Part shown: positions 1-64,000 of the stretch, piece by piece
Position numbering within the stretch: position 1 is the stretch's first letter
Layout: every line of letters begins with the position of its first letter
The notes under the pieces: generated by a model
Seen by the model: the letters and a program-made list of their open reading frames with translations, nothing else
Database searches by the model: none
Told to the model about the DNA's origin: nothing
Translations under genes and position numbers: made by a program
Assembly: GCA_031409335.1 (NCBI GenBank)
Contig: JANNWY010000293.1
Span: 20,943 to 84,942 of the forward strand
DNA: 64,000 nt
From: Chthoniobacteraceae bacterium
GTDB taxonomy: Bacteria > Verrucomicrobiota > Verrucomicrobiia > Chthoniobacterales > Chthoniobacteraceae
Reading direction: 5' to 3'

Positions 1-579
1 GGCGATAACCACAACAGCCAATCCCAGCGGAAGGGCAAAGGTTTCATTGCTGAGCAGGCGAATCGAGTAGTCCCATCCCCCCTCGTAGCAGAAGTAAGAA
101 AGTCCAACCGCCAACGAATAAAGAATGCCGTTGCGATACGCCGCCCGGACGTACAGGCACGTGACGACCAAACTAATCACCACCGCTATAAGCCGAGTTG
201 CCAGCCAGAAGGAAGAAGGATTGGCGAAGGCATCCTCGCAACGCCCGCGTGCATCCAAGTCGGTGCCCAGAAAGGCGAGACGGTAGCCGACCCACGAACT
301 CACTTGGAAGGGGAACCCAGGGTGCATGGTATTGTCAAAATTGACTCGACGCCCGTTCAGAAACGTGGGTCCGGACAACCAGAAATCCATGTTTAACGCA
401 TGTGCCAGAGAAAGGCCCGGGTAGTCCATGAGTCCATTATTCCAAAACTCGATCGGGTGGTTTTGGTTCTCACGGTACGCAGCGGCAATCAGGATCGCGA
501 TTATCAGCAAGGGTGCGAGCCACTTGTTGGATCGCAGCAAAGCTTGATTCCGAATGGGAGGGCTAGGCAAATAGGACAT
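1..579 (-). CDS. Membrane protein, paralog of 598..2283 (partial, runs off left edge); possibly GT-C-like glycosyltransferase
   Basis: Manual translation from ATG at 579: MSYLPSPPIRNQALLRSNKWLAPLLIIAILIAAAYRENQNHPIEFW...LAHALNMDFW...HPGFPFQVSSWVGYRL. This aligns with LAHALNIDFW...HPGLPLQATSWAAYR of the next gene. Confidence 0.75.
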   Translation of the reverse strand, partial: MSYLPSPPIRNQALLRSNKWLAPLLIIAILIAAAYRENQNHPIEFWNNGLMDYPGLSLAHALNMDFWLSGPTFLNGRRVNFDNTMHPGFPFQVSSWVGYRLAFLGTDLDARGRCEDAFANPSSFWLATRLIAVVISLVVTCLYVRAAYRNGILYSLAVGLSYFCYEGGWDYSIRLLSNETFALPLGLAVVVIA

Positions 580-597
580 CGCAGGGAGATTCGCCCA

Positions 598-2283
598 TTA
601 TTCCGCCGTCCGTTCAAATACGATCGTCATCGGCTCGTCGATGATACGTTTGCAGTGCCGCTCGAAATACTCCTTTGCGCTGGCTTGAGAGCCCGTCAGA
701 AGGTAGCCGTAGTAATCCCGCTGAAAGACGGCGTAACGCCATTTCGCCTTATCGAAAGGCCTCGTCTCGGCCCCGACTCGGACGTCTGGATTCCACAAAA
801 AATAAACGGAATCGGGCGTTGGGAATTTTTCGTCAATCACGGCGGCGACCTCCGGCACCCCCGCGAGGTATTGGATCAGCTCCATCACGAAGCGGCGATT
901 GGGCAGGCGATAAGTCCACATGACCCCGCCCCGGTCCCGGCCTGGCAGATCCTCGACCGCTTGCAGGCTGGTCTTCATCTCCATCTCCCGCCGGAAGTTC
1001 GTGTCTTCGAGGATCCAGAAGCGGCGATAGCTATGGATCAGGCCGAGGCATACCGCCAGGCTCAAAGCCACCCTCATTACAGCACCCACATGCCCGCCGA
1101 TCGCCAGCAGGAGCAGCGAAATGGCTGGCACACCTGCGATGAGATAGTGCGAGCCATAGTGTTTCAAGGTGGCGGCTAGGAACAGCCCGGCGGCACAGAG
1201 CAAATAGATCAAATAAGCGGCGTTGCCGGATCGTGGCCAGCCGCTGCGCGCCGTGGAAACGACGACCCCTAAACCAAGCGCGCAGATTCCAGCGGATAGC
1301 CCGAGAAACGGCCAGTAGGCCGAAAGGGAAAAAAGCGCGTTTCGGACCGCCGAGAGGGATACCGCGCCCGCGGGGCCGATCCCGTAATTGCCTGAATGCG
1401 TCAACACAGCAAAGTGCAAATGCAGGATGCGGCTTAGTCCGCCGGAACCCAGAAACAAAGTCGCCAAGGCATATGCCGCGACGATAAAACCGCAGCCGAA
1501 GGCAGCCAGGCGCGAACCCATTTGGCGGATCGGAGGTCGCAATGCAAAGTAGTATGCAGCGAACGCTGGCAGCGCAGCCACAGTCCATGCGATATAGTTT
1601 AGTTTATTCAGCCAGCAAAGGGCGCAAAGACTGCCCCAGCCAAAGTACCATTTTAGGGCGGCCCCGCCCTCCGACGGGTTCAGACTTCGAGATGCAAACC
1701 ACGCGACTGCGAGTGAAAGTGGCAGGGCGAAACTCTCATTGCCCAACATGCAGATGGTATATTTCCACGCCGGTTCGTAACAATAGTACACGAGACCCAC
1801 GGCAATGGAATATAGGAAGCCATAGGTGGAGGCGGCTCGGACGAGAAGGATCGAACCAACCAGACCAAGAGCGATCGCAGCCAGGCGGAGGACCACCCAG
1901 AATGACGATGGATCGACAAAAACGGATTCGCAGCGTTCCGCAACATCGGCCGATTTTCCAAGCGTGGGTATCCGATAGGCGGCCCATGAAGTGGCTTGCA
2001 GCGGTAGTCCCGGATGCAGGCTGTTATTGTCGTTGACCGTCCGCCCGTTGATAAGCGGCGTTTGGGAAACCCAGAAGTCGATATTCAACGCGTGCGCGAG
2101 GCAGATGTTGACATAATCGCCCGCCGGTTCGCTGTGGCTCCAGAAATCCAGTGGGTGGCTCCGGTCTTCACGCCACGCCGCGGACAGTAGAATTGCGATG
2201 ACCAGTCCGGGTGCCAATATCCGCCGACAGAGGCGCTGCCACATTGGTGGTCCACTCGGCGAACTGGTAAGCGATTGCGACAT
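598..2283 (-). CDS. Multi-pass membrane protein, possibly GT-C-fold glycosyltransferase
   Basis: 561-aa ORF with many hydrophobic segments, an HPG loop and a soluble C-terminal domain; lies next to glycosyl/methyltransferase genes. Confidence 0.65.
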   Translation of the reverse strand: MSQSLTSSPSGPPMWQRLCRRILAPGLVIAILLSAAWREDRSHPLDFWSHSEPAGDYVNICLAHALNIDFWVSQTPLINGRTVNDNNSLHPGLPLQATSWAAYRIPTLGKSADVAERCESVFVDPSSFWVVLRLAAIALGLVGSILLVRAASTYGFLYSIAVGLVYYCYEPAWKYTICMLGNESFALPLSLAVAWFASRSLNPSEGGAALKWYFGWGSLCALCWLNKLNYIAWTVAALPAFAAYYFALRPPIRQMGSRLAAFGCGFIVAAYALATLFLGSGGLSRILHLHFAVLTHSGNYGIGPAGAVSLSAVRNALFSLSAYWPFLGLSAGICALGLGVVVSTARSGWPRSGNAAYLIYLLCAAGLFLAATLKHYGSHYLIAGVPAISLLLLAIGGHVGAVMRVALSLAVCLGLIHSYRRFWILEDTNFRREMEMKTSLQAVEDLPGRDRGGVMWTYRLPNRRFVMELIQYLAGVPEVAAVIDEKFPTPDSVYFLWNPDVRVGAETRPFDKAKWRYAVFQRDYYGYLLTGSQASAKEYFERHCKRIIDEPMTIVFERTAE

Positions 2284-2370
2284 CTTACTGAAATGACTGC
2301 GCGGTTGAACGGGAGATCGCAGCGAGCGTCAACTTTTTTAGCAAAATCCTTGCTCTCGGTGCCGCGCGTC

Positions 2371-3183
2371 ATGTGGGCTGCGGAGGCCATGGGCCGTTTC
2401 GATTCTCATACCTCAGCAGCAGCCGCGGACGCAGGCGCTCCGCTCGATCAGCACAATGTCGAGATCCACGAGAATCGCGCGTCGTGGCAGGCGAAGCCGT
2501 TGCTGCGCGAGGTGTATGCGCATTTTTACCGGATGATTCGCGATCGGTTGCCGCGCGATCGGAAGGGTGCGGTGCTCGAGATCGGGTCGGGGATGGGGAA
2601 TATCAAGGAGTGGATTCCCGAGTGTGTGACGACCGACCTGTTTCCAAATCCGTGGCTCGATCGTGTGGAAAGCGTGTATCGCCTGAGCTGCGCGGATGGC
2701 AGCGCGAGCGCGTTCGTGCTCTTCGATGTTTTTCACCATTTGCGGCATCCTGGCGCGGCGCTCGGGGAAATGCGCCGCGCGCTGGAAACGTGCGGACGTG
2801 TGATTCTGATCGAGCCGGATATGGGCGCGCTTGGGCGACTCATTTTCGGAAAGTTTCACCACGAGCCGATCGCGCTCGGGGAGAAGATCGAGTGGGATGC
2901 GCCGCCGGGCTGGGATCCTGAGCGACATGGTTACTACGCGGCGCAGGGAAATGCTTCGCGCATTTTTGTGGACGGAGAATTGCGGGAAAAGCTCGCGGGC
3001 TGGCGCTTCGTGGAGGTGAAGCGGATGCCTGCGTTTTCCTACATCGGCAGCGGTGGATTTCGCGGGCCGCAGGTTTACCCGCGCTTCCTGCTACCACTCG
3101 TCCGCATCGTCGAAAATGTTTTCGCGCTGTTGCCGGGCGTTTTCTCCACGCGGCTGCTCGTCGTCCTCGAACGCCATGACTGA
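2371..3183 (+). CDS. Class I SAM-dependent methyltransferase
   Basis: VLEIGSGMG motif I, DVFHHL motif, GRVILIEP; start uncertain (ATG 2371 or 2389). Confidence 0.85.
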   Translation: MWAAEAMGRFDSHTSAAAADAGAPLDQHNVEIHENRASWQAKPLLREVYAHFYRMIRDRLPRDRKGAVLEIGSGMGNIKEWIPECVTTDLFPNPWLDRVESVYRLSCADGSASAFVLFDVFHHLRHPGAALGEMRRALETCGRVILIEPDMGALGRLIFGKFHHEPIALGEKIEWDAPPGWDPERHGYYAAQGNASRIFVDGELREKLAGWRFVEVKRMPAFSYIGSGGFRGPQVYPRFLLPLVRIVENVFALLPGVFSTRLLVVLERHD

Positions 3184-4597
3184 TCTTCCCATCCTCACCC
3201 GCGAGCAGATCGAGCGGACGCGCGCGTTTTATGCGAACGAGCCCGTCGAGCGGACGCCCTCCGGGCATCAGTATCAGACACTGCTCGCGCACTATTACCG
3301 GCTGCTGATTCCCGAGGATGCGAGCGTGCTGGAGATCGGCTGCGGCGCGGGTGAACTGCTGAGTCTGCTGCCGAATCGCCGCGTCACCGGCGTGGACCTT
3401 TCCGCAAAGCATGTCGAAGCCGCGGGCGCCGCGGTGCCGCACGGCGTTTTCCATGTGCAGGCAGGTGAGGAACTCGCGGTCGCAGGCGTGTTCGATTTCA
3501 TCATCATCTCCGAGACGGTGAATCTCGCCGCGGACGTGCAGCGCATCTTCGAGCGCGCGCTGGCGGTGTCGCATCCGGGCTCGCGACTCCTTTGCAATTT
3601 CTACAGCGCGCTGTGGAAGCCCGTGCTGGAACTGGCAACCATGATGGGGCTGCGCGGACGTGCGCCGCAGGGAAACTGGCTCGACCGGAGTGACGTGAAA
3701 AACATGCTCGAACTCGCGAATTGGGAGGTCATCAAGGCGCAGCCGCGCGTGTTGTGCCCGATCGAAATCCCGATCGTCAGCGACGTGCTGAATCGCTGGC
3801 TCGCGCCGCTGCTGCCGTGGTTTTGCCTTACCACATTCGTGATCGCGCGGCCGCGGCCGCAGCGGAAACGGGAGCGCGAGTTCACCGTGTCGGTCGTCGT
3901 CCCGGCGCGGAATGAATCGGGCAACATCGAGAACATCGTGCGGCGCACGCCGGAACTCGGCGCGGGGACGGAGCTGGTTTTCATCGAGGGAAATTCGACC
4001 GACGATACGTGGGCGAAAATCCAGGAAGTCGCCGCGGCGAATCCGGGGCGGAACATCAAGACGATGAAGCAGACCGGGAAGGGAAAGGGCAACGCCGTGC
4101 GCGAGGCGTTCGCGGTTTGCACGGGGGAAATTCTGATGATTCTCGATGCCGATCTCACGATGCCCGCGGAGGAATTGCCGAAGTTTTACGAAGTCGTCGC
4201 GTCGCGCCACGGCGAGTTCGCGAACGGCGTACGGCTGGTCTATCCGATGGAATCGGAGGCGATGCAGTTCGCGAATCTGTGCGCGAACAAGGCGTTCGGA
4301 ATCATCTTTAGCTGGCTGCTGGTGCAGCCAGTGAAGGACACGCTCTGCGGGACGAAGGTGCTCTTCCGCGCGGACTACGAAAGGCTCGCGCGGCAGCGCG
4401 CGTATTTCGGCGACTTCGATCCGTTCGGCGATTTCGACCTGCTGTTCGGCGCGGATAAATTGCTACTGAAAATCGCCGACGTGCCGATCCGCTACCGCGA
4501 CCGCACTTACGGCGACACGAATATCCAGCGCTGGCGTCACGGCGTGATGCTGCTGCGCATGGTGATTTTCGCCGCGCGGAAATTGCGCTTCGTCTGA
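3176..4597 (+). CDS. Bifunctional SAM-methyltransferase / glycosyltransferase family 2
   Basis: N-terminal VLEIGCGAG; C-terminal VVVPARNE, ILDADL (DxD), DTLCGTK; ATG 3176 overlaps upstream gene end. Confidence 0.9.
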   Translation: MTDLPILTREQIERTRAFYANEPVERTPSGHQYQTLLAHYYRLLIPEDASVLEIGCGAGELLSLLPNRRVTGVDLSAKHVEAAGAAVPHGVFHVQAGEELAVAGVFDFIIISETVNLAADVQRIFERALAVSHPGSRLLCNFYSALWKPVLELATMMGLRGRAPQGNWLDRSDVKNMLELANWEVIKAQPRVLCPIEIPIVSDVLNRWLAPLLPWFCLTTFVIARPRPQRKREREFTVSVVVPARNESGNIENIVRRTPELGAGTELVFIEGNSTDDTWAKIQEVAAANPGRNIKTMKQTGKGKGNAVREAFAVCTGEILMILDADLTMPAEELPKFYEVVASRHGEFANGVRLVYPMESEAMQFANLCANKAFGIIFSWLLVQPVKDTLCGTKVLFRADYERLARQRAYFGDFDPFGDFDLLFGADKLLLKIADVPIRYRDRTYGDTNIQRWRHGVMLLRMVIFAARKLRFV

Positions 4598-5367
4598 TGT
4601 CCGCCTTCGCCGCCCGCTTCAATCGTCTGCCGGTCTGGCATCGCCGCGTGCGCGTGTGGGGCGCGGATTTTCGCGCGTGTTCGCTCGACCGGCTCGTCTA
4701 TCTCACGCTGCATCGGCTCGGCTTCATGGGCAAAGAAGAGCGCGCGTTTTTTGCGACGCAGGTGAAGCCCGGCATGAACATCGCCGAGGCCGGCGCGAAC
4801 ATCGGCGTTTACACGATCCAGCTTTCGCGGCTCGTCGGACCAGATGGGCGCGTGTTTGCGTTCGAGCCCGACCCGCATCTCTTCGCGTGCCTGCGCGAAA
4901 ATCTGGAGCGCGCGGGAGTCACGAACGTCGAACCGCACCACTGCGCACTGGGCTCGGCAGCGGGAAAACTTTCCCTCGCGTGGGATGGTCTGAACAGCGG
5001 TGACACGCATCTTTCGCGCGAAGCGCAGGCGGGCGCGGCGCAGGTGGATGTCGCGCGGCTGGACACGGTGCTCGCGGGAACGCGCGTGGATTTTTTCAAG
5101 CTGGATGTGCAGGGCTGGGAGCTGGAAGTCCTGCGCGGGATGACCGGGCTGTTTGCGGCGAATCCGGCGTTGAAACTTTTCGTGGAATACTGGCCTGCCG
5201 GGCTGCGGCGCGCGGGGACCGAGCCGGGGGAGTTGCTCTCCTTTTTCAAAGAGCATGGGTGGGAGCTGGCGAGCACGCCGGATTTACAGGCGATGGATGC
5301 GGGGCGGTTTGCCGCTTGGGATGCGAAACCGAACGCGTTTCAGAACGTGCTCGCGACGCGCGGGTGA
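4597..5367 (+). CDS. FkbM family methyltransferase
   Basis: GANIGVYT, VFAFEP, FFKLDVQGWE motifs; TGATG coupling with the upstream gene. Confidence 0.9.
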   Translation: MSAFAARFNRLPVWHRRVRVWGADFRACSLDRLVYLTLHRLGFMGKEERAFFATQVKPGMNIAEAGANIGVYTIQLSRLVGPDGRVFAFEPDPHLFACLRENLERAGVTNVEPHHCALGSAAGKLSLAWDGLNSGDTHLSREAQAGAAQVDVARLDTVLAGTRVDFFKLDVQGWELEVLRGMTGLFAANPALKLFVEYWPAGLRRAGTEPGELLSFFKEHGWELASTPDLQAMDAGRFAAWDAKPNAFQNVLATRG

Positions 5368-5368
5368 T

Positions 5369-5530
5369 CCGGGGAGCGCACTCGTCCCGAGTGCTGGTTT
5401 TGGCGTCCCGCCGAAACGAACTTTCCTGCGCGTCCTTCCCGCGAGGCGCGCTGACTGGCCGTTGCACGCATTTGAAAGTCCGCGAAGGCGGGACGCCTTC
5501 GCCAGCACTCGGGACGAGCGCGCTCCCCGG
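5369..5530. repeat. REPIN/MITE-like palindromic intergenic element
   Basis: 29-bp terminal inverted repeat (5369-5397 vs 5502-5530, 1 mismatch) plus inner IR ggcgtcccgcc/ggcgggacgcc. Confidence 0.8.
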
Positions 5531-5584
5531 AGTTTGCAGCGTTCCGACTTGCCACTTCGGGAAGCGGCGATTTGCATCCGCGAC

Positions 5585-7729
5585 GTGAGCTGGCTTCGCC
5601 AAATCGTTTCCCGCCAAGCCGTTTTTCGCCGGCTGCCGCGGCTGTTGCGGAAGGGGCGCGTGGTGATCCTTTTGCTTTGGGCGACGGGGGTTTTTGCGGT
5701 TTCGCAGACGGCGTGGTTTGGTGGTTTGACGCGGGTCCAGCAGGTCGAGCAAGCGCTCATCGACTGGCGCTTCCAGGCGCGTGGCGATCTGCTCGGAAAT
5801 CCCGATGTCGTGATCGTTGGGATGAACGATTCCTCGCTCGAACAAACGGCGCTCGAAGGGCTCGCGGCGGAGTCGGAGGGCGTGGCGCTGATGACCGCGC
5901 AGAAGCCGCCGTGGAATCGCAAGGTGTGGGCTCTGCTGATCGAGCGGCTGATGCAGTCGGGGGCGAAAGTGGTCGCGCTCGATTTCATTTTCGATGGCAA
6001 CAATCCGGGCACGGACGAACTCGCGGCGGTCGTGGCGAAGTATCGGGACCGGCTCGTCCTTGGGTCGCGCTTTAGTGATGTGACTGCCGATGGCGAGGAT
6101 CGAAATGTCACTTTCACCGCGCCCGCCACGACGCTGACCGGCGAGGGTGACAGCTCGGACATCGTGGGCTCGTGCCTTTTTCGGCAGGAGATCGATCTGG
6201 CGATCCGGCGCTTCGATTTCCGCACTTCGCTGATGCGGGAAGCGGGGATGGAAGATGACTCGGATGACATCGTGAGTTTTGCGCCGCTCGCGGTTGCGAA
6301 GTTTCAGGGCAAATCGGTGCCGCACCGATATGGCGTGCCGATCGCGTATCAGGGTCGGGCGACCACTTACTTCCATCTGCCGATGGAGGAGGTGCTGACT
6401 GATCGCTACTTTGCGAGCGATCCGAAATTCGGGGGAGGCAAGGTATTTCAGGACAAGCTGGTTTTCGTCGGGCCGATCGCGGAAATCCTGCACGATGTCC
6501 ACAAGACGCCGTTCGGCGGGATGCCGGGCGTGGAGATCCACGCGAACATCGCTGGGGCACTGCTGAGTGGGCGCACTTTGCGCGATGCGCCGCCGGGCAC
6601 GGCGCGCTGGCTGGCGCTAGGCGTGACGATCGGGGCGGTGGCGCTGCTGATTTTTTGCCGGCAGGCGCTGACGCAATCCGCGGTATTCGCGGGGCTGACG
6701 GTCGCGCTGGCCGTGGCTGCGCATGTTTTATTTAGTCGTGCCGGGACGATCATTCCGGTGGTGCAGCCGGCGTTTGCGCTGCTCGGCATTGGGGTTTTCG
6801 GCGTGCTTTACACTTTTTGGATCGAACAGATGGAGAAGGCGCGGATTCGCGGCGCGTTCAATCAGTATGTTTCCAAAAACGTTGCGGATGTGGTGCTCAA
6901 ACATGCGGAGGATTTCGAGCAGATGATGCGCGGGGTGCGGCGGAATGTGACAATCGTTTTCAGCGATGTGCGCGGGTTCACTTCGATCTTTGAATCGAGC
7001 GATGCGACGGCGCTGGTGGAGCAGCTCAATGAGTATTTTGAGCAGATGATCGCCCGAATCCAGCAAGCTGGCGGAACGTTTCTCAAATTCATCGGCGATG
7101 CGATTATGGCGGGATGGGGAGACACGCATACTCTCGGATATGAAGAGGATGCCACGCGGGCCGTCGCTGCCGCGCTCGCGATGCGTGATGCTTTACGCGA
7201 TCTGAACGAAAGGTGGAAGGCAACACCCGCGCGCGTGCCAATGCGCATCGGCATCGGGGTGCATCACGGCGAGGTAGTTGTCGGCGAGATCGGCAGCCAG
7301 GGCGTGCGGAAGGAATTCACGCTGCTCGGGGATGCGGTGAATAGTGCGGCGCGGTTTGAATCGGCGACGAAGCAGTATCACGTCGATCTGCTGGTGGGCG
7401 GGAGCGTGGAGGCGCTGACGCGCGGGAAGTTTGTGTATCGCGCGGTGGACCGGGCGCGCTTCAAGGGGAAGACGCATCCAATCGAGGTTTTCGCGGTGTT
7501 GAGCGACGCGGCGACGCCGGCTCCCGCGTGGCTCGCCCGGTGGGATGAGGCAGTCGCCCTTTTCCGCGGCGCACGATTCGCGGAAGCGTCAGGACTTTTT
7601 CGCGAAGTCGCGGCGGAGATCGGCGGCGAGGATTTTCTCTGCGAGATGTATCTCGCGCGAATCGCGGAATACACGGGCGATCCGCCGCCTGCGGATTGGG
7701 ATGGCGCGTACACGCTGGCGGAAAAGTAG
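5585..7729 (+). CDS. CHASE2-domain adenylate cyclase (class III)
   Basis: CHASE2 motifs (PWNR, GAKVVALD, MPGVEIHAN), three TM helices, cyclase motifs FSDVRGFT, KFIGDAIM, GDAVNSAARFE; start taken at GTG 5585 after the repeat. Confidence 0.9.
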   Translation: MSWLRQIVSRQAVFRRLPRLLRKGRVVILLLWATGVFAVSQTAWFGGLTRVQQVEQALIDWRFQARGDLLGNPDVVIVGMNDSSLEQTALEGLAAESEGVALMTAQKPPWNRKVWALLIERLMQSGAKVVALDFIFDGNNPGTDELAAVVAKYRDRLVLGSRFSDVTADGEDRNVTFTAPATTLTGEGDSSDIVGSCLFRQEIDLAIRRFDFRTSLMREAGMEDDSDDIVSFAPLAVAKFQGKSVPHRYGVPIAYQGRATTYFHLPMEEVLTDRYFASDPKFGGGKVFQDKLVFVGPIAEILHDVHKTPFGGMPGVEIHANIAGALLSGRTLRDAPPGTARWLALGVTIGAVALLIFCRQALTQSAVFAGLTVALAVAAHVLFSRAGTIIPVVQPAFALLGIGVFGVLYTFWIEQMEKARIRGAFNQYVSKNVADVVLKHAEDFEQMMRGVRRNVTIVFSDVRGFTSIFESSDATALVEQLNEYFEQMIARIQQAGGTFLKFIGDAIMAGWGDTHTLGYEEDATRAVAAALAMRDALRDLNERWKATPARVPMRIGIGVHHGEVVVGEIGSQGVRKEFTLLGDAVNSAARFESATKQYHVDLLVGGSVEALTRGKFVYRAVDRARFKGKTHPIEVFAVLSDAATPAPAWLARWDEAVALFRGARFAEASGLFREVAAEIGGEDFLCEMYLARIAEYTGDPPPADWDGAYTLAEK

Positions 7730-7795
7730 GGCGACTTATCGCGTTGACGCGGGGAGCGCACTTTTCTAAGCCTCGCCTTGGTTATTCATCTCTTT

Positions 7796-9580
7796 ATGAA
7801 ATCGATTCTGCACTCCTCCATCGCACTCTCAATCGCTGCCGCGGTGACTTTCACAAACCCCGCAAGCGCCGCCGACATCGAGCGATCGACGATCACGGAA
7901 GTCGTGAAAGATGCGACGGTGCTGCTGCGCGCGACGAAGGGAAAGAAGGCGGCGCGGGTGAATGATGTGTTCGGCGTGCCGGATGTGCTGCGGACGGGTT
8001 CGGATTCGCGCGTGGAGATGATCGCGGAAGATCAGACGGTGACGCGCGTGGGGGCGAATACGATTTTTTCGTTCGAGCCGCAGAAGCGGGAGATCAATCT
8101 CCAAAAGGGCAGCGTGCTCTTTAACTCACCGTCGGGAAAAGGTGGCGGCACGATCCGCACGGCAGCGGCCACGGCGGCGGTGCAGGGGACGACGCTGATC
8201 GTGGTGACGACGCAGAATGGCGGCTTTAAGGCGCTGCTGCTGGAAGGGCGCGGGAGTGTGAAATCCAACGGCAAGACGCGCTCCATCGGGGCGGGGCAAA
8301 TGGTGTATGTGCTGCCGGGCGGGGATTTGAGCGGGGTGCTGAATTTTCACCTCGCGGAGCAGGTCGGCGTGGCGCGGCTGGTGAATGGATTCAAGGCGCC
8401 GCTGGCATCGCAGGATAAAATCGACAAGGCAGTGGCAAAGCAGGAGGCGCAGATCGCGAAGGGTCAGCTCGTGACGACTGGGCTGCTGGCGAGCGATTCG
8501 CCGACGCAGGCTTACAAGGTGGATCCGACGATCGCGTTCGACGTGGTGCGGTCGCCGGAGCGGGCGCAGCGGATCGTCAATTCCGGGCAGGCGGGGCTGG
8601 CCGATTCAGTGATCGCGCAGCCGCAGCTTGATCTGGATCGGGTATTCTCGGCGCTGACGGATGCGCCGCCGGTCCTCGGCCCAGGCTCGGGGATCGCGGG
8701 GGATTTGCCGCCGGACTATTCCCTCTACATCGCGCGGAATACGACGGTGCGCACGAATGCGATCGATCTCTCGCCGTATCTGGGAACGTTCCTGTTTTAT
8801 TCGACGGGCGATTTCATCGTGGAGCAGAGCGTCGCGATCGGGGGTGGGCCGGAATCGGTGGGGATTTTCGCGCTTGGCACGGTCCGGCAGGTGCCAGGTG
8901 CGTTCCTCGATATCGACGCGGCAAACGCGTCGGTGTTTGCCTTGGGTCTGGATGCGGCGGAGGCGGGCGGTGCGGTGGTGGGGAGTCCGCTGGCGTTCAC
9001 GGGCGGCGGCATTCGCGCGACGGGAAATCTTTCGCTGTTTGCGGCGAGCTTCGATTTGAATCAAAGCGTGCTCGGGTCGCAGACGGGTGGCGTGATCGCG
9101 AGTGCATCGACGGATTTCACCGCGTTCGGACTCGGGGCGAGCGCGCCGCAATTCGTCGCGCCGAAATCGGTGACGATCTTTGCCGGGCGAAATATCGACA
9201 TCACGAACAGCGTGACCTCGGTGCTGAACTCGGACTTTACCGCCGGCAACAACATGACGCTGACCAATGTCGCTTTCCTCACGAGCGGCGGACCGGCGCA
9301 GTCGGTGAATCTTTCCGCAGGAAATCTGATGTCGCTCACCAATGTCGCGCTCCAAGCGCAAAGCGTGGCGCTGGATGCGCGCACGGTGACGCTCACCAAT
9401 GTGGCCTTTCCCGCGCTCTCGAATGTGACGCTCCGCTCAGAAACAGGGCTGCTCGCGACGCAGCCAAACACCGGCCGGCCCGTCGAAGTCGGCAAAGTGA
9501 ACTTCATCCAAAACGTGACCTACGGCGGCTCGCCCGCGCAGAACGCCGTGGGCTCGGGCATCTCCATTTCCAAGAAATAA
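7796..9580 (+). CDS. Secreted FecR-domain protein with beta-helix-like C-terminus
   Basis: Signal peptide; FecR-like segment RTGSDSRVEM...RVGANT...TAAVQGT; repeated LTNVA motifs near the C-terminus. Confidence 0.75.
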   Translation: MKSILHSSIALSIAAAVTFTNPASAADIERSTITEVVKDATVLLRATKGKKAARVNDVFGVPDVLRTGSDSRVEMIAEDQTVTRVGANTIFSFEPQKREINLQKGSVLFNSPSGKGGGTIRTAAATAAVQGTTLIVVTTQNGGFKALLLEGRGSVKSNGKTRSIGAGQMVYVLPGGDLSGVLNFHLAEQVGVARLVNGFKAPLASQDKIDKAVAKQEAQIAKGQLVTTGLLASDSPTQAYKVDPTIAFDVVRSPERAQRIVNSGQAGLADSVIAQPQLDLDRVFSALTDAPPVLGPGSGIAGDLPPDYSLYIARNTTVRTNAIDLSPYLGTFLFYSTGDFIVEQSVAIGGGPESVGIFALGTVRQVPGAFLDIDAANASVFALGLDAAEAGGAVVGSPLAFTGGGIRATGNLSLFAASFDLNQSVLGSQTGGVIASASTDFTAFGLGASAPQFVAPKSVTIFAGRNIDITNSVTSVLNSDFTAGNNMTLTNVAFLTSGGPAQSVNLSAGNLMSLTNVALQAQSVALDARTVTLTNVAFPALSNVTLRSETGLLATQPNTGRPVEVGKVNFIQNVTYGGSPAQNAVGSGISISKK

Positions 9581-9601
9581 ACCGGTCTGACTTCCACTGA
9601 T

Positions 9602-10579
9602 ATGCGCACCATCGCCCTTCTCCTTCTCGCCGCTGCGACCGCCAACGCAGCCAGCCCCATCGACTCCGCCGTGAACACCGCGCAAGGCGCCGGCAATCAA
9701 GGCCAGCTCAAAGCCTATTCTCGCGGCAGCGCCGTGGATGGCGAGGCGGTCCCTGAACTTTACCCCGGAGAAAATCGCGATGTCGGCCCGCAGATGCTCA
9801 TCATGCAGCAGATACGGAAAGTGTATTTCGAGGGCGGGTTGGATTTGCAGTATTACTACACGTCGAATGCGCTGCTGACGGAGAAGGGGAACACGGATAC
9901 GGGCGTGCTGCTTTCGACCGCGTACTTCGGGCTCGCGCCTTCGCCGTTCGATCTGTGGGGCGGCAAATTTCAGTGGCGCGCGGGTTACAAACAGCAGGCC
10001 TACAACTACGGTTTGGACAAGACCACAAACCAGCTCAACAACTTCGATTTCACCGTCGGCACCGTCTATCTGAATGGACGCTTCACTTTCGCCGAAAAAT
10101 GGACCGCGTCGCTCGGGCTGGACTACAACCGGTTCCAGAGCTTCGAGTCAAACTTCGACGAATTTTACACCGAAGCCGTGCCGCAGTGGGGAATCGAGCG
10201 GCTGTTTGAGATCAATGAAAAGACCTACGTTTCGATGGGCTATTTCGGCGCGTATCACCTCACCCATACCGATCCGCTGCCGACGACGAACATCAATGAC
10301 CGGCTCGATTCGGTGTTCCTCGCCACGGCTGTGCATCAGCTTTGTGAAAAGGTGATCGTCCAGCCGTTCTACCGCTTCCAGCACGCACACTACACCGAGA
10401 ACAGCGACCGCAACGATGTCATCAACACATTCGGCGTGGCGCTCGCCTACCTGATCAATGACTGGTCGTCCGTCCGGGTTTTCACCAGCTACGAAGTGCG
10501 CGACTCAACTGATCCGTCGATCCCCGATTACCACAAGTGGGACACAGGCGGCGGGGTGTCGGTTTCGATCCGGTTTTAG
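9602..10579 (+). CDS. Outer-membrane beta-barrel protein
   Basis: Signal peptide, alternating aromatic beta-strands, C-terminal Phe (VSVSIRF). Confidence 0.75.
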   Translation: MRTIALLLLAAATANAASPIDSAVNTAQGAGNQGQLKAYSRGSAVDGEAVPELYPGENRDVGPQMLIMQQIRKVYFEGGLDLQYYYTSNALLTEKGNTDTGVLLSTAYFGLAPSPFDLWGGKFQWRAGYKQQAYNYGLDKTTNQLNNFDFTVGTVYLNGRFTFAEKWTASLGLDYNRFQSFESNFDEFYTEAVPQWGIERLFEINEKTYVSMGYFGAYHLTHTDPLPTTNINDRLDSVFLATAVHQLCEKVIVQPFYRFQHAHYTENSDRNDVINTFGVALAYLINDWSSVRVFTSYEVRDSTDPSIPDYHKWDTGGGVSVSIRF

Positions 10580-10687
10580 CCGCGGGTGGTCGGGGATTTG
10601 GAAAAAAGTGGCTGAAAGAACGCTGCCGGAAGAAATCTGGTAGTCAGTCCAAAGGGTGTTCGTTATGTTCCCGCACTCTTTTCCGCC

Positions 10688-13600
10688 ATGAAAAATGCCC
10701 GCCTCCAGTTCCCCGGCTCACTCGCACTCGCCGCCGCTTTCGCGCTCGGGATGCCCGGTGCAGCCACGCTCAATGCGCAGTTGCCGGCGGCACCGCCGCC
10801 GGGCCGCGATCAACTCGCATTCCAGCAAGGGCAGCAGCTTTACAATGCGGAAAAATACCCGGAGGCGATCAAAATTTTCGACGCGATCCAAAAGGACTTC
10901 CCGACTTCGCCATACATCCCCGGGGCAAATCTCCAGTTGGGGCTTTGCTACTTCTTCACCGGTGATTTCGACCAAGGCATCGCGGCACTCCGAAAGAATC
11001 TGAACAACAAAAACATTCTGCCAGAGATCCTGGAAGACTCTTACGGGCTCGTGCCGCAACTGCTCTCGGCGAAGGCGCAGAAGATGAATCCGAACGACGG
11101 CAGCAGGAAGCCGACGCTTGAGGCCGCCGTAAAGGAGTTCGATGTTTTCCTCCAAAAATATCCGCAGAGCCCGGAGGCGGAGCAGGCAAATCTTGGCAAG
11201 GCGCGCGCGCTTTACGGTCTCGAAAAATTCGTTGAGGCGACGGAACCGCTCCGCTCGAATATCCAGAAATTTCCGACCAGCGAATCCATCCTGGACAACC
11301 AATTCATGCTGGCGCTGATCCTCGATACGCAGGCTCGCGAAACGATCCGCAAGGCCACTGCGCCGGGTGAGGATAAGACGGCATTCACCGCGTACGATGA
11401 AGCCGAGAAACTACTGCGCGACATCGTGATGAAGCGCACCGATCTCGCGATGATGAACGACGCGCAATTCCAGCTCGGGGAAATGCTCGCCGCGCGCGGA
11501 TCCTCGACGACACCGGACAAACGCGATGCAATTTTCTACCGGGCGCTCGATGCGTATCGGAACACGTATCCGATTGAAACCGTGGTGCAGGCGCAGAACT
11601 TTCGCATCAAGGGCATCCAGCAACGGCTGGTCGATGCCGGCAAGAAAAGTGATGTGGCGGGCGTCCGGCGCTTCCAGGCGATGCTCCCGCGTGAGCAGGC
11701 GAAGCTCGGCGAAATCACGGGGCGCCCGGACCAAACGCTGGCGGCAAAGATCAAGAGCGCGCAGATCTACCTCGAGTTGCACAAGGAAAAGGAGCGCGAG
11801 CGCATGGACGAGGCGCGGGTGCTTTATCGGTTCGTCGAGCAATTCACCAAGGATCCCGAGCAGCAGAAGCAAATCCTCTACGGAGTGACGCTCACCTACG
11901 CCGGTCAGCATCTCCCGAAAGAAGCCGAGGAGCAGTTCGCAAAATGGACGGGTGCCTTCAAGAATGACCCGATGGGCGAAAATCTGCCGCTCCTCATGGG
12001 TTCGATGTACCTCGATCCCGACCCGAAGGTGAACGACCCGAAAAAGGCGATTGCCTATTTTGACAGGCAGGCGGCGGATTTTCCGAAAAGCAACTTCACC
12101 GGACAGGCCACGATGCAGGCGGCGCTCGCGCGCATTCAGCTCAAGGAATACGATTCCGCCACGGCGAAGCTGAAGGAATTCCTCGATGCGAAACCCGACA
12201 AGGAGCAGGCAGTGGTGGCGGAGTTTGGCCTGGCGACGATTTACAAGGACACGGGCGAGCGCGACAAAGCCGTCGAAACATTCCGGGCGGTGCTCGCCAA
12301 ATATCCGGGCACGGAGCAGGCGGAACAATCGGCGTTTTGGATCGGGCAGATGTTGCTGGGCAAGGGCGACGGCAAGGGCGCGATTGCGGAGTTGAAAGGA
12401 TTCCTCGCAAAGTTTCCAAGCAGCGAACTCGTGCCCGCGGCGATGCTTTCGCTCGGCCAGGCGTTGCGCGATTCCGGCCAGGTGGACGCGGCGCTGCAGA
12501 ACTGGAAAGAGGTCGGCGAAAAGCATTCCGCTTCCGATGCCGCGCCCGCGAGCTACTTCCTGCGCGCGACCACGCTGCAAAATGCGCTGAAGTACGATGA
12601 CATGAAGGCGGTGATGAAAGATTTCGTCACGAAGTACCCGGACAGCGACCGCGTTTTTTCGGCGTACGATTACGTGGCGCAAGTGCTGAACCTTCAGGAA
12701 AAAAAGCCGGAGGAGGCGATCAAACATTACGAGGAATTCATCGCCAAATACCGGGATGGAAAAGACGCCCCGGCGGCGATCCTCAAGGTGAGCGACATTT
12801 GGAAAAAGATGGCGGAAGCGATGGGTCGCTATGTGGCGATCCCACCGGCGCAGCTTGAGAACTGGCGGAAGTATTGCGACAAGAGCGTGGAGGCATCGGA
12901 GACGATCCTGAACAAATACACCGAGAGCGCGGAGGTCGCCGGTGCATTGCAAAATCTGCGCAAGGTGCAGGAGGGATTCGTGGCCGCGCGTCTCAAGGCG
13001 GATACAAACGTGGAGAAATACTTCAATGAACTCGCGGCAAGATTTTCCGCGAAACCCACCATCGCGAACAAGATCAAATTCACGCTCGCCGGCTACTACG
13101 CGGAGAAGGACAAGGCGAAGGCTTTGACGATGATGAAGGAAGCGTTCGATCCGAACCTCGTGTACGCTTGGGCCGACCTCGAGACGAACGCGGAGGCATT
13201 GATCGAGCAGAAGCAGTATGACGAAGCGGACAAGATCGTGGCGAAGATCGAGAAAGACTTCGCGCTGCCAAAAAATGCGGACATCACCAAGCAATCGCGG
13301 AGCGCGCTCGAGCCCGTCGCGTCCGCCCTTTTCCTAAAGGCGAAGGTGCTCCAGAACCGCGGGAAGAATGCGGAAGCGGCATCGCTCTTCAGCCAGCTCA
13401 AACAGCAATACCCGTGGTCGCCAAAACTGCTCGAAGCCGATCTCGGCATCGGCATCGACCTCTTTCAGCAGAAAAAATACGACGACGCCACATCCCGTCT
13501 CAGCCCCGTGGCGCGCGCCACCTCCGGCCCGGTCGAAATTCGCGCGAAAGCGATGATGACGCTCGGGGAAATCTCCGAGGCCGAGGGCGACATCGACACT

Positions 13601-13795
13601 GCGATCAACAACTACATCAAGGTTTCGATGATGTTCGAGGGCCTGCCCGAGTTCGCTGCGGACGGACTCTGGCGCGGCGCACAACTTCAGGAAAAAAAGG
13701 CAAGCGGCGAACTGAAGCAGGTCCAGAAAGCCACGCCTGCGCCGGAAAAGAAAACCGAAGCAGAGAAGGCACCCGAGAAAAAAGCCGCAAAATAG
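10688..13795 (+). CDS. Large periplasmic TPR-repeat protein (BamD/YfiO-like repeats)
   Basis: Signal peptide; many F/YP.S...A...LG TPR-like units across 1035 aa. Confidence 0.85.
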   Translation: MKNARLQFPGSLALAAAFALGMPGAATLNAQLPAAPPPGRDQLAFQQGQQLYNAEKYPEAIKIFDAIQKDFPTSPYIPGANLQLGLCYFFTGDFDQGIAALRKNLNNKNILPEILEDSYGLVPQLLSAKAQKMNPNDGSRKPTLEAAVKEFDVFLQKYPQSPEAEQANLGKARALYGLEKFVEATEPLRSNIQKFPTSESILDNQFMLALILDTQARETIRKATAPGEDKTAFTAYDEAEKLLRDIVMKRTDLAMMNDAQFQLGEMLAARGSSTTPDKRDAIFYRALDAYRNTYPIETVVQAQNFRIKGIQQRLVDAGKKSDVAGVRRFQAMLPREQAKLGEITGRPDQTLAAKIKSAQIYLELHKEKERERMDEARVLYRFVEQFTKDPEQQKQILYGVTLTYAGQHLPKEAEEQFAKWTGAFKNDPMGENLPLLMGSMYLDPDPKVNDPKKAIAYFDRQAADFPKSNFTGQATMQAALARIQLKEYDSATAKLKEFLDAKPDKEQAVVAEFGLATIYKDTGERDKAVETFRAVLAKYPGTEQAEQSAFWIGQMLLGKGDGKGAIAELKGFLAKFPSSELVPAAMLSLGQALRDSGQVDAALQNWKEVGEKHSASDAAPASYFLRATTLQNALKYDDMKAVMKDFVTKYPDSDRVFSAYDYVAQVLNLQEKKPEEAIKHYEEFIAKYRDGKDAPAAILKVSDIWKKMAEAMGRYVAIPPAQLENWRKYCDKSVEASETILNKYTESAEVAGALQNLRKVQEGFVAARLKADTNVEKYFNELAARFSAKPTIANKIKFTLAGYYAEKDKAKALTMMKEAFDPNLVYAWADLETNAEALIEQKQYDEADKIVAKIEKDFALPKNADITKQSRSALEPVASALFLKAKVLQNRGKNAEAASLFSQLKQQYPWSPKLLEADLGIGIDLFQQKKYDDATSRLSPVARATSGPVEIRAKAMMTLGEISEAEGDIDTAINNYIKVSMMFEGLPEFAADGLWRGAQLQEKKASGELKQVQKATPAPEKKTEAEKAPEKKAAK

Positions 13796-13809
13796 AGAGC
13801 CACGGATTC

Positions 13810-14046
13810 ATGCTGAAAACCCTCCTCAATTTCACGTTCATCGCGCTTTTGGCGGTCGGCTGTTCAAAAAAGAAAAAGGCCGTCCTCCCGCCTGGCGAAC
13901 TCACCGAAGCTCAGAAAACCGAGCTGCGAACCAAGGCTCTCGCGAACTACAAGAAGCTCGCGGAAAAATATCCCGATTCCCCGCACGCCGAGAAAGCGAA
14001 GGAGCGGGCGCAGGCGCTCAGCGCTGCGCAGGGCTCCAAGAAGTGA
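13810..14046 (+). CDS. Small lipoprotein with a single TPR-like helix pair
   Basis: MLKTLLNFTFIALLAVGC lipobox; YKKLAEKYPDSPHA motif; GTGA overlap with nth. Confidence 0.7.
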   Translation: MLKTLLNFTFIALLAVGCSKKKKAVLPPGELTEAQKTELRTKALANYKKLAEKYPDSPHAEKAKERAQALSAAQGSKK

Positions 14047-14675
14047 AGCGGGCGGAACGCGCCGCCGCGGTCGTGGATGCGCTCCGCCAAGTGTATCCCG
14101 ACGCGCATTGCGAACTGGATTTCGCGGACCCGCTCCAGCTCCTCGTCGCGACGATTCTCTCCGCGCAATGCACCGACAAGCGCGTGAACATGGTGACGAA
14201 GGAACTCTTCCGCGTCTGCCGCACCGCGCGCGATTACGCGGAGATTGATCCCGCGAAATTGGAACAGCTCGTCCAGTCCACCGGCTTTTTCCGCGCGAAG
14301 GCAAAAAACATCCGCGCCTGCTGCGCCGCGCTCGTCGCAAATCACGGCGGCAACGTTCCCAAAACCATGGGTGAACTCACCGCGCTCGCTGGTGTCGGAA
14401 GGAAGACGGCGAATGTCGTCCTCGGAAATGCCTTCGGCATGGAGGAAGGCGTGGTCGTGGACACACATGTGCAGCGGCTCTCGACGCGGCTCGGTCTCAC
14501 GAAGCAGAAGACGCCCGAAAAGATCGAACGCGACCTGATGAAGATGGTGCCGCGCAATTGCTGGACGCTCTTCAGCCACTGGCTGATCTGGCACGGCCGC
14601 CGCCGCTGCGTCGCGCGCAAACCCGACTGCCCCCGCTGCGAAATCCGCGCGCTCTGCCCGAGCGCCCGCGCGTAG
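14043..14675 (+). CDS. nth: Endonuclease III
   Basis: LSAQCTD, HhH GVGRKTANVVL, VDTHV and Fe-S motif CxxxxxxCxxCxxxxxC. Confidence 0.97.
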   Translation: MKRAERAAAVVDALRQVYPDAHCELDFADPLQLLVATILSAQCTDKRVNMVTKELFRVCRTARDYAEIDPAKLEQLVQSTGFFRAKAKNIRACCAALVANHGGNVPKTMGELTALAGVGRKTANVVLGNAFGMEEGVVVDTHVQRLSTRLGLTKQKTPEKIERDLMKMVPRNCWTLFSHWLIWHGRRRCVARKPDCPRCEIRALCPSARA

Positions 14676-14704
14676 GAGAGAAAAAAAACGCGCAATCGCG
14701 ATGA

Positions 14705-14736
14705 CAACCTTTTGTTGCATATGCAACAAAAGGTTG
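14705..14736. promoter_or_regulatory. Perfect 32-bp palindrome (candidate operator/cruciform)
   Basis: caaccttttgttgcat-atgcaacaaaaggttg, exact reverse complement with no spacer. Confidence 0.55.
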
Positions 14737-14904
14737 CCCACAGCTTTGGCCGGTGCGGCGGGATTTGCGGGCGGAAAGCGCGGGCGGTGCCTGGCTGCGA
14801 TCCCGATCGAAGGCGGTTTGGTGCGGACGCTTGACGCCGCACCCGAGCCGTCTCGTTCACAATTCAGCGTGCGGCGCGCGGCTGCGTCCGTCATCGTTTC
14901 GGTG

Positions 14905-15948
14905 ATGACCGAACCCGAATTGCCACCGCCCCGGATGAAAATCGCCGTTCTAAATCCGAAGGGTCGCGACATCGACCAGCCGTTTCCCGATGGCGCGGGC
15001 GCGCCGACGGATGCGCTCCATCCGCCCGTGAATTTTCATGCGTTCGCGGCTTGCAGCGGCGGCGGCTTTTATCGCGATGACCGCTCGATCCCAGCAGAAA
15101 TCAAATCCGTGCTGCTGCTGCTCCGCCACGACCTGAAGGCAAGCCGCCAGGCGCTTCTGGAGCTGCGCCGTGCGAAGAAAGCGGTGATCGTTTCCTTCAA
15201 GGAAGCGGGCGCATTTCAAATCGCGGCGCTGCTCGCGAAGCCTGATAAACTCACGCTTTTCCGCGAAATCTGTCAGCGCGCCGACGCGGCGCTGGCGACG
15301 ACGCCGGATGCGCAGCTGCTTTACCGGCACGCGGGCGCGCGCGAAGTGGAGTTCATTCCGACGCCGTATCCGGTGGAGGATGCGCGTTGGGAATTCGGAA
15401 CGCCGCTGGAGGAGCGTCGCGGGATTTTCGTCGGCACGCGCGAGTTTTCCACGCCGTCGCGAAATCACCTCGCAGCCTTGCTCGCGATCAAGCCGATGGC
15501 GGAGTCGATGCTGGAGCCAGTCACGGTTTTCAATGGCGACGGCTGGCGCGGACGACGGCTGATCGCGCGCCTCGGATTCACGGAGGGACATCTGCGCGTG
15601 ATCGAAAAACGGCTGCCGTATCCCGCGTATCTGCGGCTGCTGGCAAAACACAAAATCGTCTGGCAGCTCGACGCGAGCGCGGTGCCGGGTCAGGTCGCTG
15701 GCGATGCGCTGCTGTGCCGCGTGCCGTGCGTGGGTGGGAATGGCACAACGGAGCGCCTCGTCTTTCCCGAACTCTGCGGACACGGGCGCGGTACGGAGGA
15801 GCTTTTCGACATCGCGGCGCGCTTGCTGGAACATCCGCACGATTGCGCGGCGGTGATCGAGCGGGCATTCGCACTCGCGCGCGAGCGGTTGTCATTCGCG
15901 ATCGTCGCGAAGCAGCTCGCGACTTTTTTTTCGCGTTGCCAAAAATGA
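14905..15948 (+). CDS. GT-B-fold glycosyltransferase-like protein
   Basis: C-terminal PGQVAGDALLCRVPCVGG resembles the GT-B nucleotide-sugar motif; start 14905 or 14935. Confidence 0.55.
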   Translation: MTEPELPPPRMKIAVLNPKGRDIDQPFPDGAGAPTDALHPPVNFHAFAACSGGGFYRDDRSIPAEIKSVLLLLRHDLKASRQALLELRRAKKAVIVSFKEAGAFQIAALLAKPDKLTLFREICQRADAALATTPDAQLLYRHAGAREVEFIPTPYPVEDARWEFGTPLEERRGIFVGTREFSTPSRNHLAALLAIKPMAESMLEPVTVFNGDGWRGRRLIARLGFTEGHLRVIEKRLPYPAYLRLLAKHKIVWQLDASAVPGQVAGDALLCRVPCVGGNGTTERLVFPELCGHGRGTEELFDIAARLLEHPHDCAAVIERAFALARERLSFAIVAKQLATFFSRCQK

Positions 15949-16874
15949 AACTGCTCGCGTTTCTCCCGCCATGGATCGCCCGCGCGGCGGCGGTGTTGCT
16001 GCTGCTCGGCCTGCTGGTGCGCGTGAGCGGACTGCGCGACCGGGTCGTGGTGCCCGGCGTGATTTTTTACGCAACGCCGTGGCCGGTGCTCGCCGCGCTG
16101 GCCTTTGCGCTGGCCTGCTACGCGCTCGGGCGGCGGCGGCGCGCGCGGGGGCTGATCCTCGCGCTGGTCCTCGCGGGGAGCGCGGCGATGTGGACGCGCC
16201 AGAGTTTTGCGCGTGCGCAACCGCAGGGCGGAGAGATCGCGTTGCGGCTCGTTTTCTGGAACGCGGCGCGACCGGAAGCGCGGCGCGCGCAAAGCGTGGC
16301 GTATCTCAAATCTTTCAAGGCGGACATCGTCGCCGTCGCGGAATCGAATGTTTACCAGGACGAGATGCCCGTGGAATGGCGCGATGGATTTGCGGGGCGC
16401 TCGATCATCCAGCGACAGGGATTTTTGCTCATCACGCCGGAGCCACCGGTCTCGATCGAGATCGGACGCCTCGCGGATCGCGGCGACTATTTGCTCGCGC
16501 GCTGCCTCGTGCGAGAGCGTTCGGTGACGCTGCTGCTGGTCGATTTTGAAACACGCATCACCTCGTCGCGAGCCGCGCCATTTTCACGGCTGAACGAAAT
16601 CATCGCACGGCATCGCGACGAGCCGCTGGTGATCGTGGGCGATTTCAACACGCCGCGGGAGTCGGTCCATTTCGACGGCTGGCGGCGCAATTTCCGCGAA
16701 GCATTCGATAGCGCGGGGCGCGGCTTCGCCGAAACGTGGCCGACGTTTTTGCCGGCGCTTCGCATCGACCAATGCTGGCTCGGCCCGCGCTGGCGGGCAG
16801 TGCATGCGGAACTCGGCTGGTCGCTGCTCTCCGACCACCGCGCGATCGTTGCGGACCTGACGCCGGGCGGTTAG
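15945..16874 (+). CDS. Endonuclease/exonuclease/phosphatase family membrane protein
   Basis: N-terminal TMs, FWN, DIVAVAE, GDFN, RID, SDH motifs; ATGA overlap. Confidence 0.88.
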   Translation: MKLLAFLPPWIARAAAVLLLLGLLVRVSGLRDRVVVPGVIFYATPWPVLAALAFALACYALGRRRRARGLILALVLAGSAAMWTRQSFARAQPQGGEIALRLVFWNAARPEARRAQSVAYLKSFKADIVAVAESNVYQDEMPVEWRDGFAGRSIIQRQGFLLITPEPPVSIEIGRLADRGDYLLARCLVRERSVTLLLVDFETRITSSRAAPFSRLNEIIARHRDEPLVIVGDFNTPRESVHFDGWRRNFREAFDSAGRGFAETWPTFLPALRIDQCWLGPRWRAVHAELGWSLLSDHRAIVADLTPGG

Positions 16875-16921
16875 CGCCGACGCACATCTGCCACTCGCCC
16901 GCGGCTGAACCGCACTGCTGG

Positions 16922-17284
16922 CTACCGCGGAACGCCGCACGCGATCACGAACCACGCGGGATTCAAATGGGCCAGCGGCTCTTTCAGCTTTTCGATCTCG
17001 TCCGCGGGTCCGTGGAATTCGAGCCGCGTGAGGTCGGCGATTTTCAGCGCCTCCGCGAGCAACTGCCCGACATTCTCCAAATGGGCAAGCACGCCCGCCG
17101 CGCCGATGTAACCTTCGCGGCAAAAGATTTCATCACCATTCACCGTGAACTCGTAATACAGATGCAGCGGCTCGTTTTTCGTCTTCTCCACAAAGTCGGG
17201 CATCGCAGCCTTGAATGCGTCGAGTTTGCCGGGATGGGCTTTGAAGTAGGGGTGAATGCTGACGACGTTCGCAGGAAGGCTCAT
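16922..17284 (-). CDS. Antibiotic biosynthesis monooxygenase (ABM)-like dimeric barrel protein
   Basis: PGKLDAFK...KNEP..LYYEF...REGY...AHL pattern. Confidence 0.7.
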   Translation of the reverse strand: MSLPANVVSIHPYFKAHPGKLDAFKAAMPDFVEKTKNEPLHLYYEFTVNGDEIFCREGYIGAAGVLAHLENVGQLLAEALKIADLTRLEFHGPADEIEKLKEPLAHLNPAWFVIACGVPR

Positions 17285-17461
17285 GGTGCCGGGAGGGTGC
17301 CTGGCGGCTCCACGGCGGGCAAGCGCCGACGAGCGCGGCGGCGAATTCACCTTCCACCGATAGAACCTTTGCGAACGACTTCTCCGAAGATCGTGGAGAT
17401 CGGCTACTCGGAGTTTTCCGTGAACGATGCGGCGATCCCGCGCGCCTGCTTCGGCGGGCGG

Positions 17462-20400
17462 TTAGAAAAGGGTGATTTTCGCGCGGGCGAAGTAGCGGGC
17501 GGCGCTGGTGTTGGTGGGACAGCGCCAGACTTCGGTGACGGTGCCATCGCCGTGGTCGGTGCTGCTGACGAAGACTCCGGTGGTATCCCATGAGCCGGGA
17601 TCGAGAGAGAGGGACCACTCCAGAGTGACGGCAGCGCCGTCGGCACCGAGGGGGCGGCGCAGGGTGATGGTGAGGAAGGTGTAAGATGTGCCGCTGACGC
17701 TGTGGGTGGCGAGGGAGGCGGAGGGAAGCCTGCCGCGGTCGTTGGTGGTGTTCGAGCCGCCGAGGGCGTATTCGACGGAGTTGAAGAGGCCGTCGAGGTC
17801 GTCGTCGGCGAGCGGGTCGCTCGCGGCGTTGGCGGCGGCCCATTCGGCGTAGGTTTGCCGGTCGGCTCCGCTGGGCGATCCGCCTGCGACGTAGCTCGCG
17901 CGCCAGCTCGCGGCGACGGTGTGATTGGGGCGCGTCTCGGGCGTGCGGAGGACGAGCGAGTAGCCGCCGAGGTCGGCTGGCGCGGGCCACGGCAGGTCGT
18001 CGTCGTAGATGAAATTTTGAATCGCCGCGCCTGCGCCGTAGCTGAGTTTTATTTCCTCGCCGTTGTTGCTGAGACTGTCGGCAGCATCCCACTGGCCGGC
18101 GATGGGTTTGCCTGGGCCGTGACGCGAGGTGAAGGCGGCGGTGTTTTTCACCACGAGCACGCGCGCGCCGGGGGCGAGGCTCGTGATCGCGCTTCCGGCG
18201 AAATCGAAATCCACGCCTTTCGTGAAGCGCACGTTCGCGAGGCTGAGCGTGAGCGACGGGGAGATGTTCACGAGTTCGATGTATTCGTAATCGTTCTCCG
18301 CGTAAGGCACAGCGGGCGTCGCGGGATGATACATCAGTTCATTCACCATGATATTGTCTTTGAGCGTTTGGATGTAGTTCGACGTGCCAGCCGTGAATTG
18401 CAGCGGCGCGCTCCAGTGGCCGAAGCGGCCTGTGCTGTCGCGATGCCGGACGCGCGCGCAATACGTGTGGCCGACGCGGAGCACCGTGCCGGGGATGCTG
18501 ATGCCTGCATTGAAAGTGAGGATCGGGCCGCTGTCGAAAACAGGCACGGCTTCGTAGATGCGCTCCTCGGTCGGGTCGTACGCGGGCGCAGTCGCGTCGG
18601 TGATTTCGCCGATGCGCCATTGGATCGCGTTGAACGTCCCCACGCCTTGCGGATCGGTGAACGCGCTGCTCGTGAAGCCGACCGCATCGATCGGAAATCC
18701 CGCGGTGCCGCTGTAGGCAATGGTCGGCGTGGCGGGAAGCTGGCCCGCGTCCACGGTGTCGGTGAGCGAGTCGAGATACGCCGCGCGTCCGCCCACGCCA
18801 ACGGCGGGATCGCCATTGCCAGCGGTGTCCGTCCAGCCCGTGAAGCAGAACGCTTTCATGTCCGTGACCTTTGCGGCGACGCCGCCCGCGTACACGGCTT
18901 GCGCGCCGGGGCTCGGCCAGCGCGCGGTGTCGGCGGGCGCGAAGGCGGTGATCTTCGCCGCGGCGTCGTCGATGATGTCATCGACGGGGCCGCGCGCACC
19001 GTCGCGGTACCACGAGAGATCGCGCAGCTCGCGGATGATGTTGCGGTGCTCGATTTGCATTGGGACGCGGCTCGGTTTCACGCCGGTCCACGTCGGCGAA
19101 TCGGTCACGTCGTTGTGGTTGTAGAGCGCGTTGTGGATGAAGTCCCAACCGCTGTTCCAATTCGGCCCGAAGCTCGCATCCCAGTCGTACGGCATCTGCA
19201 CGAGCTGCCCGAGATTGTTCGTGTTCACCATCGGCGCGAACCACCAGATGAGATTTTTCACGCGATGCCGTCCCGTCGGCTCGGTGAAAATATCATAGTG
19301 CCGGATGGCCTCCTTCACCGCGTCGAAGCGGTACCACTGCGGCATGTTCATGTAACGCTCGAGGTCGCTCTGCGAGGCGCACTGGTGCAGGTTGTAGCGG
19401 ATGTTGTCGAAGTCCTCGCCGAAATCCACCGCGCCCGGCGCCTGATAGCGCGCGTCCATTTCGGCGTTCTGCGTCCAGTCGGACATTTTGTAAAAATTGC
19501 CGAGCGGCAGATTGCGCGAGCGTAAATAATTTTTGCCCTCGGGCAATTCGAGTGCCTGGAACATTCCCCAGAAATCGCCGAGCGAAGCGTGGCTCTCGTC
19601 CGTGTTTTGCACGACGCGGAACTGCACCCAATGGCTGTCCGGCATCGGCGTGCCCTGCTGTTGCCAGAGTTTGCTGCCGACTTCGTACGGGATGCCGTAG
19701 TCGTAGTAGCCTTTGTTCCCGAACATTTTGTTGAAGAGCATCGACTCCCAAGGGCGTCCGTATTTCCGCCCGGCCTCGTCCGACGCATCGAGCGACGTGC
19801 CCTTCGCGAAGTTGAAGCGGAAATGCCGCTTGCCGCTGCCGAGGTAGCGCGAATTCCCACCGCGCAGCCGCACGCGCACATGGTCGAGCACCTGGTGGCC
19901 GACGACGAGCGTGCCGGTGAAATTTTCGTAGCGGCGCGCGAGCAGCGCGTTGAGCGCGGCGGTGTTCGCGAATTGATCCGCGCCGTTGTAGGCCATGAGT
20001 TGCGTCATGTCGGCGGGGCGCGTGATCCATTGGTAAATGGGCAGCGTGTTGAGCGTGGCGGGCGCGAAGACTTGCGAGCCGGCGGTGTAAATCGGGATGC
20101 GGTTGAAGACGAAGAAGGCGTAATTTTTTCGCGGGTCGTCTGCAGCGGGAACGGTGACGCTCGCGCCGCCGAGGTCCGCCGCGACGATGCGGTAGCGCAC
20201 GAGCGCGCGGTGCGCCTGCGCGGGAATGCGCGCGGTGAAAACGCCGTCGCCGGGCGTGTCGCCGGAGATGCTGCCGTCATCGACCATCGCGACGGTCGTC
20301 CAGCCGGTGCTCTCGAAAGCGGCATTCGCGGGCGGGTCTTGCAGCGGGTTTGCGAGGAGCACCGCATTGGTGAGCGGCAGCGTGGATGGGATGTATGCGC

Positions 20401-21655
20401 CGGGCGCGTTGACCTGGTAGCGGAGTTGCACGCTGCCGACGCCCTGCGGATCGGTGACGCGCGCGGAGACGACGATCGCCTCCCACGGCTTCGGCGCTTT
20501 TGGCAAATGATCCACGTCGCGCACGGCGGGCGGCGGCGTCACGGTGAAGACGGAATTTTGCGCGCCGGGCGTGCCGAGAATGTCGGGCGAACTGCCGAGC
20601 GAGGCGTCCACGCAGAAATCGAAAAGGTTGTAAGTGTTGAGGTCGTCCTGCCCGGCGCGAATGAAGGGCAGCTTTGCGAAACCGTGCACGCAAATGATGT
20701 TCGTGCCCGGCGTGAGCAGCGCGCCGGCATTCAGCAGGACCGTCTCGCTCCACGGATCGTTGCCCTCCTCGTAGTACGCGTTGTTGTTGAAAGTGGGATC
20801 GGTCGGCGCGCTGGGATTGAAGCCGAAGCGCGCGACTTCCACGCCGTTGATCCAGACGATCGCGGCGTCGTTGTGCATCACGCGCAGCAGCACGGAGCGC
20901 GGGATCGCGCTGGAGACGGTGCAGGTTTTGCGCAGAAAAACGGAGCGGTAGCTCGCGGTGAAATTCGTGCCCGATCCGGCATTGCTGCTCACGTAGGTCG
21001 CCATGTCGGTGAGCTGCGTGGCGAGCGTCACGCCCGTCTCGGCGAGCGTGGCGAGCGGGTTGTTGTTGTTGAGTTTGAAAAGGCCGATCGGCAGCGCGCC
21101 GGTGAGCCACGTCGCGTCTTCGGTAAAGGCCGCCGCGCGCCATGCGGTGATCGGCGAAGACGCCTCGCTCGTGCCTTTGCGATAGCGCCAGCCCGCGCTG
21201 CCCGCGGCGACGTACGTGGTCGCCGTCTGCGTCACCGTGCTCGCGCGCCAGCTTCCGCCGAGATTGTTTTCGAGCGCGGGATTCAGCAGTTCGAGCGTCG
21301 GCCCGTCGCCGTTCGGCGGCGAAGGCCACGGCGCGGTGTTGCCGAAGATCACCTTGTCCACGGTCGAGCCCAGCGCGTCGCGCAATTCGATTTCATCGCC
21401 GTCGCTGCTGAGCCCGCCGGTCCACGGCCCGAGCGCGGTGACACCGTAGAGCGCCTGAATCGTCACGGGATTTTCCGCGATCACGAGGTAGCCGCCCGCC
21501 GTAAAAACGGTGCCCGCCGGGAAAATAAAATCGACCGCTTTCGCGAGCCGCCAGTTCGACACATCGACGTCCGCGCCGGTCGGGTTGTGGAGTTCGATGA
21601 ACTCGGAAAGCTGCGTGTTTCGCGCGGCGTTGTAGTTGATCTCGTTGATCTTCAC
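17462..21655 (-). CDS. C-terminal part of frameshifted surface protein: lamin-tail domains, CotH kinase, C-terminal sorting-like domain
   Basis: INEINYN..EFIELHN and VNELMYHP..EYIELVN (lamin tail); RLRGGNSR and PYDWDASFG (CotH-like); frame stays open upstream to 21802. Confidence 0.8.
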   Translation of the reverse strand: MKINEINYNAARNTQLSEFIELHNPTGADVDVSNWRLAKAVDFIFPAGTVFTAGGYLVIAENPVTIQALYGVTALGPWTGGLSSDGDEIELRDALGSTVDKVIFGNTAPWPSPPNGDGPTLELLNPALENNLGGSWRASTVTQTATTYVAAGSAGWRYRKGTSEASSPITAWRAAAFTEDATWLTGALPIGLFKLNNNNPLATLAETGVTLATQLTDMATYVSSNAGSGTNFTASYRSVFLRKTCTVSSAIPRSVLLRVMHNDAAIVWINGVEVARFGFNPSAPTDPTFNNNAYYEEGNDPWSETVLLNAGALLTPGTNIICVHGFAKLPFIRAGQDDLNTYNLFDFCVDASLGSSPDILGTPGAQNSVFTVTPPPAVRDVDHLPKAPKPWEAIVVSARVTDPQGVGSVQLRYQVNAPGAYIPSTLPLTNAVLLANPLQDPPANAAFESTGWTTVAMVDDGSISGDTPGDGVFTARIPAQAHRALVRYRIVAADLGGASVTVPAADDPRKNYAFFVFNRIPIYTAGSQVFAPATLNTLPIYQWITRPADMTQLMAYNGADQFANTAALNALLARRYENFTGTLVVGHQVLDHVRVRLRGGNSRYLGSGKRHFRFNFAKGTSLDASDEAGRKYGRPWESMLFNKMFGNKGYYDYGIPYEVGSKLWQQQGTPMPDSHWVQFRVVQNTDESHASLGDFWGMFQALELPEGKNYLRSRNLPLGNFYKMSDWTQNAEMDARYQAPGAVDFGEDFDNIRYNLHQCASQSDLERYMNMPQWYRFDAVKEAIRHYDIFTEPTGRHRVKNLIWWFAPMVNTNNLGQLVQMPYDWDASFGPNWNSGWDFIHNALYNHNDVTDSPTWTGVKPSRVPMQIEHRNIIRELRDLSWYRDGARGPVDDIIDDAAAKITAFAPADTARWPSPGAQAVYAGGVAAKVTDMKAFCFTGWTDTAGNGDPAVGVGGRAAYLDSLTDTVDAGQLPATPTIAYSGTAGFPIDAVGFTSSAFTDPQGVGTFNAIQWRIGEITDATAPAYDPTEERIYEAVPVFDSGPILTFNAGISIPGTVLRVGHTYCARVRHRDSTGRFGHWSAPLQFTAGTSNYIQTLKDNIMVNELMYHPATPAVPYAENDYEYIELVNISPSLTLSLANVRFTKGVDFDFAGSAITSLAPGARVLVVKNTAAFTSRHGPGKPIAGQWDAADSLSNNGEEIKLSYGAGAAIQNFIYDDDLPWPAPADLGGYSLVLRTPETRPNHTVAASWRASYVAGGSPSGADRQTYAEWAAANAASDPLADDDLDGLFNSVEYALGGSNTTNDRGRLPSASLATHSVSGTSYTFLTITLRRPLGADGAAVTLEWSLSLDPGSWDTTGVFVSSTDHGDGTVTEVWRCPTNTSAARYFARAKITLF

Positions 21656-21750
21656 ATGCAGCGGCCGCGCCGCGACGGAGCGCGTGAGGATTTGCTCGAC
21701 CGCATTTCCCGAAGAGTCCGTGACGCGAATGCGAATCGAGATCGTCTGAT

Positions 21751-23538
21751 TCAGGTCGCCCGAAAAACTGTGCGACGAGATGAGTTGGTTTCCGACGATG
21801 GAAAAAATCCGTTGTTCGTGTCCCCCGCCCCGTTCACCAAAACGAAGGTGAAAGTGTCATCGGGATTCCCGTCCGCCGCATTCAAAATCCCCGCGAACGA
21901 GCCGCCGAGCAGATCGGTGTAAAGCGACGCCTCGCTCAGCGCGATGGACGAGGGCGGGACCGCCGGCGGATTAACCACGATGCTCACGGTCGCGATGTTC
22001 GAGTCGATGCCGCTGTTCGCTTTGTAGGTAAAGGAATCCGGGCCGCTGTATCCCGCGGCAGGCGTGTAGGTGAGACTCGGCGCGGTGCCGCTGAGCGTGC
22101 CGTGCAGCGGTGGCGCGATGATGGAATACACGAGCAGCGCCGCCGGATTGTAGTCGTAGGAAACGAGCGTGATTGGCGTCGCCGTTTGGTAGCGCGCGAC
22201 GACGCTGAGATTTTCCGCAGTGGGCGAACTCGGGATGACCGTGATCGCGACCAGCGCCGTCCGCGTCACCGCGCCGGCAAGGACGGTGAGGGTGTAGGTC
22301 GTCGAGGTCGTGGGCGAGACGGTGACGTAACCCGAAGTCCCCGCGACCGCGCCGACGCCCTGATTGATGCTCGCGGTGAAAGTGCCCGCCGAGGGATTCG
22401 CGAGCAGATAGGAAAGCCGCGCGCTTTGCCCCTCGTAAATCGTGGTCGCGGGAAACGCGGTGAACGACTCGATGCGCACGACGGGCACGGTGTCCGGCCC
22501 CGCCGCGATCGTGTCCGCGATGCCCGCCGCGCCGAGCGGGCCATCCCAGATGCGGAATTCGTTGTAACTCGCGTTCGTGCTCGCATCGCCCGACCAGTTC
22601 GAGCGGCCCAGCCAGTTATTTACAAAGACCAAGTCCTGCGGGCGGAAGGTCGTATTCAGGAACCCGACCAGCGTGCCATTCTTGAAACAACTCAGCCGCG
22701 GCGAGCCGCTGTTGCCGACGGGATCATAGACGCACGCGAAATGAAACTCCGTCCCGTAGCTGACGGCATCCCCCACGATGCTCTGCTGCTCGACGTTATT
22801 GTCTTTCATCGCGATGACCCGCTGAGTCGCCGTGCCGCCGTTTTGCGCGCTGAGCATGATGTACTCCGTGCCGGAAAAACTTCCGCCGGGCGCGTTCTGC
22901 TCACCGACGCTGTTCGTCCCAAAATCGAAATAGCGCGACCACGTCTGCGCGCCCTGCAAAGTCATCCAGCCCTCGAAAGTAAATTTCGTCAGCCCGGACA
23001 TCATGTTATTCGGCAGGTCGATGTAAGGCGCGGTGGTGGAGCCGCCGCCGGGCAGCCGCACGCGGTCGGGCGTGGTCGCGCCGCCCGCGGCATTCGTGCG
23101 CGTCCAGTTCGTGCCGGATGTGGCGTTGATGAGCGTGCCGTTCGTGCCACCCACAGAATCCGTCGCCACCGTGCCGCTCGCCTCATTGAAACTCCACCGA
23201 TGCGTGAGCGCCGCGGGCACCGCTGGCGTCGCCGTGGCCTGCGCGGTCGTGCTGCTCGTCGTGTCGGTCAAAGTGTAAGTCGTCAGCGCCGTCGGGATCA
23301 CTTTCACCGAACCCGTTGCCCCGCTCACCGCGCCGACGCCCTGGTTGATCGAGATGACATCGCCCGCCGTCACGGACCACGCGAGCGTCACCTCCTGCCC
23401 AGGCAGAAAAGTCGTCGGGCTGGCAGTGAACGAGAGGATTCCCGCCGACACGGGGGAAAGGATGAGCAGCCATGCGAAGAGCCAGCGAAGCGAGCAGTGG
23501 GTGGCTGTTCCGAGAAGGGCGGTGCTTGGAAATCGCAG
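21751..23538 (-). CDS. N-terminal part of the same frameshifted gene: LamG-like jellyroll, Ig/cadherin-like domains
   Basis: HRWSFNE, TFEGW, NEFRIWDG (LamG); PLHGTLSG..LTYTP..YSGPDSFTY (Big_9); start codon uncertain, hydrophobic signal-like stretch near 23500. Confidence 0.7.
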   Translation of the reverse strand: MRFPSTALLGTATHCSLRWLFAWLLILSPVSAGILSFTASPTTFLPGQEVTLAWSVTAGDVISINQGVGAVSGATGSVKVIPTALTTYTLTDTTSSTTAQATATPAVPAALTHRWSFNEASGTVATDSVGGTNGTLINATSGTNWTRTNAAGGATTPDRVRLPGGGSTTAPYIDLPNNMMSGLTKFTFEGWMTLQGAQTWSRYFDFGTNSVGEQNAPGGSFSGTEYIMLSAQNGGTATQRVIAMKDNNVEQQSIVGDAVSYGTEFHFACVYDPVGNSGSPRLSCFKNGTLVGFLNTTFRPQDLVFVNNWLGRSNWSGDASTNASYNEFRIWDGPLGAAGIADTIAAGPDTVPVVRIESFTAFPATTIYEGQSARLSYLLANPSAGTFTASINQGVGAVAGTSGYVTVSPTTSTTYTLTVLAGAVTRTALVAITVIPSSPTAENLSVVARYQTATPITLVSYDYNPAALLVYSIIAPPLHGTLSGTAPSLTYTPAAGYSGPDSFTYKANSGIDSNIATVSIVVNPPAVPPSSIALSEASLYTDLLGGSFAGILNAADGNPDDTFTFVLVNGAGDTNNGFFPSSETNSSRRTVFRAT

Positions 23539-23920
23539 CTGAGGTGAAAATGAAACGCCGGGTATGATGTGAGATCGGGGGGAGCGGGTGGGCTCGGGGA
23601 AAATCCACTGCGGCGTAGGGTGCGCAATGAGATATGGCGTCTTTGCACTTGGATTTTGCGCACGGCGGGAGGCCGATCCGATTTCCGCCGCGGGCAAATG
23701 ATCCGAAAAGTGCGGTGCGGTGGGTGGCGTTGTGTGCTCTGGCGAATCTCGCTTTTTTTCGCTTGCCGGGCTCGCACACCAACCGCCTCCGCCAATCCGA
23801 TTCCAGTCGTTTCCGTGGGCTGACGGTGTTGTGACAGGGCGTTCAGAACCCGGATCACCGCTGGCCAATTTCCAAGAAATGCTCATAGCGTGGGGTTGCC
23901 AAAAGTTGGCTTTTCTCGCC

Positions 23921-24151
23921 ATGAAAATTCCCCGCTCCTTCGCAGTCGCTGCGGCGGCCATCCTTTCAGCGGTCGCACCCATCGCCAGCGCGCAGACCTA
24001 TCAAGTTACTGACATAGGTTCACTCACTGGCGCGACCGGATGTGCCACGGCGATCCATGACAATGGCATGATCGCGGGCTGCCCTCAGCCCACCTCGACT
24101 GCCGCGCGGACCGCTACACTCACAAAACAACTAGTACACCACATCCCATGA
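23921..24151 (+). pseudogene. Truncated N-terminus of a secreted HAF-repeat-like protein
   Basis: Signal peptide then QTYQVTDIGSL..ATAIHDNGMIAG (one HAF-like repeat), after which similarity ends. Confidence 0.5.
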
Positions 24152-27100
24152 AAACCTCGAACTTACTCCACGCGACCGGGCTGGTCCGTCGGCTCGGCGC
24201 TCTCATTATCTTTGCGGCCTTGATTGGCTCCGGCGTCCGCGCCGGCGCGCAAGGTTCGTTGCTTTGGTATTCCGGCCCGGGTCTGCCTTCGCCGCGCGCC
24301 GAGGCTGTAGCAGTGCTCGCGCCGGGCGGCTCGGTGCTGCTGATGGGTGGGGTGAGCCCATCCGGTGCGACCATCGTGCCGAAGCTGCTCGACGGAGCCA
24401 CGAGCTGGGTTCCCGGTCACCCGATCGACAGCACGCGCATCGGGCTCGGCGCGGTGCGCTTTGGTGTGAGCGGCATTCTGGTCTTCGGCGGTCGCAACGG
24501 GAACACGCCAACCGATGAGGCGCTGCTCTACGACTACTACTACGGCGACAGCCAGGACGCGGAGAAGATGTCCACGCCGCGGCAAAAATTCGCGTATGCA
24601 GCGGATGGATCGGACCGGTGTTATGCGTTCGGTGGTCTGGGAGAATCCGACCAGGTGTTATCCAGTGCGGAGCGTTACGACTGGGTGCAGGATGCGTGGT
24701 CGGCCATCGCCGCGCTGCCGGCTGCGCGCTACGGGGCCACGGCCGTGAGCGTGGACGGGACGCACATTTATCTTTTCGGCGGCGCGACTTCGACTGCGGT
24801 GCAGGCCACGGCCTGGCGCTACGTCGTCGCTTCCAATTCCTGGCAGACGCTCGCGCCGATGCCGGTGGCAGTGCGCCAAGCCGTGGCCGTCCTCGTCCAG
24901 AACCGCATCTACGTGACCGGCGGCGTCGCTGCGTCTGGCGCGGTGGCCACGGTGCAGGTGTATGACTTGACGACGGGCCTGTGGTCGCTGGACACACCGC
25001 TGCCCGCCGCGCGGTATGCGCATGGCGCGATCTATACTGCCGGGGGAAAAATGCTGGTCTCTGGTGGCTACGACGCGGCCGGCGTCGCCTCGGCGTCCGA
25101 CTTTCAGACCCAGCAACTGAACATCCCCGAGACCGCGCCGATCTTTGACACCGTGCCGGTGACTGTAGGTTCGCTCGACCGCCCGTATGGTTACCTCGCC
25201 GGAGCGCTGGGAAATCCTGCACCCACGTTCTCGCTCGTCACGGGTCCGGCGGGCATGACCATCGCTCCGGCCACTGGTTCCATCGGCTGGCAGCCAGTCG
25301 CGGGACAAGTCGGCGTACATCCGGTGACGGTCCGCGCGACGAACCGCATCGGCTTCGTCAATCAGAGCTTCAACATCACCGTGGTAAGCGACACCATCGC
25401 GCCGAAGGCACCCACCGAGGTCCACGTGGAGGATGTCACTGCGACTTCCGTGACACTCTCGTGGAGCGGAGCGACGGATGCGACGGGCATTCATCACTAC
25501 GCGGTCTATCGTCAATACCGCTGCGGGTTCCGGGGCATCCAGCGGTGCTATGGTATAGTGCAGAATAACATTTCCGGCACGACGACCACTATCACCGGCC
25601 TCCCGCCGCTGACCTCCTATCTGTATACCGTCCGAGCCTTCGATGCCTCCGGCCATTCATCGCCCAATTCGCCACTGGTCTCGTTTAAGACACTCTCGCC
25701 GCCCGTGTCCTTCCGCTACACTGGTGCGACCAGTCTGCCCGCAAACTTCCCGCTACAGCTTCAGTTTTTCGCCAACGCGAATCCAGCAGCCATCTTCTCC
25801 ATCCTCTCCGGTCCCGCGAGCCTCACCGTCGATCCGGTGACGGGTGTTGCGAGTTGGATGCCATCTCCCGCCGATGTCGGAGCGCATACGCTGGTGGTGC
25901 GCGCGACCAATACCGGCGGCACCGCAGACCTTTCCGTGAATCTCACCGTGCGCTCCGACGTGCCCGTGCTCTCCGTGCAGTATGTGCCGGGCGCGGGCGG
26001 ATTGCGCGATGCCATCGCCGGCTCTGCGTGGACCGCGCAGGTGCTCGACGCCAGCCACACGACTTCCACTTATGAAATCGTCGCGGCTCCCCCGGGCATG
26101 ACGATCAACGCAATCACCGGCCAGCTTTCGTGGGTGCCCACGCCGGACGACGCCGGTCTCCGCCCCGTGATGGTCCGCGCCACCAATGCCGCCGCCAGCA
26201 ATGAGATCACCTTCGAGTTCTACGTGCATTTCACCGGGCCGGTTTTGAGTCTGCAAGTTACCGGCCTCACCGACCTTTATCCCACCGCCACATGGACTGC
26301 ACCCATCGGAACCGGCACCGACCGAGTCGCCGGCTACACCGTCCTCGCCACCGCGCGTTATCGCTCCGGTCGAACCTACCGCACGCACCAGGTGAGTTAT
26401 CAAACCGACGCTTCCACCCCGACCGTGACACTCGCCGGCCTGGTCTCCGGACGCACTTACACCTTGTATGTCAACGCCGTGGACGAAACCGACAATCGCG
26501 GCCTCACTAACCCACCTGGCTTAATCTTCATCCCGCGCCCCGGCCTGCCCGTCGTCGGCTGGACCATCGCCAATGCCAACGGCAGCCCCGGCGTCGTGGC
26601 CGGCTACCAAGCCGTGGTGCAATTCACCGAATCTAATCCCGCCTTTGGCCCAGCGACTTTCTCCATCGTCAGCGCCCCCGCCGGATTCGTGCTCAATCCC
26701 ATCACTGGCGAAGGACGCTGGATGCCCTCCACCACGGATGTCGGCGCAATCCCTGTCACCATCCGCGTTACCAACCAAATCGGCCCGCGCGATGTCACCG
26801 TGAACATCCTCGTGAACTTCTCCGGACCCGTGCGCAATCCCATCGCCGCGCGCAATGGCGACAGCGCCGTCGCGAACTGGCAGCCGCCCCTCGACAACAT
26901 TTTCCCAATCGCCAGCTACCGAGTGACGATGCACTGGCAAGTCGGTAGCCGCTCCTATTCGCGCGCGATGACTGCCACCGGCACCAGCCACGCCTTTGGC
27001 CTCGTGCCCACCGGTGCGGTCTGGCACAAAGGCGTCACCATCACCCCGCTCGACGCCACCGGCCGCGTCGGCGTCGCCAGCGCGCTCATCGCCTACAACA

Positions 27101-27354
27101 ATGTGCTGCCCGCTGGCCTCCCGCCCGCCGATCCCGCATGGATTGAGCAAGTCACCATCGCCGCGGACGGGATTCCCGCCGTAGAAGTCCGTGGCCCCGT
27201 CGGTGCCATTGCCGAAGTGGAAGTCTCCAGCGATTTGCTGAACTGGGATCCGCTCGAAACCGTCACCATCGGCGACGATGGAGTCATGCTATGCCCCGAC
27301 TCCGCGAGCCAGAATACGACGCAGAGTTTTTACCGCCTGAACATTCCGCAATAG
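24148..27354 (+). CDS. Secreted Kelch-repeat / putative Ig (He_PIG) / fibronectin III protein
   Basis: About six GG..Y..W Kelch units; several PAGMTI..TG.I.W.P Ig units; FN3 units (VTLSW...YTVRAFD). Confidence 0.85.
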   Translation: MKTSNLLHATGLVRRLGALIIFAALIGSGVRAGAQGSLLWYSGPGLPSPRAEAVAVLAPGGSVLLMGGVSPSGATIVPKLLDGATSWVPGHPIDSTRIGLGAVRFGVSGILVFGGRNGNTPTDEALLYDYYYGDSQDAEKMSTPRQKFAYAADGSDRCYAFGGLGESDQVLSSAERYDWVQDAWSAIAALPAARYGATAVSVDGTHIYLFGGATSTAVQATAWRYVVASNSWQTLAPMPVAVRQAVAVLVQNRIYVTGGVAASGAVATVQVYDLTTGLWSLDTPLPAARYAHGAIYTAGGKMLVSGGYDAAGVASASDFQTQQLNIPETAPIFDTVPVTVGSLDRPYGYLAGALGNPAPTFSLVTGPAGMTIAPATGSIGWQPVAGQVGVHPVTVRATNRIGFVNQSFNITVVSDTIAPKAPTEVHVEDVTATSVTLSWSGATDATGIHHYAVYRQYRCGFRGIQRCYGIVQNNISGTTTTITGLPPLTSYLYTVRAFDASGHSSPNSPLVSFKTLSPPVSFRYTGATSLPANFPLQLQFFANANPAAIFSILSGPASLTVDPVTGVASWMPSPADVGAHTLVVRATNTGGTADLSVNLTVRSDVPVLSVQYVPGAGGLRDAIAGSAWTAQVLDASHTTSTYEIVAAPPGMTINAITGQLSWVPTPDDAGLRPVMVRATNAAASNEITFEFYVHFTGPVLSLQVTGLTDLYPTATWTAPIGTGTDRVAGYTVLATARYRSGRTYRTHQVSYQTDASTPTVTLAGLVSGRTYTLYVNAVDETDNRGLTNPPGLIFIPRPGLPVVGWTIANANGSPGVVAGYQAVVQFTESNPAFGPATFSIVSAPAGFVLNPITGEGRWMPSTTDVGAIPVTIRVTNQIGPRDVTVNILVNFSGPVRNPIAARNGDSAVANWQPPLDNIFPIASYRVTMHWQVGSRSYSRAMTATGTSHAFGLVPTGAVWHKGVTITPLDATGRVGVASALIAYNNVLPAGLPPADPAWIEQVTIAADGIPAVEVRGPVGAIAEVEVSSDLLNWDPLETVTIGDDGVMLCPDSASQNTTQSFYRLNIPQ

Positions 27355-27855
27355 ATGAAATCCGCCGCTCCACAAATGCGCGCCCGGCTTGCCGGATGGC
27401 TGCTCGTGCTGGCTTATGCCTGCACGCTGCCATCGCTGCTGCCGGCAGCGTTTGCGGTACTGGCGCTGGTGGAAGGTTCGCACGGGATCGAGCTGCGGAT
27501 CGGCGGTGAAGAGGTCGCTGTCGTGCTCACGCATCCCGGTGGTGCCGGGAAACCGCACGACGCGATTCATCATCATTGTCTCTTCGCGAAAATGCTCACG
27601 GCCTTCGCGGAGCCGCCGCGCAATGATAACCCGGATCATTTGCTGAAGTTCACCGGAGGCTCAGTTCGCAGTTTGGAAAAGCGGACGGTCGTGCCCGATG
27701 CGCCGCTGAGTTCCGATGCGGCGATGCCTGTGTATTTCATCGTCGCGGAGGTCGCGATTCCGCGTCCGAATTTCGCGTGCGCATGGCCCGAGGGCGCGCC
27801 GCCGCGACCGCCTGCGGAGCTGGTCGAGTTGGCGAGCACGCTGCTGCTCATTTGA
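27355..27855 (+). CDS. His/Cys-rich small membrane protein with C-terminal Pro-Pro motif (DUF2946/CruR-like architecture)
   Basis: N-terminal hydrophobic helix, HDAIHHHC cluster, GAPPRPP near the C-terminus. Confidence 0.55.
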   Translation: MKSAAPQMRARLAGWLLVLAYACTLPSLLPAAFAVLALVEGSHGIELRIGGEEVAVVLTHPGGAGKPHDAIHHHCLFAKMLTAFAEPPRNDNPDHLLKFTGGSVRSLEKRTVVPDAPLSSDAAMPVYFIVAEVAIPRPNFACAWPEGAPPRPPAELVELASTLLLI

Positions 27856-27954
27856 GATAACGCCGCACGGCGAAGCCGAGGCGCGCGGTCACCAGACACG
27901 CGCGGGTTTCGCGGAAGCATGCATGGACAGACACGCCACAGCCGGGCCGTGCCT

Positions 27955-27979
27955 GCGTCCGTTCGCGCGGACGTTTTTT
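27955..27979 (+). terminator. Intrinsic terminator-like hairpin in the leader of the cytochrome gene
   Basis: cgtccg-ttcgcg-cggacg followed by T6. Confidence 0.55.
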
Positions 27980-28011
27980 CCCCGGCGGAAATCTCAAATC
28001 CGATCACCCGC

Positions 28012-30276
28012 ATGAAAACAAAACTTCTCACCACTCTCGCGCTCAGCGCGACGTTCGTCGCCGGCGCGCTCGCCGGCAATGGCCAGCCGACGCTCATCGG
28101 CTGGAACAATCTCGGGATGCATTGCATGGACGACGACTACTCCGTCTTCACCATCCTGCCGCCCTACAACACCGTGGATGCGCACCTCATCGACGCGCAG
28201 GGCAAGCTCGTGAAAACCTCGGCGGGCTGGTCGCTCACCTATGAGGCGGTCGCCGATCTCGATGGCTCGATCAACTCCACGTCCGCGGGAAAATCGAACT
28301 TCTGGGAATTCGCGCCCGCGGCGTATGGCGCGGCGTTGCCGATGGATGCAGGCGTCGCGGGCACCTGGATGCCTGGACTTTCCAACACGCCGCAACCGCT
28401 GACGTGGAGCGGTGCGTTCAATTGGTTCGAGGGCCTCGGCATTCCCATCACGCCGATCGACGACGCGGGCCGTGCCAATTCCTACCCGATGATGCGCCTC
28501 GTCGCGCGGAATGGCACGGGCGCCGTGGTCGCGCAGTCCAACATCGTGCTGCCCGTCTCCGGCGAGATGGATTGCCGCGCCTGCCACGGCTCGAACTCCG
28601 GCCCCGATGCGCAGCCCGCGGGCGGCTGGGTGAACGATCCCATCGCCAAACGCGACTACCGCCTCAACATCCTGCGCCTGCACGATGAGAAGCATCTCGG
28701 CGATCCAGTCTTCCAAAATGCGCTGGCGCTGGTCGGCTTCCGTGCGGACGGCCTCTTCAATACCGTGACGATCGCAAACACGCCGGTCCTTTGCGCGAAG
28801 TGCCACTCGTCCGAAGCGCTCGGCACCGCGAGCACGCCGGGCACCTCATCGCTCACCGCCGCGATGCACGCGAAGCACGCCACGGTCATCAATCCGACGA
28901 ATGGCTTGATCCTGAATGACATCTCCAATCGCAGTGCCTGCTACCAATGCCATCCCGGCTCGACCACACGCTGTCTGCGCGGTGCGATGGGCGCGGCGGT
29001 CGCGACGGATGGTTCGCTGGCGATGCAATGCCAGAGCTGCCACGGCACGATGAGCGATGTCGGTGCGCCGACGCGCACCGGCTGGCTCGACGAGCCCAAC
29101 TGCCAGAACTGTCACACCGGCAGCGCCACGCAAAACAACGGACAAATCCGCTACACCAGCGCCTTCGATGCGCCCGGCCATTTGCGCCAGGCCGTCAGCC
29201 CACTCTTCGCGACGAATCCCGACACGCCACTCCCCGGCAAGTCGCTCTACCGCTTTTCCAAAGGCCACGGCGGCCTGCAATGCAGCGCGTGCCATGGCTC
29301 GACACACGCCGAATTCCCCGCCGCGCATCGCAACGACAACGTGCAAAGCGCGCAGGCCCAGGGCCACATCGGCGTGCTGGCGGAATGCACCGCGTGCCAC
29401 GCCACGATGCCCGCGGCCAACGCGACCAATGCCACCAAGGGTCCGCATGGCATGCACCCGCTCGGCAATAGTTGGGCGAAGAATCACCCCGACATCGCGG
29501 AGTCGGTTGGCGTCGCGCAGTGCCGCGTCTGTCATGGCACGAATGATCGCGGGACCGTGCTGTCGCGCGCTTCCGCCAACCGGACCGTCACCACGGATAA
29601 GTTTGGCGCGAAGGCATTCTGGCGCGGCCAGGAGATCGGCTGCTACGAGTGCCACAGCGGATCGAACAGCTCGAATCCCACGACGCGCACGCGCCCCGCC
29701 GTCGCCAACGGCACGCTCAGCGTCCCCGCTGGCGGCACCGCCTCGCTCACCCTCAGCGCGACCGGCACAGGCTCGACGGTGCGCATCATCCGCCAGCCAA
29801 ATCACGGCACCGTCGCGGTCAGCGGGCGCGTGGCGACTTACTTCGCCGAGGCGGGCTACGGCGGCCCGGACAACTTCGCCTACGCCGCCAGCGATAGCGG
29901 CAGTTATGTCGATTCGACAGCGCCGGGGACCATCTCCGTCACGGTCGGCAATCTCACCGCGACGCTCGACTCCGACGGCGATGGCTTGCCGGACATCGTC
30001 GAGTACGGCCTCGGCACGTCGCCGAACTTTCCCACGGTCAGCGATGCCACGGTGCCGGCCTTCGACGTCTTCAGTGGCCAGCGTTATCTAGCCATGAACC
30101 TAGCGCGCTTCCTGCCGCCGTCCGACATCACGCTCACCGTCGAAGTCTCCGGCGATTTGCAGACCTGGCTACCCGCCACCGTCGTGACGAATTCCGCAAC
30201 CCTCCTCAAAGCCCGCGACACGATTCCCGTTGGCAGCACCGCCACGCGCTTCATCCGACTCAAAGCCAACCGATGA
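28012..30276 (+). CDS. Secreted multiheme (9 CxxCH) cytochrome c with Ig-like and C-terminal sorting-like domains
   Basis: CRACH, CAKCH, CYQCH, CQSCH, CQNCH, CSACH, CTACH, CRVCH, CYECH; signal peptide; GWNNLGMHC N-terminal motif. Confidence 0.9.
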   Translation: MKTKLLTTLALSATFVAGALAGNGQPTLIGWNNLGMHCMDDDYSVFTILPPYNTVDAHLIDAQGKLVKTSAGWSLTYEAVADLDGSINSTSAGKSNFWEFAPAAYGAALPMDAGVAGTWMPGLSNTPQPLTWSGAFNWFEGLGIPITPIDDAGRANSYPMMRLVARNGTGAVVAQSNIVLPVSGEMDCRACHGSNSGPDAQPAGGWVNDPIAKRDYRLNILRLHDEKHLGDPVFQNALALVGFRADGLFNTVTIANTPVLCAKCHSSEALGTASTPGTSSLTAAMHAKHATVINPTNGLILNDISNRSACYQCHPGSTTRCLRGAMGAAVATDGSLAMQCQSCHGTMSDVGAPTRTGWLDEPNCQNCHTGSATQNNGQIRYTSAFDAPGHLRQAVSPLFATNPDTPLPGKSLYRFSKGHGGLQCSACHGSTHAEFPAAHRNDNVQSAQAQGHIGVLAECTACHATMPAANATNATKGPHGMHPLGNSWAKNHPDIAESVGVAQCRVCHGTNDRGTVLSRASANRTVTTDKFGAKAFWRGQEIGCYECHSGSNSSNPTTRTRPAVANGTLSVPAGGTASLTLSATGTGSTVRIIRQPNHGTVAVSGRVATYFAEAGYGGPDNFAYAASDSGSYVDSTAPGTISVTVGNLTATLDSDGDGLPDIVEYGLGTSPNFPTVSDATVPAFDVFSGQRYLAMNLARFLPPSDITLTVEVSGDLQTWLPATVVTNSATLLKARDTIPVGSTATRFIRLKANR

Positions 30277-30349
30277 CTCCCGCGAACCCATGAAACTCCG
30301 CCGCTCCATCACCTTTGCAGTGCTCGGCGGGTCAGGACGAACGCTGCTT

Positions 30350-31774
30350 TTACCGCCTCGCGTATCCGTGAGGTGAGTCCCGGATGCTTGTCGCGTCAGC
30401 CTCGGCGCGCTGGATCGCGGACACTCGCGCGACTCGCAGCGCGACGCGGAATTCCGTCCAGTCCGCCTCGCTGCGCGCGAGGTCGATGCGGCCGCCGTGG
30501 GCGAGCATGATTTCGCGGCACAGGCTGAGGCCGAGCCCGAAACCCATCACCTCGCGGCTGCGCGCCGGGTCGCCGCGGAAGAACCGCTCGAAGATCCGCG
30601 CGCGGTGCTCGGCGCTGAGCCCGGGGCCGGTGTTGCCGATGGTGAGGCAGGCTTCGTCGCCCGCCGCCTTCAATCCGATGCGCACGTGTCCGCCATCGCG
30701 GTTAAATTTCACGGCGTTATCCACGAGATTGAGCAGCACCTGGCGCAGACGGCCGGGATCGGCGAGCACTTTTACCTCGGGGAAAACTTCCGCCTCGATG
30801 GCCAGGCCGCGCGTTTCGCCAAGCAGGCGCGCGTCATCGACGGCGGCGGCGGCGATGCGGCTGAAGTCGGTCGGTTGCAGATCAAGATCGAGTTTTCCCG
30901 CATCCGAGCGCGAGAGCAGGAGCAGGCCATCGACGAGCGAGGACAGGCGGCGCACTTCATCGAGGATCGCGTGAATGCGGGCGACGCGCGCCGCGTCGGT
31001 GGTGCCGGGAAGGAGCGCGGTTTCGAGTTCGGCGCGGAGCACGGCAAGCGGCGTGCGCAGCTCGTGCGAGGCGTCGGAGGTGAAGCGCGCGACTTGCGCG
31101 AAGCTGCCTTCGAGGCGGCCCATCATGCCGTTGAGCACTTCGGTAAGGCGGCGCAATTCGTCCTTTGCCGCAGGCATCGGGAGGCGCGCGTCGAGACTCG
31201 CGGCAGAGATGCCTTCGGCGCGCGTGGCGATTTCCTCGATCGGCTGGAGCGCGCGGCGGGCGATCCACACCGCGCCGAGCGCGAATGCGACGAGCAGGAA
31301 CGGCGCGGCGATGACATAGCTGCGCAGGAGCTGGCGGAGTTTTTCGCGCGGACGCGCCAGGCTCGCGCCGAGCGAAACGGCGAGGCCGTCCGATGCGGCG
31401 GTGGCCTGGCGCACGGCGGTGTCCGCGATTTCCAAAGTGCGCACGGTGCCCGTCGCGGCGGGCTCGGTGACGCGCGGAGAATTCGCGAGCATCGTCGAGC
31501 GATAGACCGGTGTGCCATCATCGCGCACGACTTCGAGATACGGGTGAAAGGGCTCGATCAGCGCGCGCAATTCCACCGGCTCACGTCCGGTCTCCCGCGC
31601 CTCGATCATCCGCCCGAGCACGGAGACGGCCTCGACTTGCAGCTCGCGGTCGAGCGCCTCGACTTCGCCAAAATACAAACTCACCGCGACCACGCAGCCG
31701 AACACGACGAGCGGCAGCGCGAGCATCACCGCCGACCAGACGCCGAGCCTGGTGCGGAGCGGGAGCGGTTTCAT
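30350..31774 (-). CDS. Sensor histidine kinase (HAMP, CusS/CzcS-like)
   Basis: Two TMs, HAMP, FTSDASHELRTPL H-box, NLVDNAVKF, GLGLSL. Confidence 0.92.
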   Translation of the reverse strand: MKPLPLRTRLGVWSAVMLALPLVVFGCVVAVSLYFGEVEALDRELQVEAVSVLGRMIEARETGREPVELRALIEPFHPYLEVVRDDGTPVYRSTMLANSPRVTEPAATGTVRTLEIADTAVRQATAASDGLAVSLGASLARPREKLRQLLRSYVIAAPFLLVAFALGAVWIARRALQPIEEIATRAEGISAASLDARLPMPAAKDELRRLTEVLNGMMGRLEGSFAQVARFTSDASHELRTPLAVLRAELETALLPGTTDAARVARIHAILDEVRRLSSLVDGLLLLSRSDAGKLDLDLQPTDFSRIAAAAVDDARLLGETRGLAIEAEVFPEVKVLADPGRLRQVLLNLVDNAVKFNRDGGHVRIGLKAAGDEACLTIGNTGPGLSAEHRARIFERFFRGDPARSREVMGFGLGLSLCREIMLAHGGRIDLARSEADWTEFRVALRVARVSAIQRAEADATSIRDSPHGYARR

Positions 31775-32445
31775 AGCGGCGGGCCGAAGCGGTAGCCGCT
31801 GCCGGGCACGGTGTGGATGAGCTTTGCGGGAAAGCCATCCTCCAGCTTGCGGCGCACGCGCTTCACGTACTGGTCCACGAGATTCGTCCCCGGATCGAAA
31901 TGGCTGCCCCAGACGTGCTCGATGATGCTCATGCGGCCGAGCACGCGCTCCGGCGAACGGAGGAAAAATTCGAGCAGCTCGAATTCGCGCGGCGACAAAT
32001 CCACCAGCCGCCCGGCGCGCTGCACGTCGCGCGTCAGGAGATTCAGCGTCACGTCGGCGTAATGGAGCACGGTGAGTTTTTCACCCGTCACCCGCCGCAG
32101 CACGGCCTGGAGGCGCACGACGAGTTCGTCGATGGAAAACGGTTTCGGCAAATAATCATCCGCGCCGAGCCGCAGCCCCTCGATGCGTTCATTCACCGAC
32201 CCGCGCGCGGTGAGCAGCACGATGGGCACATTGTTTCCGCCCTCGCGGAGCTGGCGCAAAATGCTGAGTCCGTCGCGTCCCGGCAGCATGATGTCGAGCA
32301 CCGCGGCGGCGTAGGTTTCGGATTGGAGTTTGGCGAAAGCCACGTCGCCATCTTGGACCACCTCGGCCTCGAATTGCGCCGCGCGCAATCCGTTCGCCAC
32401 AAAATCGGCGATCTTTTTTTCGTCTTCGACAACGAGGATGCGCAT
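31771..32445 (-). CDS. OmpR-family response regulator (CusR/CzcR-like)
   Basis: MRILVVED, LDIMLP, GADDYLPKPF, HFDPGTNLVD winged helix. Confidence 0.93.
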   Translation of the reverse strand: MRILVVEDEKKIADFVANGLRAAQFEAEVVQDGDVAFAKLQSETYAAAVLDIMLPGRDGLSILRQLREGGNNVPIVLLTARGSVNERIEGLRLGADDYLPKPFSIDELVVRLQAVLRRVTGEKLTVLHYADVTLNLLTRDVQRAGRLVDLSPREFELLEFFLRSPERVLGRMSIIEHVWGSHFDPGTNLVDQYVKRVRRKLEDGFPAKLIHTVPGSGYRFGPPL

Positions 32446-32581
32446 GGGCAGGGATGCCACCCGTCAGGATGCGGGTTGGAAGGTGAAACTTTGGCGGGAA
32501 GCGCGCATCCGGGGTGGGTGAAGTTTATAGCGTTAAATTTGCGGCGCGCGCCAGCGGAGGTTTGCTGCGTTGCAACATTGT

Positions 32582-32611
32582 TTGACCCCCGCCGCGGGGC
32601 GCGACTAGCTT
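32582..32611 (+). promoter_or_regulatory. Candidate sigma70 promoter (probably near-leaderless) for the phosphoesterase
   Basis: TTGACC-N18-TAGCTT, 7 nt upstream of ATG 32619. Confidence 0.4.
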
Positions 32612-32618
32612 CCGCGCG

Positions 32619-34643
32619 ATGTCCCTTTGTCCAAGTCTTAATCGCAGCCGATCCCTCGTGGCATTCGCGCTGGCATTCGCCTTCACCCCAATATCCGATG
32701 GCGCGAATCCGCCGCCGCCATTCTCGCGCGCGCCCTACCTTCAATTTGCCAGCCCGAATCGAATGCATGTGGTGTGGCGGACGGTGGGGCCGATCGAGCC
32801 AGTCGTGCGGTATGGAAAGGAACTCGGCAATCTCGATCAGGAAGTGCGCGTCGCATCCATCGACGTGCGGTTTTCACCGGGGGCGAAAGATCAAAAAATC
32901 GCGCCCCGGTGGGAGGCATTGCGCACGCCGGAGAATCTCGCCCTGCCAAAGCTGCACTCGGCCCCGGTGGGGACGTTTCAGTACGAGGCAAGGCTCAAGG
33001 ATTTGGAGCCGGACACGACTTATTATTACGCAGTGTATGATGGCGCAAAGCGGCTGACGCCGGAGGATGCGTCCTACCGTTTCGCCACTCATCCCACTCC
33101 CGGCCCGGAGCGTCCGGTGCGCTTCTGGATCATCGGCGATGGCGGCACGGCTCGCGAGCCGCAGGCGGCCGTGCATGAGGCGATGCGCAAGGCGGTGGAG
33201 AGCGAAAAACGGCCGCTCGATTTCTGGCTTCACGTCGGAGACATGGCCTACAACACGGGACGCGATAACGAGTTTCAGACGCGGTTTTTTGAAATGTACG
33301 AGAGCACGCTGCGCAACAAAGTGTGCTGGCCGGCGATGGGAAATCACGAGGGCGGGACATCGAACGGCAAGACGGGGATCGGACCGTACTACGACGCGTA
33401 TGTCGTGCCGACGCGCGGGCAAGCCGGTGGCGTGGCTTCGGGCACGGAGGCGTATTATTCGTTCGACTACGCGAACATCCATTTCATCTGCCTCGATTCG
33501 CACGATCTCAGCCGCAAGCCGGGCGACCCGATGGCGAGCTGGCTGAAGGCGGATTTGGAAAAGGCGAAGTCCGACTGGCTGGTCGCATTCTGGCACCATC
33601 CGCCTTACACCAAAGGCAGCCACGACAGCGATAAGGAGGCCGATCTTACCGAAATGCGCAAACTCATTATGCCGATCATCGAGGCGGGCGGCGTGGACCT
33701 GGTGCTGACGGGGCACTCGCACATTTACGAGCGCTCGATGCTGATGGACGGCGCGTATGCGACGCCCACGGTTTCGGAAAACGTGATCCTCGACGACGGC
33801 GACGGCGACCCCGAAGGCGACGGCGCGTATCGCAAAAGCAAGGGCATCAAGGCGCACGAAGGCACCGTGCAAATCGTCACCGGCAACGCTGGCCAGACGC
33901 TCGGGCGCGTCGGTTCGATGCCGGTGATGCGCCGGATCGTCGTCGAGCACGGCTCGGCGCTGATCGATGTGAAAGGCGACACGCTCACGGGACGGATGAT
34001 CAATCGCGAGGGCGCGGAGTCGGATTTTTTCAGCATCGTGAAGCGCGGCAAAGTCACTGCCGCGCCGCTCCCGCTGCCGTGGATGCCGCCCGAATACAAG
34101 AAGCCCGAAAACGCCCCAAAAGTCGTCGCCGCACCGCCGGCGGACTTCAGCTACGCGGTGCCGCCCGGCGCGGAGTGGAAGTACACGTTCGATCTCCCGA
34201 TTCGCGGGAAGGAGTGGACGCGCGCCGGCTTCGCGGAGGAAGGGTGGAAAACGGGAGCGGCGGGTTTTGGCTACGGTCGCGTGGAGTTTCGCACGGACCT
34301 CCGCGAGATGCGGCGCAAGCACACGGTGCTCTACGCGCGGCGGGAATTTCAAATCGTGCAAGCCGATCGCGTCACGGAAGTCGGTCTGCAAATCGAATTC
34401 GCCGACGCGTTCATCGCCTACATCAACGGTCGTGAAGTGGCCCGCAACGGCGTGAGCCGGGGCAGCGGTCGCAATGCCCAGGGCGTGAAGCCGCGCGAGC
34501 AGAAAGGCAGCGTGTTCATCCCGCTCCCGGACCCGCAAAAATATCTGATCGATGGAACCAACGTCCTTTCCATCGAGGGGCACTCCAGCGCCAGTGACAG
34601 CGTGGAATTCCTGCTGAATCCCGCGCTCATCCTCGAAGACTGA
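32619..34643 (+). CDS. Secreted purple acid phosphatase-like metallophosphoesterase with C-terminal beta-sandwich domain
   Basis: GDGG, GDMAY, GNHE, HHPPY, GHSH motifs; FN3-like N-domain. Confidence 0.9.
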   Translation: MSLCPSLNRSRSLVAFALAFAFTPISDGANPPPPFSRAPYLQFASPNRMHVVWRTVGPIEPVVRYGKELGNLDQEVRVASIDVRFSPGAKDQKIAPRWEALRTPENLALPKLHSAPVGTFQYEARLKDLEPDTTYYYAVYDGAKRLTPEDASYRFATHPTPGPERPVRFWIIGDGGTAREPQAAVHEAMRKAVESEKRPLDFWLHVGDMAYNTGRDNEFQTRFFEMYESTLRNKVCWPAMGNHEGGTSNGKTGIGPYYDAYVVPTRGQAGGVASGTEAYYSFDYANIHFICLDSHDLSRKPGDPMASWLKADLEKAKSDWLVAFWHHPPYTKGSHDSDKEADLTEMRKLIMPIIEAGGVDLVLTGHSHIYERSMLMDGAYATPTVSENVILDDGDGDPEGDGAYRKSKGIKAHEGTVQIVTGNAGQTLGRVGSMPVMRRIVVEHGSALIDVKGDTLTGRMINREGAESDFFSIVKRGKVTAAPLPLPWMPPEYKKPENAPKVVAAPPADFSYAVPPGAEWKYTFDLPIRGKEWTRAGFAEEGWKTGAAGFGYGRVEFRTDLREMRRKHTVLYARREFQIVQADRVTEVGLQIEFADAFIAYINGREVARNGVSRGSGRNAQGVKPREQKGSVFIPLPDPQKYLIDGTNVLSIEGHSSASDSVEFLLNPALILED

Positions 34644-35587
34644 TGCGCACTCCATCTCCACTTTCACGGTTCGCCGCGCTGCTCGTTTGCGCCGCGCCTT
34701 TTTCCGCGAATGCGCACGCGGGTCCCGAGCATGAAATCGAGGAACTTACCGCGCAGATGAAAAAGCACGGCGAATCCGCCGAGTTACTCACCGAGCGCGC
34801 GGTGGAATATCGCGTCATGGGAAAGCTGACGGAAGCGGCGGCCGATCTCGAGCGCGCCGCCACTTACAATGCTGAATCGATCGCGATCCAGCGGGAGCTC
34901 GGGCGCGTCCTTTTGCTCGGTGGAAAATTGAACGAGGCCAACGCCGCCGCCACGCGCGGCCTGGCGATCAAGAGCGACGAGCCCGCCGATCTGGCTTCGT
35001 TGCGGATGCTGCGCGGGGAAATCCACCGCGCCCAAAACGAGAACAAGAAAGCGCTGGAGGATTGCGACGCGGGTCTGCGCCTGCACAAGCAAAACCCGGA
35101 ATGGTACGTCTTCCGCAGCGACATTCAGCGGCGTCTGAAAATGCACACCGAGCGCCTCGCCGGGATTGAAGAAGGGATCAAGGAAACCGGCGCGGGCATT
35201 CTGGAAATCGAGCGCGTCGAGGCATTGATTGAAGCCGGGCAATTTCCGAAAGCGCTGACGCTCATCGATGCCGAGCTGGCGGATTCCCGCATCAAAAGCT
35301 CGTGGCTGATCCGCCGCGCGAAGACCCTGCTCGGGCTCGGCAACAAGACCGAAGCCGAGCAAAATCTGAAATCCGCGCTGGAGGAAATCGACGAACGGCT
35401 GAACCCGAAAACGCCCGATGTCCCGCTCTTGATCGACAAGGGCGTCGCGCTGGAATTGCTCGACAAAAAGTATGAGGCGTTGCGTGCCTACGAAGAGGCG
35501 CGGGACAAAGGGGCGGGGGACATCTTGGGCGACAAGATCAAGTCGCTCCAGGAAGCGGTGCGAGCCATGCCGGTGACAAAACCTTGA
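34643..35587 (+). CDS. Secreted TPR-repeat protein
   Basis: Signal peptide, helical TPR-like repeats, TGATG coupling. Confidence 0.75.
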   Translation: MRTPSPLSRFAALLVCAAPFSANAHAGPEHEIEELTAQMKKHGESAELLTERAVEYRVMGKLTEAAADLERAATYNAESIAIQRELGRVLLLGGKLNEANAAATRGLAIKSDEPADLASLRMLRGEIHRAQNENKKALEDCDAGLRLHKQNPEWYVFRSDIQRRLKMHTERLAGIEEGIKETGAGILEIERVEALIEAGQFPKALTLIDAELADSRIKSSWLIRRAKTLLGLGNKTEAEQNLKSALEEIDERLNPKTPDVPLLIDKGVALELLDKKYEALRAYEEARDKGAGDILGDKIKSLQEAVRAMPVTKP

Positions 35588-35589
35588 GG

Positions 35590-36846
35590 CTACGCCTCTC
35601 GCGGTTCCCAGCCCGGCCGATATTCGCGCCGCCACAATTTCTTCGCGCGTTCGTCGCCAACGATTCCTGACTGCGGCACAAAGTCGATCGTCTGGCCGGT
35701 GCGCCACGCGATGTTTCCGAGATGGCACAGCAGCGTGCTCTTGTGGCCCTCCTCGATTTCGGCGTTCAGCTTTTTCCCGCCGCGGATGGCATCGATGAAA
35801 TTCTGAAGATGCGAGTCGTTGCCGCCCGGACCCGTGCCGCGCGCGGTTTCTTTGCCGGCAGGATCGTGAATTGTGTAGCCACCGCCGCTGATGAGCAGGC
35901 TCCCGTTTTCACCGAAGAAAGCGACATCGTGCGCGGGATCGTGCGGCACGCGCGCGGCCCAGCTCCGGCATTCCCAGGTGATCGTTGCCGCGCCGGTGTC
36001 GAAGCTGACGACGTTCGTGTCCGGCGTTTCCTGATCGTCGTCGTCGCGCGATTTGCGGCCTGCGGACGTGGTGCGCTGCGCGTGGTCCGCGCCGAGTCCC
36101 CAGCGGCAAAGGTCGATCATGTGAACGCCGTTGTTGCCGAGTTCGCCCGTGCCCCAATCCCAGAACCAGTGCCAGTGATACGGCACGAAGTTGTCGTGAA
36201 ATATGCGCTCCGGCGCAGGCCCCTGCCACAGCGCCCAGTCGAGCCCAGTGGGAACCGGCGCGGCTTTGCCATGGCCGATTGAGGGACGGTTGTTGAAATA
36301 AAACGCCTGCGCGCTGAGCACGCGCCCGATCGCGCCGCCGCGCAGTTTCGCGATCGCCTCCTGAATCGCCGGCCAACTCCGCCGCTGCGTGCCGTGCTGC
36401 ACCACGCGCTGATGCTTCCGCGCCGCGGCGACGAGCCATTCGCCTTCCTGCGGATTGTGCGAGCATGGCTTTTCCAGATAGGCGTGCTTGCCCGCCGCGC
36501 ACGCGAGGATCGCCGCCGGCGCGTGCCAGTGATCGGGCGTCGCGATGACCACCGCGTCGATGTTCTTGTCATCGAGCAGCCGGCGAAAGTCGCGCTCGCC
36601 GCGCGGCGCATTGCCGGCCTTGCGCATCACCACGTCGATCGCTTTCGCGAGCGGGCGCTCGTCCACATCGCAAAGCGCCGCGACCGCGACATTCGGCAAT
36701 CCGGCAAATGCCACCGCCAGTTCGCTGCCGCGCCCATTCACGCCAACGACGGCGATGGAAACTTTCGAGCTGGCATCGCCTCCGCGAACGATCGCGGGGA
36801 ATGCGACGGCGGCGGCGGTCGTGCGGAGGAAATGGCGGCGGTTCAT
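35590..36846 (-). CDS. Gfo/Idh/MocA oxidoreductase, Tat-exported
   Basis: MNRRHFL Tat motif, ATPDHWH, EKP, GTQRRS. Confidence 0.92.
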   Translation of the reverse strand: MNRRHFLRTTAAAVAFPAIVRGGDASSKVSIAVVGVNGRGSELAVAFAGLPNVAVAALCDVDERPLAKAIDVVMRKAGNAPRGERDFRRLLDDKNIDAVVIATPDHWHAPAAILACAAGKHAYLEKPCSHNPQEGEWLVAAARKHQRVVQHGTQRRSWPAIQEAIAKLRGGAIGRVLSAQAFYFNNRPSIGHGKAAPVPTGLDWALWQGPAPERIFHDNFVPYHWHWFWDWGTGELGNNGVHMIDLCRWGLGADHAQRTTSAGRKSRDDDDQETPDTNVVSFDTGAATITWECRSWAARVPHDPAHDVAFFGENGSLLISGGGYTIHDPAGKETARGTGPGGNDSHLQNFIDAIRGGKKLNAEIEEGHKSTLLCHLGNIAWRTGQTIDFVPQSGIVGDERAKKLWRREYRPGWEPREA

Positions 36847-36868
36847 ATCGGAGCGATCATCGGTTTCA

Positions 36869-38398
36869 TCACAAAGTCTTCATGAACTCCACCAGCGACG
36901 CTTTTTCTCCGGCGCCGAGATTCACGCCGTAAGTGTGGCCGCTGTTGCTATCGCCGCGCACGCTCACATCGTGCCGCCAGCCAGTGCGCTCGGCTTCGAG
37001 GCCGGTGGTGATGAAACCGACGTTCACGGGATCGTACACATCGTAGCCGCGGTGGAAGATTTTTGCGCGCTCGGCCACCGGCTTCAGCAGATCGACCAGC
37101 GTCGGCACGGAGCCGTTGTGCAAATAGGGCGCGCGCATCCAGAGTCCGTCGAGCGGCGGCGATTGGTAGGCTTCGATTTTCACCATGTTCGGGCGGTCGA
37201 TACCGAAACTTTTCACGCGCTCATTGGCAATATCGGCGGCCTGCTGGATCCAGGTGTCCATGCGCTCGCGGTCGGTGCCGATCTCGGCGATGGGGATCGG
37301 TTTGTTCGTGCGCGGGCGACCCGGCTCGTGGCATTCCGCGCAGTGCTGATCGTAGATCGGGCGGCCATTTGCGGCGAGTGCAGTGTCGATCGGGAAGGGA
37401 AATTTCGGCGGCCGGAGTTCGCTGAGAAAGTTGTCCACCTCAGCCATGCGATTCTCAAACCACGCGCGGCGTTTCATCCGCCAGTTCATCCAGTCGAGCT
37501 GGCCGCGCACCTCGCCGAGCAAGTCCTGTGGCTGATTTGGGAAGTTGCCGGGCGCAGCGCCGAGGCCGAGCGCGGAGTCGATGATGACGGAGCGCACCGC
37601 GGGCGTGTCGCAGCTCCAGTTGAGGTAAAGCTCCGGGCCTTTGCGGACTTTCAGATTCCAGATCGACGGAAAATCCGCCTGTCCGGTCGTCTCATCCTTG
37701 GCCATCCCGGTCATGAAATATTTGGTGAGATTCATCGGGTCGTCCCGCCCTTTTCCCCACGCCGGCATGTGCGCGCGATCCATCCACGCGAACGCATCTT
37801 TTTGCGCGGCGAGTTCCCGTTTCGCGGCGGGAATGATGACGTGGCGATAGAGCAGGCTGTCCACGAGAGAGAGTCGGATTTCGCTTTCGATCAGCGGCAT
37901 CAGCACGTCGGCGTTGAAGCGCGGATCGTTCGCGCTGCGGTAGAGAAAGCGGATCATGCCCTGGATGTCCGCGGTGTGCGACGCCGCGCCGACGACGACA
38001 TGCGGCGTTTCATCCGGTGCCGCGCGCCACGAGCCGGTATGGCAGATCGCGCAGTTGTTCGCGACGCGTGGAAAACCCACCGTTTTTTTGGAGAAGCCGG
38101 ACGGCAATTCCTTTCCCTCCTCCCATACGAGGCCGAACGACTGATAGCCGCCGGAGCCGGGCAGGAGGTCGGGAAACACGCGCGGCAGCACGACCCAGAT
38201 CCAATACGGAATCCCGCGATTCGTTTCCGCGCCGATCGAGCCGTATTTGAAACGCTCGGCCTCGTTTTCAAATGGCGGCTGGTCCACTTCACGGAAAAAT
38301 TTCAGCCAGCCAAACCACCCGCCAAACAGCGCGAGCAGGAGGAAGACGGCGAGGAAGAAGCGGAGCTTTCTGTGTTTGCGCTTCGGTTTGGTGCTCAT
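36869..38398 (-). CDS. RoxA/MauG-like diheme cytochrome c, membrane-anchored
   Basis: CAICH, CAECH, WMRAPYLHNGSVPT, SNSGH; N-terminal TM. Confidence 0.85.
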   Translation of the reverse strand: MSTKPKRKHRKLRFFLAVFLLLALFGGWFGWLKFFREVDQPPFENEAERFKYGSIGAETNRGIPYWIWVVLPRVFPDLLPGSGGYQSFGLVWEEGKELPSGFSKKTVGFPRVANNCAICHTGSWRAAPDETPHVVVGAASHTADIQGMIRFLYRSANDPRFNADVLMPLIESEIRLSLVDSLLYRHVIIPAAKRELAAQKDAFAWMDRAHMPAWGKGRDDPMNLTKYFMTGMAKDETTGQADFPSIWNLKVRKGPELYLNWSCDTPAVRSVIIDSALGLGAAPGNFPNQPQDLLGEVRGQLDWMNWRMKRRAWFENRMAEVDNFLSELRPPKFPFPIDTALAANGRPIYDQHCAECHEPGRPRTNKPIPIAEIGTDRERMDTWIQQAADIANERVKSFGIDRPNMVKIEAYQSPPLDGLWMRAPYLHNGSVPTLVDLLKPVAERAKIFHRGYDVYDPVNVGFITTGLEAERTGWRHDVSVRGDSNSGHTYGVNLGAGEKASLVEFMKTL

Positions 38399-38404
38399 CG
38401 GGCG

Positions 38405-40357
38405 TCAAAAAGTTTTCAGATACTCGACGATCGCGTCCTTCTCGGCGGTGGGGAGATTTGTGCCGTATTGGAGCGGCGCGGGAAGGGGTGCCGGGTCTGC
38501 GTGCCCGGCGTTGCCATTGCCGGGCACGGCAGTGTCGTAGAGGAAAAATGTGCGGCCCTTTTCCGCAGCCACGTTCGAGAGGAAACCGACGCGCGCGAAA
38601 TCGTACACGTCGTAGCCGCGGAAAAAAGTTTTCGGGCGCAGCGCCGCCGGTTCGAGCAAATCGCGGAGCGTCGGCACCGAGCCGTTGTGCAGATACGGCG
38701 CGCGCAGCCAGATGCCGTCGAGCGGCTGGTTCGCGTAGCCGTTGGTCTTGCGGAAATGAGTGAAGCGTTCCTCGGGGTAGCCCGCGTACAGCAGATTCTG
38801 ATTTGCTGAAAGTTCGCGCGTGTAGGAATCGAGCCGGTGCCGATCGGTGCGGATGTCCGCGATGTCCGTGACCTTGCCGACATATTCACCCGCGAAGTCC
38901 GTGCCGCTTTTCCCGTGGCATGCCGCGCAGTAGCGCTCGTAAAGCGGCTGGCCTTTCGCCGCCAGCGCGGGGTCGATTTTCGATTTGGGAAAAGGCGCGG
39001 GCTTCGCCTTGTCACGCAGCCAGTCGGCGGTGCGCTTCATCGCCGGGCGATCTAGGATCGCGGGCCGCGCGCCCGCGCCAAAGGCCGCGCTCCGATTGCG
39101 CTCCTCGACCGATGAGTTGTTGCCGTCCCAATGCAGTTGCATCCCTTCGCGCTGTCGCTGATTCCAAATCGATGGCAGGTCGCAGTTCCCGATCCATTCC
39201 TTTTCCGGCAGCTTCGCCATCGGGAAATTGAAGAGCACTTTTGGCGGCGAAAAAGTATCCACGCGCCCCGGCCCGGTCGGCGGTTCGCGATCGAGGAAAC
39301 TCAGGAAACGCTGGCGCAACAGCAGCGTGCGCGAGCGCATCCGATCAATGACCACGAATTTGATCAGCGCACGATTGAGCGCGCTTTCGCGGAAACCGTG
39401 ATGCTCCATTTGCGCCAGTACACGATCCGCGTTGAAGCGTTCGTCGGCGACGCAGGCGAATAGGAATCGCTCGAATTTTTCGAGGTCCATGTTGTTCGCT
39501 GGCATGCCGAGATAAATGCGCGGCGCGCTCTCCGGCGTCTCGCGCACAGTGCCAACGTGGCAAACAGCGCAGTTGAGAAACACGCGGTCGATGCCCTGCA
39601 CCCGCCGTTTCGAGACGCCGATCGGCAAATCCTTGTCGCGCCCGTTTTCATCCTTCTCGTATAGGAATCCGACCGACTGCAGTCCCTCGCCGGGCAGCAA
39701 GTCGGCGAACATTTTCGGCAGCGTCTGCCAGATTGCGTACGGCACGCCCATGTCCGCCTCGCCACCCAGCGATCCGTATTTGAAATGATCGTCGTCGCTC
39801 GCAAACGTCACCGGCGTGCCGAGATCGCGCGGGTTCAGCCGGACGGCGAGGTAGATCGTGGAGGCGAGCAGCGCGAGCGCGGTAGCGGCGATGATGCGAC
39901 GCCAGAACGTCCGTGCTGGCGCGTATTGAAAGCAGACGCAAAAATGGATCGACGGTTTGCGCCAGAGGAAAACTTTTCCTAGGTAAAGGCCGGGCGCGAC
40001 CTCGCGGATTTCGTCGCGCACCATGCGCGCGACGAGCGAGGTTTTCGAGTAGTCGATGACCGTGCAGTCCGCATCGTCGTGCCAGCTTTTCCCCGGCGCG
40101 ACCGTGGCCTTGATCGCGCGGATACCAAACGCGGTAACACGGTTTTTCAGCGTGCCGCCTTGTGCGTCGAAGACTTTTCCCTGCCAGAAAAACCAGCGCG
40201 CGATCCACGCGAAAAACGGCGCGCACCAAGTCCCCGGCCACACGATCGCCGTGCCCGTCGCCTCGCCGTCCGGCAGCCCGCCCGCGGGACTTTTTCCGAA
40301 CAACTCGTCGAGCTGCTCGTAGGACATTTTGAGAAGCTGCGAGCGGTCGAGGGGCAC
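38405..40357 (-). CDS. Fusion of WxGKVF domain, TM helix and RoxA/MauG-like diheme cytochrome c
   Basis: N-terminal WQGKVF..RDEIREVAPGLYLG; CAVCH, CAACH, WLRAPYLHNGSVPT. Confidence 0.85.
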   Translation of the reverse strand: MPLDRSQLLKMSYEQLDELFGKSPAGGLPDGEATGTAIVWPGTWCAPFFAWIARWFFWQGKVFDAQGGTLKNRVTAFGIRAIKATVAPGKSWHDDADCTVIDYSKTSLVARMVRDEIREVAPGLYLGKVFLWRKPSIHFCVCFQYAPARTFWRRIIAATALALLASTIYLAVRLNPRDLGTPVTFASDDDHFKYGSLGGEADMGVPYAIWQTLPKMFADLLPGEGLQSVGFLYEKDENGRDKDLPIGVSKRRVQGIDRVFLNCAVCHVGTVRETPESAPRIYLGMPANNMDLEKFERFLFACVADERFNADRVLAQMEHHGFRESALNRALIKFVVIDRMRSRTLLLRQRFLSFLDREPPTGPGRVDTFSPPKVLFNFPMAKLPEKEWIGNCDLPSIWNQRQREGMQLHWDGNNSSVEERNRSAAFGAGARPAILDRPAMKRTADWLRDKAKPAPFPKSKIDPALAAKGQPLYERYCAACHGKSGTDFAGEYVGKVTDIADIRTDRHRLDSYTRELSANQNLLYAGYPEERFTHFRKTNGYANQPLDGIWLRAPYLHNGSVPTLRDLLEPAALRPKTFFRGYDVYDFARVGFLSNVAAEKGRTFFLYDTAVPGNGNAGHADPAPLPAPLQYGTNLPTAEKDAIVEYLKTF

Positions 40358-40408
40358 GATGAATTTCCGGTTAAAGCGTGTGCTGTATCTCGCAGGTCAC
40401 TCGCAGTG

Positions 40409-40581
40409 AGGGCCAACGGCCCAAAACAACCCAGCCCAGGGCAACGCCCTCGGTATCAGCCATATTTTCAAAACAGCCCTGAAAGGGCGGGACAATGTCT
40501 TGCCCTTTCAGGGCTGGGCCTTTTCTCAAATGATTTCCCAGGGCGTTGCCCTGGGCTGGGATATCTCGGGCCATTGGCCCT
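40409..40581. repeat. REPIN-like nested inverted-repeat element
   Basis: Three nested IR pairs: 40409-40422/40568-40581 (1 mismatch), 40430-40450/40540-40560 (perfect), 40474-40488/40502-40516 (perfect). Confidence 0.8.
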
Positions 40582-40631
40582 GCCGGAGGGCTAACGCGAG
40601 GCAGAAAGCAGGAACAAAAGGCCATGCAATT

Positions 40632-41105
40632 CTAGGCAGGAAATTTCAGTGCGAAGTGGATGAGCCGGTGCGCGTCGGGTTTCTCTTTTCCCCAATAGAC
40701 GACGCCGAGATACACGCCGGGGCTGACCTCGCGGATTTCATCGCGAATCCACTGCGCGACGATCGACGTCTGCGAGTAGTCGAGCACCCAGCACTCCTTC
40801 CCATCGAGCCAGCTTCCGTCTTTGTACACCTGCGCGATGATCGCTTTCGTGCCCAACAGCAGCAGCCGGTTTTTCAGCGTCGCGCGCTGCGGGTCCACGG
40901 GATCGGGCGTGAAAACTTTTCCCTTCCACGAAAACAGATGCACGAACTTCGCGATCGTATCCGACACCGCCGAGCCGGGCGCGACGATGGCAGTGCCTTC
41001 ACCTTCGCCGGTGGGAATGTCGCCAGCGGGCGCGTTGCGAAAAATCTCGTCGAGTTGCCCGGACGAAAGTTTCAGGAAGTCTTCAGGATTGGTGATGGTG
41101 CTCAT
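40632..41105 (-). CDS. Stand-alone WxGKVF-domain protein (paralog of the N-terminus of 38405..40357)
   Basis: WKGKVF..LKNR..LDYSQTS..IRDEIREVSPGVYLG. Confidence 0.8.
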   Translation of the reverse strand: MSTITNPEDFLKLSSGQLDEIFRNAPAGDIPTGEGEGTAIVAPGSAVSDTIAKFVHLFSWKGKVFTPDPVDPQRATLKNRLLLLGTKAIIAQVYKDGSWLDGKECWVLDYSQTSIVAQWIRDEIREVSPGVYLGVVYWGKEKPDAHRLIHFALKFPA

Positions 41106-41131
41106 GGGTTTTTCGGGTGCGTGGGTTTCGG

Positions 41132-43285
41132 TCAGAAAGTTTTCATGAACTCGATGAGCGCGAGTTTATCCGCATCGGGAAGGTCCGCGCCGAAGGTGTG
41201 GCCGCGATCCTCGATGAGGTCGGGACACATGCTGACTTTCAGCAGCGTCGGCGCGACTTCGCGCTTCATCACGTCCTTCGCCGCGTCGCCGTCGAGGCCC
41301 TTGAGTTTGATTTCGAGCAGCGATTTTTTGATTTTCACGATGAGCGTGGCGAGTTCGCCGAACGACATGTCGGGATTCACGTTCGCGAGCAGATTTATCG
41401 GCGTGCCTGCCGGGATGTGGCCGATGCGGAAGTAGCCGTCCGGGTCGATCTGGCCGGCAAGCGCCTTCTTCAAAAGGTCCGGCATGTAGTCGCTGTGCAG
41501 CGTGAATTGCGACTCCGCGGAAGTGCGCCAGATGGAATCCCTGCCCGCGCGCTTTTCCGGCCAGAGGAGTTTTTGCGCGGCGTCATCGAACGCCGCCATG
41601 CGTCCTGCGACGGACGGATCGCCGGTGTATTTTCCGAGCGCGTTGTTGTGGAAAAATGGCGCGGACGACCAGAGCGAGATGAGCGACGGCGTGCGGTAAT
41701 ATCCGGTGCCGCCCTCTGGAATCGCGAAGGTTTCCTCCGCCTCCGAGTAGGGATTCCAGTAGTCGATGCTACCGGGCGACGGCAGGTTTTTGTAAGTCTC
41801 CGACGAGAACCAATTCCACACGTGCCCGCGCTTCGCATTGGTCGCGAAGGCGCGCGCGGCGTTGGTCTTGATCTTCGTCACCGGATGCCGCTGCTCGTCC
41901 GAGAGAAAGTTCGCCGTGAGAAAGTCCGGCTTCATCACTTCTTCCGCAAAGAAAGCATCCTCATCTTTTCCCGCGGGAGGCTGTTTGCTGGAGTGGCACT
42001 TCGCGCAATTCTCCGCGAAAGCGACCTTCCCGTGCGACAGCACGGCGTCGTCTTTCGTCATGAACTCCGCGCCGCCCGGCGCGTCCGCGAGGCGGTAGGA
42101 AGTGAGCCGCATGAAGAACTTCGCGATGTTGTCCACCTTCTCCTGGGTCGCATTCCAATAAACCGAATTTTCCTGCGCCGTTTTGATGCTGAACGGCTTT
42201 TGTGGCGTCAGCCCGAGCAGCGGTTGATGCTGCTGCATCCAGTGCTGCGAGTACATGCCGATGTTGAGATAGACGCGAATCGTCGCGCCGCGCACGCCGA
42301 CGGAATCCGCGCCGTCTTTCAAAATGTAGGGCACCTTCATCGTCGCCTGCTCGCCAGGGATGAGCATCGATTCGCCGGCCATCGTTTCATCGTGGCCCGC
42401 AGCGGCGCGCGCGCCGAGTTCGAAGATCGCGTTGATCGTGTTCGGGTTGTTGATGTGATCCGTCGCGATGCGCGAAGTGTCCGAAGTCCCGCGCGGTTGC
42501 GCCTTCAACATCTCCCAGAAAAATCCGCCCTCCTTCACGTTCGGCGCGAACACGCGGCCCTCGGAAATGTATTGATTGCCAATGGCCGACGCGAGGTTCT
42601 CCCACTTTGGATTGTTCACGTCCGCCGGTGGATTCGTCGGGTGAAACGCGATGTGACACGAGCCGCAGGAAACGCCGACGCGATACGGGCGGATGAGCCC
42701 CTTCTGGGTCGCGTATTTCGGATCGCTGTTGAATTTCTCCGCATCCCACTGCTTCACCGCATCGCCCTTGAAATCGGGATTGTCGAACAGGCGGAAACCC
42801 ATCACGCCAGACGGGCGGCCGTACACGTTCGGATCAATCCCCGGCGGTTCCGGCTCGACCGCTTCGTCGATCCACAGCCCGAATTTGTCCGGCTTCATCG
42901 CCTGCTTGAAGCCCGGTTGATTGATCAGCCCGAGCACCGCGAAACGCTCGTCGCGTTTCCGTGAGTCGATCGTTTTCAGCAGATCGAAAAGGCCCAATGC
43001 CTCCCGCGCCACGCGATCCCAAAACTGCTCGTTTCCGCCGCACCAAAGATTCCACGTATTGCGGCCCTTGATCTCGTCGGCAGTGAGCGCGATGCCGCTG
43101 TCCATTGCCTTGAAAACGTCCAGCGCCAGCTCTGGAAAATCCGCTGGTTTTCGCCCGCCGCCATCATCGAGCAGCGAGTTGATTGCCAATTTTCCCGAGC
43201 CCGGCTTGTTGTTGCAACTCGCCGCCATGAATCCCACCGCGAGCACTCCCGCAGTCGCGGCGAGCAGTTTGATGTTCGTGTTCAT
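41132..43285 (-). CDS. Diheme cytochrome c lipoprotein (RoxA-like superfamily)
   Basis: Lipobox AASC; CGSCH, CAKCH; WSSAPFFHNN; DRGHTFG. Confidence 0.8.
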   Translation of the reverse strand: MNTNIKLLAATAGVLAVGFMAASCNNKPGSGKLAINSLLDDGGGRKPADFPELALDVFKAMDSGIALTADEIKGRNTWNLWCGGNEQFWDRVAREALGLFDLLKTIDSRKRDERFAVLGLINQPGFKQAMKPDKFGLWIDEAVEPEPPGIDPNVYGRPSGVMGFRLFDNPDFKGDAVKQWDAEKFNSDPKYATQKGLIRPYRVGVSCGSCHIAFHPTNPPADVNNPKWENLASAIGNQYISEGRVFAPNVKEGGFFWEMLKAQPRGTSDTSRIATDHINNPNTINAIFELGARAAAGHDETMAGESMLIPGEQATMKVPYILKDGADSVGVRGATIRVYLNIGMYSQHWMQQHQPLLGLTPQKPFSIKTAQENSVYWNATQEKVDNIAKFFMRLTSYRLADAPGGAEFMTKDDAVLSHGKVAFAENCAKCHSSKQPPAGKDEDAFFAEEVMKPDFLTANFLSDEQRHPVTKIKTNAARAFATNAKRGHVWNWFSSETYKNLPSPGSIDYWNPYSEAEETFAIPEGGTGYYRTPSLISLWSSAPFFHNNALGKYTGDPSVAGRMAAFDDAAQKLLWPEKRAGRDSIWRTSAESQFTLHSDYMPDLLKKALAGQIDPDGYFRIGHIPAGTPINLLANVNPDMSFGELATLIVKIKKSLLEIKLKGLDGDAAKDVMKREVAPTLLKVSMCPDLIEDRGHTFGADLPDADKLALIEFMKTF

Positions 43286-43680
43286 AAAACTGGATTCCAT
43301 TGCCCGCGCCTCGCGCACACCGCACTGCGGCACAATTCTTCCCGGATTGCTTTGTTGCCTCGAAAATGACTCGTCATTCGCAATCTCCGCTTTCGGAAAG
43401 TCCTTCGATTTGACCCAAACCAGCCGCGCATTTCAATCCGAAAGTTCCAAATGCGAATGCCTGCCGCGCCCCTCTGCATCGGCTTTCGGAGACGATCCGC
43501 GTGATGCCGCGCGGGGACAGCCCAGCGCGCGGATTGGATCGCAACCCTGCCCGGTACCGGATCGTTTCAATTGCGTGATTGCGTCGCTTCGACTTCGTGA
43601 TAAACACGAACCGCGTTCGGATTTCCGGTGGCAAGGGTCTTTTGCTGCGGCCGATCGAAGTTTCTCACCCGCTGATACCC

Positions 43681-44454
43681 ATGAAAAATATTGAACCATC
43701 CGCGCGTTCCGGATTCACGCTGATCGAATTGCTCGTCGTCATCGCGATCATCGCGGTACTCGCCGGGCTGCTCTTTCCGGTGATGGGCAAAGTGCGCCTC
43801 CGCAGTGTCGAGACGCGCGCGACATCGAATCTGCGACAGATCGGGACGGCGATGAATACCTACGCCGCGGAACATGATTCGACGCTTCCCGGGCCTCTGA
43901 AGGTCGAGCAATATCCGACGTTTGGAATCGACTCAAAACGGGACACCGGATCGCTTGCAAAGCTGCTCGCGCCTTACATCGGGCTCGCGGCGAGAAAAAC
44001 AAAAGAAGACGGCCAGGCGACTCCGAGCCACCTGCTCGCGGCTCCGCTGGTCAATCTGCCCGATGGCGTGACTCTGGACGAAATCGCGGGCTACGTCATG
44101 AACATGGAAATCATCGGCGACTACGATCAGCCGGCGTGGGGATCGATCGACGAAAAGGAAGAGAAACCGCCGTTGACGCGCCCGGCGCTTGGTTCGTGGC
44201 GGGAGCTGAAATCGAATCCCGAACAGACCAGCCCAAACGTCAATCTCGCGCTCCGATGGGCGATGCGGCACACGGACCAGGTGGATTGCAAGTTTTTGAA
44301 GCTCGACGGGGATTGGGTCAAGAAGCTGCCGATCGAACCGCTGTTCGGTTTCGACGCCAAAGAGCCCTCCAAGCCGGAACGCTATCAGACGCTGTTTTTC
44401 GACATGCACGTGGAGGCTTACAAGCCAACGTACGACGAACAAAAAGCGCCCTAA
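43681..44454 (+). CDS. Prepilin-type N-terminal cleavage/methylation domain protein
   Basis: [38 protein letters not shown]. Confidence 0.9.
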
Positions 44455-44837
44455 CCGGAGCTGCCTTCGATCACGACTTGAGCCACCGCGCATGTCGCGG
44501 TGTGGCTCAGGCTGACGTGAATTTTTCGCACACCGCGCGCCTGGGCGAATTCCGCGGCGGGACCGTGAAGCACGATGAGCGGCGCGCCGGATTCGCCGTG
44601 ACAGACTTCGATTTCGAGGAAACTGAGCTGTGCGCCGATGCCAGTGCCGAACGCCTTTGAGACCGCCTCCTTCGCCGCGAAGCGCGCGGCGTAGTGCGGG
44701 CCGGGAATCCGCATTTTCGAACAGTAGGCGATCTCGTTTTCCGAGAAGACGCGATCGAGGAAGCGCCCACCGTGGCGCTCGATGCTTTGGTCGATGCGCT
44801 CGACATCCACAACGTCCACGCCGATTCCAAGGATCAT
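44451..44837 (-). CDS. acpS: Holo-ACP synthase
   Basis: [21 protein letters not shown]; follows pdxJ. Confidence 0.96.
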
Positions 44838-44856
44838 GCGGGCGATGCCATGAGCT

Positions 44857-45588
44857 TCACGGTTTCATGAGCCCGAGCATTTCCGCCACTGCGGATTCCA
44901 GGCCGGTAACGACCGCGCGGCTGATGATGGAGTGGCCGATGTTCAACTCCGCGAGATTCGGCACGCTCACGATTTGGCGGATGTTCGTGTAATTGATCCC
45001 GTGCCCTGCATTCACCTGGAGGCCAAATCCGAGCGCGTGTTCGGTGGCCGAGCGAAGGCGCTTCAGCTCACCTTTTTGCATCTGACCAGTCGCATTTGCG
45101 AAGGCACCGGTGTGGAGCTCCACGATATCCGCGCGCAGTTTGACCGCGGCTTCGATCTGCGTGGGCGAAGGTTCGATGAAGAGGCTCACGCGAATCCCAG
45201 CGGCTTGCAGACGATGCACGGTGGGCTCGAGTTGCTTGATCTGCGCCGCCGCATCGAGGCCGCCTTCCGTGGTGATCTCCTGACGATTTTCGGGAACGAT
45301 GCACACTTCCTCCGGCAGCACATCGAGCGCGATGGCGACGATCTCGGGCGTGTTGCCCAGTTCGAGATTGAGCTTCGTATTGATCGTCTCGCGCAGCCGC
45401 CGCACATCGCGCTCCTGGATGTGCCGCCGGTCGGCGCGCAGATGGACGGTGATCCCGCTCGCCCCCGCGCGTTCACAAACCGCGGCGCAAAACGCAAGAT
45501 CGGGCTCGGCGTTTTGCGAATCAAGCGAGTCCGCGTAGCGCGCCTGCCGGAGCGTGGCGATGTGGTCGATGTTGACGCCGAGAAGCAT
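44857..45588 (-). CDS. pdxJ: Pyridoxine 5'-phosphate synthase
   Basis: LGVNIDHIATLR, HLRADRRHI, TTEGGLD, ELHTG, NAGHG. Confidence 0.97.
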   Translation of the reverse strand: MLLGVNIDHIATLRQARYADSLDSQNAEPDLAFCAAVCERAGASGITVHLRADRRHIQERDVRRLRETINTKLNLELGNTPEIVAIALDVLPEEVCIVPENRQEITTEGGLDAAAQIKQLEPTVHRLQAAGIRVSLFIEPSPTQIEAAVKLRADIVELHTGAFANATGQMQKGELKRLRSATEHALGFGLQVNAGHGINYTNIRQIVSVPNLAELNIGHSIISRAVVTGLESAVAEMLGLMKP

Positions 45589-45721
45589 GTGGAGGTGTGA
45601 GGTATGCAGTGACACGCCGTTCCAAAATGGAAACCAGTGCGGAATGAGTGTGCGCGCGGAACATCTTGCAACGCCACACAACACTCAACCCTCAACAACG
45701 CCCGCCGCCGCGAGTCTTCCG

Positions 45722-45925
45722 CTACGGCGCCTCATCACCGCCGCTTGCCACCCGCTTCACATGGCTCGCCGCGATCCATTCGCCCAGCTTCTGCGCGTTG
45801 CTTTTGAATCTCTGCCCGCAAAGCACATCCAGTTGCTTCACCGCCGCAACCAAGACGGCTCTGCTTCCTCGACTGCAGGGTATCGTGCCTCCACCGGCAC
45901 CAACACCGTGCGATGAAACTGCCAT
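45722..45925 (-). pseudogene. Probable degenerate C-terminal remnant of a hypothetical protein gene
   Basis: AVKQLDVLCGQRFKSNAQKLGEWIAASHVKR reads like a real helical C-terminus; no coherent N-terminus upstream. Confidence 0.35.
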
Positions 45926-46189
45926 CGTGACCCTTCCTCGCGTTCGCGCACGAGGCGACCCATTTCATACGGGTCTTAGCTAAGGCTTCTGGCTCCTCCG
46001 ATGCCGCACAGGGCGGAAAGGCGGACCGCCTTCACGAGCCAGACTCTCCGAGGCGTGCGCATCTCTCTCTGCTAGACCTTCCCCGCAGTGGTTTGACACA
46101 AGTCAACTCGCGAGGCATTTCACCCGGTTGCGGCACTTCTATTTCATAGGCTGCGCGGTTACTTTTGATAGTGAAAAAAGATAACACCC

Positions 46190-49100
46190 ATGAATGTTCT
46201 CCGCTTCGTCCGCGCTGTTCCCTCCATTCGCTGCCCTGCGAAGCTGGCATGCCTTGCACTGGCGCTCGCTTTCACCATGCCCGCACGGGCCCAACAGCCC
46301 GATGCGCTCATCCATACCGTCCCCGCGCCGCTGGTAGGCGCTCAGAACGGTGCGCAGTCCGGCTTTAGCGTCGCTGTAAAAGGCGGGCTCGCGGCGGTGG
46401 GTGCGCCGTTCGACGACCTCGGCGCGATCGACGCAGGCGTCGTGAAAATTTTCGACGCCACGACGGGCGCGCGGCTTTTTCTCCTGCCTAATCCCGAGCC
46501 GGACCAGGAAGACTACTTCGGCTGGTCAGTGGCGATCTCAGGGACGCGCGTGGTCGTCGGGGCGCATCTGGATGACGCGGGAGCGAGCAACGCCGGAAGC
46601 GTGTATGTGTATGAACTCACCAGCGGAACACCGACGGTCCCGGTGCTGACGCTGCACAATCCCGAGCCGGCGGCGGACGATAACTTCGGGCGCATGGTGG
46701 CGATCTCCGGCACGCGCATCGTCATCGGTGCGTATCGCGATGACACCGGAGCCACCGACGCCGGGAGCGCCTACGTGTATGATTTCGGCAGCGGAACACC
46801 GACGGTCCCGGTGCTGAAGCTGCACAATCCCGAGCCAGCGGCGGGCGATTTCTTCGGCTGGTCGATCGCGATCGACGGCACGCATGTGGTGGTGGGTGCA
46901 AATCGCGACGACACCGGGGGCAGCGACGCTGGGACCGCCTACGTGTATGATCTCGGCGGCTTCACGCCAACGGTGCCCGTGGTGACGCTCGGCAATCCGA
47001 ATCCGGCGCTGTTTGGCCCGTTCGGCTGGTCGGTGGCGATCGAGGGAAGTCGCGTCGTGGTCGGGAGCAGGAGCACCCTCGGTGGCCGCGATTCCGGCGC
47101 TCATGTGTTCGACCTCGCAGGCGCAACGCCGACGGTACCCGCCGTCACTTTGACCCGGCCACCCTCGGCGGGCGCGGACGAATTTGGCTGGTCCGTGGCG
47201 ATTTCCGGCAACCGCGTGCTCGTCGGCGCGCTGGGCTACACCCGCCCGGAAGATCCCACGTTGAGCCAGCTCGGGAGAGCCTATTTGTATGACCTTGGCA
47301 GCGCCACGCCCGCACTGCCGACGGCGACGCTGAACAACCCGACCCCGGCACCGAACGACGTCTTCGGTGCCTCCGTGGCCATCGACGGGACGCGCGCGCT
47401 CATCGGTGCGTACGGCGCCGACAGCACGTATATCTATGAACTCGGCAGCGCCACCCCGACGGTGCCCGCCTTCACGCTGAGCAACCCCGGCCCGGCGACG
47501 CAGGATCATTTTGGCTACTCCGTCGCGGTCTCCGGTCCGTGGCTGGTCGTGGGAGCGCCGGAAGGAATCGCGAGCGGCATCCGCAGCGGAAACGTCTTTG
47601 TTTTCGACCTCAGCAGCGCGACTCCGACGGTTCCCGCCTTCGCGCTCGAGACACCTTTTTTTCCCGCCGACGGCAACCAATTCGGCTTCGCCGTGGCGAT
47701 TGATGGGACACGCGCAGTCGTCGGCGCGCCGGGCAGTGGCTCGATCGGAGGCAATGTCGGCAGAGCGTATGTGTATGATCTCAGCGGCGCGACGCCGACC
47801 ACTCCGGTCGCCTCGCTCACCGAACCCCTTCCCGTCGCCACTGGCGATCGGTTTGGCCATTCCGTGGCCGTCTCCGGCACGCGCGTCGTCATCGGCGCCT
47901 ACGGCAGCAACGTGGGAGCGACCGATGCGGGCAGCACCTACGTTTTTGAATTTGCCGGAGGCATCACCAGCGTGCCCGCTTTCATCCTGCGCAATCCGAG
48001 CCCGGCCGCCTCGGATTTCTTCGGCTACGCGGTGGCGATTGATGGCCCGCGCGTCGTCGTCGGAGCGTACGGCGACGACACGAACGCAAACGATTCCGGC
48101 AGCGCGTACGTCTATGATCTCGGCAGCGCCACCCCGACTATCCCCACCCTCATCCTGAGCAATCCGCACCCCGTCGCGGACGACGAGTATGCCTCCGCCG
48201 TGGCCATCTCCGGCACCCGCGTCGTCATCAGCTCCGTGGGCGATGACACGGGCGCGAGCGCCGCGGGAAGCGCCTACGTTTTCGACCTCGCCAGCGCCAC
48301 ACCGACCGCGCCCATTTTCACGCTGCGCAATCCCGCCCCGTCCGCGATCGACCTCTTCGGAAACGCGGTCGCTATTTCCGGCTCGCGCGTCGTCATCGGA
48401 GCGTATTGGGACGACACCGGCGCGGAAAACGCCGGCAGCGCCTATCTCTACGACCTCGCCAGCGCCACGCCCACCGCGCCCGTCGCCGCGCTTCACAATC
48501 CCGGCCCGGCCCCGGAAGAAAGCTTCGGCTGGTCCGTCGCGATCGACGGCGACACGGTCGCGATCGGCACGCCTTACGACGACAGCATAATCACGGACAA
48601 AGGCGCAGCCTACGTCTTCGGCCCATCGTCCGCGCAACTCCCCGAGATCACGGTGGAAAAACAACCCGCCAACAGCAACGTGAGCGACGGCGACAGCCAC
48701 GATTTCGGCCCCAGCGTCCCCGGCCTGGCGAAGAGCGTCACCTTCACCGTGAAAAATACCGGCCCCGGCAATCTGCTCCTCACCGCCACGCCGCGCGTCG
48801 CCGTGAACGGCCCGGACGCGAGCATGTTCACCATCACCACGCAGCCCGCCGCCCTCATCAGCGGGCCGACCGGTTCCACCACTTTCACCGTGCAATTTCT
48901 CCCCGCCGCGAGCGGCGCAAAAACCGCCGCGCTCAGCATCGCCAACAACGACAGCGACGAAAATCCCTTCGACATCCCGCTCACCGGCACCGCGCTTACC
49001 TTCGCCATCGACTCCGACGGCGACGGCCTGAGCGACGCTTCCGAACTGCAAATGGGCGCGCTCGGCTTCGACTGGCAAACCAGCCAGCCAGCCCTCGTCG

Positions 49101-49366
49101 AAACCTACTTCGCCAGCGCCAACGGAGCCGGCCTCTTTACCACCGCGCAAATCCAGGCGCTCAACATCGGCACCCCGCTCCTCCAGCGCAATCCAGCCAC
49201 CGGTGCCTTCACACTCACCATCGGCGTCGAAAAAAGCACGGACCTGAACACGTTCCTCCCCTTCCCCATGACCGCCCCGCAGACCATCATCAACGGAGCC
49301 GGAAAGCTGGAGTTTCAATTCACCGCGCCCGACGCCGCCGCGTTCTTTCGGCTCCGAGTGCAGTGA
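46190..49366 (+). CDS. Secreted FG-GAP (integrin alpha-like) repeat protein with Ig-like (ASH/choice-of-anchor D) and C-terminal sorting-like domain
   Basis: 14 FG.SVAI.G..VVVGA repeats; TFTVKNTG..NL..NNDSDENPF Ig domain. Confidence 0.9.
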   Translation: MNVLRFVRAVPSIRCPAKLACLALALAFTMPARAQQPDALIHTVPAPLVGAQNGAQSGFSVAVKGGLAAVGAPFDDLGAIDAGVVKIFDATTGARLFLLPNPEPDQEDYFGWSVAISGTRVVVGAHLDDAGASNAGSVYVYELTSGTPTVPVLTLHNPEPAADDNFGRMVAISGTRIVIGAYRDDTGATDAGSAYVYDFGSGTPTVPVLKLHNPEPAAGDFFGWSIAIDGTHVVVGANRDDTGGSDAGTAYVYDLGGFTPTVPVVTLGNPNPALFGPFGWSVAIEGSRVVVGSRSTLGGRDSGAHVFDLAGATPTVPAVTLTRPPSAGADEFGWSVAISGNRVLVGALGYTRPEDPTLSQLGRAYLYDLGSATPALPTATLNNPTPAPNDVFGASVAIDGTRALIGAYGADSTYIYELGSATPTVPAFTLSNPGPATQDHFGYSVAVSGPWLVVGAPEGIASGIRSGNVFVFDLSSATPTVPAFALETPFFPADGNQFGFAVAIDGTRAVVGAPGSGSIGGNVGRAYVYDLSGATPTTPVASLTEPLPVATGDRFGHSVAVSGTRVVIGAYGSNVGATDAGSTYVFEFAGGITSVPAFILRNPSPAASDFFGYAVAIDGPRVVVGAYGDDTNANDSGSAYVYDLGSATPTIPTLILSNPHPVADDEYASAVAISGTRVVISSVGDDTGASAAGSAYVFDLASATPTAPIFTLRNPAPSAIDLFGNAVAISGSRVVIGAYWDDTGAENAGSAYLYDLASATPTAPVAALHNPGPAPEESFGWSVAIDGDTVAIGTPYDDSIITDKGAAYVFGPSSAQLPEITVEKQPANSNVSDGDSHDFGPSVPGLAKSVTFTVKNTGPGNLLLTATPRVAVNGPDASMFTITTQPAALISGPTGSTTFTVQFLPAASGAKTAALSIANNDSDENPFDIPLTGTALTFAIDSDGDGLSDASELQMGALGFDWQTSQPALVETYFASANGAGLFTTAQIQALNIGTPLLQRNPATGAFTLTIGVEKSTDLNTFLPFPMTAPQTIINGAGKLEFQFTAPDAAAFFRLRVQ

Positions 49367-49375
49367 ATTTGCCGC

Positions 49376-49471
49376 TCAAATAATCCCCGCGATCGGCTCC
49401 GCGCCCGTCACGCCGACGAGGCGCTGATCGAGTCCGCCGTAGAAATACGAGAGCTTGTTCGGATCGAGCCC
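49376..49471 (-). pseudogene. Orphan 3' end of a DUF1501-like gene
   Basis: GLDPNKLSYFYGGLDQRLVGVTGAEPIAGII-stop resembles DUF1501 C-termini (recalled, not searched). Confidence 0.5.
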
Positions 49472-49801
49472 CTCGAGATTGGGCGAAGGCCGCAGAGTCG
49501 ATCCCTAGACCAACCGTTGCGGGGATCGGCAATAGACCGGCGGGGTCGGCGTGGGCGACATGCCGGGAAATGAAGCGTGTAAAGAATGGAAAAAATGGGG
49601 GCAGCTCTAAAATCGAGAATTTTAGCTGGAAAATGACCCTATGGAAGAAAGGCGCCCCTTCTTGAAATTCGCGCTTTGCGTTTCGGGACCCCGCTTTGGA
49701 ACTCATTGCCAACTTGGAAACGAGGGGCGAATCGTCAGGTGCTCGCCTGATTTCGCAATTTGCTGCCCATCGCGCGCGGTTGCGGGCACGGTTCCGATCG
49801 C

Positions 49802-50674
49802 ATGGCAAATCTCGGCAAACGCAATTCACTCCGCATCCTTCGCGAAGCTGCGCCCGGGCTTTATCTCGATGGCGGGCCGCATGGCGAAATCCTCCTGCCG
49901 GGACGCTACATCCCGCGCGGGGCAAAACCGGGCGGCAGGCTCGATGTGTTTGTTTACCGCGACTCGGAGGATCGGCTCGTCGCGACGACCGAGGTGCCGT
50001 CGGCGATCGTCGGCGAGTTTGCCCTGCTCCGCGTGGTGAATGCGCACCCGAAGATCGGTGCGTTTCTCGATTGGGGTCTGGCGAAAGATCTTCTCCTCCC
50101 CATCGCCGAGCAGGCACGCCCGCTGCGTGCGGGCGAGTGGGTTCTCGTCCGCGTTTTACTCGATGGAAAAACGGATCGCATCCTCGCGAGCACGCGTCTG
50201 AGTCGCTGGCTGAATCTCACGCCGCCGAGTTTCACCGATGGCGAGGCGGTCCGCCTGATCGTCGAGAGCGAGACGCCGCTCGGCTACAATGCGATCGTGA
50301 ACGAGGCGCACACCGGATTGCTGTATCACTCCGATCTGGCGAGGCCGTTGACGATCGGGCAGCGGCTCGACGGCTTCGTCCGGCGCGTGCGGCCCGATGG
50401 GAAAATCGACCTCGCTCTCGATCGCGCGGGCTATCGGCGGATCGCACCCTTGACGGAGCAGATCATCAATGCATTGAAAGCGGACGGCGGGTTTTTGCCT
50501 TACCACGACAAGAGTTCGCCGGAGGAAATTCGCGCTGCGTTTGGCGTGAGCAAAAAGGCGTTCAAACAGGCAGTCGGCGCGCTTTACCGCGAACGCATCA
50601 TCGTGGTGGAACCCGCGGGAATCCGGCTGGTGAATGGGGGCGGGAAAAAGTCTGCAAGGGAATCTCGGGGCTGA
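49802..50674 (+). CDS. CvfB-like S1 RNA-binding protein
   Basis: VFVYRDSEDR, GAFLDWGL.KDLL, S1 repeats, C-terminal FGVSKKAFKQAVGAL winged helix. Confidence 0.9.
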   Translation: MANLGKRNSLRILREAAPGLYLDGGPHGEILLPGRYIPRGAKPGGRLDVFVYRDSEDRLVATTEVPSAIVGEFALLRVVNAHPKIGAFLDWGLAKDLLLPIAEQARPLRAGEWVLVRVLLDGKTDRILASTRLSRWLNLTPPSFTDGEAVRLIVESETPLGYNAIVNEAHTGLLYHSDLARPLTIGQRLDGFVRRVRPDGKIDLALDRAGYRRIAPLTEQIINALKADGGFLPYHDKSSPEEIRAAFGVSKKAFKQAVGALYRERIIVVEPAGIRLVNGGGKKSARESRG

Positions 50675-50711
50675 TGGTCAGCACGAGAAAGGCGTGCTCT
50701 TCCAAAACGGC

Positions 50712-52247
50712 TCAGTGTTTGAAGTGCCTTACGCCCGTGCAAATCATTGCCATCCGGTGTGCGTTCGCCGCGGCGATGACTTCGGGGTCTTTCACTGAGC
50801 CGCCTGGCTGAATCGCGCAGGTCGCGCCAGCTTCGGCGGCGGTGATGAGGCCGTCGGGAAAGGGGAAAAAGGCATCGCTGCCGACCGCGCTTCCCGCGAG
50901 CGAAAGGCCGGCGTCTTTCGCTTTCCAGATCGCGATGCGCGAGGAGTCCACGCGCGACATTTGCCCCGCGCCGATGCCGAGCGTGCGGTCTTTCGCGGCA
51001 TACACGATCGCGTTGGATTTCACGTGCTTCACGACGCGCCATGCGAAGCGCATCGCGGCGATTTCTTCGTCGGTCGGGGTGCGGGTCGTCACCACTTTGT
51101 CTTCGAGATTGGTCTCCGGCGAATTGTCGCGGCTTTGCACGAGCACGCCGCCGGCGACAGAGCGGATGAGGAGGTCGTCTTCCTCCGAAGTCGGCAGGGG
51201 TCGCTCCAGTTTTTTCATCAGGCGCAGATTCTTTTTCTTCTGCAAAATCGCGCGCGCGTCCGCATCGAAATCCGGCGCGATGATGACCTCGGAAAAAATC
51301 TCCGAGATCGCGCGGGCGAGCGATTCCGTGAGCGGGCGATTGCAGATGATGATGCCGCCGAAGGGCGCCTGTTTGTCGGTCGCGAACGCCTTGTCCCACG
51401 CCCCGCGCAAGTCCGCGTCGCTGCCGACGCCGCACGGATTGGTGTGCTTGAGAATGGCGACGGTTGGCTCGGTGAATTCCTCGATCAGCTCGGACGCCGC
51501 GGTGATGTCGAGGATGTTGTTAAACGAGAGTTCCTTCCCGTGCAGCTTCTGAAAATGCTCGTCGAATTTCCCGTAAAGCGCGGCCTGCTGATGCGGATTT
51601 TCACCGTAGCGCAGCCGCGCGATGACGGGCATCGAGATGGAAAATGAGGAGGTCGCCTCCTGCTCTTTGTTCAGATAGTTCGCGATTGCGGCGTCGTATT
51701 TCGAGGTGGTGACGAACACTTTGATTCCCAGCCGCTCGCGCAGTTTCAACGTCGTGCCGCCATCGTTTGCGTGCATGTTTTCCAGCACGTCCGCGTAGTC
51801 CGCCGGATCGACGACGACCGTCACGGAGCGATAATTTTTCGCCGCACTCCGCAGCATCGAAGGCCCGCCGATGTCGATCTGCTCGATCGCTTCCTCGAGC
51901 GTCGTCCCGGCTTTCGCGATCGTTTTTTCAAACGGGTAAAGATTCACCACCACGAGGTCGATCGGCTGGATGCCGTGGGCTTCGGCTTGCGCGACGTGAT
52001 CGGGATTGTCGCGCACGAAGAGCAGCCCGCCGTGGACTTTCGGGTGCAGCGTTTTCACCCGGCCATCGAGCATTTCGGGGAAGCCCGTGAACTCGGAAAT
52101 CTCGATGTGTTTCACCTTCTGTTTCGCCAGCAACGCGGCAGTGCCGCCAGTGGAGACGATTTCGACGCCGAGCTTCACGAGCTCGCGGGCGAATGCGACG
52201 ATTCCTTCCTTGTCCGAGACCGAGATCAAAGCGCGCTGAATTTTCAT
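50712..52247 (-). CDS. purH: Bifunctional AICAR transformylase / IMP cyclohydrolase
   Basis: [42 protein letters not shown]. Confidence 0.98.
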
Positions 52248-52375
52248 GTAGTCGGGAAACGCTAGGGCAGGCGCGGCTCGCGGGTCAATCACACCGATTT
52301 TCGCAATGGCGAATCCCGCAGTTCTTGCCAAAAAGACATCCGCTTCCCATCATCCGCACGAACCTACAAACAACT

Positions 52376-53008
52376 ATGGCACACGAACTCGCACCACTCC
52401 CTTATCCAAACAACGCTCTCGAACCAAACATCGACGCGCGGACAATGGAGATTCATCACGACAAACATCACCAGGCTTACGTCACCAATCTCAACAAGGC
52501 GCTCGAAAGCGCGCCCGACCTCGCGTCGAAGAGCGCTGATGATTTGGTCAAAGACCTCGCGGCTGTTCCCGAGGCCATCCGCGGGCCGGTCCGCAACAAC
52601 GGTGGAGGTCACGTCAATCACAGCTTTTTCTGGAAGCTCCTCACGGCTGCCAAGGCGGACAACAAACCGACCGGCAAACTCGCGGAAGCCATCGTCGCGA
52701 GCTTCGGCGATTTCGATCAGTTTAAGACGAAAGTGGAAGCCGCGGGCGTGGGACGTTTTGGCAGCGGCTGGGTGTGGCTCGTCGTGAATGGCGGGAAGCT
52801 CGAAATCGGCTCCACGGCCAATCAGGACAACCCGATCATGGGCAAAGCCGTCGCCGGGATCGAAGGCAAGCCCGTCCTCGGCATCGACGTGTGGGAGCAC
52901 GCCTACTACCTCAACTATCAAAACCGCCGCCCGGATTACCTGAAGGCGATCTGGGGCGTGATCAATTGGGCGCAGGCGGAGGAGAATTACCTCGCGGCCT
53001 CGAAATAG
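52376..53008 (+). CDS. sodA: Superoxide dismutase, Mn-type signature
   Basis: [26 protein letters not shown]. Confidence 0.93.
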
Positions 53009-53037
53009 GGCAGCTTTTCAAGCACCCAAAATAAACA

Positions 53038-53068
53038 CCGCGCCGCGAATGAGCAGCGCGGAGTTTTT
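53038..53068 (+). terminator. Probable intrinsic terminator after sodA
   Basis: ccgcgccgc-gaatga-gcagcgcgg then agttttt. Confidence 0.45.
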
Positions 53069-53118
53069 GCCTCCCGATGGAATGACCGAAATTTGGTCGA
53101 GAGCGCGGCAACACCCGC

Positions 53119-53146
53119 TTGCAATCCACATTTAGCCTCGTAACTT
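53119..53146 (+). promoter_or_regulatory. Candidate ssrA promoter
   Basis: TTGCAA-N16-TAACTT, 17 nt upstream of the tmRNA 5' end. Confidence 0.4.
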
Positions 53147-53163
53147 GCGACCTCCCAAAAAAC

Positions 53164-53525
53164 GGGGGCGTACTGGTTTCGACTGATAGTTCGAAGCGCA
53201 GGCGGCATGTCGTGGAAGTCTGGTTGGCCACGTAAAATCTCCGGACAAAACAATAAACGCGAACGACTACGAAGACCTCGCTCTCGCGGCTTAATTGACC
53301 GCGACGTTCTCACATCGACGCCTACTAGGTGTGAGAGCGACGACAGTAGGCTAGTCCGGCGGCGGTGTGACCGCGCCACTGGATGACTTCGATTTCGTGG
53401 ACACTGGAGCCCCGGATGCGTGCCGATTCGCGACCCGGAGCTTGAGATTAAAAGACCGGCTAAACATGTAGAAGCTTGCGTTGAAAGCATTCAGGACAGG
53501 GGTTCAACTCCCCTCGCCTCCACCA
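53164..53525 (+). ncRNA. ssrA: Transfer-messenger RNA
   Basis: 5' GGGGGCGTACTGGTTTCGAC; tag frame 53259-53294 ANDYEDLALAA-stop; 3' GGTTCAACTCCCCTCGCCTCCACCA. Confidence 0.97.
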
Positions 53526-53567
53526 CTTTAATATCTCGTATTGAGTAGTTTGTGAGTCAATCGGATA

Positions 53568-53597
53568 TTTTCCTACCAGTTTTCCTACCATTTTCCT
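53568..53597 (+). repeat. Tandem TTTTCCTACCA repeats (candidate integrase arm sites)
   Basis: Copies at 53568-53578 and 53580-53590, partial copy 53591-53597. Confidence 0.6.
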
Positions 53598-53631
53598 TGT
53601 TCCTCGGCGCTGGCCGTCGTATGAGGAATTT

Positions 53632-54861
53632 GTGAAATCGAAGAAATATCCTGCGGTGCTGGAAGAGCACGGCGAGCGAGTTGTCATTCGCAAAGTCTTG
53701 GACCACGGCAGCGAGGCATTTCGCATCGAATACTACGTGGCCGGCCAGCGCCGGATGAAAACGCGAGCGGACGAGAGTGAGGCCCACACCGATGCGGGGC
53801 GAATCCTCGCGATGCTGAACGAGCGGGCTCCCGTTTTTTCACAAACCGAAGATGCGACCATCTACCTTGCCGCAAAAACGGTGCTCGGCGGACTCGCTCC
53901 GGTCGATGTTGCTTGCCGCGAGTGGGCCGTCGCGATGCAGCGGCTCAACGGCGCGTCGCTGCTCGATGCCGTGGAGGTTTACCGGAAAATTACACCCGAG
54001 AAGACTGGCCGAAAAATCCCGGAACTCGTGACCGAATACGCCATCAGTCTCGCGGACGAGACGAGTCTCGCCTACCGCTCCCGCGCGCACAATCGGTTGA
54101 AGCGGTTCGCGGCAAGCTTCCCCGGCCTTCTTCACGAAGTCACCGCGAGCGAAATGGAGGGCTGGATCAAAGGGCTCAATCTCGGCAAACGCGCACGCAA
54201 CAATGAGCGTGAAACCTTGGTGGCCTTTTCCCGCTGGGCACAAAACCAAAAGTATCTCCCCATTGGAGCGCCGGTCGAAGCGAGCCAGATCAAGAAACTC
54301 GATGCGCCAACCACGATTGCCATTTTCCCGGTCGCCACGGTCGCGAAGCTCATGTCTGCGCTGCTTGCCGAAAAGCCGGAACTGGTGCCATACGCGGCGC
54401 TTGGTTTTTTCGCAGGAGTGCGGCCTGCGGAGCTGACCCGGCTACGTTTTGAGGAGGCGCTTCGCTGGAACTTTGGGGACATCGAAATCCGTGCCGACCA
54501 GGCGAAGACAGGATTTCGACGACTCACAAAAATGCAGGCGAATCTCGCCGAGTGGCTTGAGCCGTATCGGGAGTCGGTGGGTCTGATTGCGCCTGCGATC
54601 GCCTACAAAAAACTTTCCGCCTTCGCGAAGTCGAAGGGAATCCAATGGAGTTCTGATGTGATGCGTCACTCTTTCATCAGCTATGCGGTGGCCGCTGCGC
54701 AGCAAATCGGACAGGTCGCGCTTTGGGCGGGAAATAGCGAGGCGATCATCAAGCGCCACTACCTTGAACGGGTCACGGAAGAGGAGGGCAAAGCGTTCTT
54801 TGCGATACATCCCGACCATCCAACCCAGCCAACAGAAAAACAAATGGCGGTTACAGCGTGA
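53632..54861 (+). CDS. Tyrosine recombinase / integrase
   Basis: GVRPAE (R), AKTG (K), MRHSFISY, AGNS, HY (Y). Confidence 0.92.
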   Translation: MKSKKYPAVLEEHGERVVIRKVLDHGSEAFRIEYYVAGQRRMKTRADESEAHTDAGRILAMLNERAPVFSQTEDATIYLAAKTVLGGLAPVDVACREWAVAMQRLNGASLLDAVEVYRKITPEKTGRKIPELVTEYAISLADETSLAYRSRAHNRLKRFAASFPGLLHEVTASEMEGWIKGLNLGKRARNNERETLVAFSRWAQNQKYLPIGAPVEASQIKKLDAPTTIAIFPVATVAKLMSALLAEKPELVPYAALGFFAGVRPAELTRLRFEEALRWNFGDIEIRADQAKTGFRRLTKMQANLAEWLEPYRESVGLIAPAIAYKKLSAFAKSKGIQWSSDVMRHSFISYAVAAAQQIGQVALWAGNSEAIIKRHYLERVTEEEGKAFFAIHPDHPTQPTEKQMAVTA

Positions 54862-55177
54862 GCGTTCGTTGCTCCCTGCGCTTTTTCGTCAATGTCACTT
54901 TGTATTGATCGAGCGCGGACTTAGTAAAAAGCACCCGCTTCCCATCCTTGCGAAAAGACACCTTCCGGTCGCCGACTCGCCGCTCCAGCGTGCGTCGCGG
55001 GATGCCGAGGTAGATGGCTGCGGAATTGTAATCGTATTCGTTAGGGGCGATTTGCTGTATTCGTTCCAGCGCCTCCCGTTCGGCTTCGTGCAGCCTCTGA
55101 AGCACGCTCAAGACCTCCTCGTGCAGAAGATCGGTAATCGCGCGGGTGTGCCGCGCAATAGCTTCTACATCGCTCAT
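54851..55177 (-). CDS. Excisionase-like HTH_17 DNA-binding protein
   Basis: AAIYLGIPRRTLERR...KDGKRVLFTKSALDQY; convergent with the integrase. Confidence 0.8.
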   Translation of the reverse strand: MSDVEAIARHTRAITDLLHEEVLSVLQRLHEAEREALERIQQIAPNEYDYNSAAIYLGIPRRTLERRVGDRKVSFRKDGKRVLFTKSALDQYKVTLTKKRREQRTLTL

Positions 55178-55308
55178 GCGAGTTTCTTAATTTCGTTGGC
55201 GCACTCGCTCCCGCCAAACTCTTGATCCTGAGCGGACATTGGCTCGAATCGCGCCGGTAGCGATGTCATGCGGTCGAGTATTGAGGCCATCGTTTCCAAT
55301 CGTCTTGG

Positions 55309-55602
55309 CTAAGCGGTGCGCTGGCGGGCGAGAAGACGCTGGACGGCTGTTCCTAAATGCTCTTCCCGGTCCACTTCGGGCAGCAGATAAGTAGGTTCCA
55401 CTTCAAACAAGTGGACGAAATAAAGTAGATCGGAGTCGCTCACACAGATGAGGCGCGCTTCGACTTTAGCCACGGTGCTGCGCGAGATATTCCAACCCAT
55501 TCGGCGCAGATATTTCGCGAGTGCGTCCTGGGTCCAGGAGAACTGGATGCGCAAACTTCTGATCTTTGGCCCCACTACATTCTTATAGGTCTGTTGGCTC
55601 AT
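55309..55602 (-). CDS. XRE-family HTH transcriptional regulator
   Basis: NVVGPKIRSLR...WTQDALA...ISRSTVAKVE. Confidence 0.85.
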   Translation of the reverse strand: MSQQTYKNVVGPKIRSLRIQFSWTQDALAKYLRRMGWNISRSTVAKVEARLICVSDSDLLYFVHLFEVEPTYLLPEVDREEHLGTAVQRLLARQRTA

Positions 55603-55841
55603 AATGGGTGGCACGCTACCGGAGTGCGCGAAGCCTAGTTGCGCTGTGTGCGGAGCAATGCGCGGGAGTGCGTGGAGTCCGCATTTCGCAAACGCAAAGA
55701 CATCCACCGAAATGACACGCCCAAGTCATTGGGACGCCTTTTCCGACAAAAGTTGCTCCGTGTGCGGCGCAGCTTCCCGGCCCCCATCCCCTACTGCGAG
55801 GAGGTGACCTTTATGCCCATCTAACACCTAACCATCTATCC

Positions 55842-55884
55842 AAAAAAAGCGGGGATTGGTGAGTTGGTCGCTCACCAATCCCCG
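55842..55884 (-). terminator. Strong hairpin with T7 tail on the minus strand
   Basis: 14-bp perfect stem cggggattggtgag/ctcaccaatccccg (55850-55884) flanked by A7 at 55842-55848. Confidence 0.7.
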
Positions 55885-55957
55885 AAGGCTTTTAGGAGCC
55901 AAGAGGTCGAAGTAATTCACGACGAACTTGGCTCCCAACTGCCGGGAGTCAAGAAAA

Positions 55958-57070
55958 ATGCCGAGTTTTTCTGACCGGTGGGGTCTGCCCTCATGCCGGG
56001 AAGAAACTAACATTGTTCGTCGTTGCCGTGGTCGTCGCCGCGGCCACGTTGCAACGTGCCGTGCTCGCTTGAAAGGATGGATCAAGAACGTCGCTGCGCG
56101 CTCCCCTATCTGGGGTGACATAGACCTCGCTGCTTTTTGTCGAAAGACAGGATATAGCCGCGAGCACACCACACGAGAGTTATCGAAACTTCGGCGGGAT
56201 GGAGGGTTGGCTTTCGAGACGAAGATACGAAGTAAAGGGCGCGGCAGGGTAAAGAAATGGGGCGTGATCGTGGCCGACCCCTCGAAGCTCTGCTTCGACA
56301 AACACTCCCTATTCTACGACCGAAGCAGAAAACCACTTCATAATTACACAACGCTTGGCCACGGAGGAGAAAAGATCTCGCCGACGATCATCATGGCCCC
56401 GCAGAAGCGACCGCGCGGTCGCCCAAGAAAGACAACGGCGAAAGCGTCCGCCAGTCCGAGTAAGCAAGCTCCCACTCAAAAACAATGTGAGTCGTCGCAG
56501 CGGCAAAAACCCTCTCCCTCGAAACCCATCGAAAATCACCAAGTCTGTGACAATGCTAATACTGGAGAGGATTCCTACGGAATACAGCAGTCAGATTTAT
56601 ACGGCGCGGGGCGCATTGTTGCGCAGTGGCGCGATTGGAAAGAAGACCCTCCGGGGCGCAAAAGTGCTCCGGCATTGCGAAAAAGGGCGTTCGCGATGCT
56701 GAAACCGCTCTGCGACTGCCATTGGGACAACTGCAAAGTCACCTTTGCCCGCCGAACTGCGTTTCAGTATGCCCTGCATTCGCTGAGCGATGGGCATCGA
56801 GCGGAGCGCATCGTATCCTGCTATGCCGATGCACTCTACGTCACTCACGGATTTGCCGTGGACCAAGCCGCTAGCACGGGGATAATCACCTTCTTCAACC
56901 TTTCATCGACTGCCGCAAAAGCGCGGAAACTTCTTGCCCGCGACGGCATGACGCGGAGCGAGCGTGTTAGAAATTGGTATAATGAAAATCGACCGGCATA
57001 TACCTTGCCCATCGACCAGGAGGAGCTGGCGCGCGTCCACGCACAAGTTCTCGCGACTTTTCCGCGGTAG
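55958..57070 (+). CDS. Hypothetical wHTH + AT-hook protein, candidate replication initiator
   Basis: DLAAFCRKTGYSREHTTRELSKL HTH-like segment, KRPRGRPRK AT-hook; position within the element. Confidence 0.55.
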   Translation: MPSFSDRWGLPSCREETNIVRRCRGRRRGHVATCRARLKGWIKNVAARSPIWGDIDLAAFCRKTGYSREHTTRELSKLRRDGGLAFETKIRSKGRGRVKKWGVIVADPSKLCFDKHSLFYDRSRKPLHNYTTLGHGGEKISPTIIMAPQKRPRGRPRKTTAKASASPSKQAPTQKQCESSQRQKPSPSKPIENHQVCDNANTGEDSYGIQQSDLYGAGRIVAQWRDWKEDPPGRKSAPALRKRAFAMLKPLCDCHWDNCKVTFARRTAFQYALHSLSDGHRAERIVSCYADALYVTHGFAVDQAASTGIITFFNLSSTAAKARKLLARDGMTRSERVRNWYNENRPAYTLPIDQEELARVHAQVLATFPR

Positions 57071-57078
57071 TTGAATTT

Positions 57079-57483
57079 CTATCGACTACCCTGCTCTGTT
57101 TCCGAAAGTTCTTTTTCCTCCACCGCTGCAACTTGAATCGACAAGATGACAGCAGTGTTCGGTTCGGCCAGAGCGGCATATTTCGGGGCGATTTCTTTGA
57201 GCGATTCGACCGCGAGCTTTTGCATCGCCAGCGCGACCTCGCGCAGATGCTTTCCCCGAACTGTTATCCTGTGCGTGGTAAAGTGTAGCTCAAGAAAGTC
57301 ACTGCCCTCGCAATGCGAGAATTCGGCAGAGAGAAAATGAGAAACGGGGAAGACAAAGAAGTTGCCGCTGTTTAGTTCGACGCGGATCGCTTGCGTTTGC
57401 GGGTCTTCGTTCCAACAAACGATGCTGCGCTTGGTCGTGGCAGGCTCAGCCGCTTTGCTCTCTGTTTGGGCGGTTCGGATCAT
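57079..57483 (-). CDS. Hypothetical protein coupled to the relaxase
   Basis: 134-aa ORF whose ATG overlaps the relaxase stop (ATGA). Confidence 0.7.
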   Translation of the reverse strand: MIRTAQTESKAAEPATTKRSIVCWNEDPQTQAIRVELNSGNFFVFPVSHFLSAEFSHCEGSDFLELHFTTHRITVRGKHLREVALAMQKLAVESLKEIAPKYAALAEPNTAVILSIQVAAVEEKELSETEQGSR

Positions 57484-60287
57484 GGAATCAAAACCTCCCG
57501 GCGGAATACGTTCGCTTTCACCCGTGACGCTAGCACGGCGACGCGGCAGCAGATTGTGGCAGCGAGTTGACGCCCGCGTGTCAGGCCGGTTGTCAGACCG
57601 CGACGCAAGCTCCGACGCTTTGGCTGACGCGGTATTGTCAGATCGAGCGCCAGTTCGCGGTCGCCGGAGCGCGCGATGTTCTCGCGCAACAGCTCCTTGT
57701 CGGCAGTGAAAATTCTGACGCCTTTGCGTCCCCGTGAAATGGTCACATACCATTGCTGCCGACTCGTAGCGGCCTGCACCGCCGAGTCGGAGAACAGCAC
57801 GTAATCGACGGTCTTGCCCTGCGAAGCATAGGACGTGACGGCATAGCCGCGCACAAACTGCCGGTAGTCACGTTCCAGCACGCGGCCATCGTGTAATACG
57901 ATACGACCGTCGCTCTCGATCCGCGCGATGGTGACGAGTTCGCCGTTCGCCAAGGCCCGACCATTCTTCGTCTTCGCGTTTGCCTTGAGCTGCAATCGGT
58001 CCCCGATTGAGAACGAGGTTTCCCGCTCCCGGCAAACCGTGACCCGAGCTAGCTGGGCAAACTTGATTTCACGAATCTTGTCACCCGCCTCGACTATGAT
58101 CGCGTCGCCGCTCATCGCGAGCAGACGCCCGCGCTGGCCTTTTCGGAAGCCGCTCGTGTCGCGGTTGAAAACAATCGCGCTGTCTGCCTCGTAGGAACGC
58201 GCGTCGCGCTTTTGCGCGTCCGTCAGATCGACGGCTTCGAGCGTAGAGACTGTATGCTCCTCAGCGCCGATCAACCCCGCCCGCTTGAGCGCATCGCGCA
58301 CGCTTTCATTCACCTTGCGAATCTCCGACCACGTTTGCGCGACCACGACGGTGGATTCGCCCTTCCGGGCGAGTTCCAGGTAATGACCGGCGAGCCGTTT
58401 TTGCTGCTCCCCTCCTCCACATTCGACTACCGCACCATGTCGTTCCAGCCGGTCAAAGGACTCCGCAGCCAGGCCCGCTGAGGCTTCCTGCACCGCTTGC
58501 TTATACTCCTCGATAAAACTGCGCTCCTGATTCGTCTTTGCCCGAGCGGGATTTTGCCGGCGGATTGAGGTCAACTCCGCGGCTTTCAATCCCGAATACT
58601 TCTCAATGGCCCGCAACGCATCCGACGCCCCCACCGCGCCGTGCTGGCGCGTGTCGCCGGCACAGATGATGCGCCCGCCATTCGCCTTCACGTAATCGAG
58701 CAATGCCTGCATTTGCTTGGCACCGAGCTGGCCCGTTTCATCGACGATTACGACGCCGCCGTGGTTCATGGATTTCCGAGCAAGGAATTCGCTGACCGTT
58801 TGTGCGGCAGCGAATCCTACTGCTTCCAAATCAATCACCTGCTGCCTTTGCGGAGCGATGACGTGAACCGCGTGGCCGGCGCCTGCAAGTCCACGCAGCA
58901 CTTCGAGCAAAGCGAAGCTCTTGCCGGTGCCTGCCGCACCACGAAACAGCGTCAGAAAATCCGCCGAGCGCAAAATCTGTTCGACTGCATGGCGCTGTTC
59001 ATCATCCAGCGAATCCGACGCGCCATGCTTCGCATTGAACGGCTGATGCTGCCCTACCCCATCCTTCGCGATTTGCAGAATATCCCATTCGCGACCGAGC
59101 ACTTCGCGCGTCGTCAATCTCCGAGGCTTGGTTTCATCCCGCAGGTAACCGCGCTTCGCTGTCATTGCCTTGAGCGCCGCGACTTCTATTTCACTCCCGC
59201 GTGCGAATTCAAGCGCGTGCCGCCAAAGCTCGTGCTCACTCACCACGGAGCGGCGGTCGAATAGATGATCCTCCGCCCATCTCAGCGCCGCCTCCACACC
59301 GGACGGCCAAACCTTGGCACGACGCGCATTCCCAACGCAAAGCCCTGCGAGTTCCGCGCGCTCGTCTTTCGTCATTTGCTGGCTCCATAGATTCATCAGT
59401 TTCTCCCGCCCTACGCTCTTGATCTTCCGTGAACGCTCGTTGTGAGCGACGTGCTCGCGAATGTCGGCGAGATTTCCCGAAGCCTTTCCCGGCTGGCTCG
59501 CAAGGAGAATGCGCGTCTGCTCGTCAATCTCAGCGTGGCGCTTGGAAAACATGGCGAGCAGTGTGGGCGTGATGCCCTTTAACTCGAAATCGCCGCGCCG
59601 GTGATTTTCAATTTCATACCCGAGGCCGATCAATGAGCGGGCCAGTTCGTGGTAATAGACGTTTTCGACATACTTTTGCGCCCGGAGCATTTCGTAATTT
59701 TGGAGCGCCTTCCACCGGGCTTCGGTGGCGTCGTGGGTCGCGTTGAAAATGATGCAATGGCTGTGTAGATGCGGATCGAGAGCGCGTGAGGTGTCGTGGT
59801 GAAAGCTCGCGCCTACCACATTGCCCGTTTCCCGATCCGACAAGCCTCCGCCACGACGAACCCGAGTCGAAGCGAATGCTTCCAACTCTGCCATCGCGAC
59901 AGAAACCGCCAGGCCATGTGCTTCGATGATTCGTTCATCACCGCCAGCGAGCGCGGCGATGGACACTGACTTGGGCGGAGACAGCGTGAAATCGTAAAAC
60001 ACGCGCCGATTTGCGGCATTTCGTTCATCTCCATTTTCATCCAATTCGCGCCGGAGAGTCTTGCGGCGTTGCGTCAAAGACTCGCCAGTCTGTGGATGAT
60101 GATTTTCACACAACGCGAGGAATTCATCGCGCCCCACATCGCCGCGCAGACCGAGAGCTTCAGCGCCTCTGCCGAACCACTGGCCACGAATCCTCTGCCC
60201 TTCGCTGTAATAGTCTCCGGCACAAAGATGCTCCTCAAAATACTCCCGAGCATTCTTCAAATTGTATTGCGTTTGCGGTGACAGCAT
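57480..60287 (-). CDS. mobF: MOB-F (TrwC/TraI-like) relaxase-helicase
   Basis: EYF..GDYY tyrosines, YDFTLSPPKSVS, HDTSRALDPHLHSH (HUH), GAAGTGKS Walker A, YAVTSYASQGKT, YVTISRGR. Confidence 0.95.
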   Translation of the reverse strand: MLSPQTQYNLKNAREYFEEHLCAGDYYSEGQRIRGQWFGRGAEALGLRGDVGRDEFLALCENHHPQTGESLTQRRKTLRRELDENGDERNAANRRVFYDFTLSPPKSVSIAALAGGDERIIEAHGLAVSVAMAELEAFASTRVRRGGGLSDRETGNVVGASFHHDTSRALDPHLHSHCIIFNATHDATEARWKALQNYEMLRAQKYVENVYYHELARSLIGLGYEIENHRRGDFELKGITPTLLAMFSKRHAEIDEQTRILLASQPGKASGNLADIREHVAHNERSRKIKSVGREKLMNLWSQQMTKDERAELAGLCVGNARRAKVWPSGVEAALRWAEDHLFDRRSVVSEHELWRHALEFARGSEIEVAALKAMTAKRGYLRDETKPRRLTTREVLGREWDILQIAKDGVGQHQPFNAKHGASDSLDDEQRHAVEQILRSADFLTLFRGAAGTGKSFALLEVLRGLAGAGHAVHVIAPQRQQVIDLEAVGFAAAQTVSEFLARKSMNHGGVVIVDETGQLGAKQMQALLDYVKANGGRIICAGDTRQHGAVGASDALRAIEKYSGLKAAELTSIRRQNPARAKTNQERSFIEEYKQAVQEASAGLAAESFDRLERHGAVVECGGGEQQKRLAGHYLELARKGESTVVVAQTWSEIRKVNESVRDALKRAGLIGAEEHTVSTLEAVDLTDAQKRDARSYEADSAIVFNRDTSGFRKGQRGRLLAMSGDAIIVEAGDKIREIKFAQLARVTVCRERETSFSIGDRLQLKANAKTKNGRALANGELVTIARIESDGRIVLHDGRVLERDYRQFVRGYAVTSYASQGKTVDYVLFSDSAVQAATSRQQWYVTISRGRKGVRIFTADKELLRENIARSGDRELALDLTIPRQPKRRSLRRGLTTGLTRGRQLAATICCRVAVLASRVKANVFRREVLIP

Positions 60288-60290
60288 CAA

Positions 60291-60673
60291 CCGCTCACTA
60301 TATTTAAGTCCAAGCTGAAAGTTGCTCCACCGGCGGAGCCGTTTGGAATCTGCATCAAGGCAGGATGTGGAAATGATTTTTAAGAACGGACGCCCTACCC
60401 CTAACGATGGGTTAGGAACTTTTCACGCCATGCAGTCAGAGCCGTGGCAGGCGTGCGCCGCACGATTCGCGCGAGTGTCGGCGCGGGGGCGTCCGACGAA
60501 TAGCAGAGGAGTCTCAGAGGTTTGTAAGATCGTTGAGGCGGCACCTGTCGGGGCATTGACGCAACTTTGCCAGCCGCTCGGCAGTGCAGGGACGCGCAAG
60601 CGGCAGATGCTTGTAAGCGGATTGGAGCAGCGAGTGAAAGGCCGTTGCCGTATCCATGTCAGGAGGTCGTCGG
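60291..60673. other. Probable origin of transfer (oriT) region
   Basis: Non-coding gap between the divergent relaxase and traK-like gene; IRs cctaac/gttagg (60400-60416) and ggacgccc/gggcgtcc (60388-60395/60487-60494). Confidence 0.55.
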
Positions 60674-61066
60674 ATGACTGACCGACCAACGGCGCAGCCA
60701 GCCGAGAAGTCATTCGATGCCGCTGTCAGAGGCTACGAGCGGCGCGCTGGTGGAAAGATTCAGGCGCTCATGGCTCACAAGAAGGGCATCGCCGAACTGC
60801 GTGGCAAACAGGCTTCGTTCCGAACCATCGCCAATCTCTTGAAGCGGGCCGGCGTCGATGTCTCGCACGATACCGTGGCCCGATTCTGCCGCGAAATCCT
60901 TGCGCAGAACCCACGACGAAAGACACAGGCGCGACCGGTAGCCAGTCCAGCAAAGCCCGATGTCGTCCGCATCTTGAAAGCACAACGCGAAGCGGCCGTG
61001 CCGCCACCTGCGGTGCCAGCCGTTCGCTCACGGGGTCCGCGCATCGCAGATCCGAAAAATGTTTAG
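60674..61066 (+). CDS. TraK/StbA-like DNA-binding protein
   Basis: IAELRGKQASFRTIANLLKRAGVDVSHDTVARF HTH-like segment, Pro-rich tail, first gene after the putative oriT. Confidence 0.55.
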   Translation: MTDRPTAQPAEKSFDAAVRGYERRAGGKIQALMAHKKGIAELRGKQASFRTIANLLKRAGVDVSHDTVARFCREILAQNPRRKTQARPVASPAKPDVVRILKAQREAAVPPPAVPAVRSRGPRIADPKNV

Positions 61067-61084
61067 CCCATCAAAACCAAGACT

Positions 61085-61855
61085 ATGAAAAAACAACTCG
61101 TCATCATCCTGAACGGCAAAGGCGGTGTGGGGAAAAGCTTCTTCGCCACAAACCTCGTTCAATACCTCAAAGACCAGCAGATCGAGCATCACGCCATCGA
61201 CACGGACAACGAGAACTCCACGTTGAAGCGATTCCACGGCGAAGCCGAGTTCATCAATATCAACAACGTGCAAGAGATCGACGCCCTCTTTGCCGCACTC
61301 GAAAAAAGCAGCCTTGTCGTTGTGGATTGCCGCGCAGCTTCCACCGACATCTTCCTCGACTACTTTGCCGAAGTCCGCGCGTTCGAGATTCTCGACATGC
61401 TCGACGCGGCGTTGACCATCGTTTCGCCGGTCAACCACGAGGCGGATAGCGTGGAGCAGGTCAAGATCATCGCGGAGGCGCTCGGCGCTAAATGCAGGTA
61501 TCTGATCGTGCGCAATCAGGCGCACAGCGAGCAGTTCAGGATTTACGACAACAGCCAGACGCGGAGCCGTGTCCTCAACGACTTTGCAGGCCGCGAGATC
61601 GTGATGCCGAGGCTCTACGACTGGCTCGTGACCGGCTTGAACGAAACGAACCTGTCCATGACGGCGGCCATCGCGGGAAGTGAATTCAGCCTCGTGGACC
61701 GCCAGCGGTTGAAGAACTGGCAGGCGAACTTTTACGAGCAGCTCGACCTTGCGCGTGACTTGATCCTGCCGAATGCGGAGCAGTCGAAAGGCGGCGGAAA
61801 GACGAAGAAGAAAGCCGCACTCGCAGCGGAAACATCGGGGGCGGTAGTCTCGTGA
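61085..61855 (+). CDS. TraL/StbB-like ParA/MinD-family ATPase
   Basis: NGKGGVGKS deviant Walker A, IDTD..NST, VVVD. Confidence 0.8.
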   Translation: MKKQLVIILNGKGGVGKSFFATNLVQYLKDQQIEHHAIDTDNENSTLKRFHGEAEFININNVQEIDALFAALEKSSLVVVDCRAASTDIFLDYFAEVRAFEILDMLDAALTIVSPVNHEADSVEQVKIIAEALGAKCRYLIVRNQAHSEQFRIYDNSQTRSRVLNDFAGREIVMPRLYDWLVTGLNETNLSMTAAIAGSEFSLVDRQRLKNWQANFYEQLDLARDLILPNAEQSKGGGKTKKKAALAAETSGAVVS

Positions 61856-62214
61856 ACGCCGAGGAGCGCAATCTTGCCCTGCAAAATGCGGTGCTCGAAT
61901 GGCAGAAGAAATACGGCATCCGCGACGGCGACCCGATGCTGGCTTCGCTGGAGTTGTTTCACATTTACCTGCGGACGCACGAGCCGTCGGCGAACGGTTC
62001 GCGACCGCCGACATTTGAGGAGTTTCGCGAATCCATCGAACTCCTCGACCAGCGGACGAAAACATTCGCAAAGCAAGCCACGGAGCTGACTCACGAGTTG
62101 CGGAAACTCCCGGAGACCGCGCGACAGATGCGTTCCGGGCGCTGGCTGATTTTCTTCCTGCTCACGCTCCTCGCGCTCGGAGCAGGTATTGCCATCGGAA
62201 AGTTCGCTCTATGA
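61852..62214 (+). CDS. TraM/StbC-like membrane-anchored protein
   Basis: KYGIRDGDPML motif, coiled coil, C-terminal TM; GTGA overlap. Confidence 0.55.
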   Translation: MNAEERNLALQNAVLEWQKKYGIRDGDPMLASLELFHIYLRTHEPSANGSRPPTFEEFRESIELLDQRTKTFAKQATELTHELRKLPETARQMRSGRWLIFFLLTLLALGAGIAIGKFAL

Positions 62215-63689
62215 GTTTCCTCAACGTGATCCTCGCCGGGCTGTCGGCGGCTGCCGGATATTACGCGCTGCAAATTCTCGACGCACCGAAATCCCTCATC
62301 ATGGCCGGGGCCTTCGGCTCGCTCGCGTGCTACGCACTGACGCTTCCTGCTGGCGCTCTAAAGCGCAAGGTGATCGTGCGGCTTCGCGGGCTTTCGTGGA
62401 CGCGCGAGGACTTCTGCCGCGGCTGGCTTATCGCCGGCGATACCGGCTCCGGCAAGACGCGCTCCGGCATCACGCCTTTGCTCTATCAGGTTTTCAAAAA
62501 CGAGCCGGGATGGGGCGGCGTCTGCATCGACGACAAGGGACTCTATTGGGAAACGCTCTCGGAAATGGCCGCGCACTTCAACCGGCAGAACGATTTGATT
62601 TTGCTCCAAGTAAAACCCGACAACGCGGCCCCAGGCTGGGCACCTCAGCACGCCTACAACCTCACGTCCGACCGGAGCATCCCAGCCAGCACCTATGCCA
62701 AATTCGTCGTCGATACGGCGTCGAGTCTTGGGCAAGCGGGTGACAAGGGCTTCTTCAAGAATCAGGCGCAGACCCACATCGCGAAGGCGCTGGAAACGCT
62801 TTACGAAATCCGCGCCGACGTGACGCTGGAGAATGCTTACAGCCTCTTGCTCGACGAGAAGGACATGAACGAGGCGCTGAATGACTTGCTCGATGGCTAC
62901 GCGACCGAGCGGCGAAACACGCTCTACGATCATTTCAAGAATCGCCTTCTCAACCAGCCGGCGGAGCAGATCGGCGGAGTCAAGGAAACCATCGCGAACT
63001 ACCTCCAGCATTTCCTGTCGCCGGAAATCACCCAGGTCTTTTGTCCTTCGGTGAACACCTTCGACTTCGGCGAGATCGACCGGGGCAAAATCATTTGCGT
63101 GGCCATGCCGCAGAAGTTTCAGACCGAGCGGCGCTACGTGAACACGTTTTTGAAGATGCTTTTCTACACGCACGTTCTGCGGCGCTTCGACAAACCGAAG
63201 GAGCAGCGGCGCGACGACAATCTGCTCATTCTGTGGGCCGACGAGGCGCAGCGGTTTATGACCGCGAGCGAGGACGGGATGAGCGACTACAATTCCGTGG
63301 ACGTGATTCGCGAGGCGCAGGGAACCGTCGTCGCCGCTGCGCAGTCCTCCACGTCGTTTGTTCCGCCTCTCGGCAGAGAAAAGGCGAAGGTGCTGACGCT
63401 CAATCTCCGCAACCGTATGATCTTCAAAGCGGCCGACGAGGAAGGCGCGGTCGAGAGCGCCGACTTCTTGGGCAAGAAGAAGTTCATCAAACGGACGTGG
63501 GGTTTCTCGTATGGCCGGACAACGAGCAATTACAGCGAGCAGGAGGACCACAAGATCAAGCCCTATGTCCTTCGCAGTCTGCCGAAGCACACTTGCGTTT
63601 TGGTTCACGCCGAACGCGGTTTCAAACGCGCTCAACTTCCTCCCATCGAACCAAACGGAAGAATCTGCTCATGGTTCGGAAAGGGATAA
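62211..63689 (+). CDS. Type IV coupling protein (TraD/VirD4-like)
   Basis: Two N-terminal TMs, GDTGSGKT Walker A, WADEAQRF Walker B, AAQS. Confidence 0.88.
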   Translation: MSFLNVILAGLSAAAGYYALQILDAPKSLIMAGAFGSLACYALTLPAGALKRKVIVRLRGLSWTREDFCRGWLIAGDTGSGKTRSGITPLLYQVFKNEPGWGGVCIDDKGLYWETLSEMAAHFNRQNDLILLQVKPDNAAPGWAPQHAYNLTSDRSIPASTYAKFVVDTASSLGQAGDKGFFKNQAQTHIAKALETLYEIRADVTLENAYSLLLDEKDMNEALNDLLDGYATERRNTLYDHFKNRLLNQPAEQIGGVKETIANYLQHFLSPEITQVFCPSVNTFDFGEIDRGKIICVAMPQKFQTERRYVNTFLKMLFYTHVLRRFDKPKEQRRDDNLLILWADEAQRFMTASEDGMSDYNSVDVIREAQGTVVAAAQSSTSFVPPLGREKAKVLTLNLRNRMIFKAADEEGAVESADFLGKKKFIKRTWGFSYGRTTSNYSEQEDHKIKPYVLRSLPKHTCVLVHAERGFKRAQLPPIEPNGRICSWFGKG

Positions 63690-63694
63690 TCGCG

Positions 63695-64000
63695 ATGCCC
63701 GGACCAACCATTCACTTTCCCACTGAGGAAGAGGAGCAAGCCGCGCTCAATGAGTTTGTGCGTGAAATGAGGCGCGCTGAAGAACGAAAGAAATCTATTC
63801 CACCAGACAGGCTCGATGAGGCGCTGGAGACGATCACCGACTATCTCAAGACCGGTTGGAGCACGGGAGGCGGGCGGCGGCTTCGCCAATTCGTGTGGTC
63901 ACTTTGGAACGGCTTCCATCTCATCAATCTCTACGATCTAAGCTCCGGCCTCGATGGCAGGCTCACCGATGCGGTGATTGTCGTTTTCAACGCGGCGATG
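63695..64000 (+). CDS. Hypothetical protein (partial, runs off right edge)
   Basis: Manual translation MPGPTIHFPTEEEEQAAL...TGGGRRLRQFVWSLWNG...LSSGLD; open to the window end. Confidence 0.7.
   Translation, partial: MPGPTIHFPTEEEEQAALNEFVREMRRAEERKKSIPPDRLDEALETITDYLKTGWSTGGGRRLRQFVWSLWNGFHLINLYDLSSGLDGRLTDAVIVVFNAAM

Follow-up and report, generated by a model that had tools for sequence, protein, structure and literature searches.

Does the 166-aa open reading frame ahead of a nonaheme cytochrome gene encode a peptide that senses metal and arrests its own translation, and if so, where does the ribosome stop? This question arises from a window of 64,000 nucleotides (the whole stretch of DNA analysed) from a Chthoniobacteraceae bacterium, in which the original prediction placed a DUF2946-like leader with a RAPP-type arrest motif and an attenuator controlling the cytochrome. 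We find that this interpretation is partly supported. Judged by sequence comparison, the ORF is a genuine gene and belongs to a large, conserved family of His-rich leaders that has no Pfam match, and a cis-acting metal sensor resembling CutF and CruR is likely to be its best reading, but from our analysis the arrest point is likely to be the UGA stop codon and not the proline pair first proposed. The genes of the locus are as follows.

24148..27354, + strand: exported kelch/fn3/Ig protein, upstream (ORF reading, domain models)
27355..27855, + strand: leader ORF, 166 aa (ORF reading, homologs)
28012..30276, + strand: exported nonaheme c-type cytochrome, 754 aa, with Ig-like (Big_9) and C-terminal F-x-R-L-type domains
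30350..31774, - strand: HAMP-HisKA-HATPase sensor kinase (domain models), which travels with the cytochrome
31771..32445, - strand: OmpR/PhoB-type response regulator (domain models)

The stop of the kelch/fn3 gene (27354) abuts the leader ATG with zero gap, a junction kept in a relative from run X5, and the two genes are possibly co-transcribed; there is no sigma-70 promoter consensus in 26000-33500. Downstream, counting CxxCH motifs gave the nine hemes claimed for the cytochrome. Homologs of this protein made up 5692 of 8000 candidates scored; it has no sequence relative in the PDB, and its single-sequence structure model (pLDDT 29.5) was set aside. The convergent two-component pair had been likened to CusRS/CzcRS, and its top matches are indeed the heavy-metal models TIGR01386 and TIGR01387, but both scores fall under the curated cut-offs (252.6 against 292.55, and 206.3 against 279.2). 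Residues 31-150 of the sensor kinase hold 1 His, 2 Met and 0 Cys.

The leader is more than a chance ORF, since a first search returned 11 related proteins (the ORF itself counted in) and a larger one 670 clusters (50% identity, E<=1e-3). The homologs are labelled Verrucomicrobia, most are 155-180 aa long, and in the Atlas they fall into unnamed clusters, apart from DUF6769, which accounts for 33% of one cluster. Homologs P0004-P0008 back M1 as the start; the database start is M8 (27376), which gives 159 aa. The N-terminal hydrophobic helix, the seven His (residues 43, 60, 68, 72, 73, 74 and 95) and the HDAIHHHC motif are all present as first described. Kinship with DUF2946, on the other hand, was contradicted by profile searches: the ORF has no Pfam or NCBIfam match at E<=1, none of the 132 family members searched matches PF11162 at E<=0.1, and the leader locus is absent from the matches of a PF11162 scan of its own genome. 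A pattern search for related loci in genome and metagenome contigs gave 139 and 384 matches, none confirmed. The 151 genomes searched from the phylum of G658 yielded 3 marginal leader matches (E 0.002-0.008); L280, a marginal match from this phylum, was rejected as an off-frame match across another gene. In the literature searched (mostly open papers, with the main text of 10.1101/2022.11.11.516240), we found no publication on the leader family or its C-terminal motif, and 'Verrucomicrob' occurs 0 times in the main text of that survey of CutF-like proteins. The parts of the leader are listed here.

27382..27474, + strand: hydrophobic export/anchor segment, residues ~10-40 (hydropathy, predicted helices)
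27481..27651, + strand: predicted beta-beta-alpha-beta domain with H43, H60, H72, H74, D94 and H95, a putative divalent-metal site (conservation, structure model)
27652..27792, + strand: variable low-structure linker of conserved length, a putative ruler (family alignment)
27793..27813, + strand: GAPPRPP, residues 147-153, a common but dispensable Pro-Pro motif, not RAPP (family counts)
27829..27855, + strand: conserved octapeptide and UGA, the proposed arrest point (conservation, stop-codon counts)

Hydropathy at the N-terminus peaks at 1.86, with helices predicted at residues 6-22 and 28-40, and this long hydrophobic stretch might be retained as an anchor rather than cleaved off. The six His/Asp positions of the following domain are nearly invariant among 150 representatives (H43 in 149, H60 in 150, H72 in 144, H74 in 149, D94 in 150 and H95 in 149), but H68, H73 and C75 are unconserved. 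Thus, the conservation expected of the His cluster holds for the six-ligand set and not for the whole HDAIHHHC region, and the putative ligands are spread across the domain. CxxC is absent from the leader and occurs anywhere in only 5 of the 150 representatives, which, with the ligand conservation and the homolog labels, supports the claim of a His-based, non-CxxC exported leader in Verrucomicrobia. The structure model has a mean pLDDT of 79, and about 90 over the domain strands; Foldseek found no PDB match to the domain at E<=0.001, and the best Z score (6.0, rmsd 3.0, 64 aligned) was to designed proteins. The linker varies in sequence (mean majority fraction 0.20) and is constant in length: the distance from H95 to the C-terminus has a median of 70 aa (sd 2.5, n=141), the median is also 70 in the 32 members that lack Pro-Pro, and H95 lies 54±3 aa from the last Pro-Pro.

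GAPPRPP is present in the leader, with 13 residues after it rather than the 15 first counted, so that P152-P153 of 166 lie inside the last 15 residues. Across the family, Pro-Pro is found within the last 30 aa of 109 of 140 complete representatives and at 43 of 75 loci, mostly 13-16 aa from the end and often just beyond the last 15 residues; its absence from the other 32 loci contradicts the conservation expected of this motif. The leader sequence reads G-A-P-P/P-R-P-P, with Gly and not Arg at the RAPP position, RAPP itself occurs in 1 of the 140 representatives, and neither RAPP nor RGPP is found at any of the 75 loci (RxPP occurs in 38 representatives). With Pro-Pro also missing from 32 loci, these counts speak against RAPP-type arrest. 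The most conserved segment of the family is instead its last 8 residues (0.70, compared to 0.20 for the linker), L-R-S-T-V-L-L-I in the family and LASTLLLI in the studied leader; position -7 is Arg in 115 of 148 members and Ala here. The stop codon is UGA at all 75 leader loci (33 clusters at 40% identity), a count that overstates independence because the loci are related. Background use of UGA is 9/20 in cytochrome homologs, 9/12 in CzcA and 74/137 in other long genes of the leader loci (45-75% range overall); in the studied genome it is 1374/2687, and 709/1155 after a pyrimidine. Even the 17 members that end in Cys keep UGA.

The RNA between the leader and the cytochrome, 156 nt here and 137 nt in the median of 36 family loci, contains these elements.

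27850..27864, + strand: 5' arm of a predicted long-range helix that spans the stop codon (27850-27858 paired with probability 0.7-1.0)
27870..27912, + strand: hairpin 1, with compensatory changes, then an invariant GCGGAAG (covariation; kept in runs X5/X6)
27930..27954, + strand: hairpin 2, weak at the studied locus, conserved in the subfamily (folding, covariation)
27955..27979, + strand: hairpin 3 and T6, the terminator of the original prediction, with an unconserved T-tail (folding, terminator scan)
27984..27999, + strand: 3' partner arm of the long-range helix; its end lies 13 nt ahead of the cytochrome ATG (folding)

Covariation is present in three helices, in which 8 of 18 pairs show double changes (0 of 500 shuffles), and the post-stop hairpin has a mean energy of -20.1 kcal/mol in the family compared to -14.0 in background (72 versus 110 regions). 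Hairpin 1 beats background stability in every context, and base-pairing to the end of the coding region did not emerge as a family-wide switch for it. When DNA was scanned with hairpin 1 patterns, 12 and 119 stretches came up; L074 alone carried a leader, and the remainder were chance. Whole-region folding z-scores are unremarkable (-0.26, -0.47), and the one match to a covariance model of Rfam 15 (E 4.8, outside the leader) is a chance match. No Shine-Dalgarno sequence was seen ahead of the cytochrome ATG, and the assembly holds no 16S 3' end to match against.

The long-range helix, in which the stop region pairs with the pre-start region, is not universal in the family. This pairing has an energy of -11.6 kcal/mol in L010 and -13.4 kcal/mol in L011 (own versus crossed pairs, p=0.0036); in L074 and L201 it is no better than crossed pairing, with 94% and 66% of crossed pairs equal or stronger. 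The family mean is -9.2 kcal/mol versus -8.1 for crossed pairs, and in absolute terms the background pairs exceed both (-12.2). Of 36 loci, only 20 show the opening cost of the start region falling by >1 kcal/mol once a ribosome sits on UGA. The predicted attenuator does exist at the locus as hairpin 3 (27955-27974, -11.7 kcal/mol) and T6 (27974-27979), but hairpin and T6 alone do not exceed chance, given 10 terminator-like sites in 7.5 kb compared to 6.0±3.1 in shuffles. As a family attenuator it does not hold: of 8 related intergenic regions only one has the T-tail, which is also lacking at the sole other locus with a leader directly before this cytochrome. Matching contigs from other studies were short, and hairpin 3 was not spanned by any of them.

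The gene that follows the leader is most often that of an efflux pump. The outer-membrane factor (OEP) of a CzcA-type pump is first at 47 of 75 loci, all three RND partners tested pass TIGR00914, and one locus has an RcnA-type gene. The cytochrome is first at 2 of the 75, and 20 of 22 cytochrome genes have no leader. Thus, the leader does lie ahead of metal and redox genes, but the idea that it serves a cytochrome rather than a transporter is not supported for the family. Further target genes encode large secreted proteins, multiheme cytochromes or a sulfide dehydrogenase; the second target class has no known metal role, and almost every first downstream gene seen has an exported product (an OEP, an InlB-repeat protein or the cytochrome).

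The reading that we favour, at somewhat short of an even chance, is that the leader is a cis-acting metal sensor that would pause the ribosome at UGA and thereby control how strongly the following gene is expressed, which at the studied locus is that of the nonaheme cytochrome. The N-terminal helix would direct the nascent chain through Sec. Since 70 residues should suffice to span the exit tunnel and translocon, the His/Asp domain would lie beyond the membrane exactly as UGA enters the A site. The C-terminal residues would then slow RF2-dependent release, as in TnaC and PepNL, and a bound divalent metal, for which the CzcA-type and RcnA-type neighbours suggest Zn, Co, Ni or Cd, would alter the dwell time. 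A ribosome on UGA would cover 27850-27864, unmask 27984-27999 and free the cytochrome start (opening cost 11.3 versus 6.6 kcal/mol). Elsewhere in the family, the paused ribosome may block Rho instead; Rho is encoded in the studied genome, but this variant is weak at the studied locus because the intergenic region there lacks the pyrimidine bias of the family. We infer the metal-on direction from the efflux targets only. Against arrest at UGA weigh the Ala at position -7, the non-universal long-range helix, the Pro-Pro still kept in 109 of 140 representatives, and the zero gap upstream. In addition, folding of the studied strain indicates that a ribosome on UGA also favours hairpin 3 and T6 (p 0.98), which would turn transcription off, a sign opposite to that of the favoured reading.

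The first-proposed mechanism, a CutF-type elongation pause at Pro-Pro coupled to a trp-like intrinsic attenuator, we regard as unlikely. A pause at P149-P153 would leave 27859-27869 available for pairing with 27964-27975 in the 3' arm of hairpin 3 and allow read-through, while a ribosome at UGA would cover that arm and permit termination. Folding agrees, in that the probability of hairpin 3 is <=0.01 when the first free base is at 27790-27860 and 0.8-1.0 at <=27780 or >=27865 (transcript end 27980); moreover, CutF pauses on a PPP that is not RAPP, and the frequency and usual position of Pro-Pro, with RxPP in 38 representatives, fit such a pause. Yet the advantage of the antiterminator amounts to only 3 kcal/mol, 27 of 120 arm shuffles (22.5%) switch likewise, the switch can be folded in the studied strain only, with none clear in L010, L074 or L212, L010 lacks the T-tail, and the spacing from His to the end is unchanged where Pro-Pro is missing. 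Less probable again is a trans-acting, membrane-anchored or periplasmic metal-binding protein (a buffer, chaperone or CzcI-like modulator) whose C-terminus is a protease or partner tag and whose hairpin stabilises or trims the mRNA. The confidently predicted folded domain and the first place in efflux operons, as for czcI, would suit it, and non-polar C-termini are protease signals; it leaves unexplained the invariant UGA, a linker conserved in length and not in sequence, and the long structured intergenic region before several unrelated target types.

We consider it improbable that the leader monitors secretion or folding in the manner of SecM and VemP, responding to translocation force and not to metal, with the His domain as a structural metal site that gives a folding pull. 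The exported products of nearly all first downstream genes, and the target class without known metal role, would be expected of such a monitor; the six near-invariant ligands, the dominance of heavy-metal RND targets, the RcnA-type gene and the lack of sec/yidC neighbours among those seen would not. Recoding of UGA (selenocysteine or Trp read-through) to give a fusion with the downstream protein is very improbable. The invariant UGA has a hairpin immediately 3', at the studied locus and L011 an open frame runs in phase into the next gene, and the UGA of PepNL is read through, but a conserved fusion was rejected on intergenic length mod 3 (14/10/12 over 36 loci), L010 is out of frame, and neither SelA nor tRNA-Sec was found in the studied genome (98% complete). 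Read-through without fusion may serve as a release valve.

More tentative than the cis-acting sensor itself is a wider proposal, in which an exported leader would sense periplasmic divalent metal with a five-His/one-Asp domain and block RF2 at an invariant UGA 70 residues away, as a portable switch reused in one bacterial class for CzcA pumps, large secreted proteins, sulfide dehydrogenase and multiheme cytochromes. If true, this would join the trans-membrane sensing of CutF and SecM with the termination arrest of TnaC and PepNL. Both tested metal-sensing leaders, CutF and CruR, are Cu/Cys proteins that pause on prolines in elongation, and their relatives in surveys were found by demanding Pro-Pro or RAPP near the end; the family described here points to a sensor that uses His alone and would arrest elsewhere, and such filters would largely miss it. 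It would also tie a widespread, uncharacterised nonaheme cytochrome and two families of secreted proteins to a probable metal regulon in Verrucomicrobia.

The closest known systems are CutF of Rhodobacter capsulatus and the rule-based CutF-like class, in which OEP/RND is the commonest neighbour (10.1101/2022.11.11.516240, PMC9973294; 10.1101/2025.02.05.636593), as it is for the leader. Both CutF and the leader are small exported uORFs that carry a metal motif, stand at the head of their operon and precede a structured intergenic region, and for both the unmasking of the next start is proposed. The leader also follows the CutF-like rules of Pro-Pro in the last 15 residues (P152-P153) and of a same-strand downstream gene within 1000 nt, usually for metal homeostasis, but exceeds the 150-aa filter (166 aa; 159 from M8). 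Unlike CutF, it lacks CxxxC and has a predicted folded His/Asp domain instead; its family places a dispensable Pro-Pro 13-16 aa from the end (the PPP of CutF is 2 aa from the end), and has a spacing of 70 aa rather than 45 aa and a conserved terminal octapeptide and UGA. His-only CutF-like clusters, 14 and 17, have been described before HupE/UreJ (10.1101/2022.11.11.516240, sections 10-11). CzcI of Cupriavidus metallidurans (same source, Discussion), set beside the leader by description, is likewise the first gene of efflux operons. In Bordetella pertussis, Cu acts through CruR (DUF2946/PF11162) to switch an importer off (PMC9426467), with elongation arrest shown in PMC12992588; CruR and the leader are both uORFs with an export signal, a fixed spacing from metal motif to arrest and a long intergenic region (162 versus 156 nt), but the leader has no PF11162 match, no CxxC and no RAPP about 45 aa after the metal motif.

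The RAPP/RGPP arrest peptides ApdA and ApdP require Arg at the first position, according to PMC10951233; like the leader, they are exported and have Pro-Pro close to the C-terminus, but the leader has Gly at that position (GAPP), in keeping with a family that has RAPP/RGPP at 0 of 75 loci. TnaC and PepNL (PMC8450073; PMC11890864) are cytoplasmic termination-arrest peptides of 14-24 aa that act inside the tunnel, whereas the leader is a 166-aa exported protein with a predicted extracytoplasmic domain. What they have in common with it, by description and with no sequence relation claimed, is conservation of residues up to UGA and RF2-dependent termination as the proposed controlled step.

Both the 166-aa ORF with seven His and the nine-heme cytochrome of the original prediction are present in the window, as is the hairpin with its T6 tract:

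27355-27855, forward strand: leader ORF, 166 aa, 7 His
27955-27974, then T6: hairpin 3
28012 (start), forward strand: cytochrome, 754 aa, 9 CxxCH

The last eight residues are the best-conserved segment of the leader (majority fraction 0.70, versus 0.44 for the His domain and 0.20 for the linker), and the stop codon is invariant. In the DNA of 75 distinct loci including the window (46 + 27 + 2, duplicates removed; 11 further hits came without DNA and lie outside this count), which form 33 clusters at 40% identity, the stop was TGA in 75/75. As controls, TGA ends 9/20 cytochrome homologs, 9/12 CzcA genes, 74/137 other long genes in 32 larger loci and 1374/2687 genes in the window's own genome. 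Retention of TGA does not depend on the last codon, since 17/73 leaders end in Cys-TGA.

The proline motif GAPPRPP is near the C-terminus as predicted (residues 147-153), but 13 residues follow it, not 15. Its assignment as a RAPP-type arrest motif does not hold: the window leader has GAPP, and RAPP arrest is reported to require the Arg (PMC10951233). Among the 140 representatives whose C-terminus is intact (10 of 150 were removed by a pattern filter as truncated or aberrant), the last 30 residues contain PP in 109/140, RxPP in 38/140, RAPP in 1/140 and RGPP in 0/140; of the loci read as DNA, 43/75 have PP. From H95 to the C-terminus the leaders span 70±2.5 aa (n=141), with an identical median in the 32 members lacking PP. 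The reasoning from spacing is modelled on CruR and CutF, which are described as joining metal motif and arrest site by a fixed distance (PMC9426467; 10.1101/2022.11.11.516240).

Leaders of the Cys-UGA subfamily (L257, L259, L262-L264 and L266-L277) end mostly in V-L/I-R-C, are largely without Pro-Pro, and precede genes for an outer-membrane efflux factor (OEP) wherever the downstream gene is readable. Selenocysteine recoding of the leader UGA is unlikely. The last codon ends in a pyrimidine in 72/73 leaders and is ATT in 25 versus ATC in 18; the window's genome favours ATC ∼5 to 1.

The leader ORF has no match in Pfam or NCBIfam, and a profile built from 15 homologs defined a family of 670 clusters at E ≤1e-3. 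The DUF2946 HMM matched 0/132 aligned sequences (the window leader, 6 close homologs and 125 representatives, most of them full-length). In the best 150 of the 670 clusters, H43, H60, H74, D94 and H95 are each kept in 149-150/150, H72 in 144/150 and F99 in 140/150, while H68 (23/150), H73 (39/150) and C75 (30/150) are not conserved; the conserved putative ligands are spread along the domain, beyond HDAIHHHC. In an AlphaFold model (mean pLDDT 79), two N-terminal helices precede a beta-hairpin flanked by H43 and H60, a helix, a third strand beginning at D94-H95 and a low-structure linker, and the six conserved ligands would be grouped in space. Genome searches found the family in 17/151 genomes of the window's own taxonomic family, 12/36 and 41/81 genomes of two others, 13/401 across the class and 5/401 across the phylum (counts include the window's own genome where the search tool says so). 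By sequence, labelled cytochrome homologs and Atlas clusters point to Verrucomicrobiota.

The suggestion that the leader gates a cytochrome rather than a transporter finds no support in the family's neighbourhoods. By tblastn over 1.5 kb downstream of 75 loci, the class is OEP in 47, CzcA in 2, a cytochrome in 3, singles in 2, other in 6 and too short to class in 3; large secreted InlB-repeat proteins, in two families, account for 6 + 6. The latter, with their two uncharacterised N-terminal domains (L011, L029, L074, L201, L203, L212-L214, L219, L221, L260; no covering Pfam or NCBIfam match in the members scanned), are the second main target class. Three tested RND partners pass TIGR00914, and 10/11 RNDs carry D-F-G-x3-D-G-A-x3-V-E-N, which we take to be the divalent-type signature. 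An RcnA-type nickel/cobalt efflux gene lies between OEP and RND in L034 (4546-5697), the leader-headed operon of L289 includes an 11-heme cytochrome, and the L300 leader heads a cytochrome c and flavocytochrome c sulfide dehydrogenase pair (5205-6856). In L013, L031, L033, L036, L037 and L040, a CzcA-type RND comes immediately after OEP, without an intervening membrane-fusion gene. Apparent decayed loci are L205, where the leader runs into a czcA gene tail, and L032 and L218, with no obvious target ≤400 nt after the leader. By eye, many loci (e.g. L029, L037, L225-L228, L282) have a TTGAC/TTGCG hexamer ∼35 nt 5' of the leader ATG, which is absent in the window; its placement suggests nearly leaderless transcripts at those loci.

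The cytochrome is the first gene after the leader in the window and L010, and the second in L223/L287. Of 26 cytochrome loci, 22 had a usable upstream region (L056, a duplicate of L066, the internal fragments L060 and L064, and L063, with 304 nt, were left out), and just 2/22 have the leader upstream; the closest homolog (87%) has none. A related regulator-kinase pair is immediately upstream in 4/18 loci, and for three of these kinases the best match in the window's genome is the window kinase. The pair thus accompanies the cytochrome, with the leader as an occasional addition. The convergent pair in the window had been called CusRS/CzcRS-like; kinase and regulator are present, but score under the heavy-metal family cut-offs.

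The cytochrome, 79% identical to a labelled Chthoniobacter sp. protein, combines an export signal with an Ig-like domain and finishes in an F-x-R-L-type C-terminus, as do 126/3074 long ORFs of its genome, in which cytochrome maturation genes are present. Its last 148 aa have no NCBIfam match, and no porin gene adjoins it in the window. A cell-surface location is putative; extracellular multiheme cytochromes have been proposed for freshwater Verrucomicrobia (PMC5615132). The upstream kelch/fn3 protein (motif at 27340-27354), the cytochrome (motif at 30250-30276) and most secreted targets of the family finish in an F/Y-x-R-L-type motif, which resembles a C-terminal sorting domain of Verrucomicrobia. 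Purple-acid-phosphatase-like and TPR genes (32619-35587 and 36869-38398) and a RoxA-like cytochrome c gene lie nearby. In L010 (1-14001), leader and cytochrome lie among hydrogenase maturation genes (HypD and HypC from Pfam matches, and a HypE-like one), a possible nickel link, with a large oxidoreductase and a dihydroorotate-dehydrogenase-like gene alongside.

The intergenic RNA has no Rfam match. The window's region and seven others make one subfamily, in which hairpins 1 (27870-27912) and 2 (27930-27954) covary (8/18 pairs with double changes; 0/500 shuffles; slid controls ≤3), although this very alignment of related sequences also supplied the structure. Hairpin 3 differs across the eight; the terminator-like hairpin stands in the window, but its T-tail is unique to it, and shuffled sequence yields terminator-like sites at a similar rate (10 versus 6.0±3.1). 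GCGGAAG (27911-27917), after hairpin 1, is invariant in 8/8 and resembles that hairpin's 5' arm; it might be a rival partner of the 3' arm or a protein-binding site. Family-wide, a strong hairpin lies 3' of the leader stop (-20.1 versus -14.0 kcal/mol background), beginning 7-15 nt past it in 40% versus 18% (73 versus 425 regions) and trailed by a pyrimidine-rich tail in 49% versus 19%. The family's intergenic region is pyrimidine- and C-rich; the window's is not.

A ribosome on the UGA could unmask the cytochrome start. At the leader stop, 27850-27858 is perfectly complementary to 27991-27999, and the two pair with probability 0.7-1.0 when folding begins at 27811 or 27835, but not from 27780. 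Given the usual ribosome footprint, the leading edge of a ribosome stalled on the prolines would lie ∼25 nt before this helix; one on the UGA would cover it. Removing the ribosome-covered part lowers the start-region opening cost from 11.3 to 6.6 kcal/mol in the window and from 14.8 to 4.4 in L010; the mean drop over the 36 loci whose start was curated is 2.0 kcal/mol, and in 20 of them it is above 1. Pairing between stop and start windows of one locus is slightly stronger than between crossed windows (-9.2 versus -8.1, p=0.0036). Against this simple picture of unmasking, the growing RNA, once it reaches the T-tract, forms an antiterminator (27859-27869:27964-27975) unless a ribosome covers it. 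This fold fits the predicted attenuator in the window, but its 3 kcal/mol is equalled by 27/120 shuffles and the switch was not found in three other loci.

We consider it probable that the leader is a cis-acting exported metal sensor and, granted that, somewhat favour termination at the UGA as the controlled step. The exported leader would sense metal and thereby set termination; the putative metal and direction, and whether the output is unmasking of translation, Rho termination or intrinsic termination, may vary by locus. Termination arrest as such, with precedents described in PepNL (PMC11890864) and TnaC (PMC8450073), is a more tentative reading, less likely than not.

Outside the CutF-survey supplements, a literature search found no account of this family or its terminal octapeptide with invariant UGA, and no cytochrome target of such a leader. 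Being His-based does not by itself make the leader novel, since both His-only CutF-like clusters and OEP neighbours have been published (10.1101/2022.11.11.516240); of the original prediction, an exported His-based family lacking CxxC, ahead of metal and redox genes in Verrucomicrobia, is supported. The leader is outside the CruR family and, at 166 aa, fails the 150-aa CutF-like filter, but by analogy it would work like CutF and CruR.
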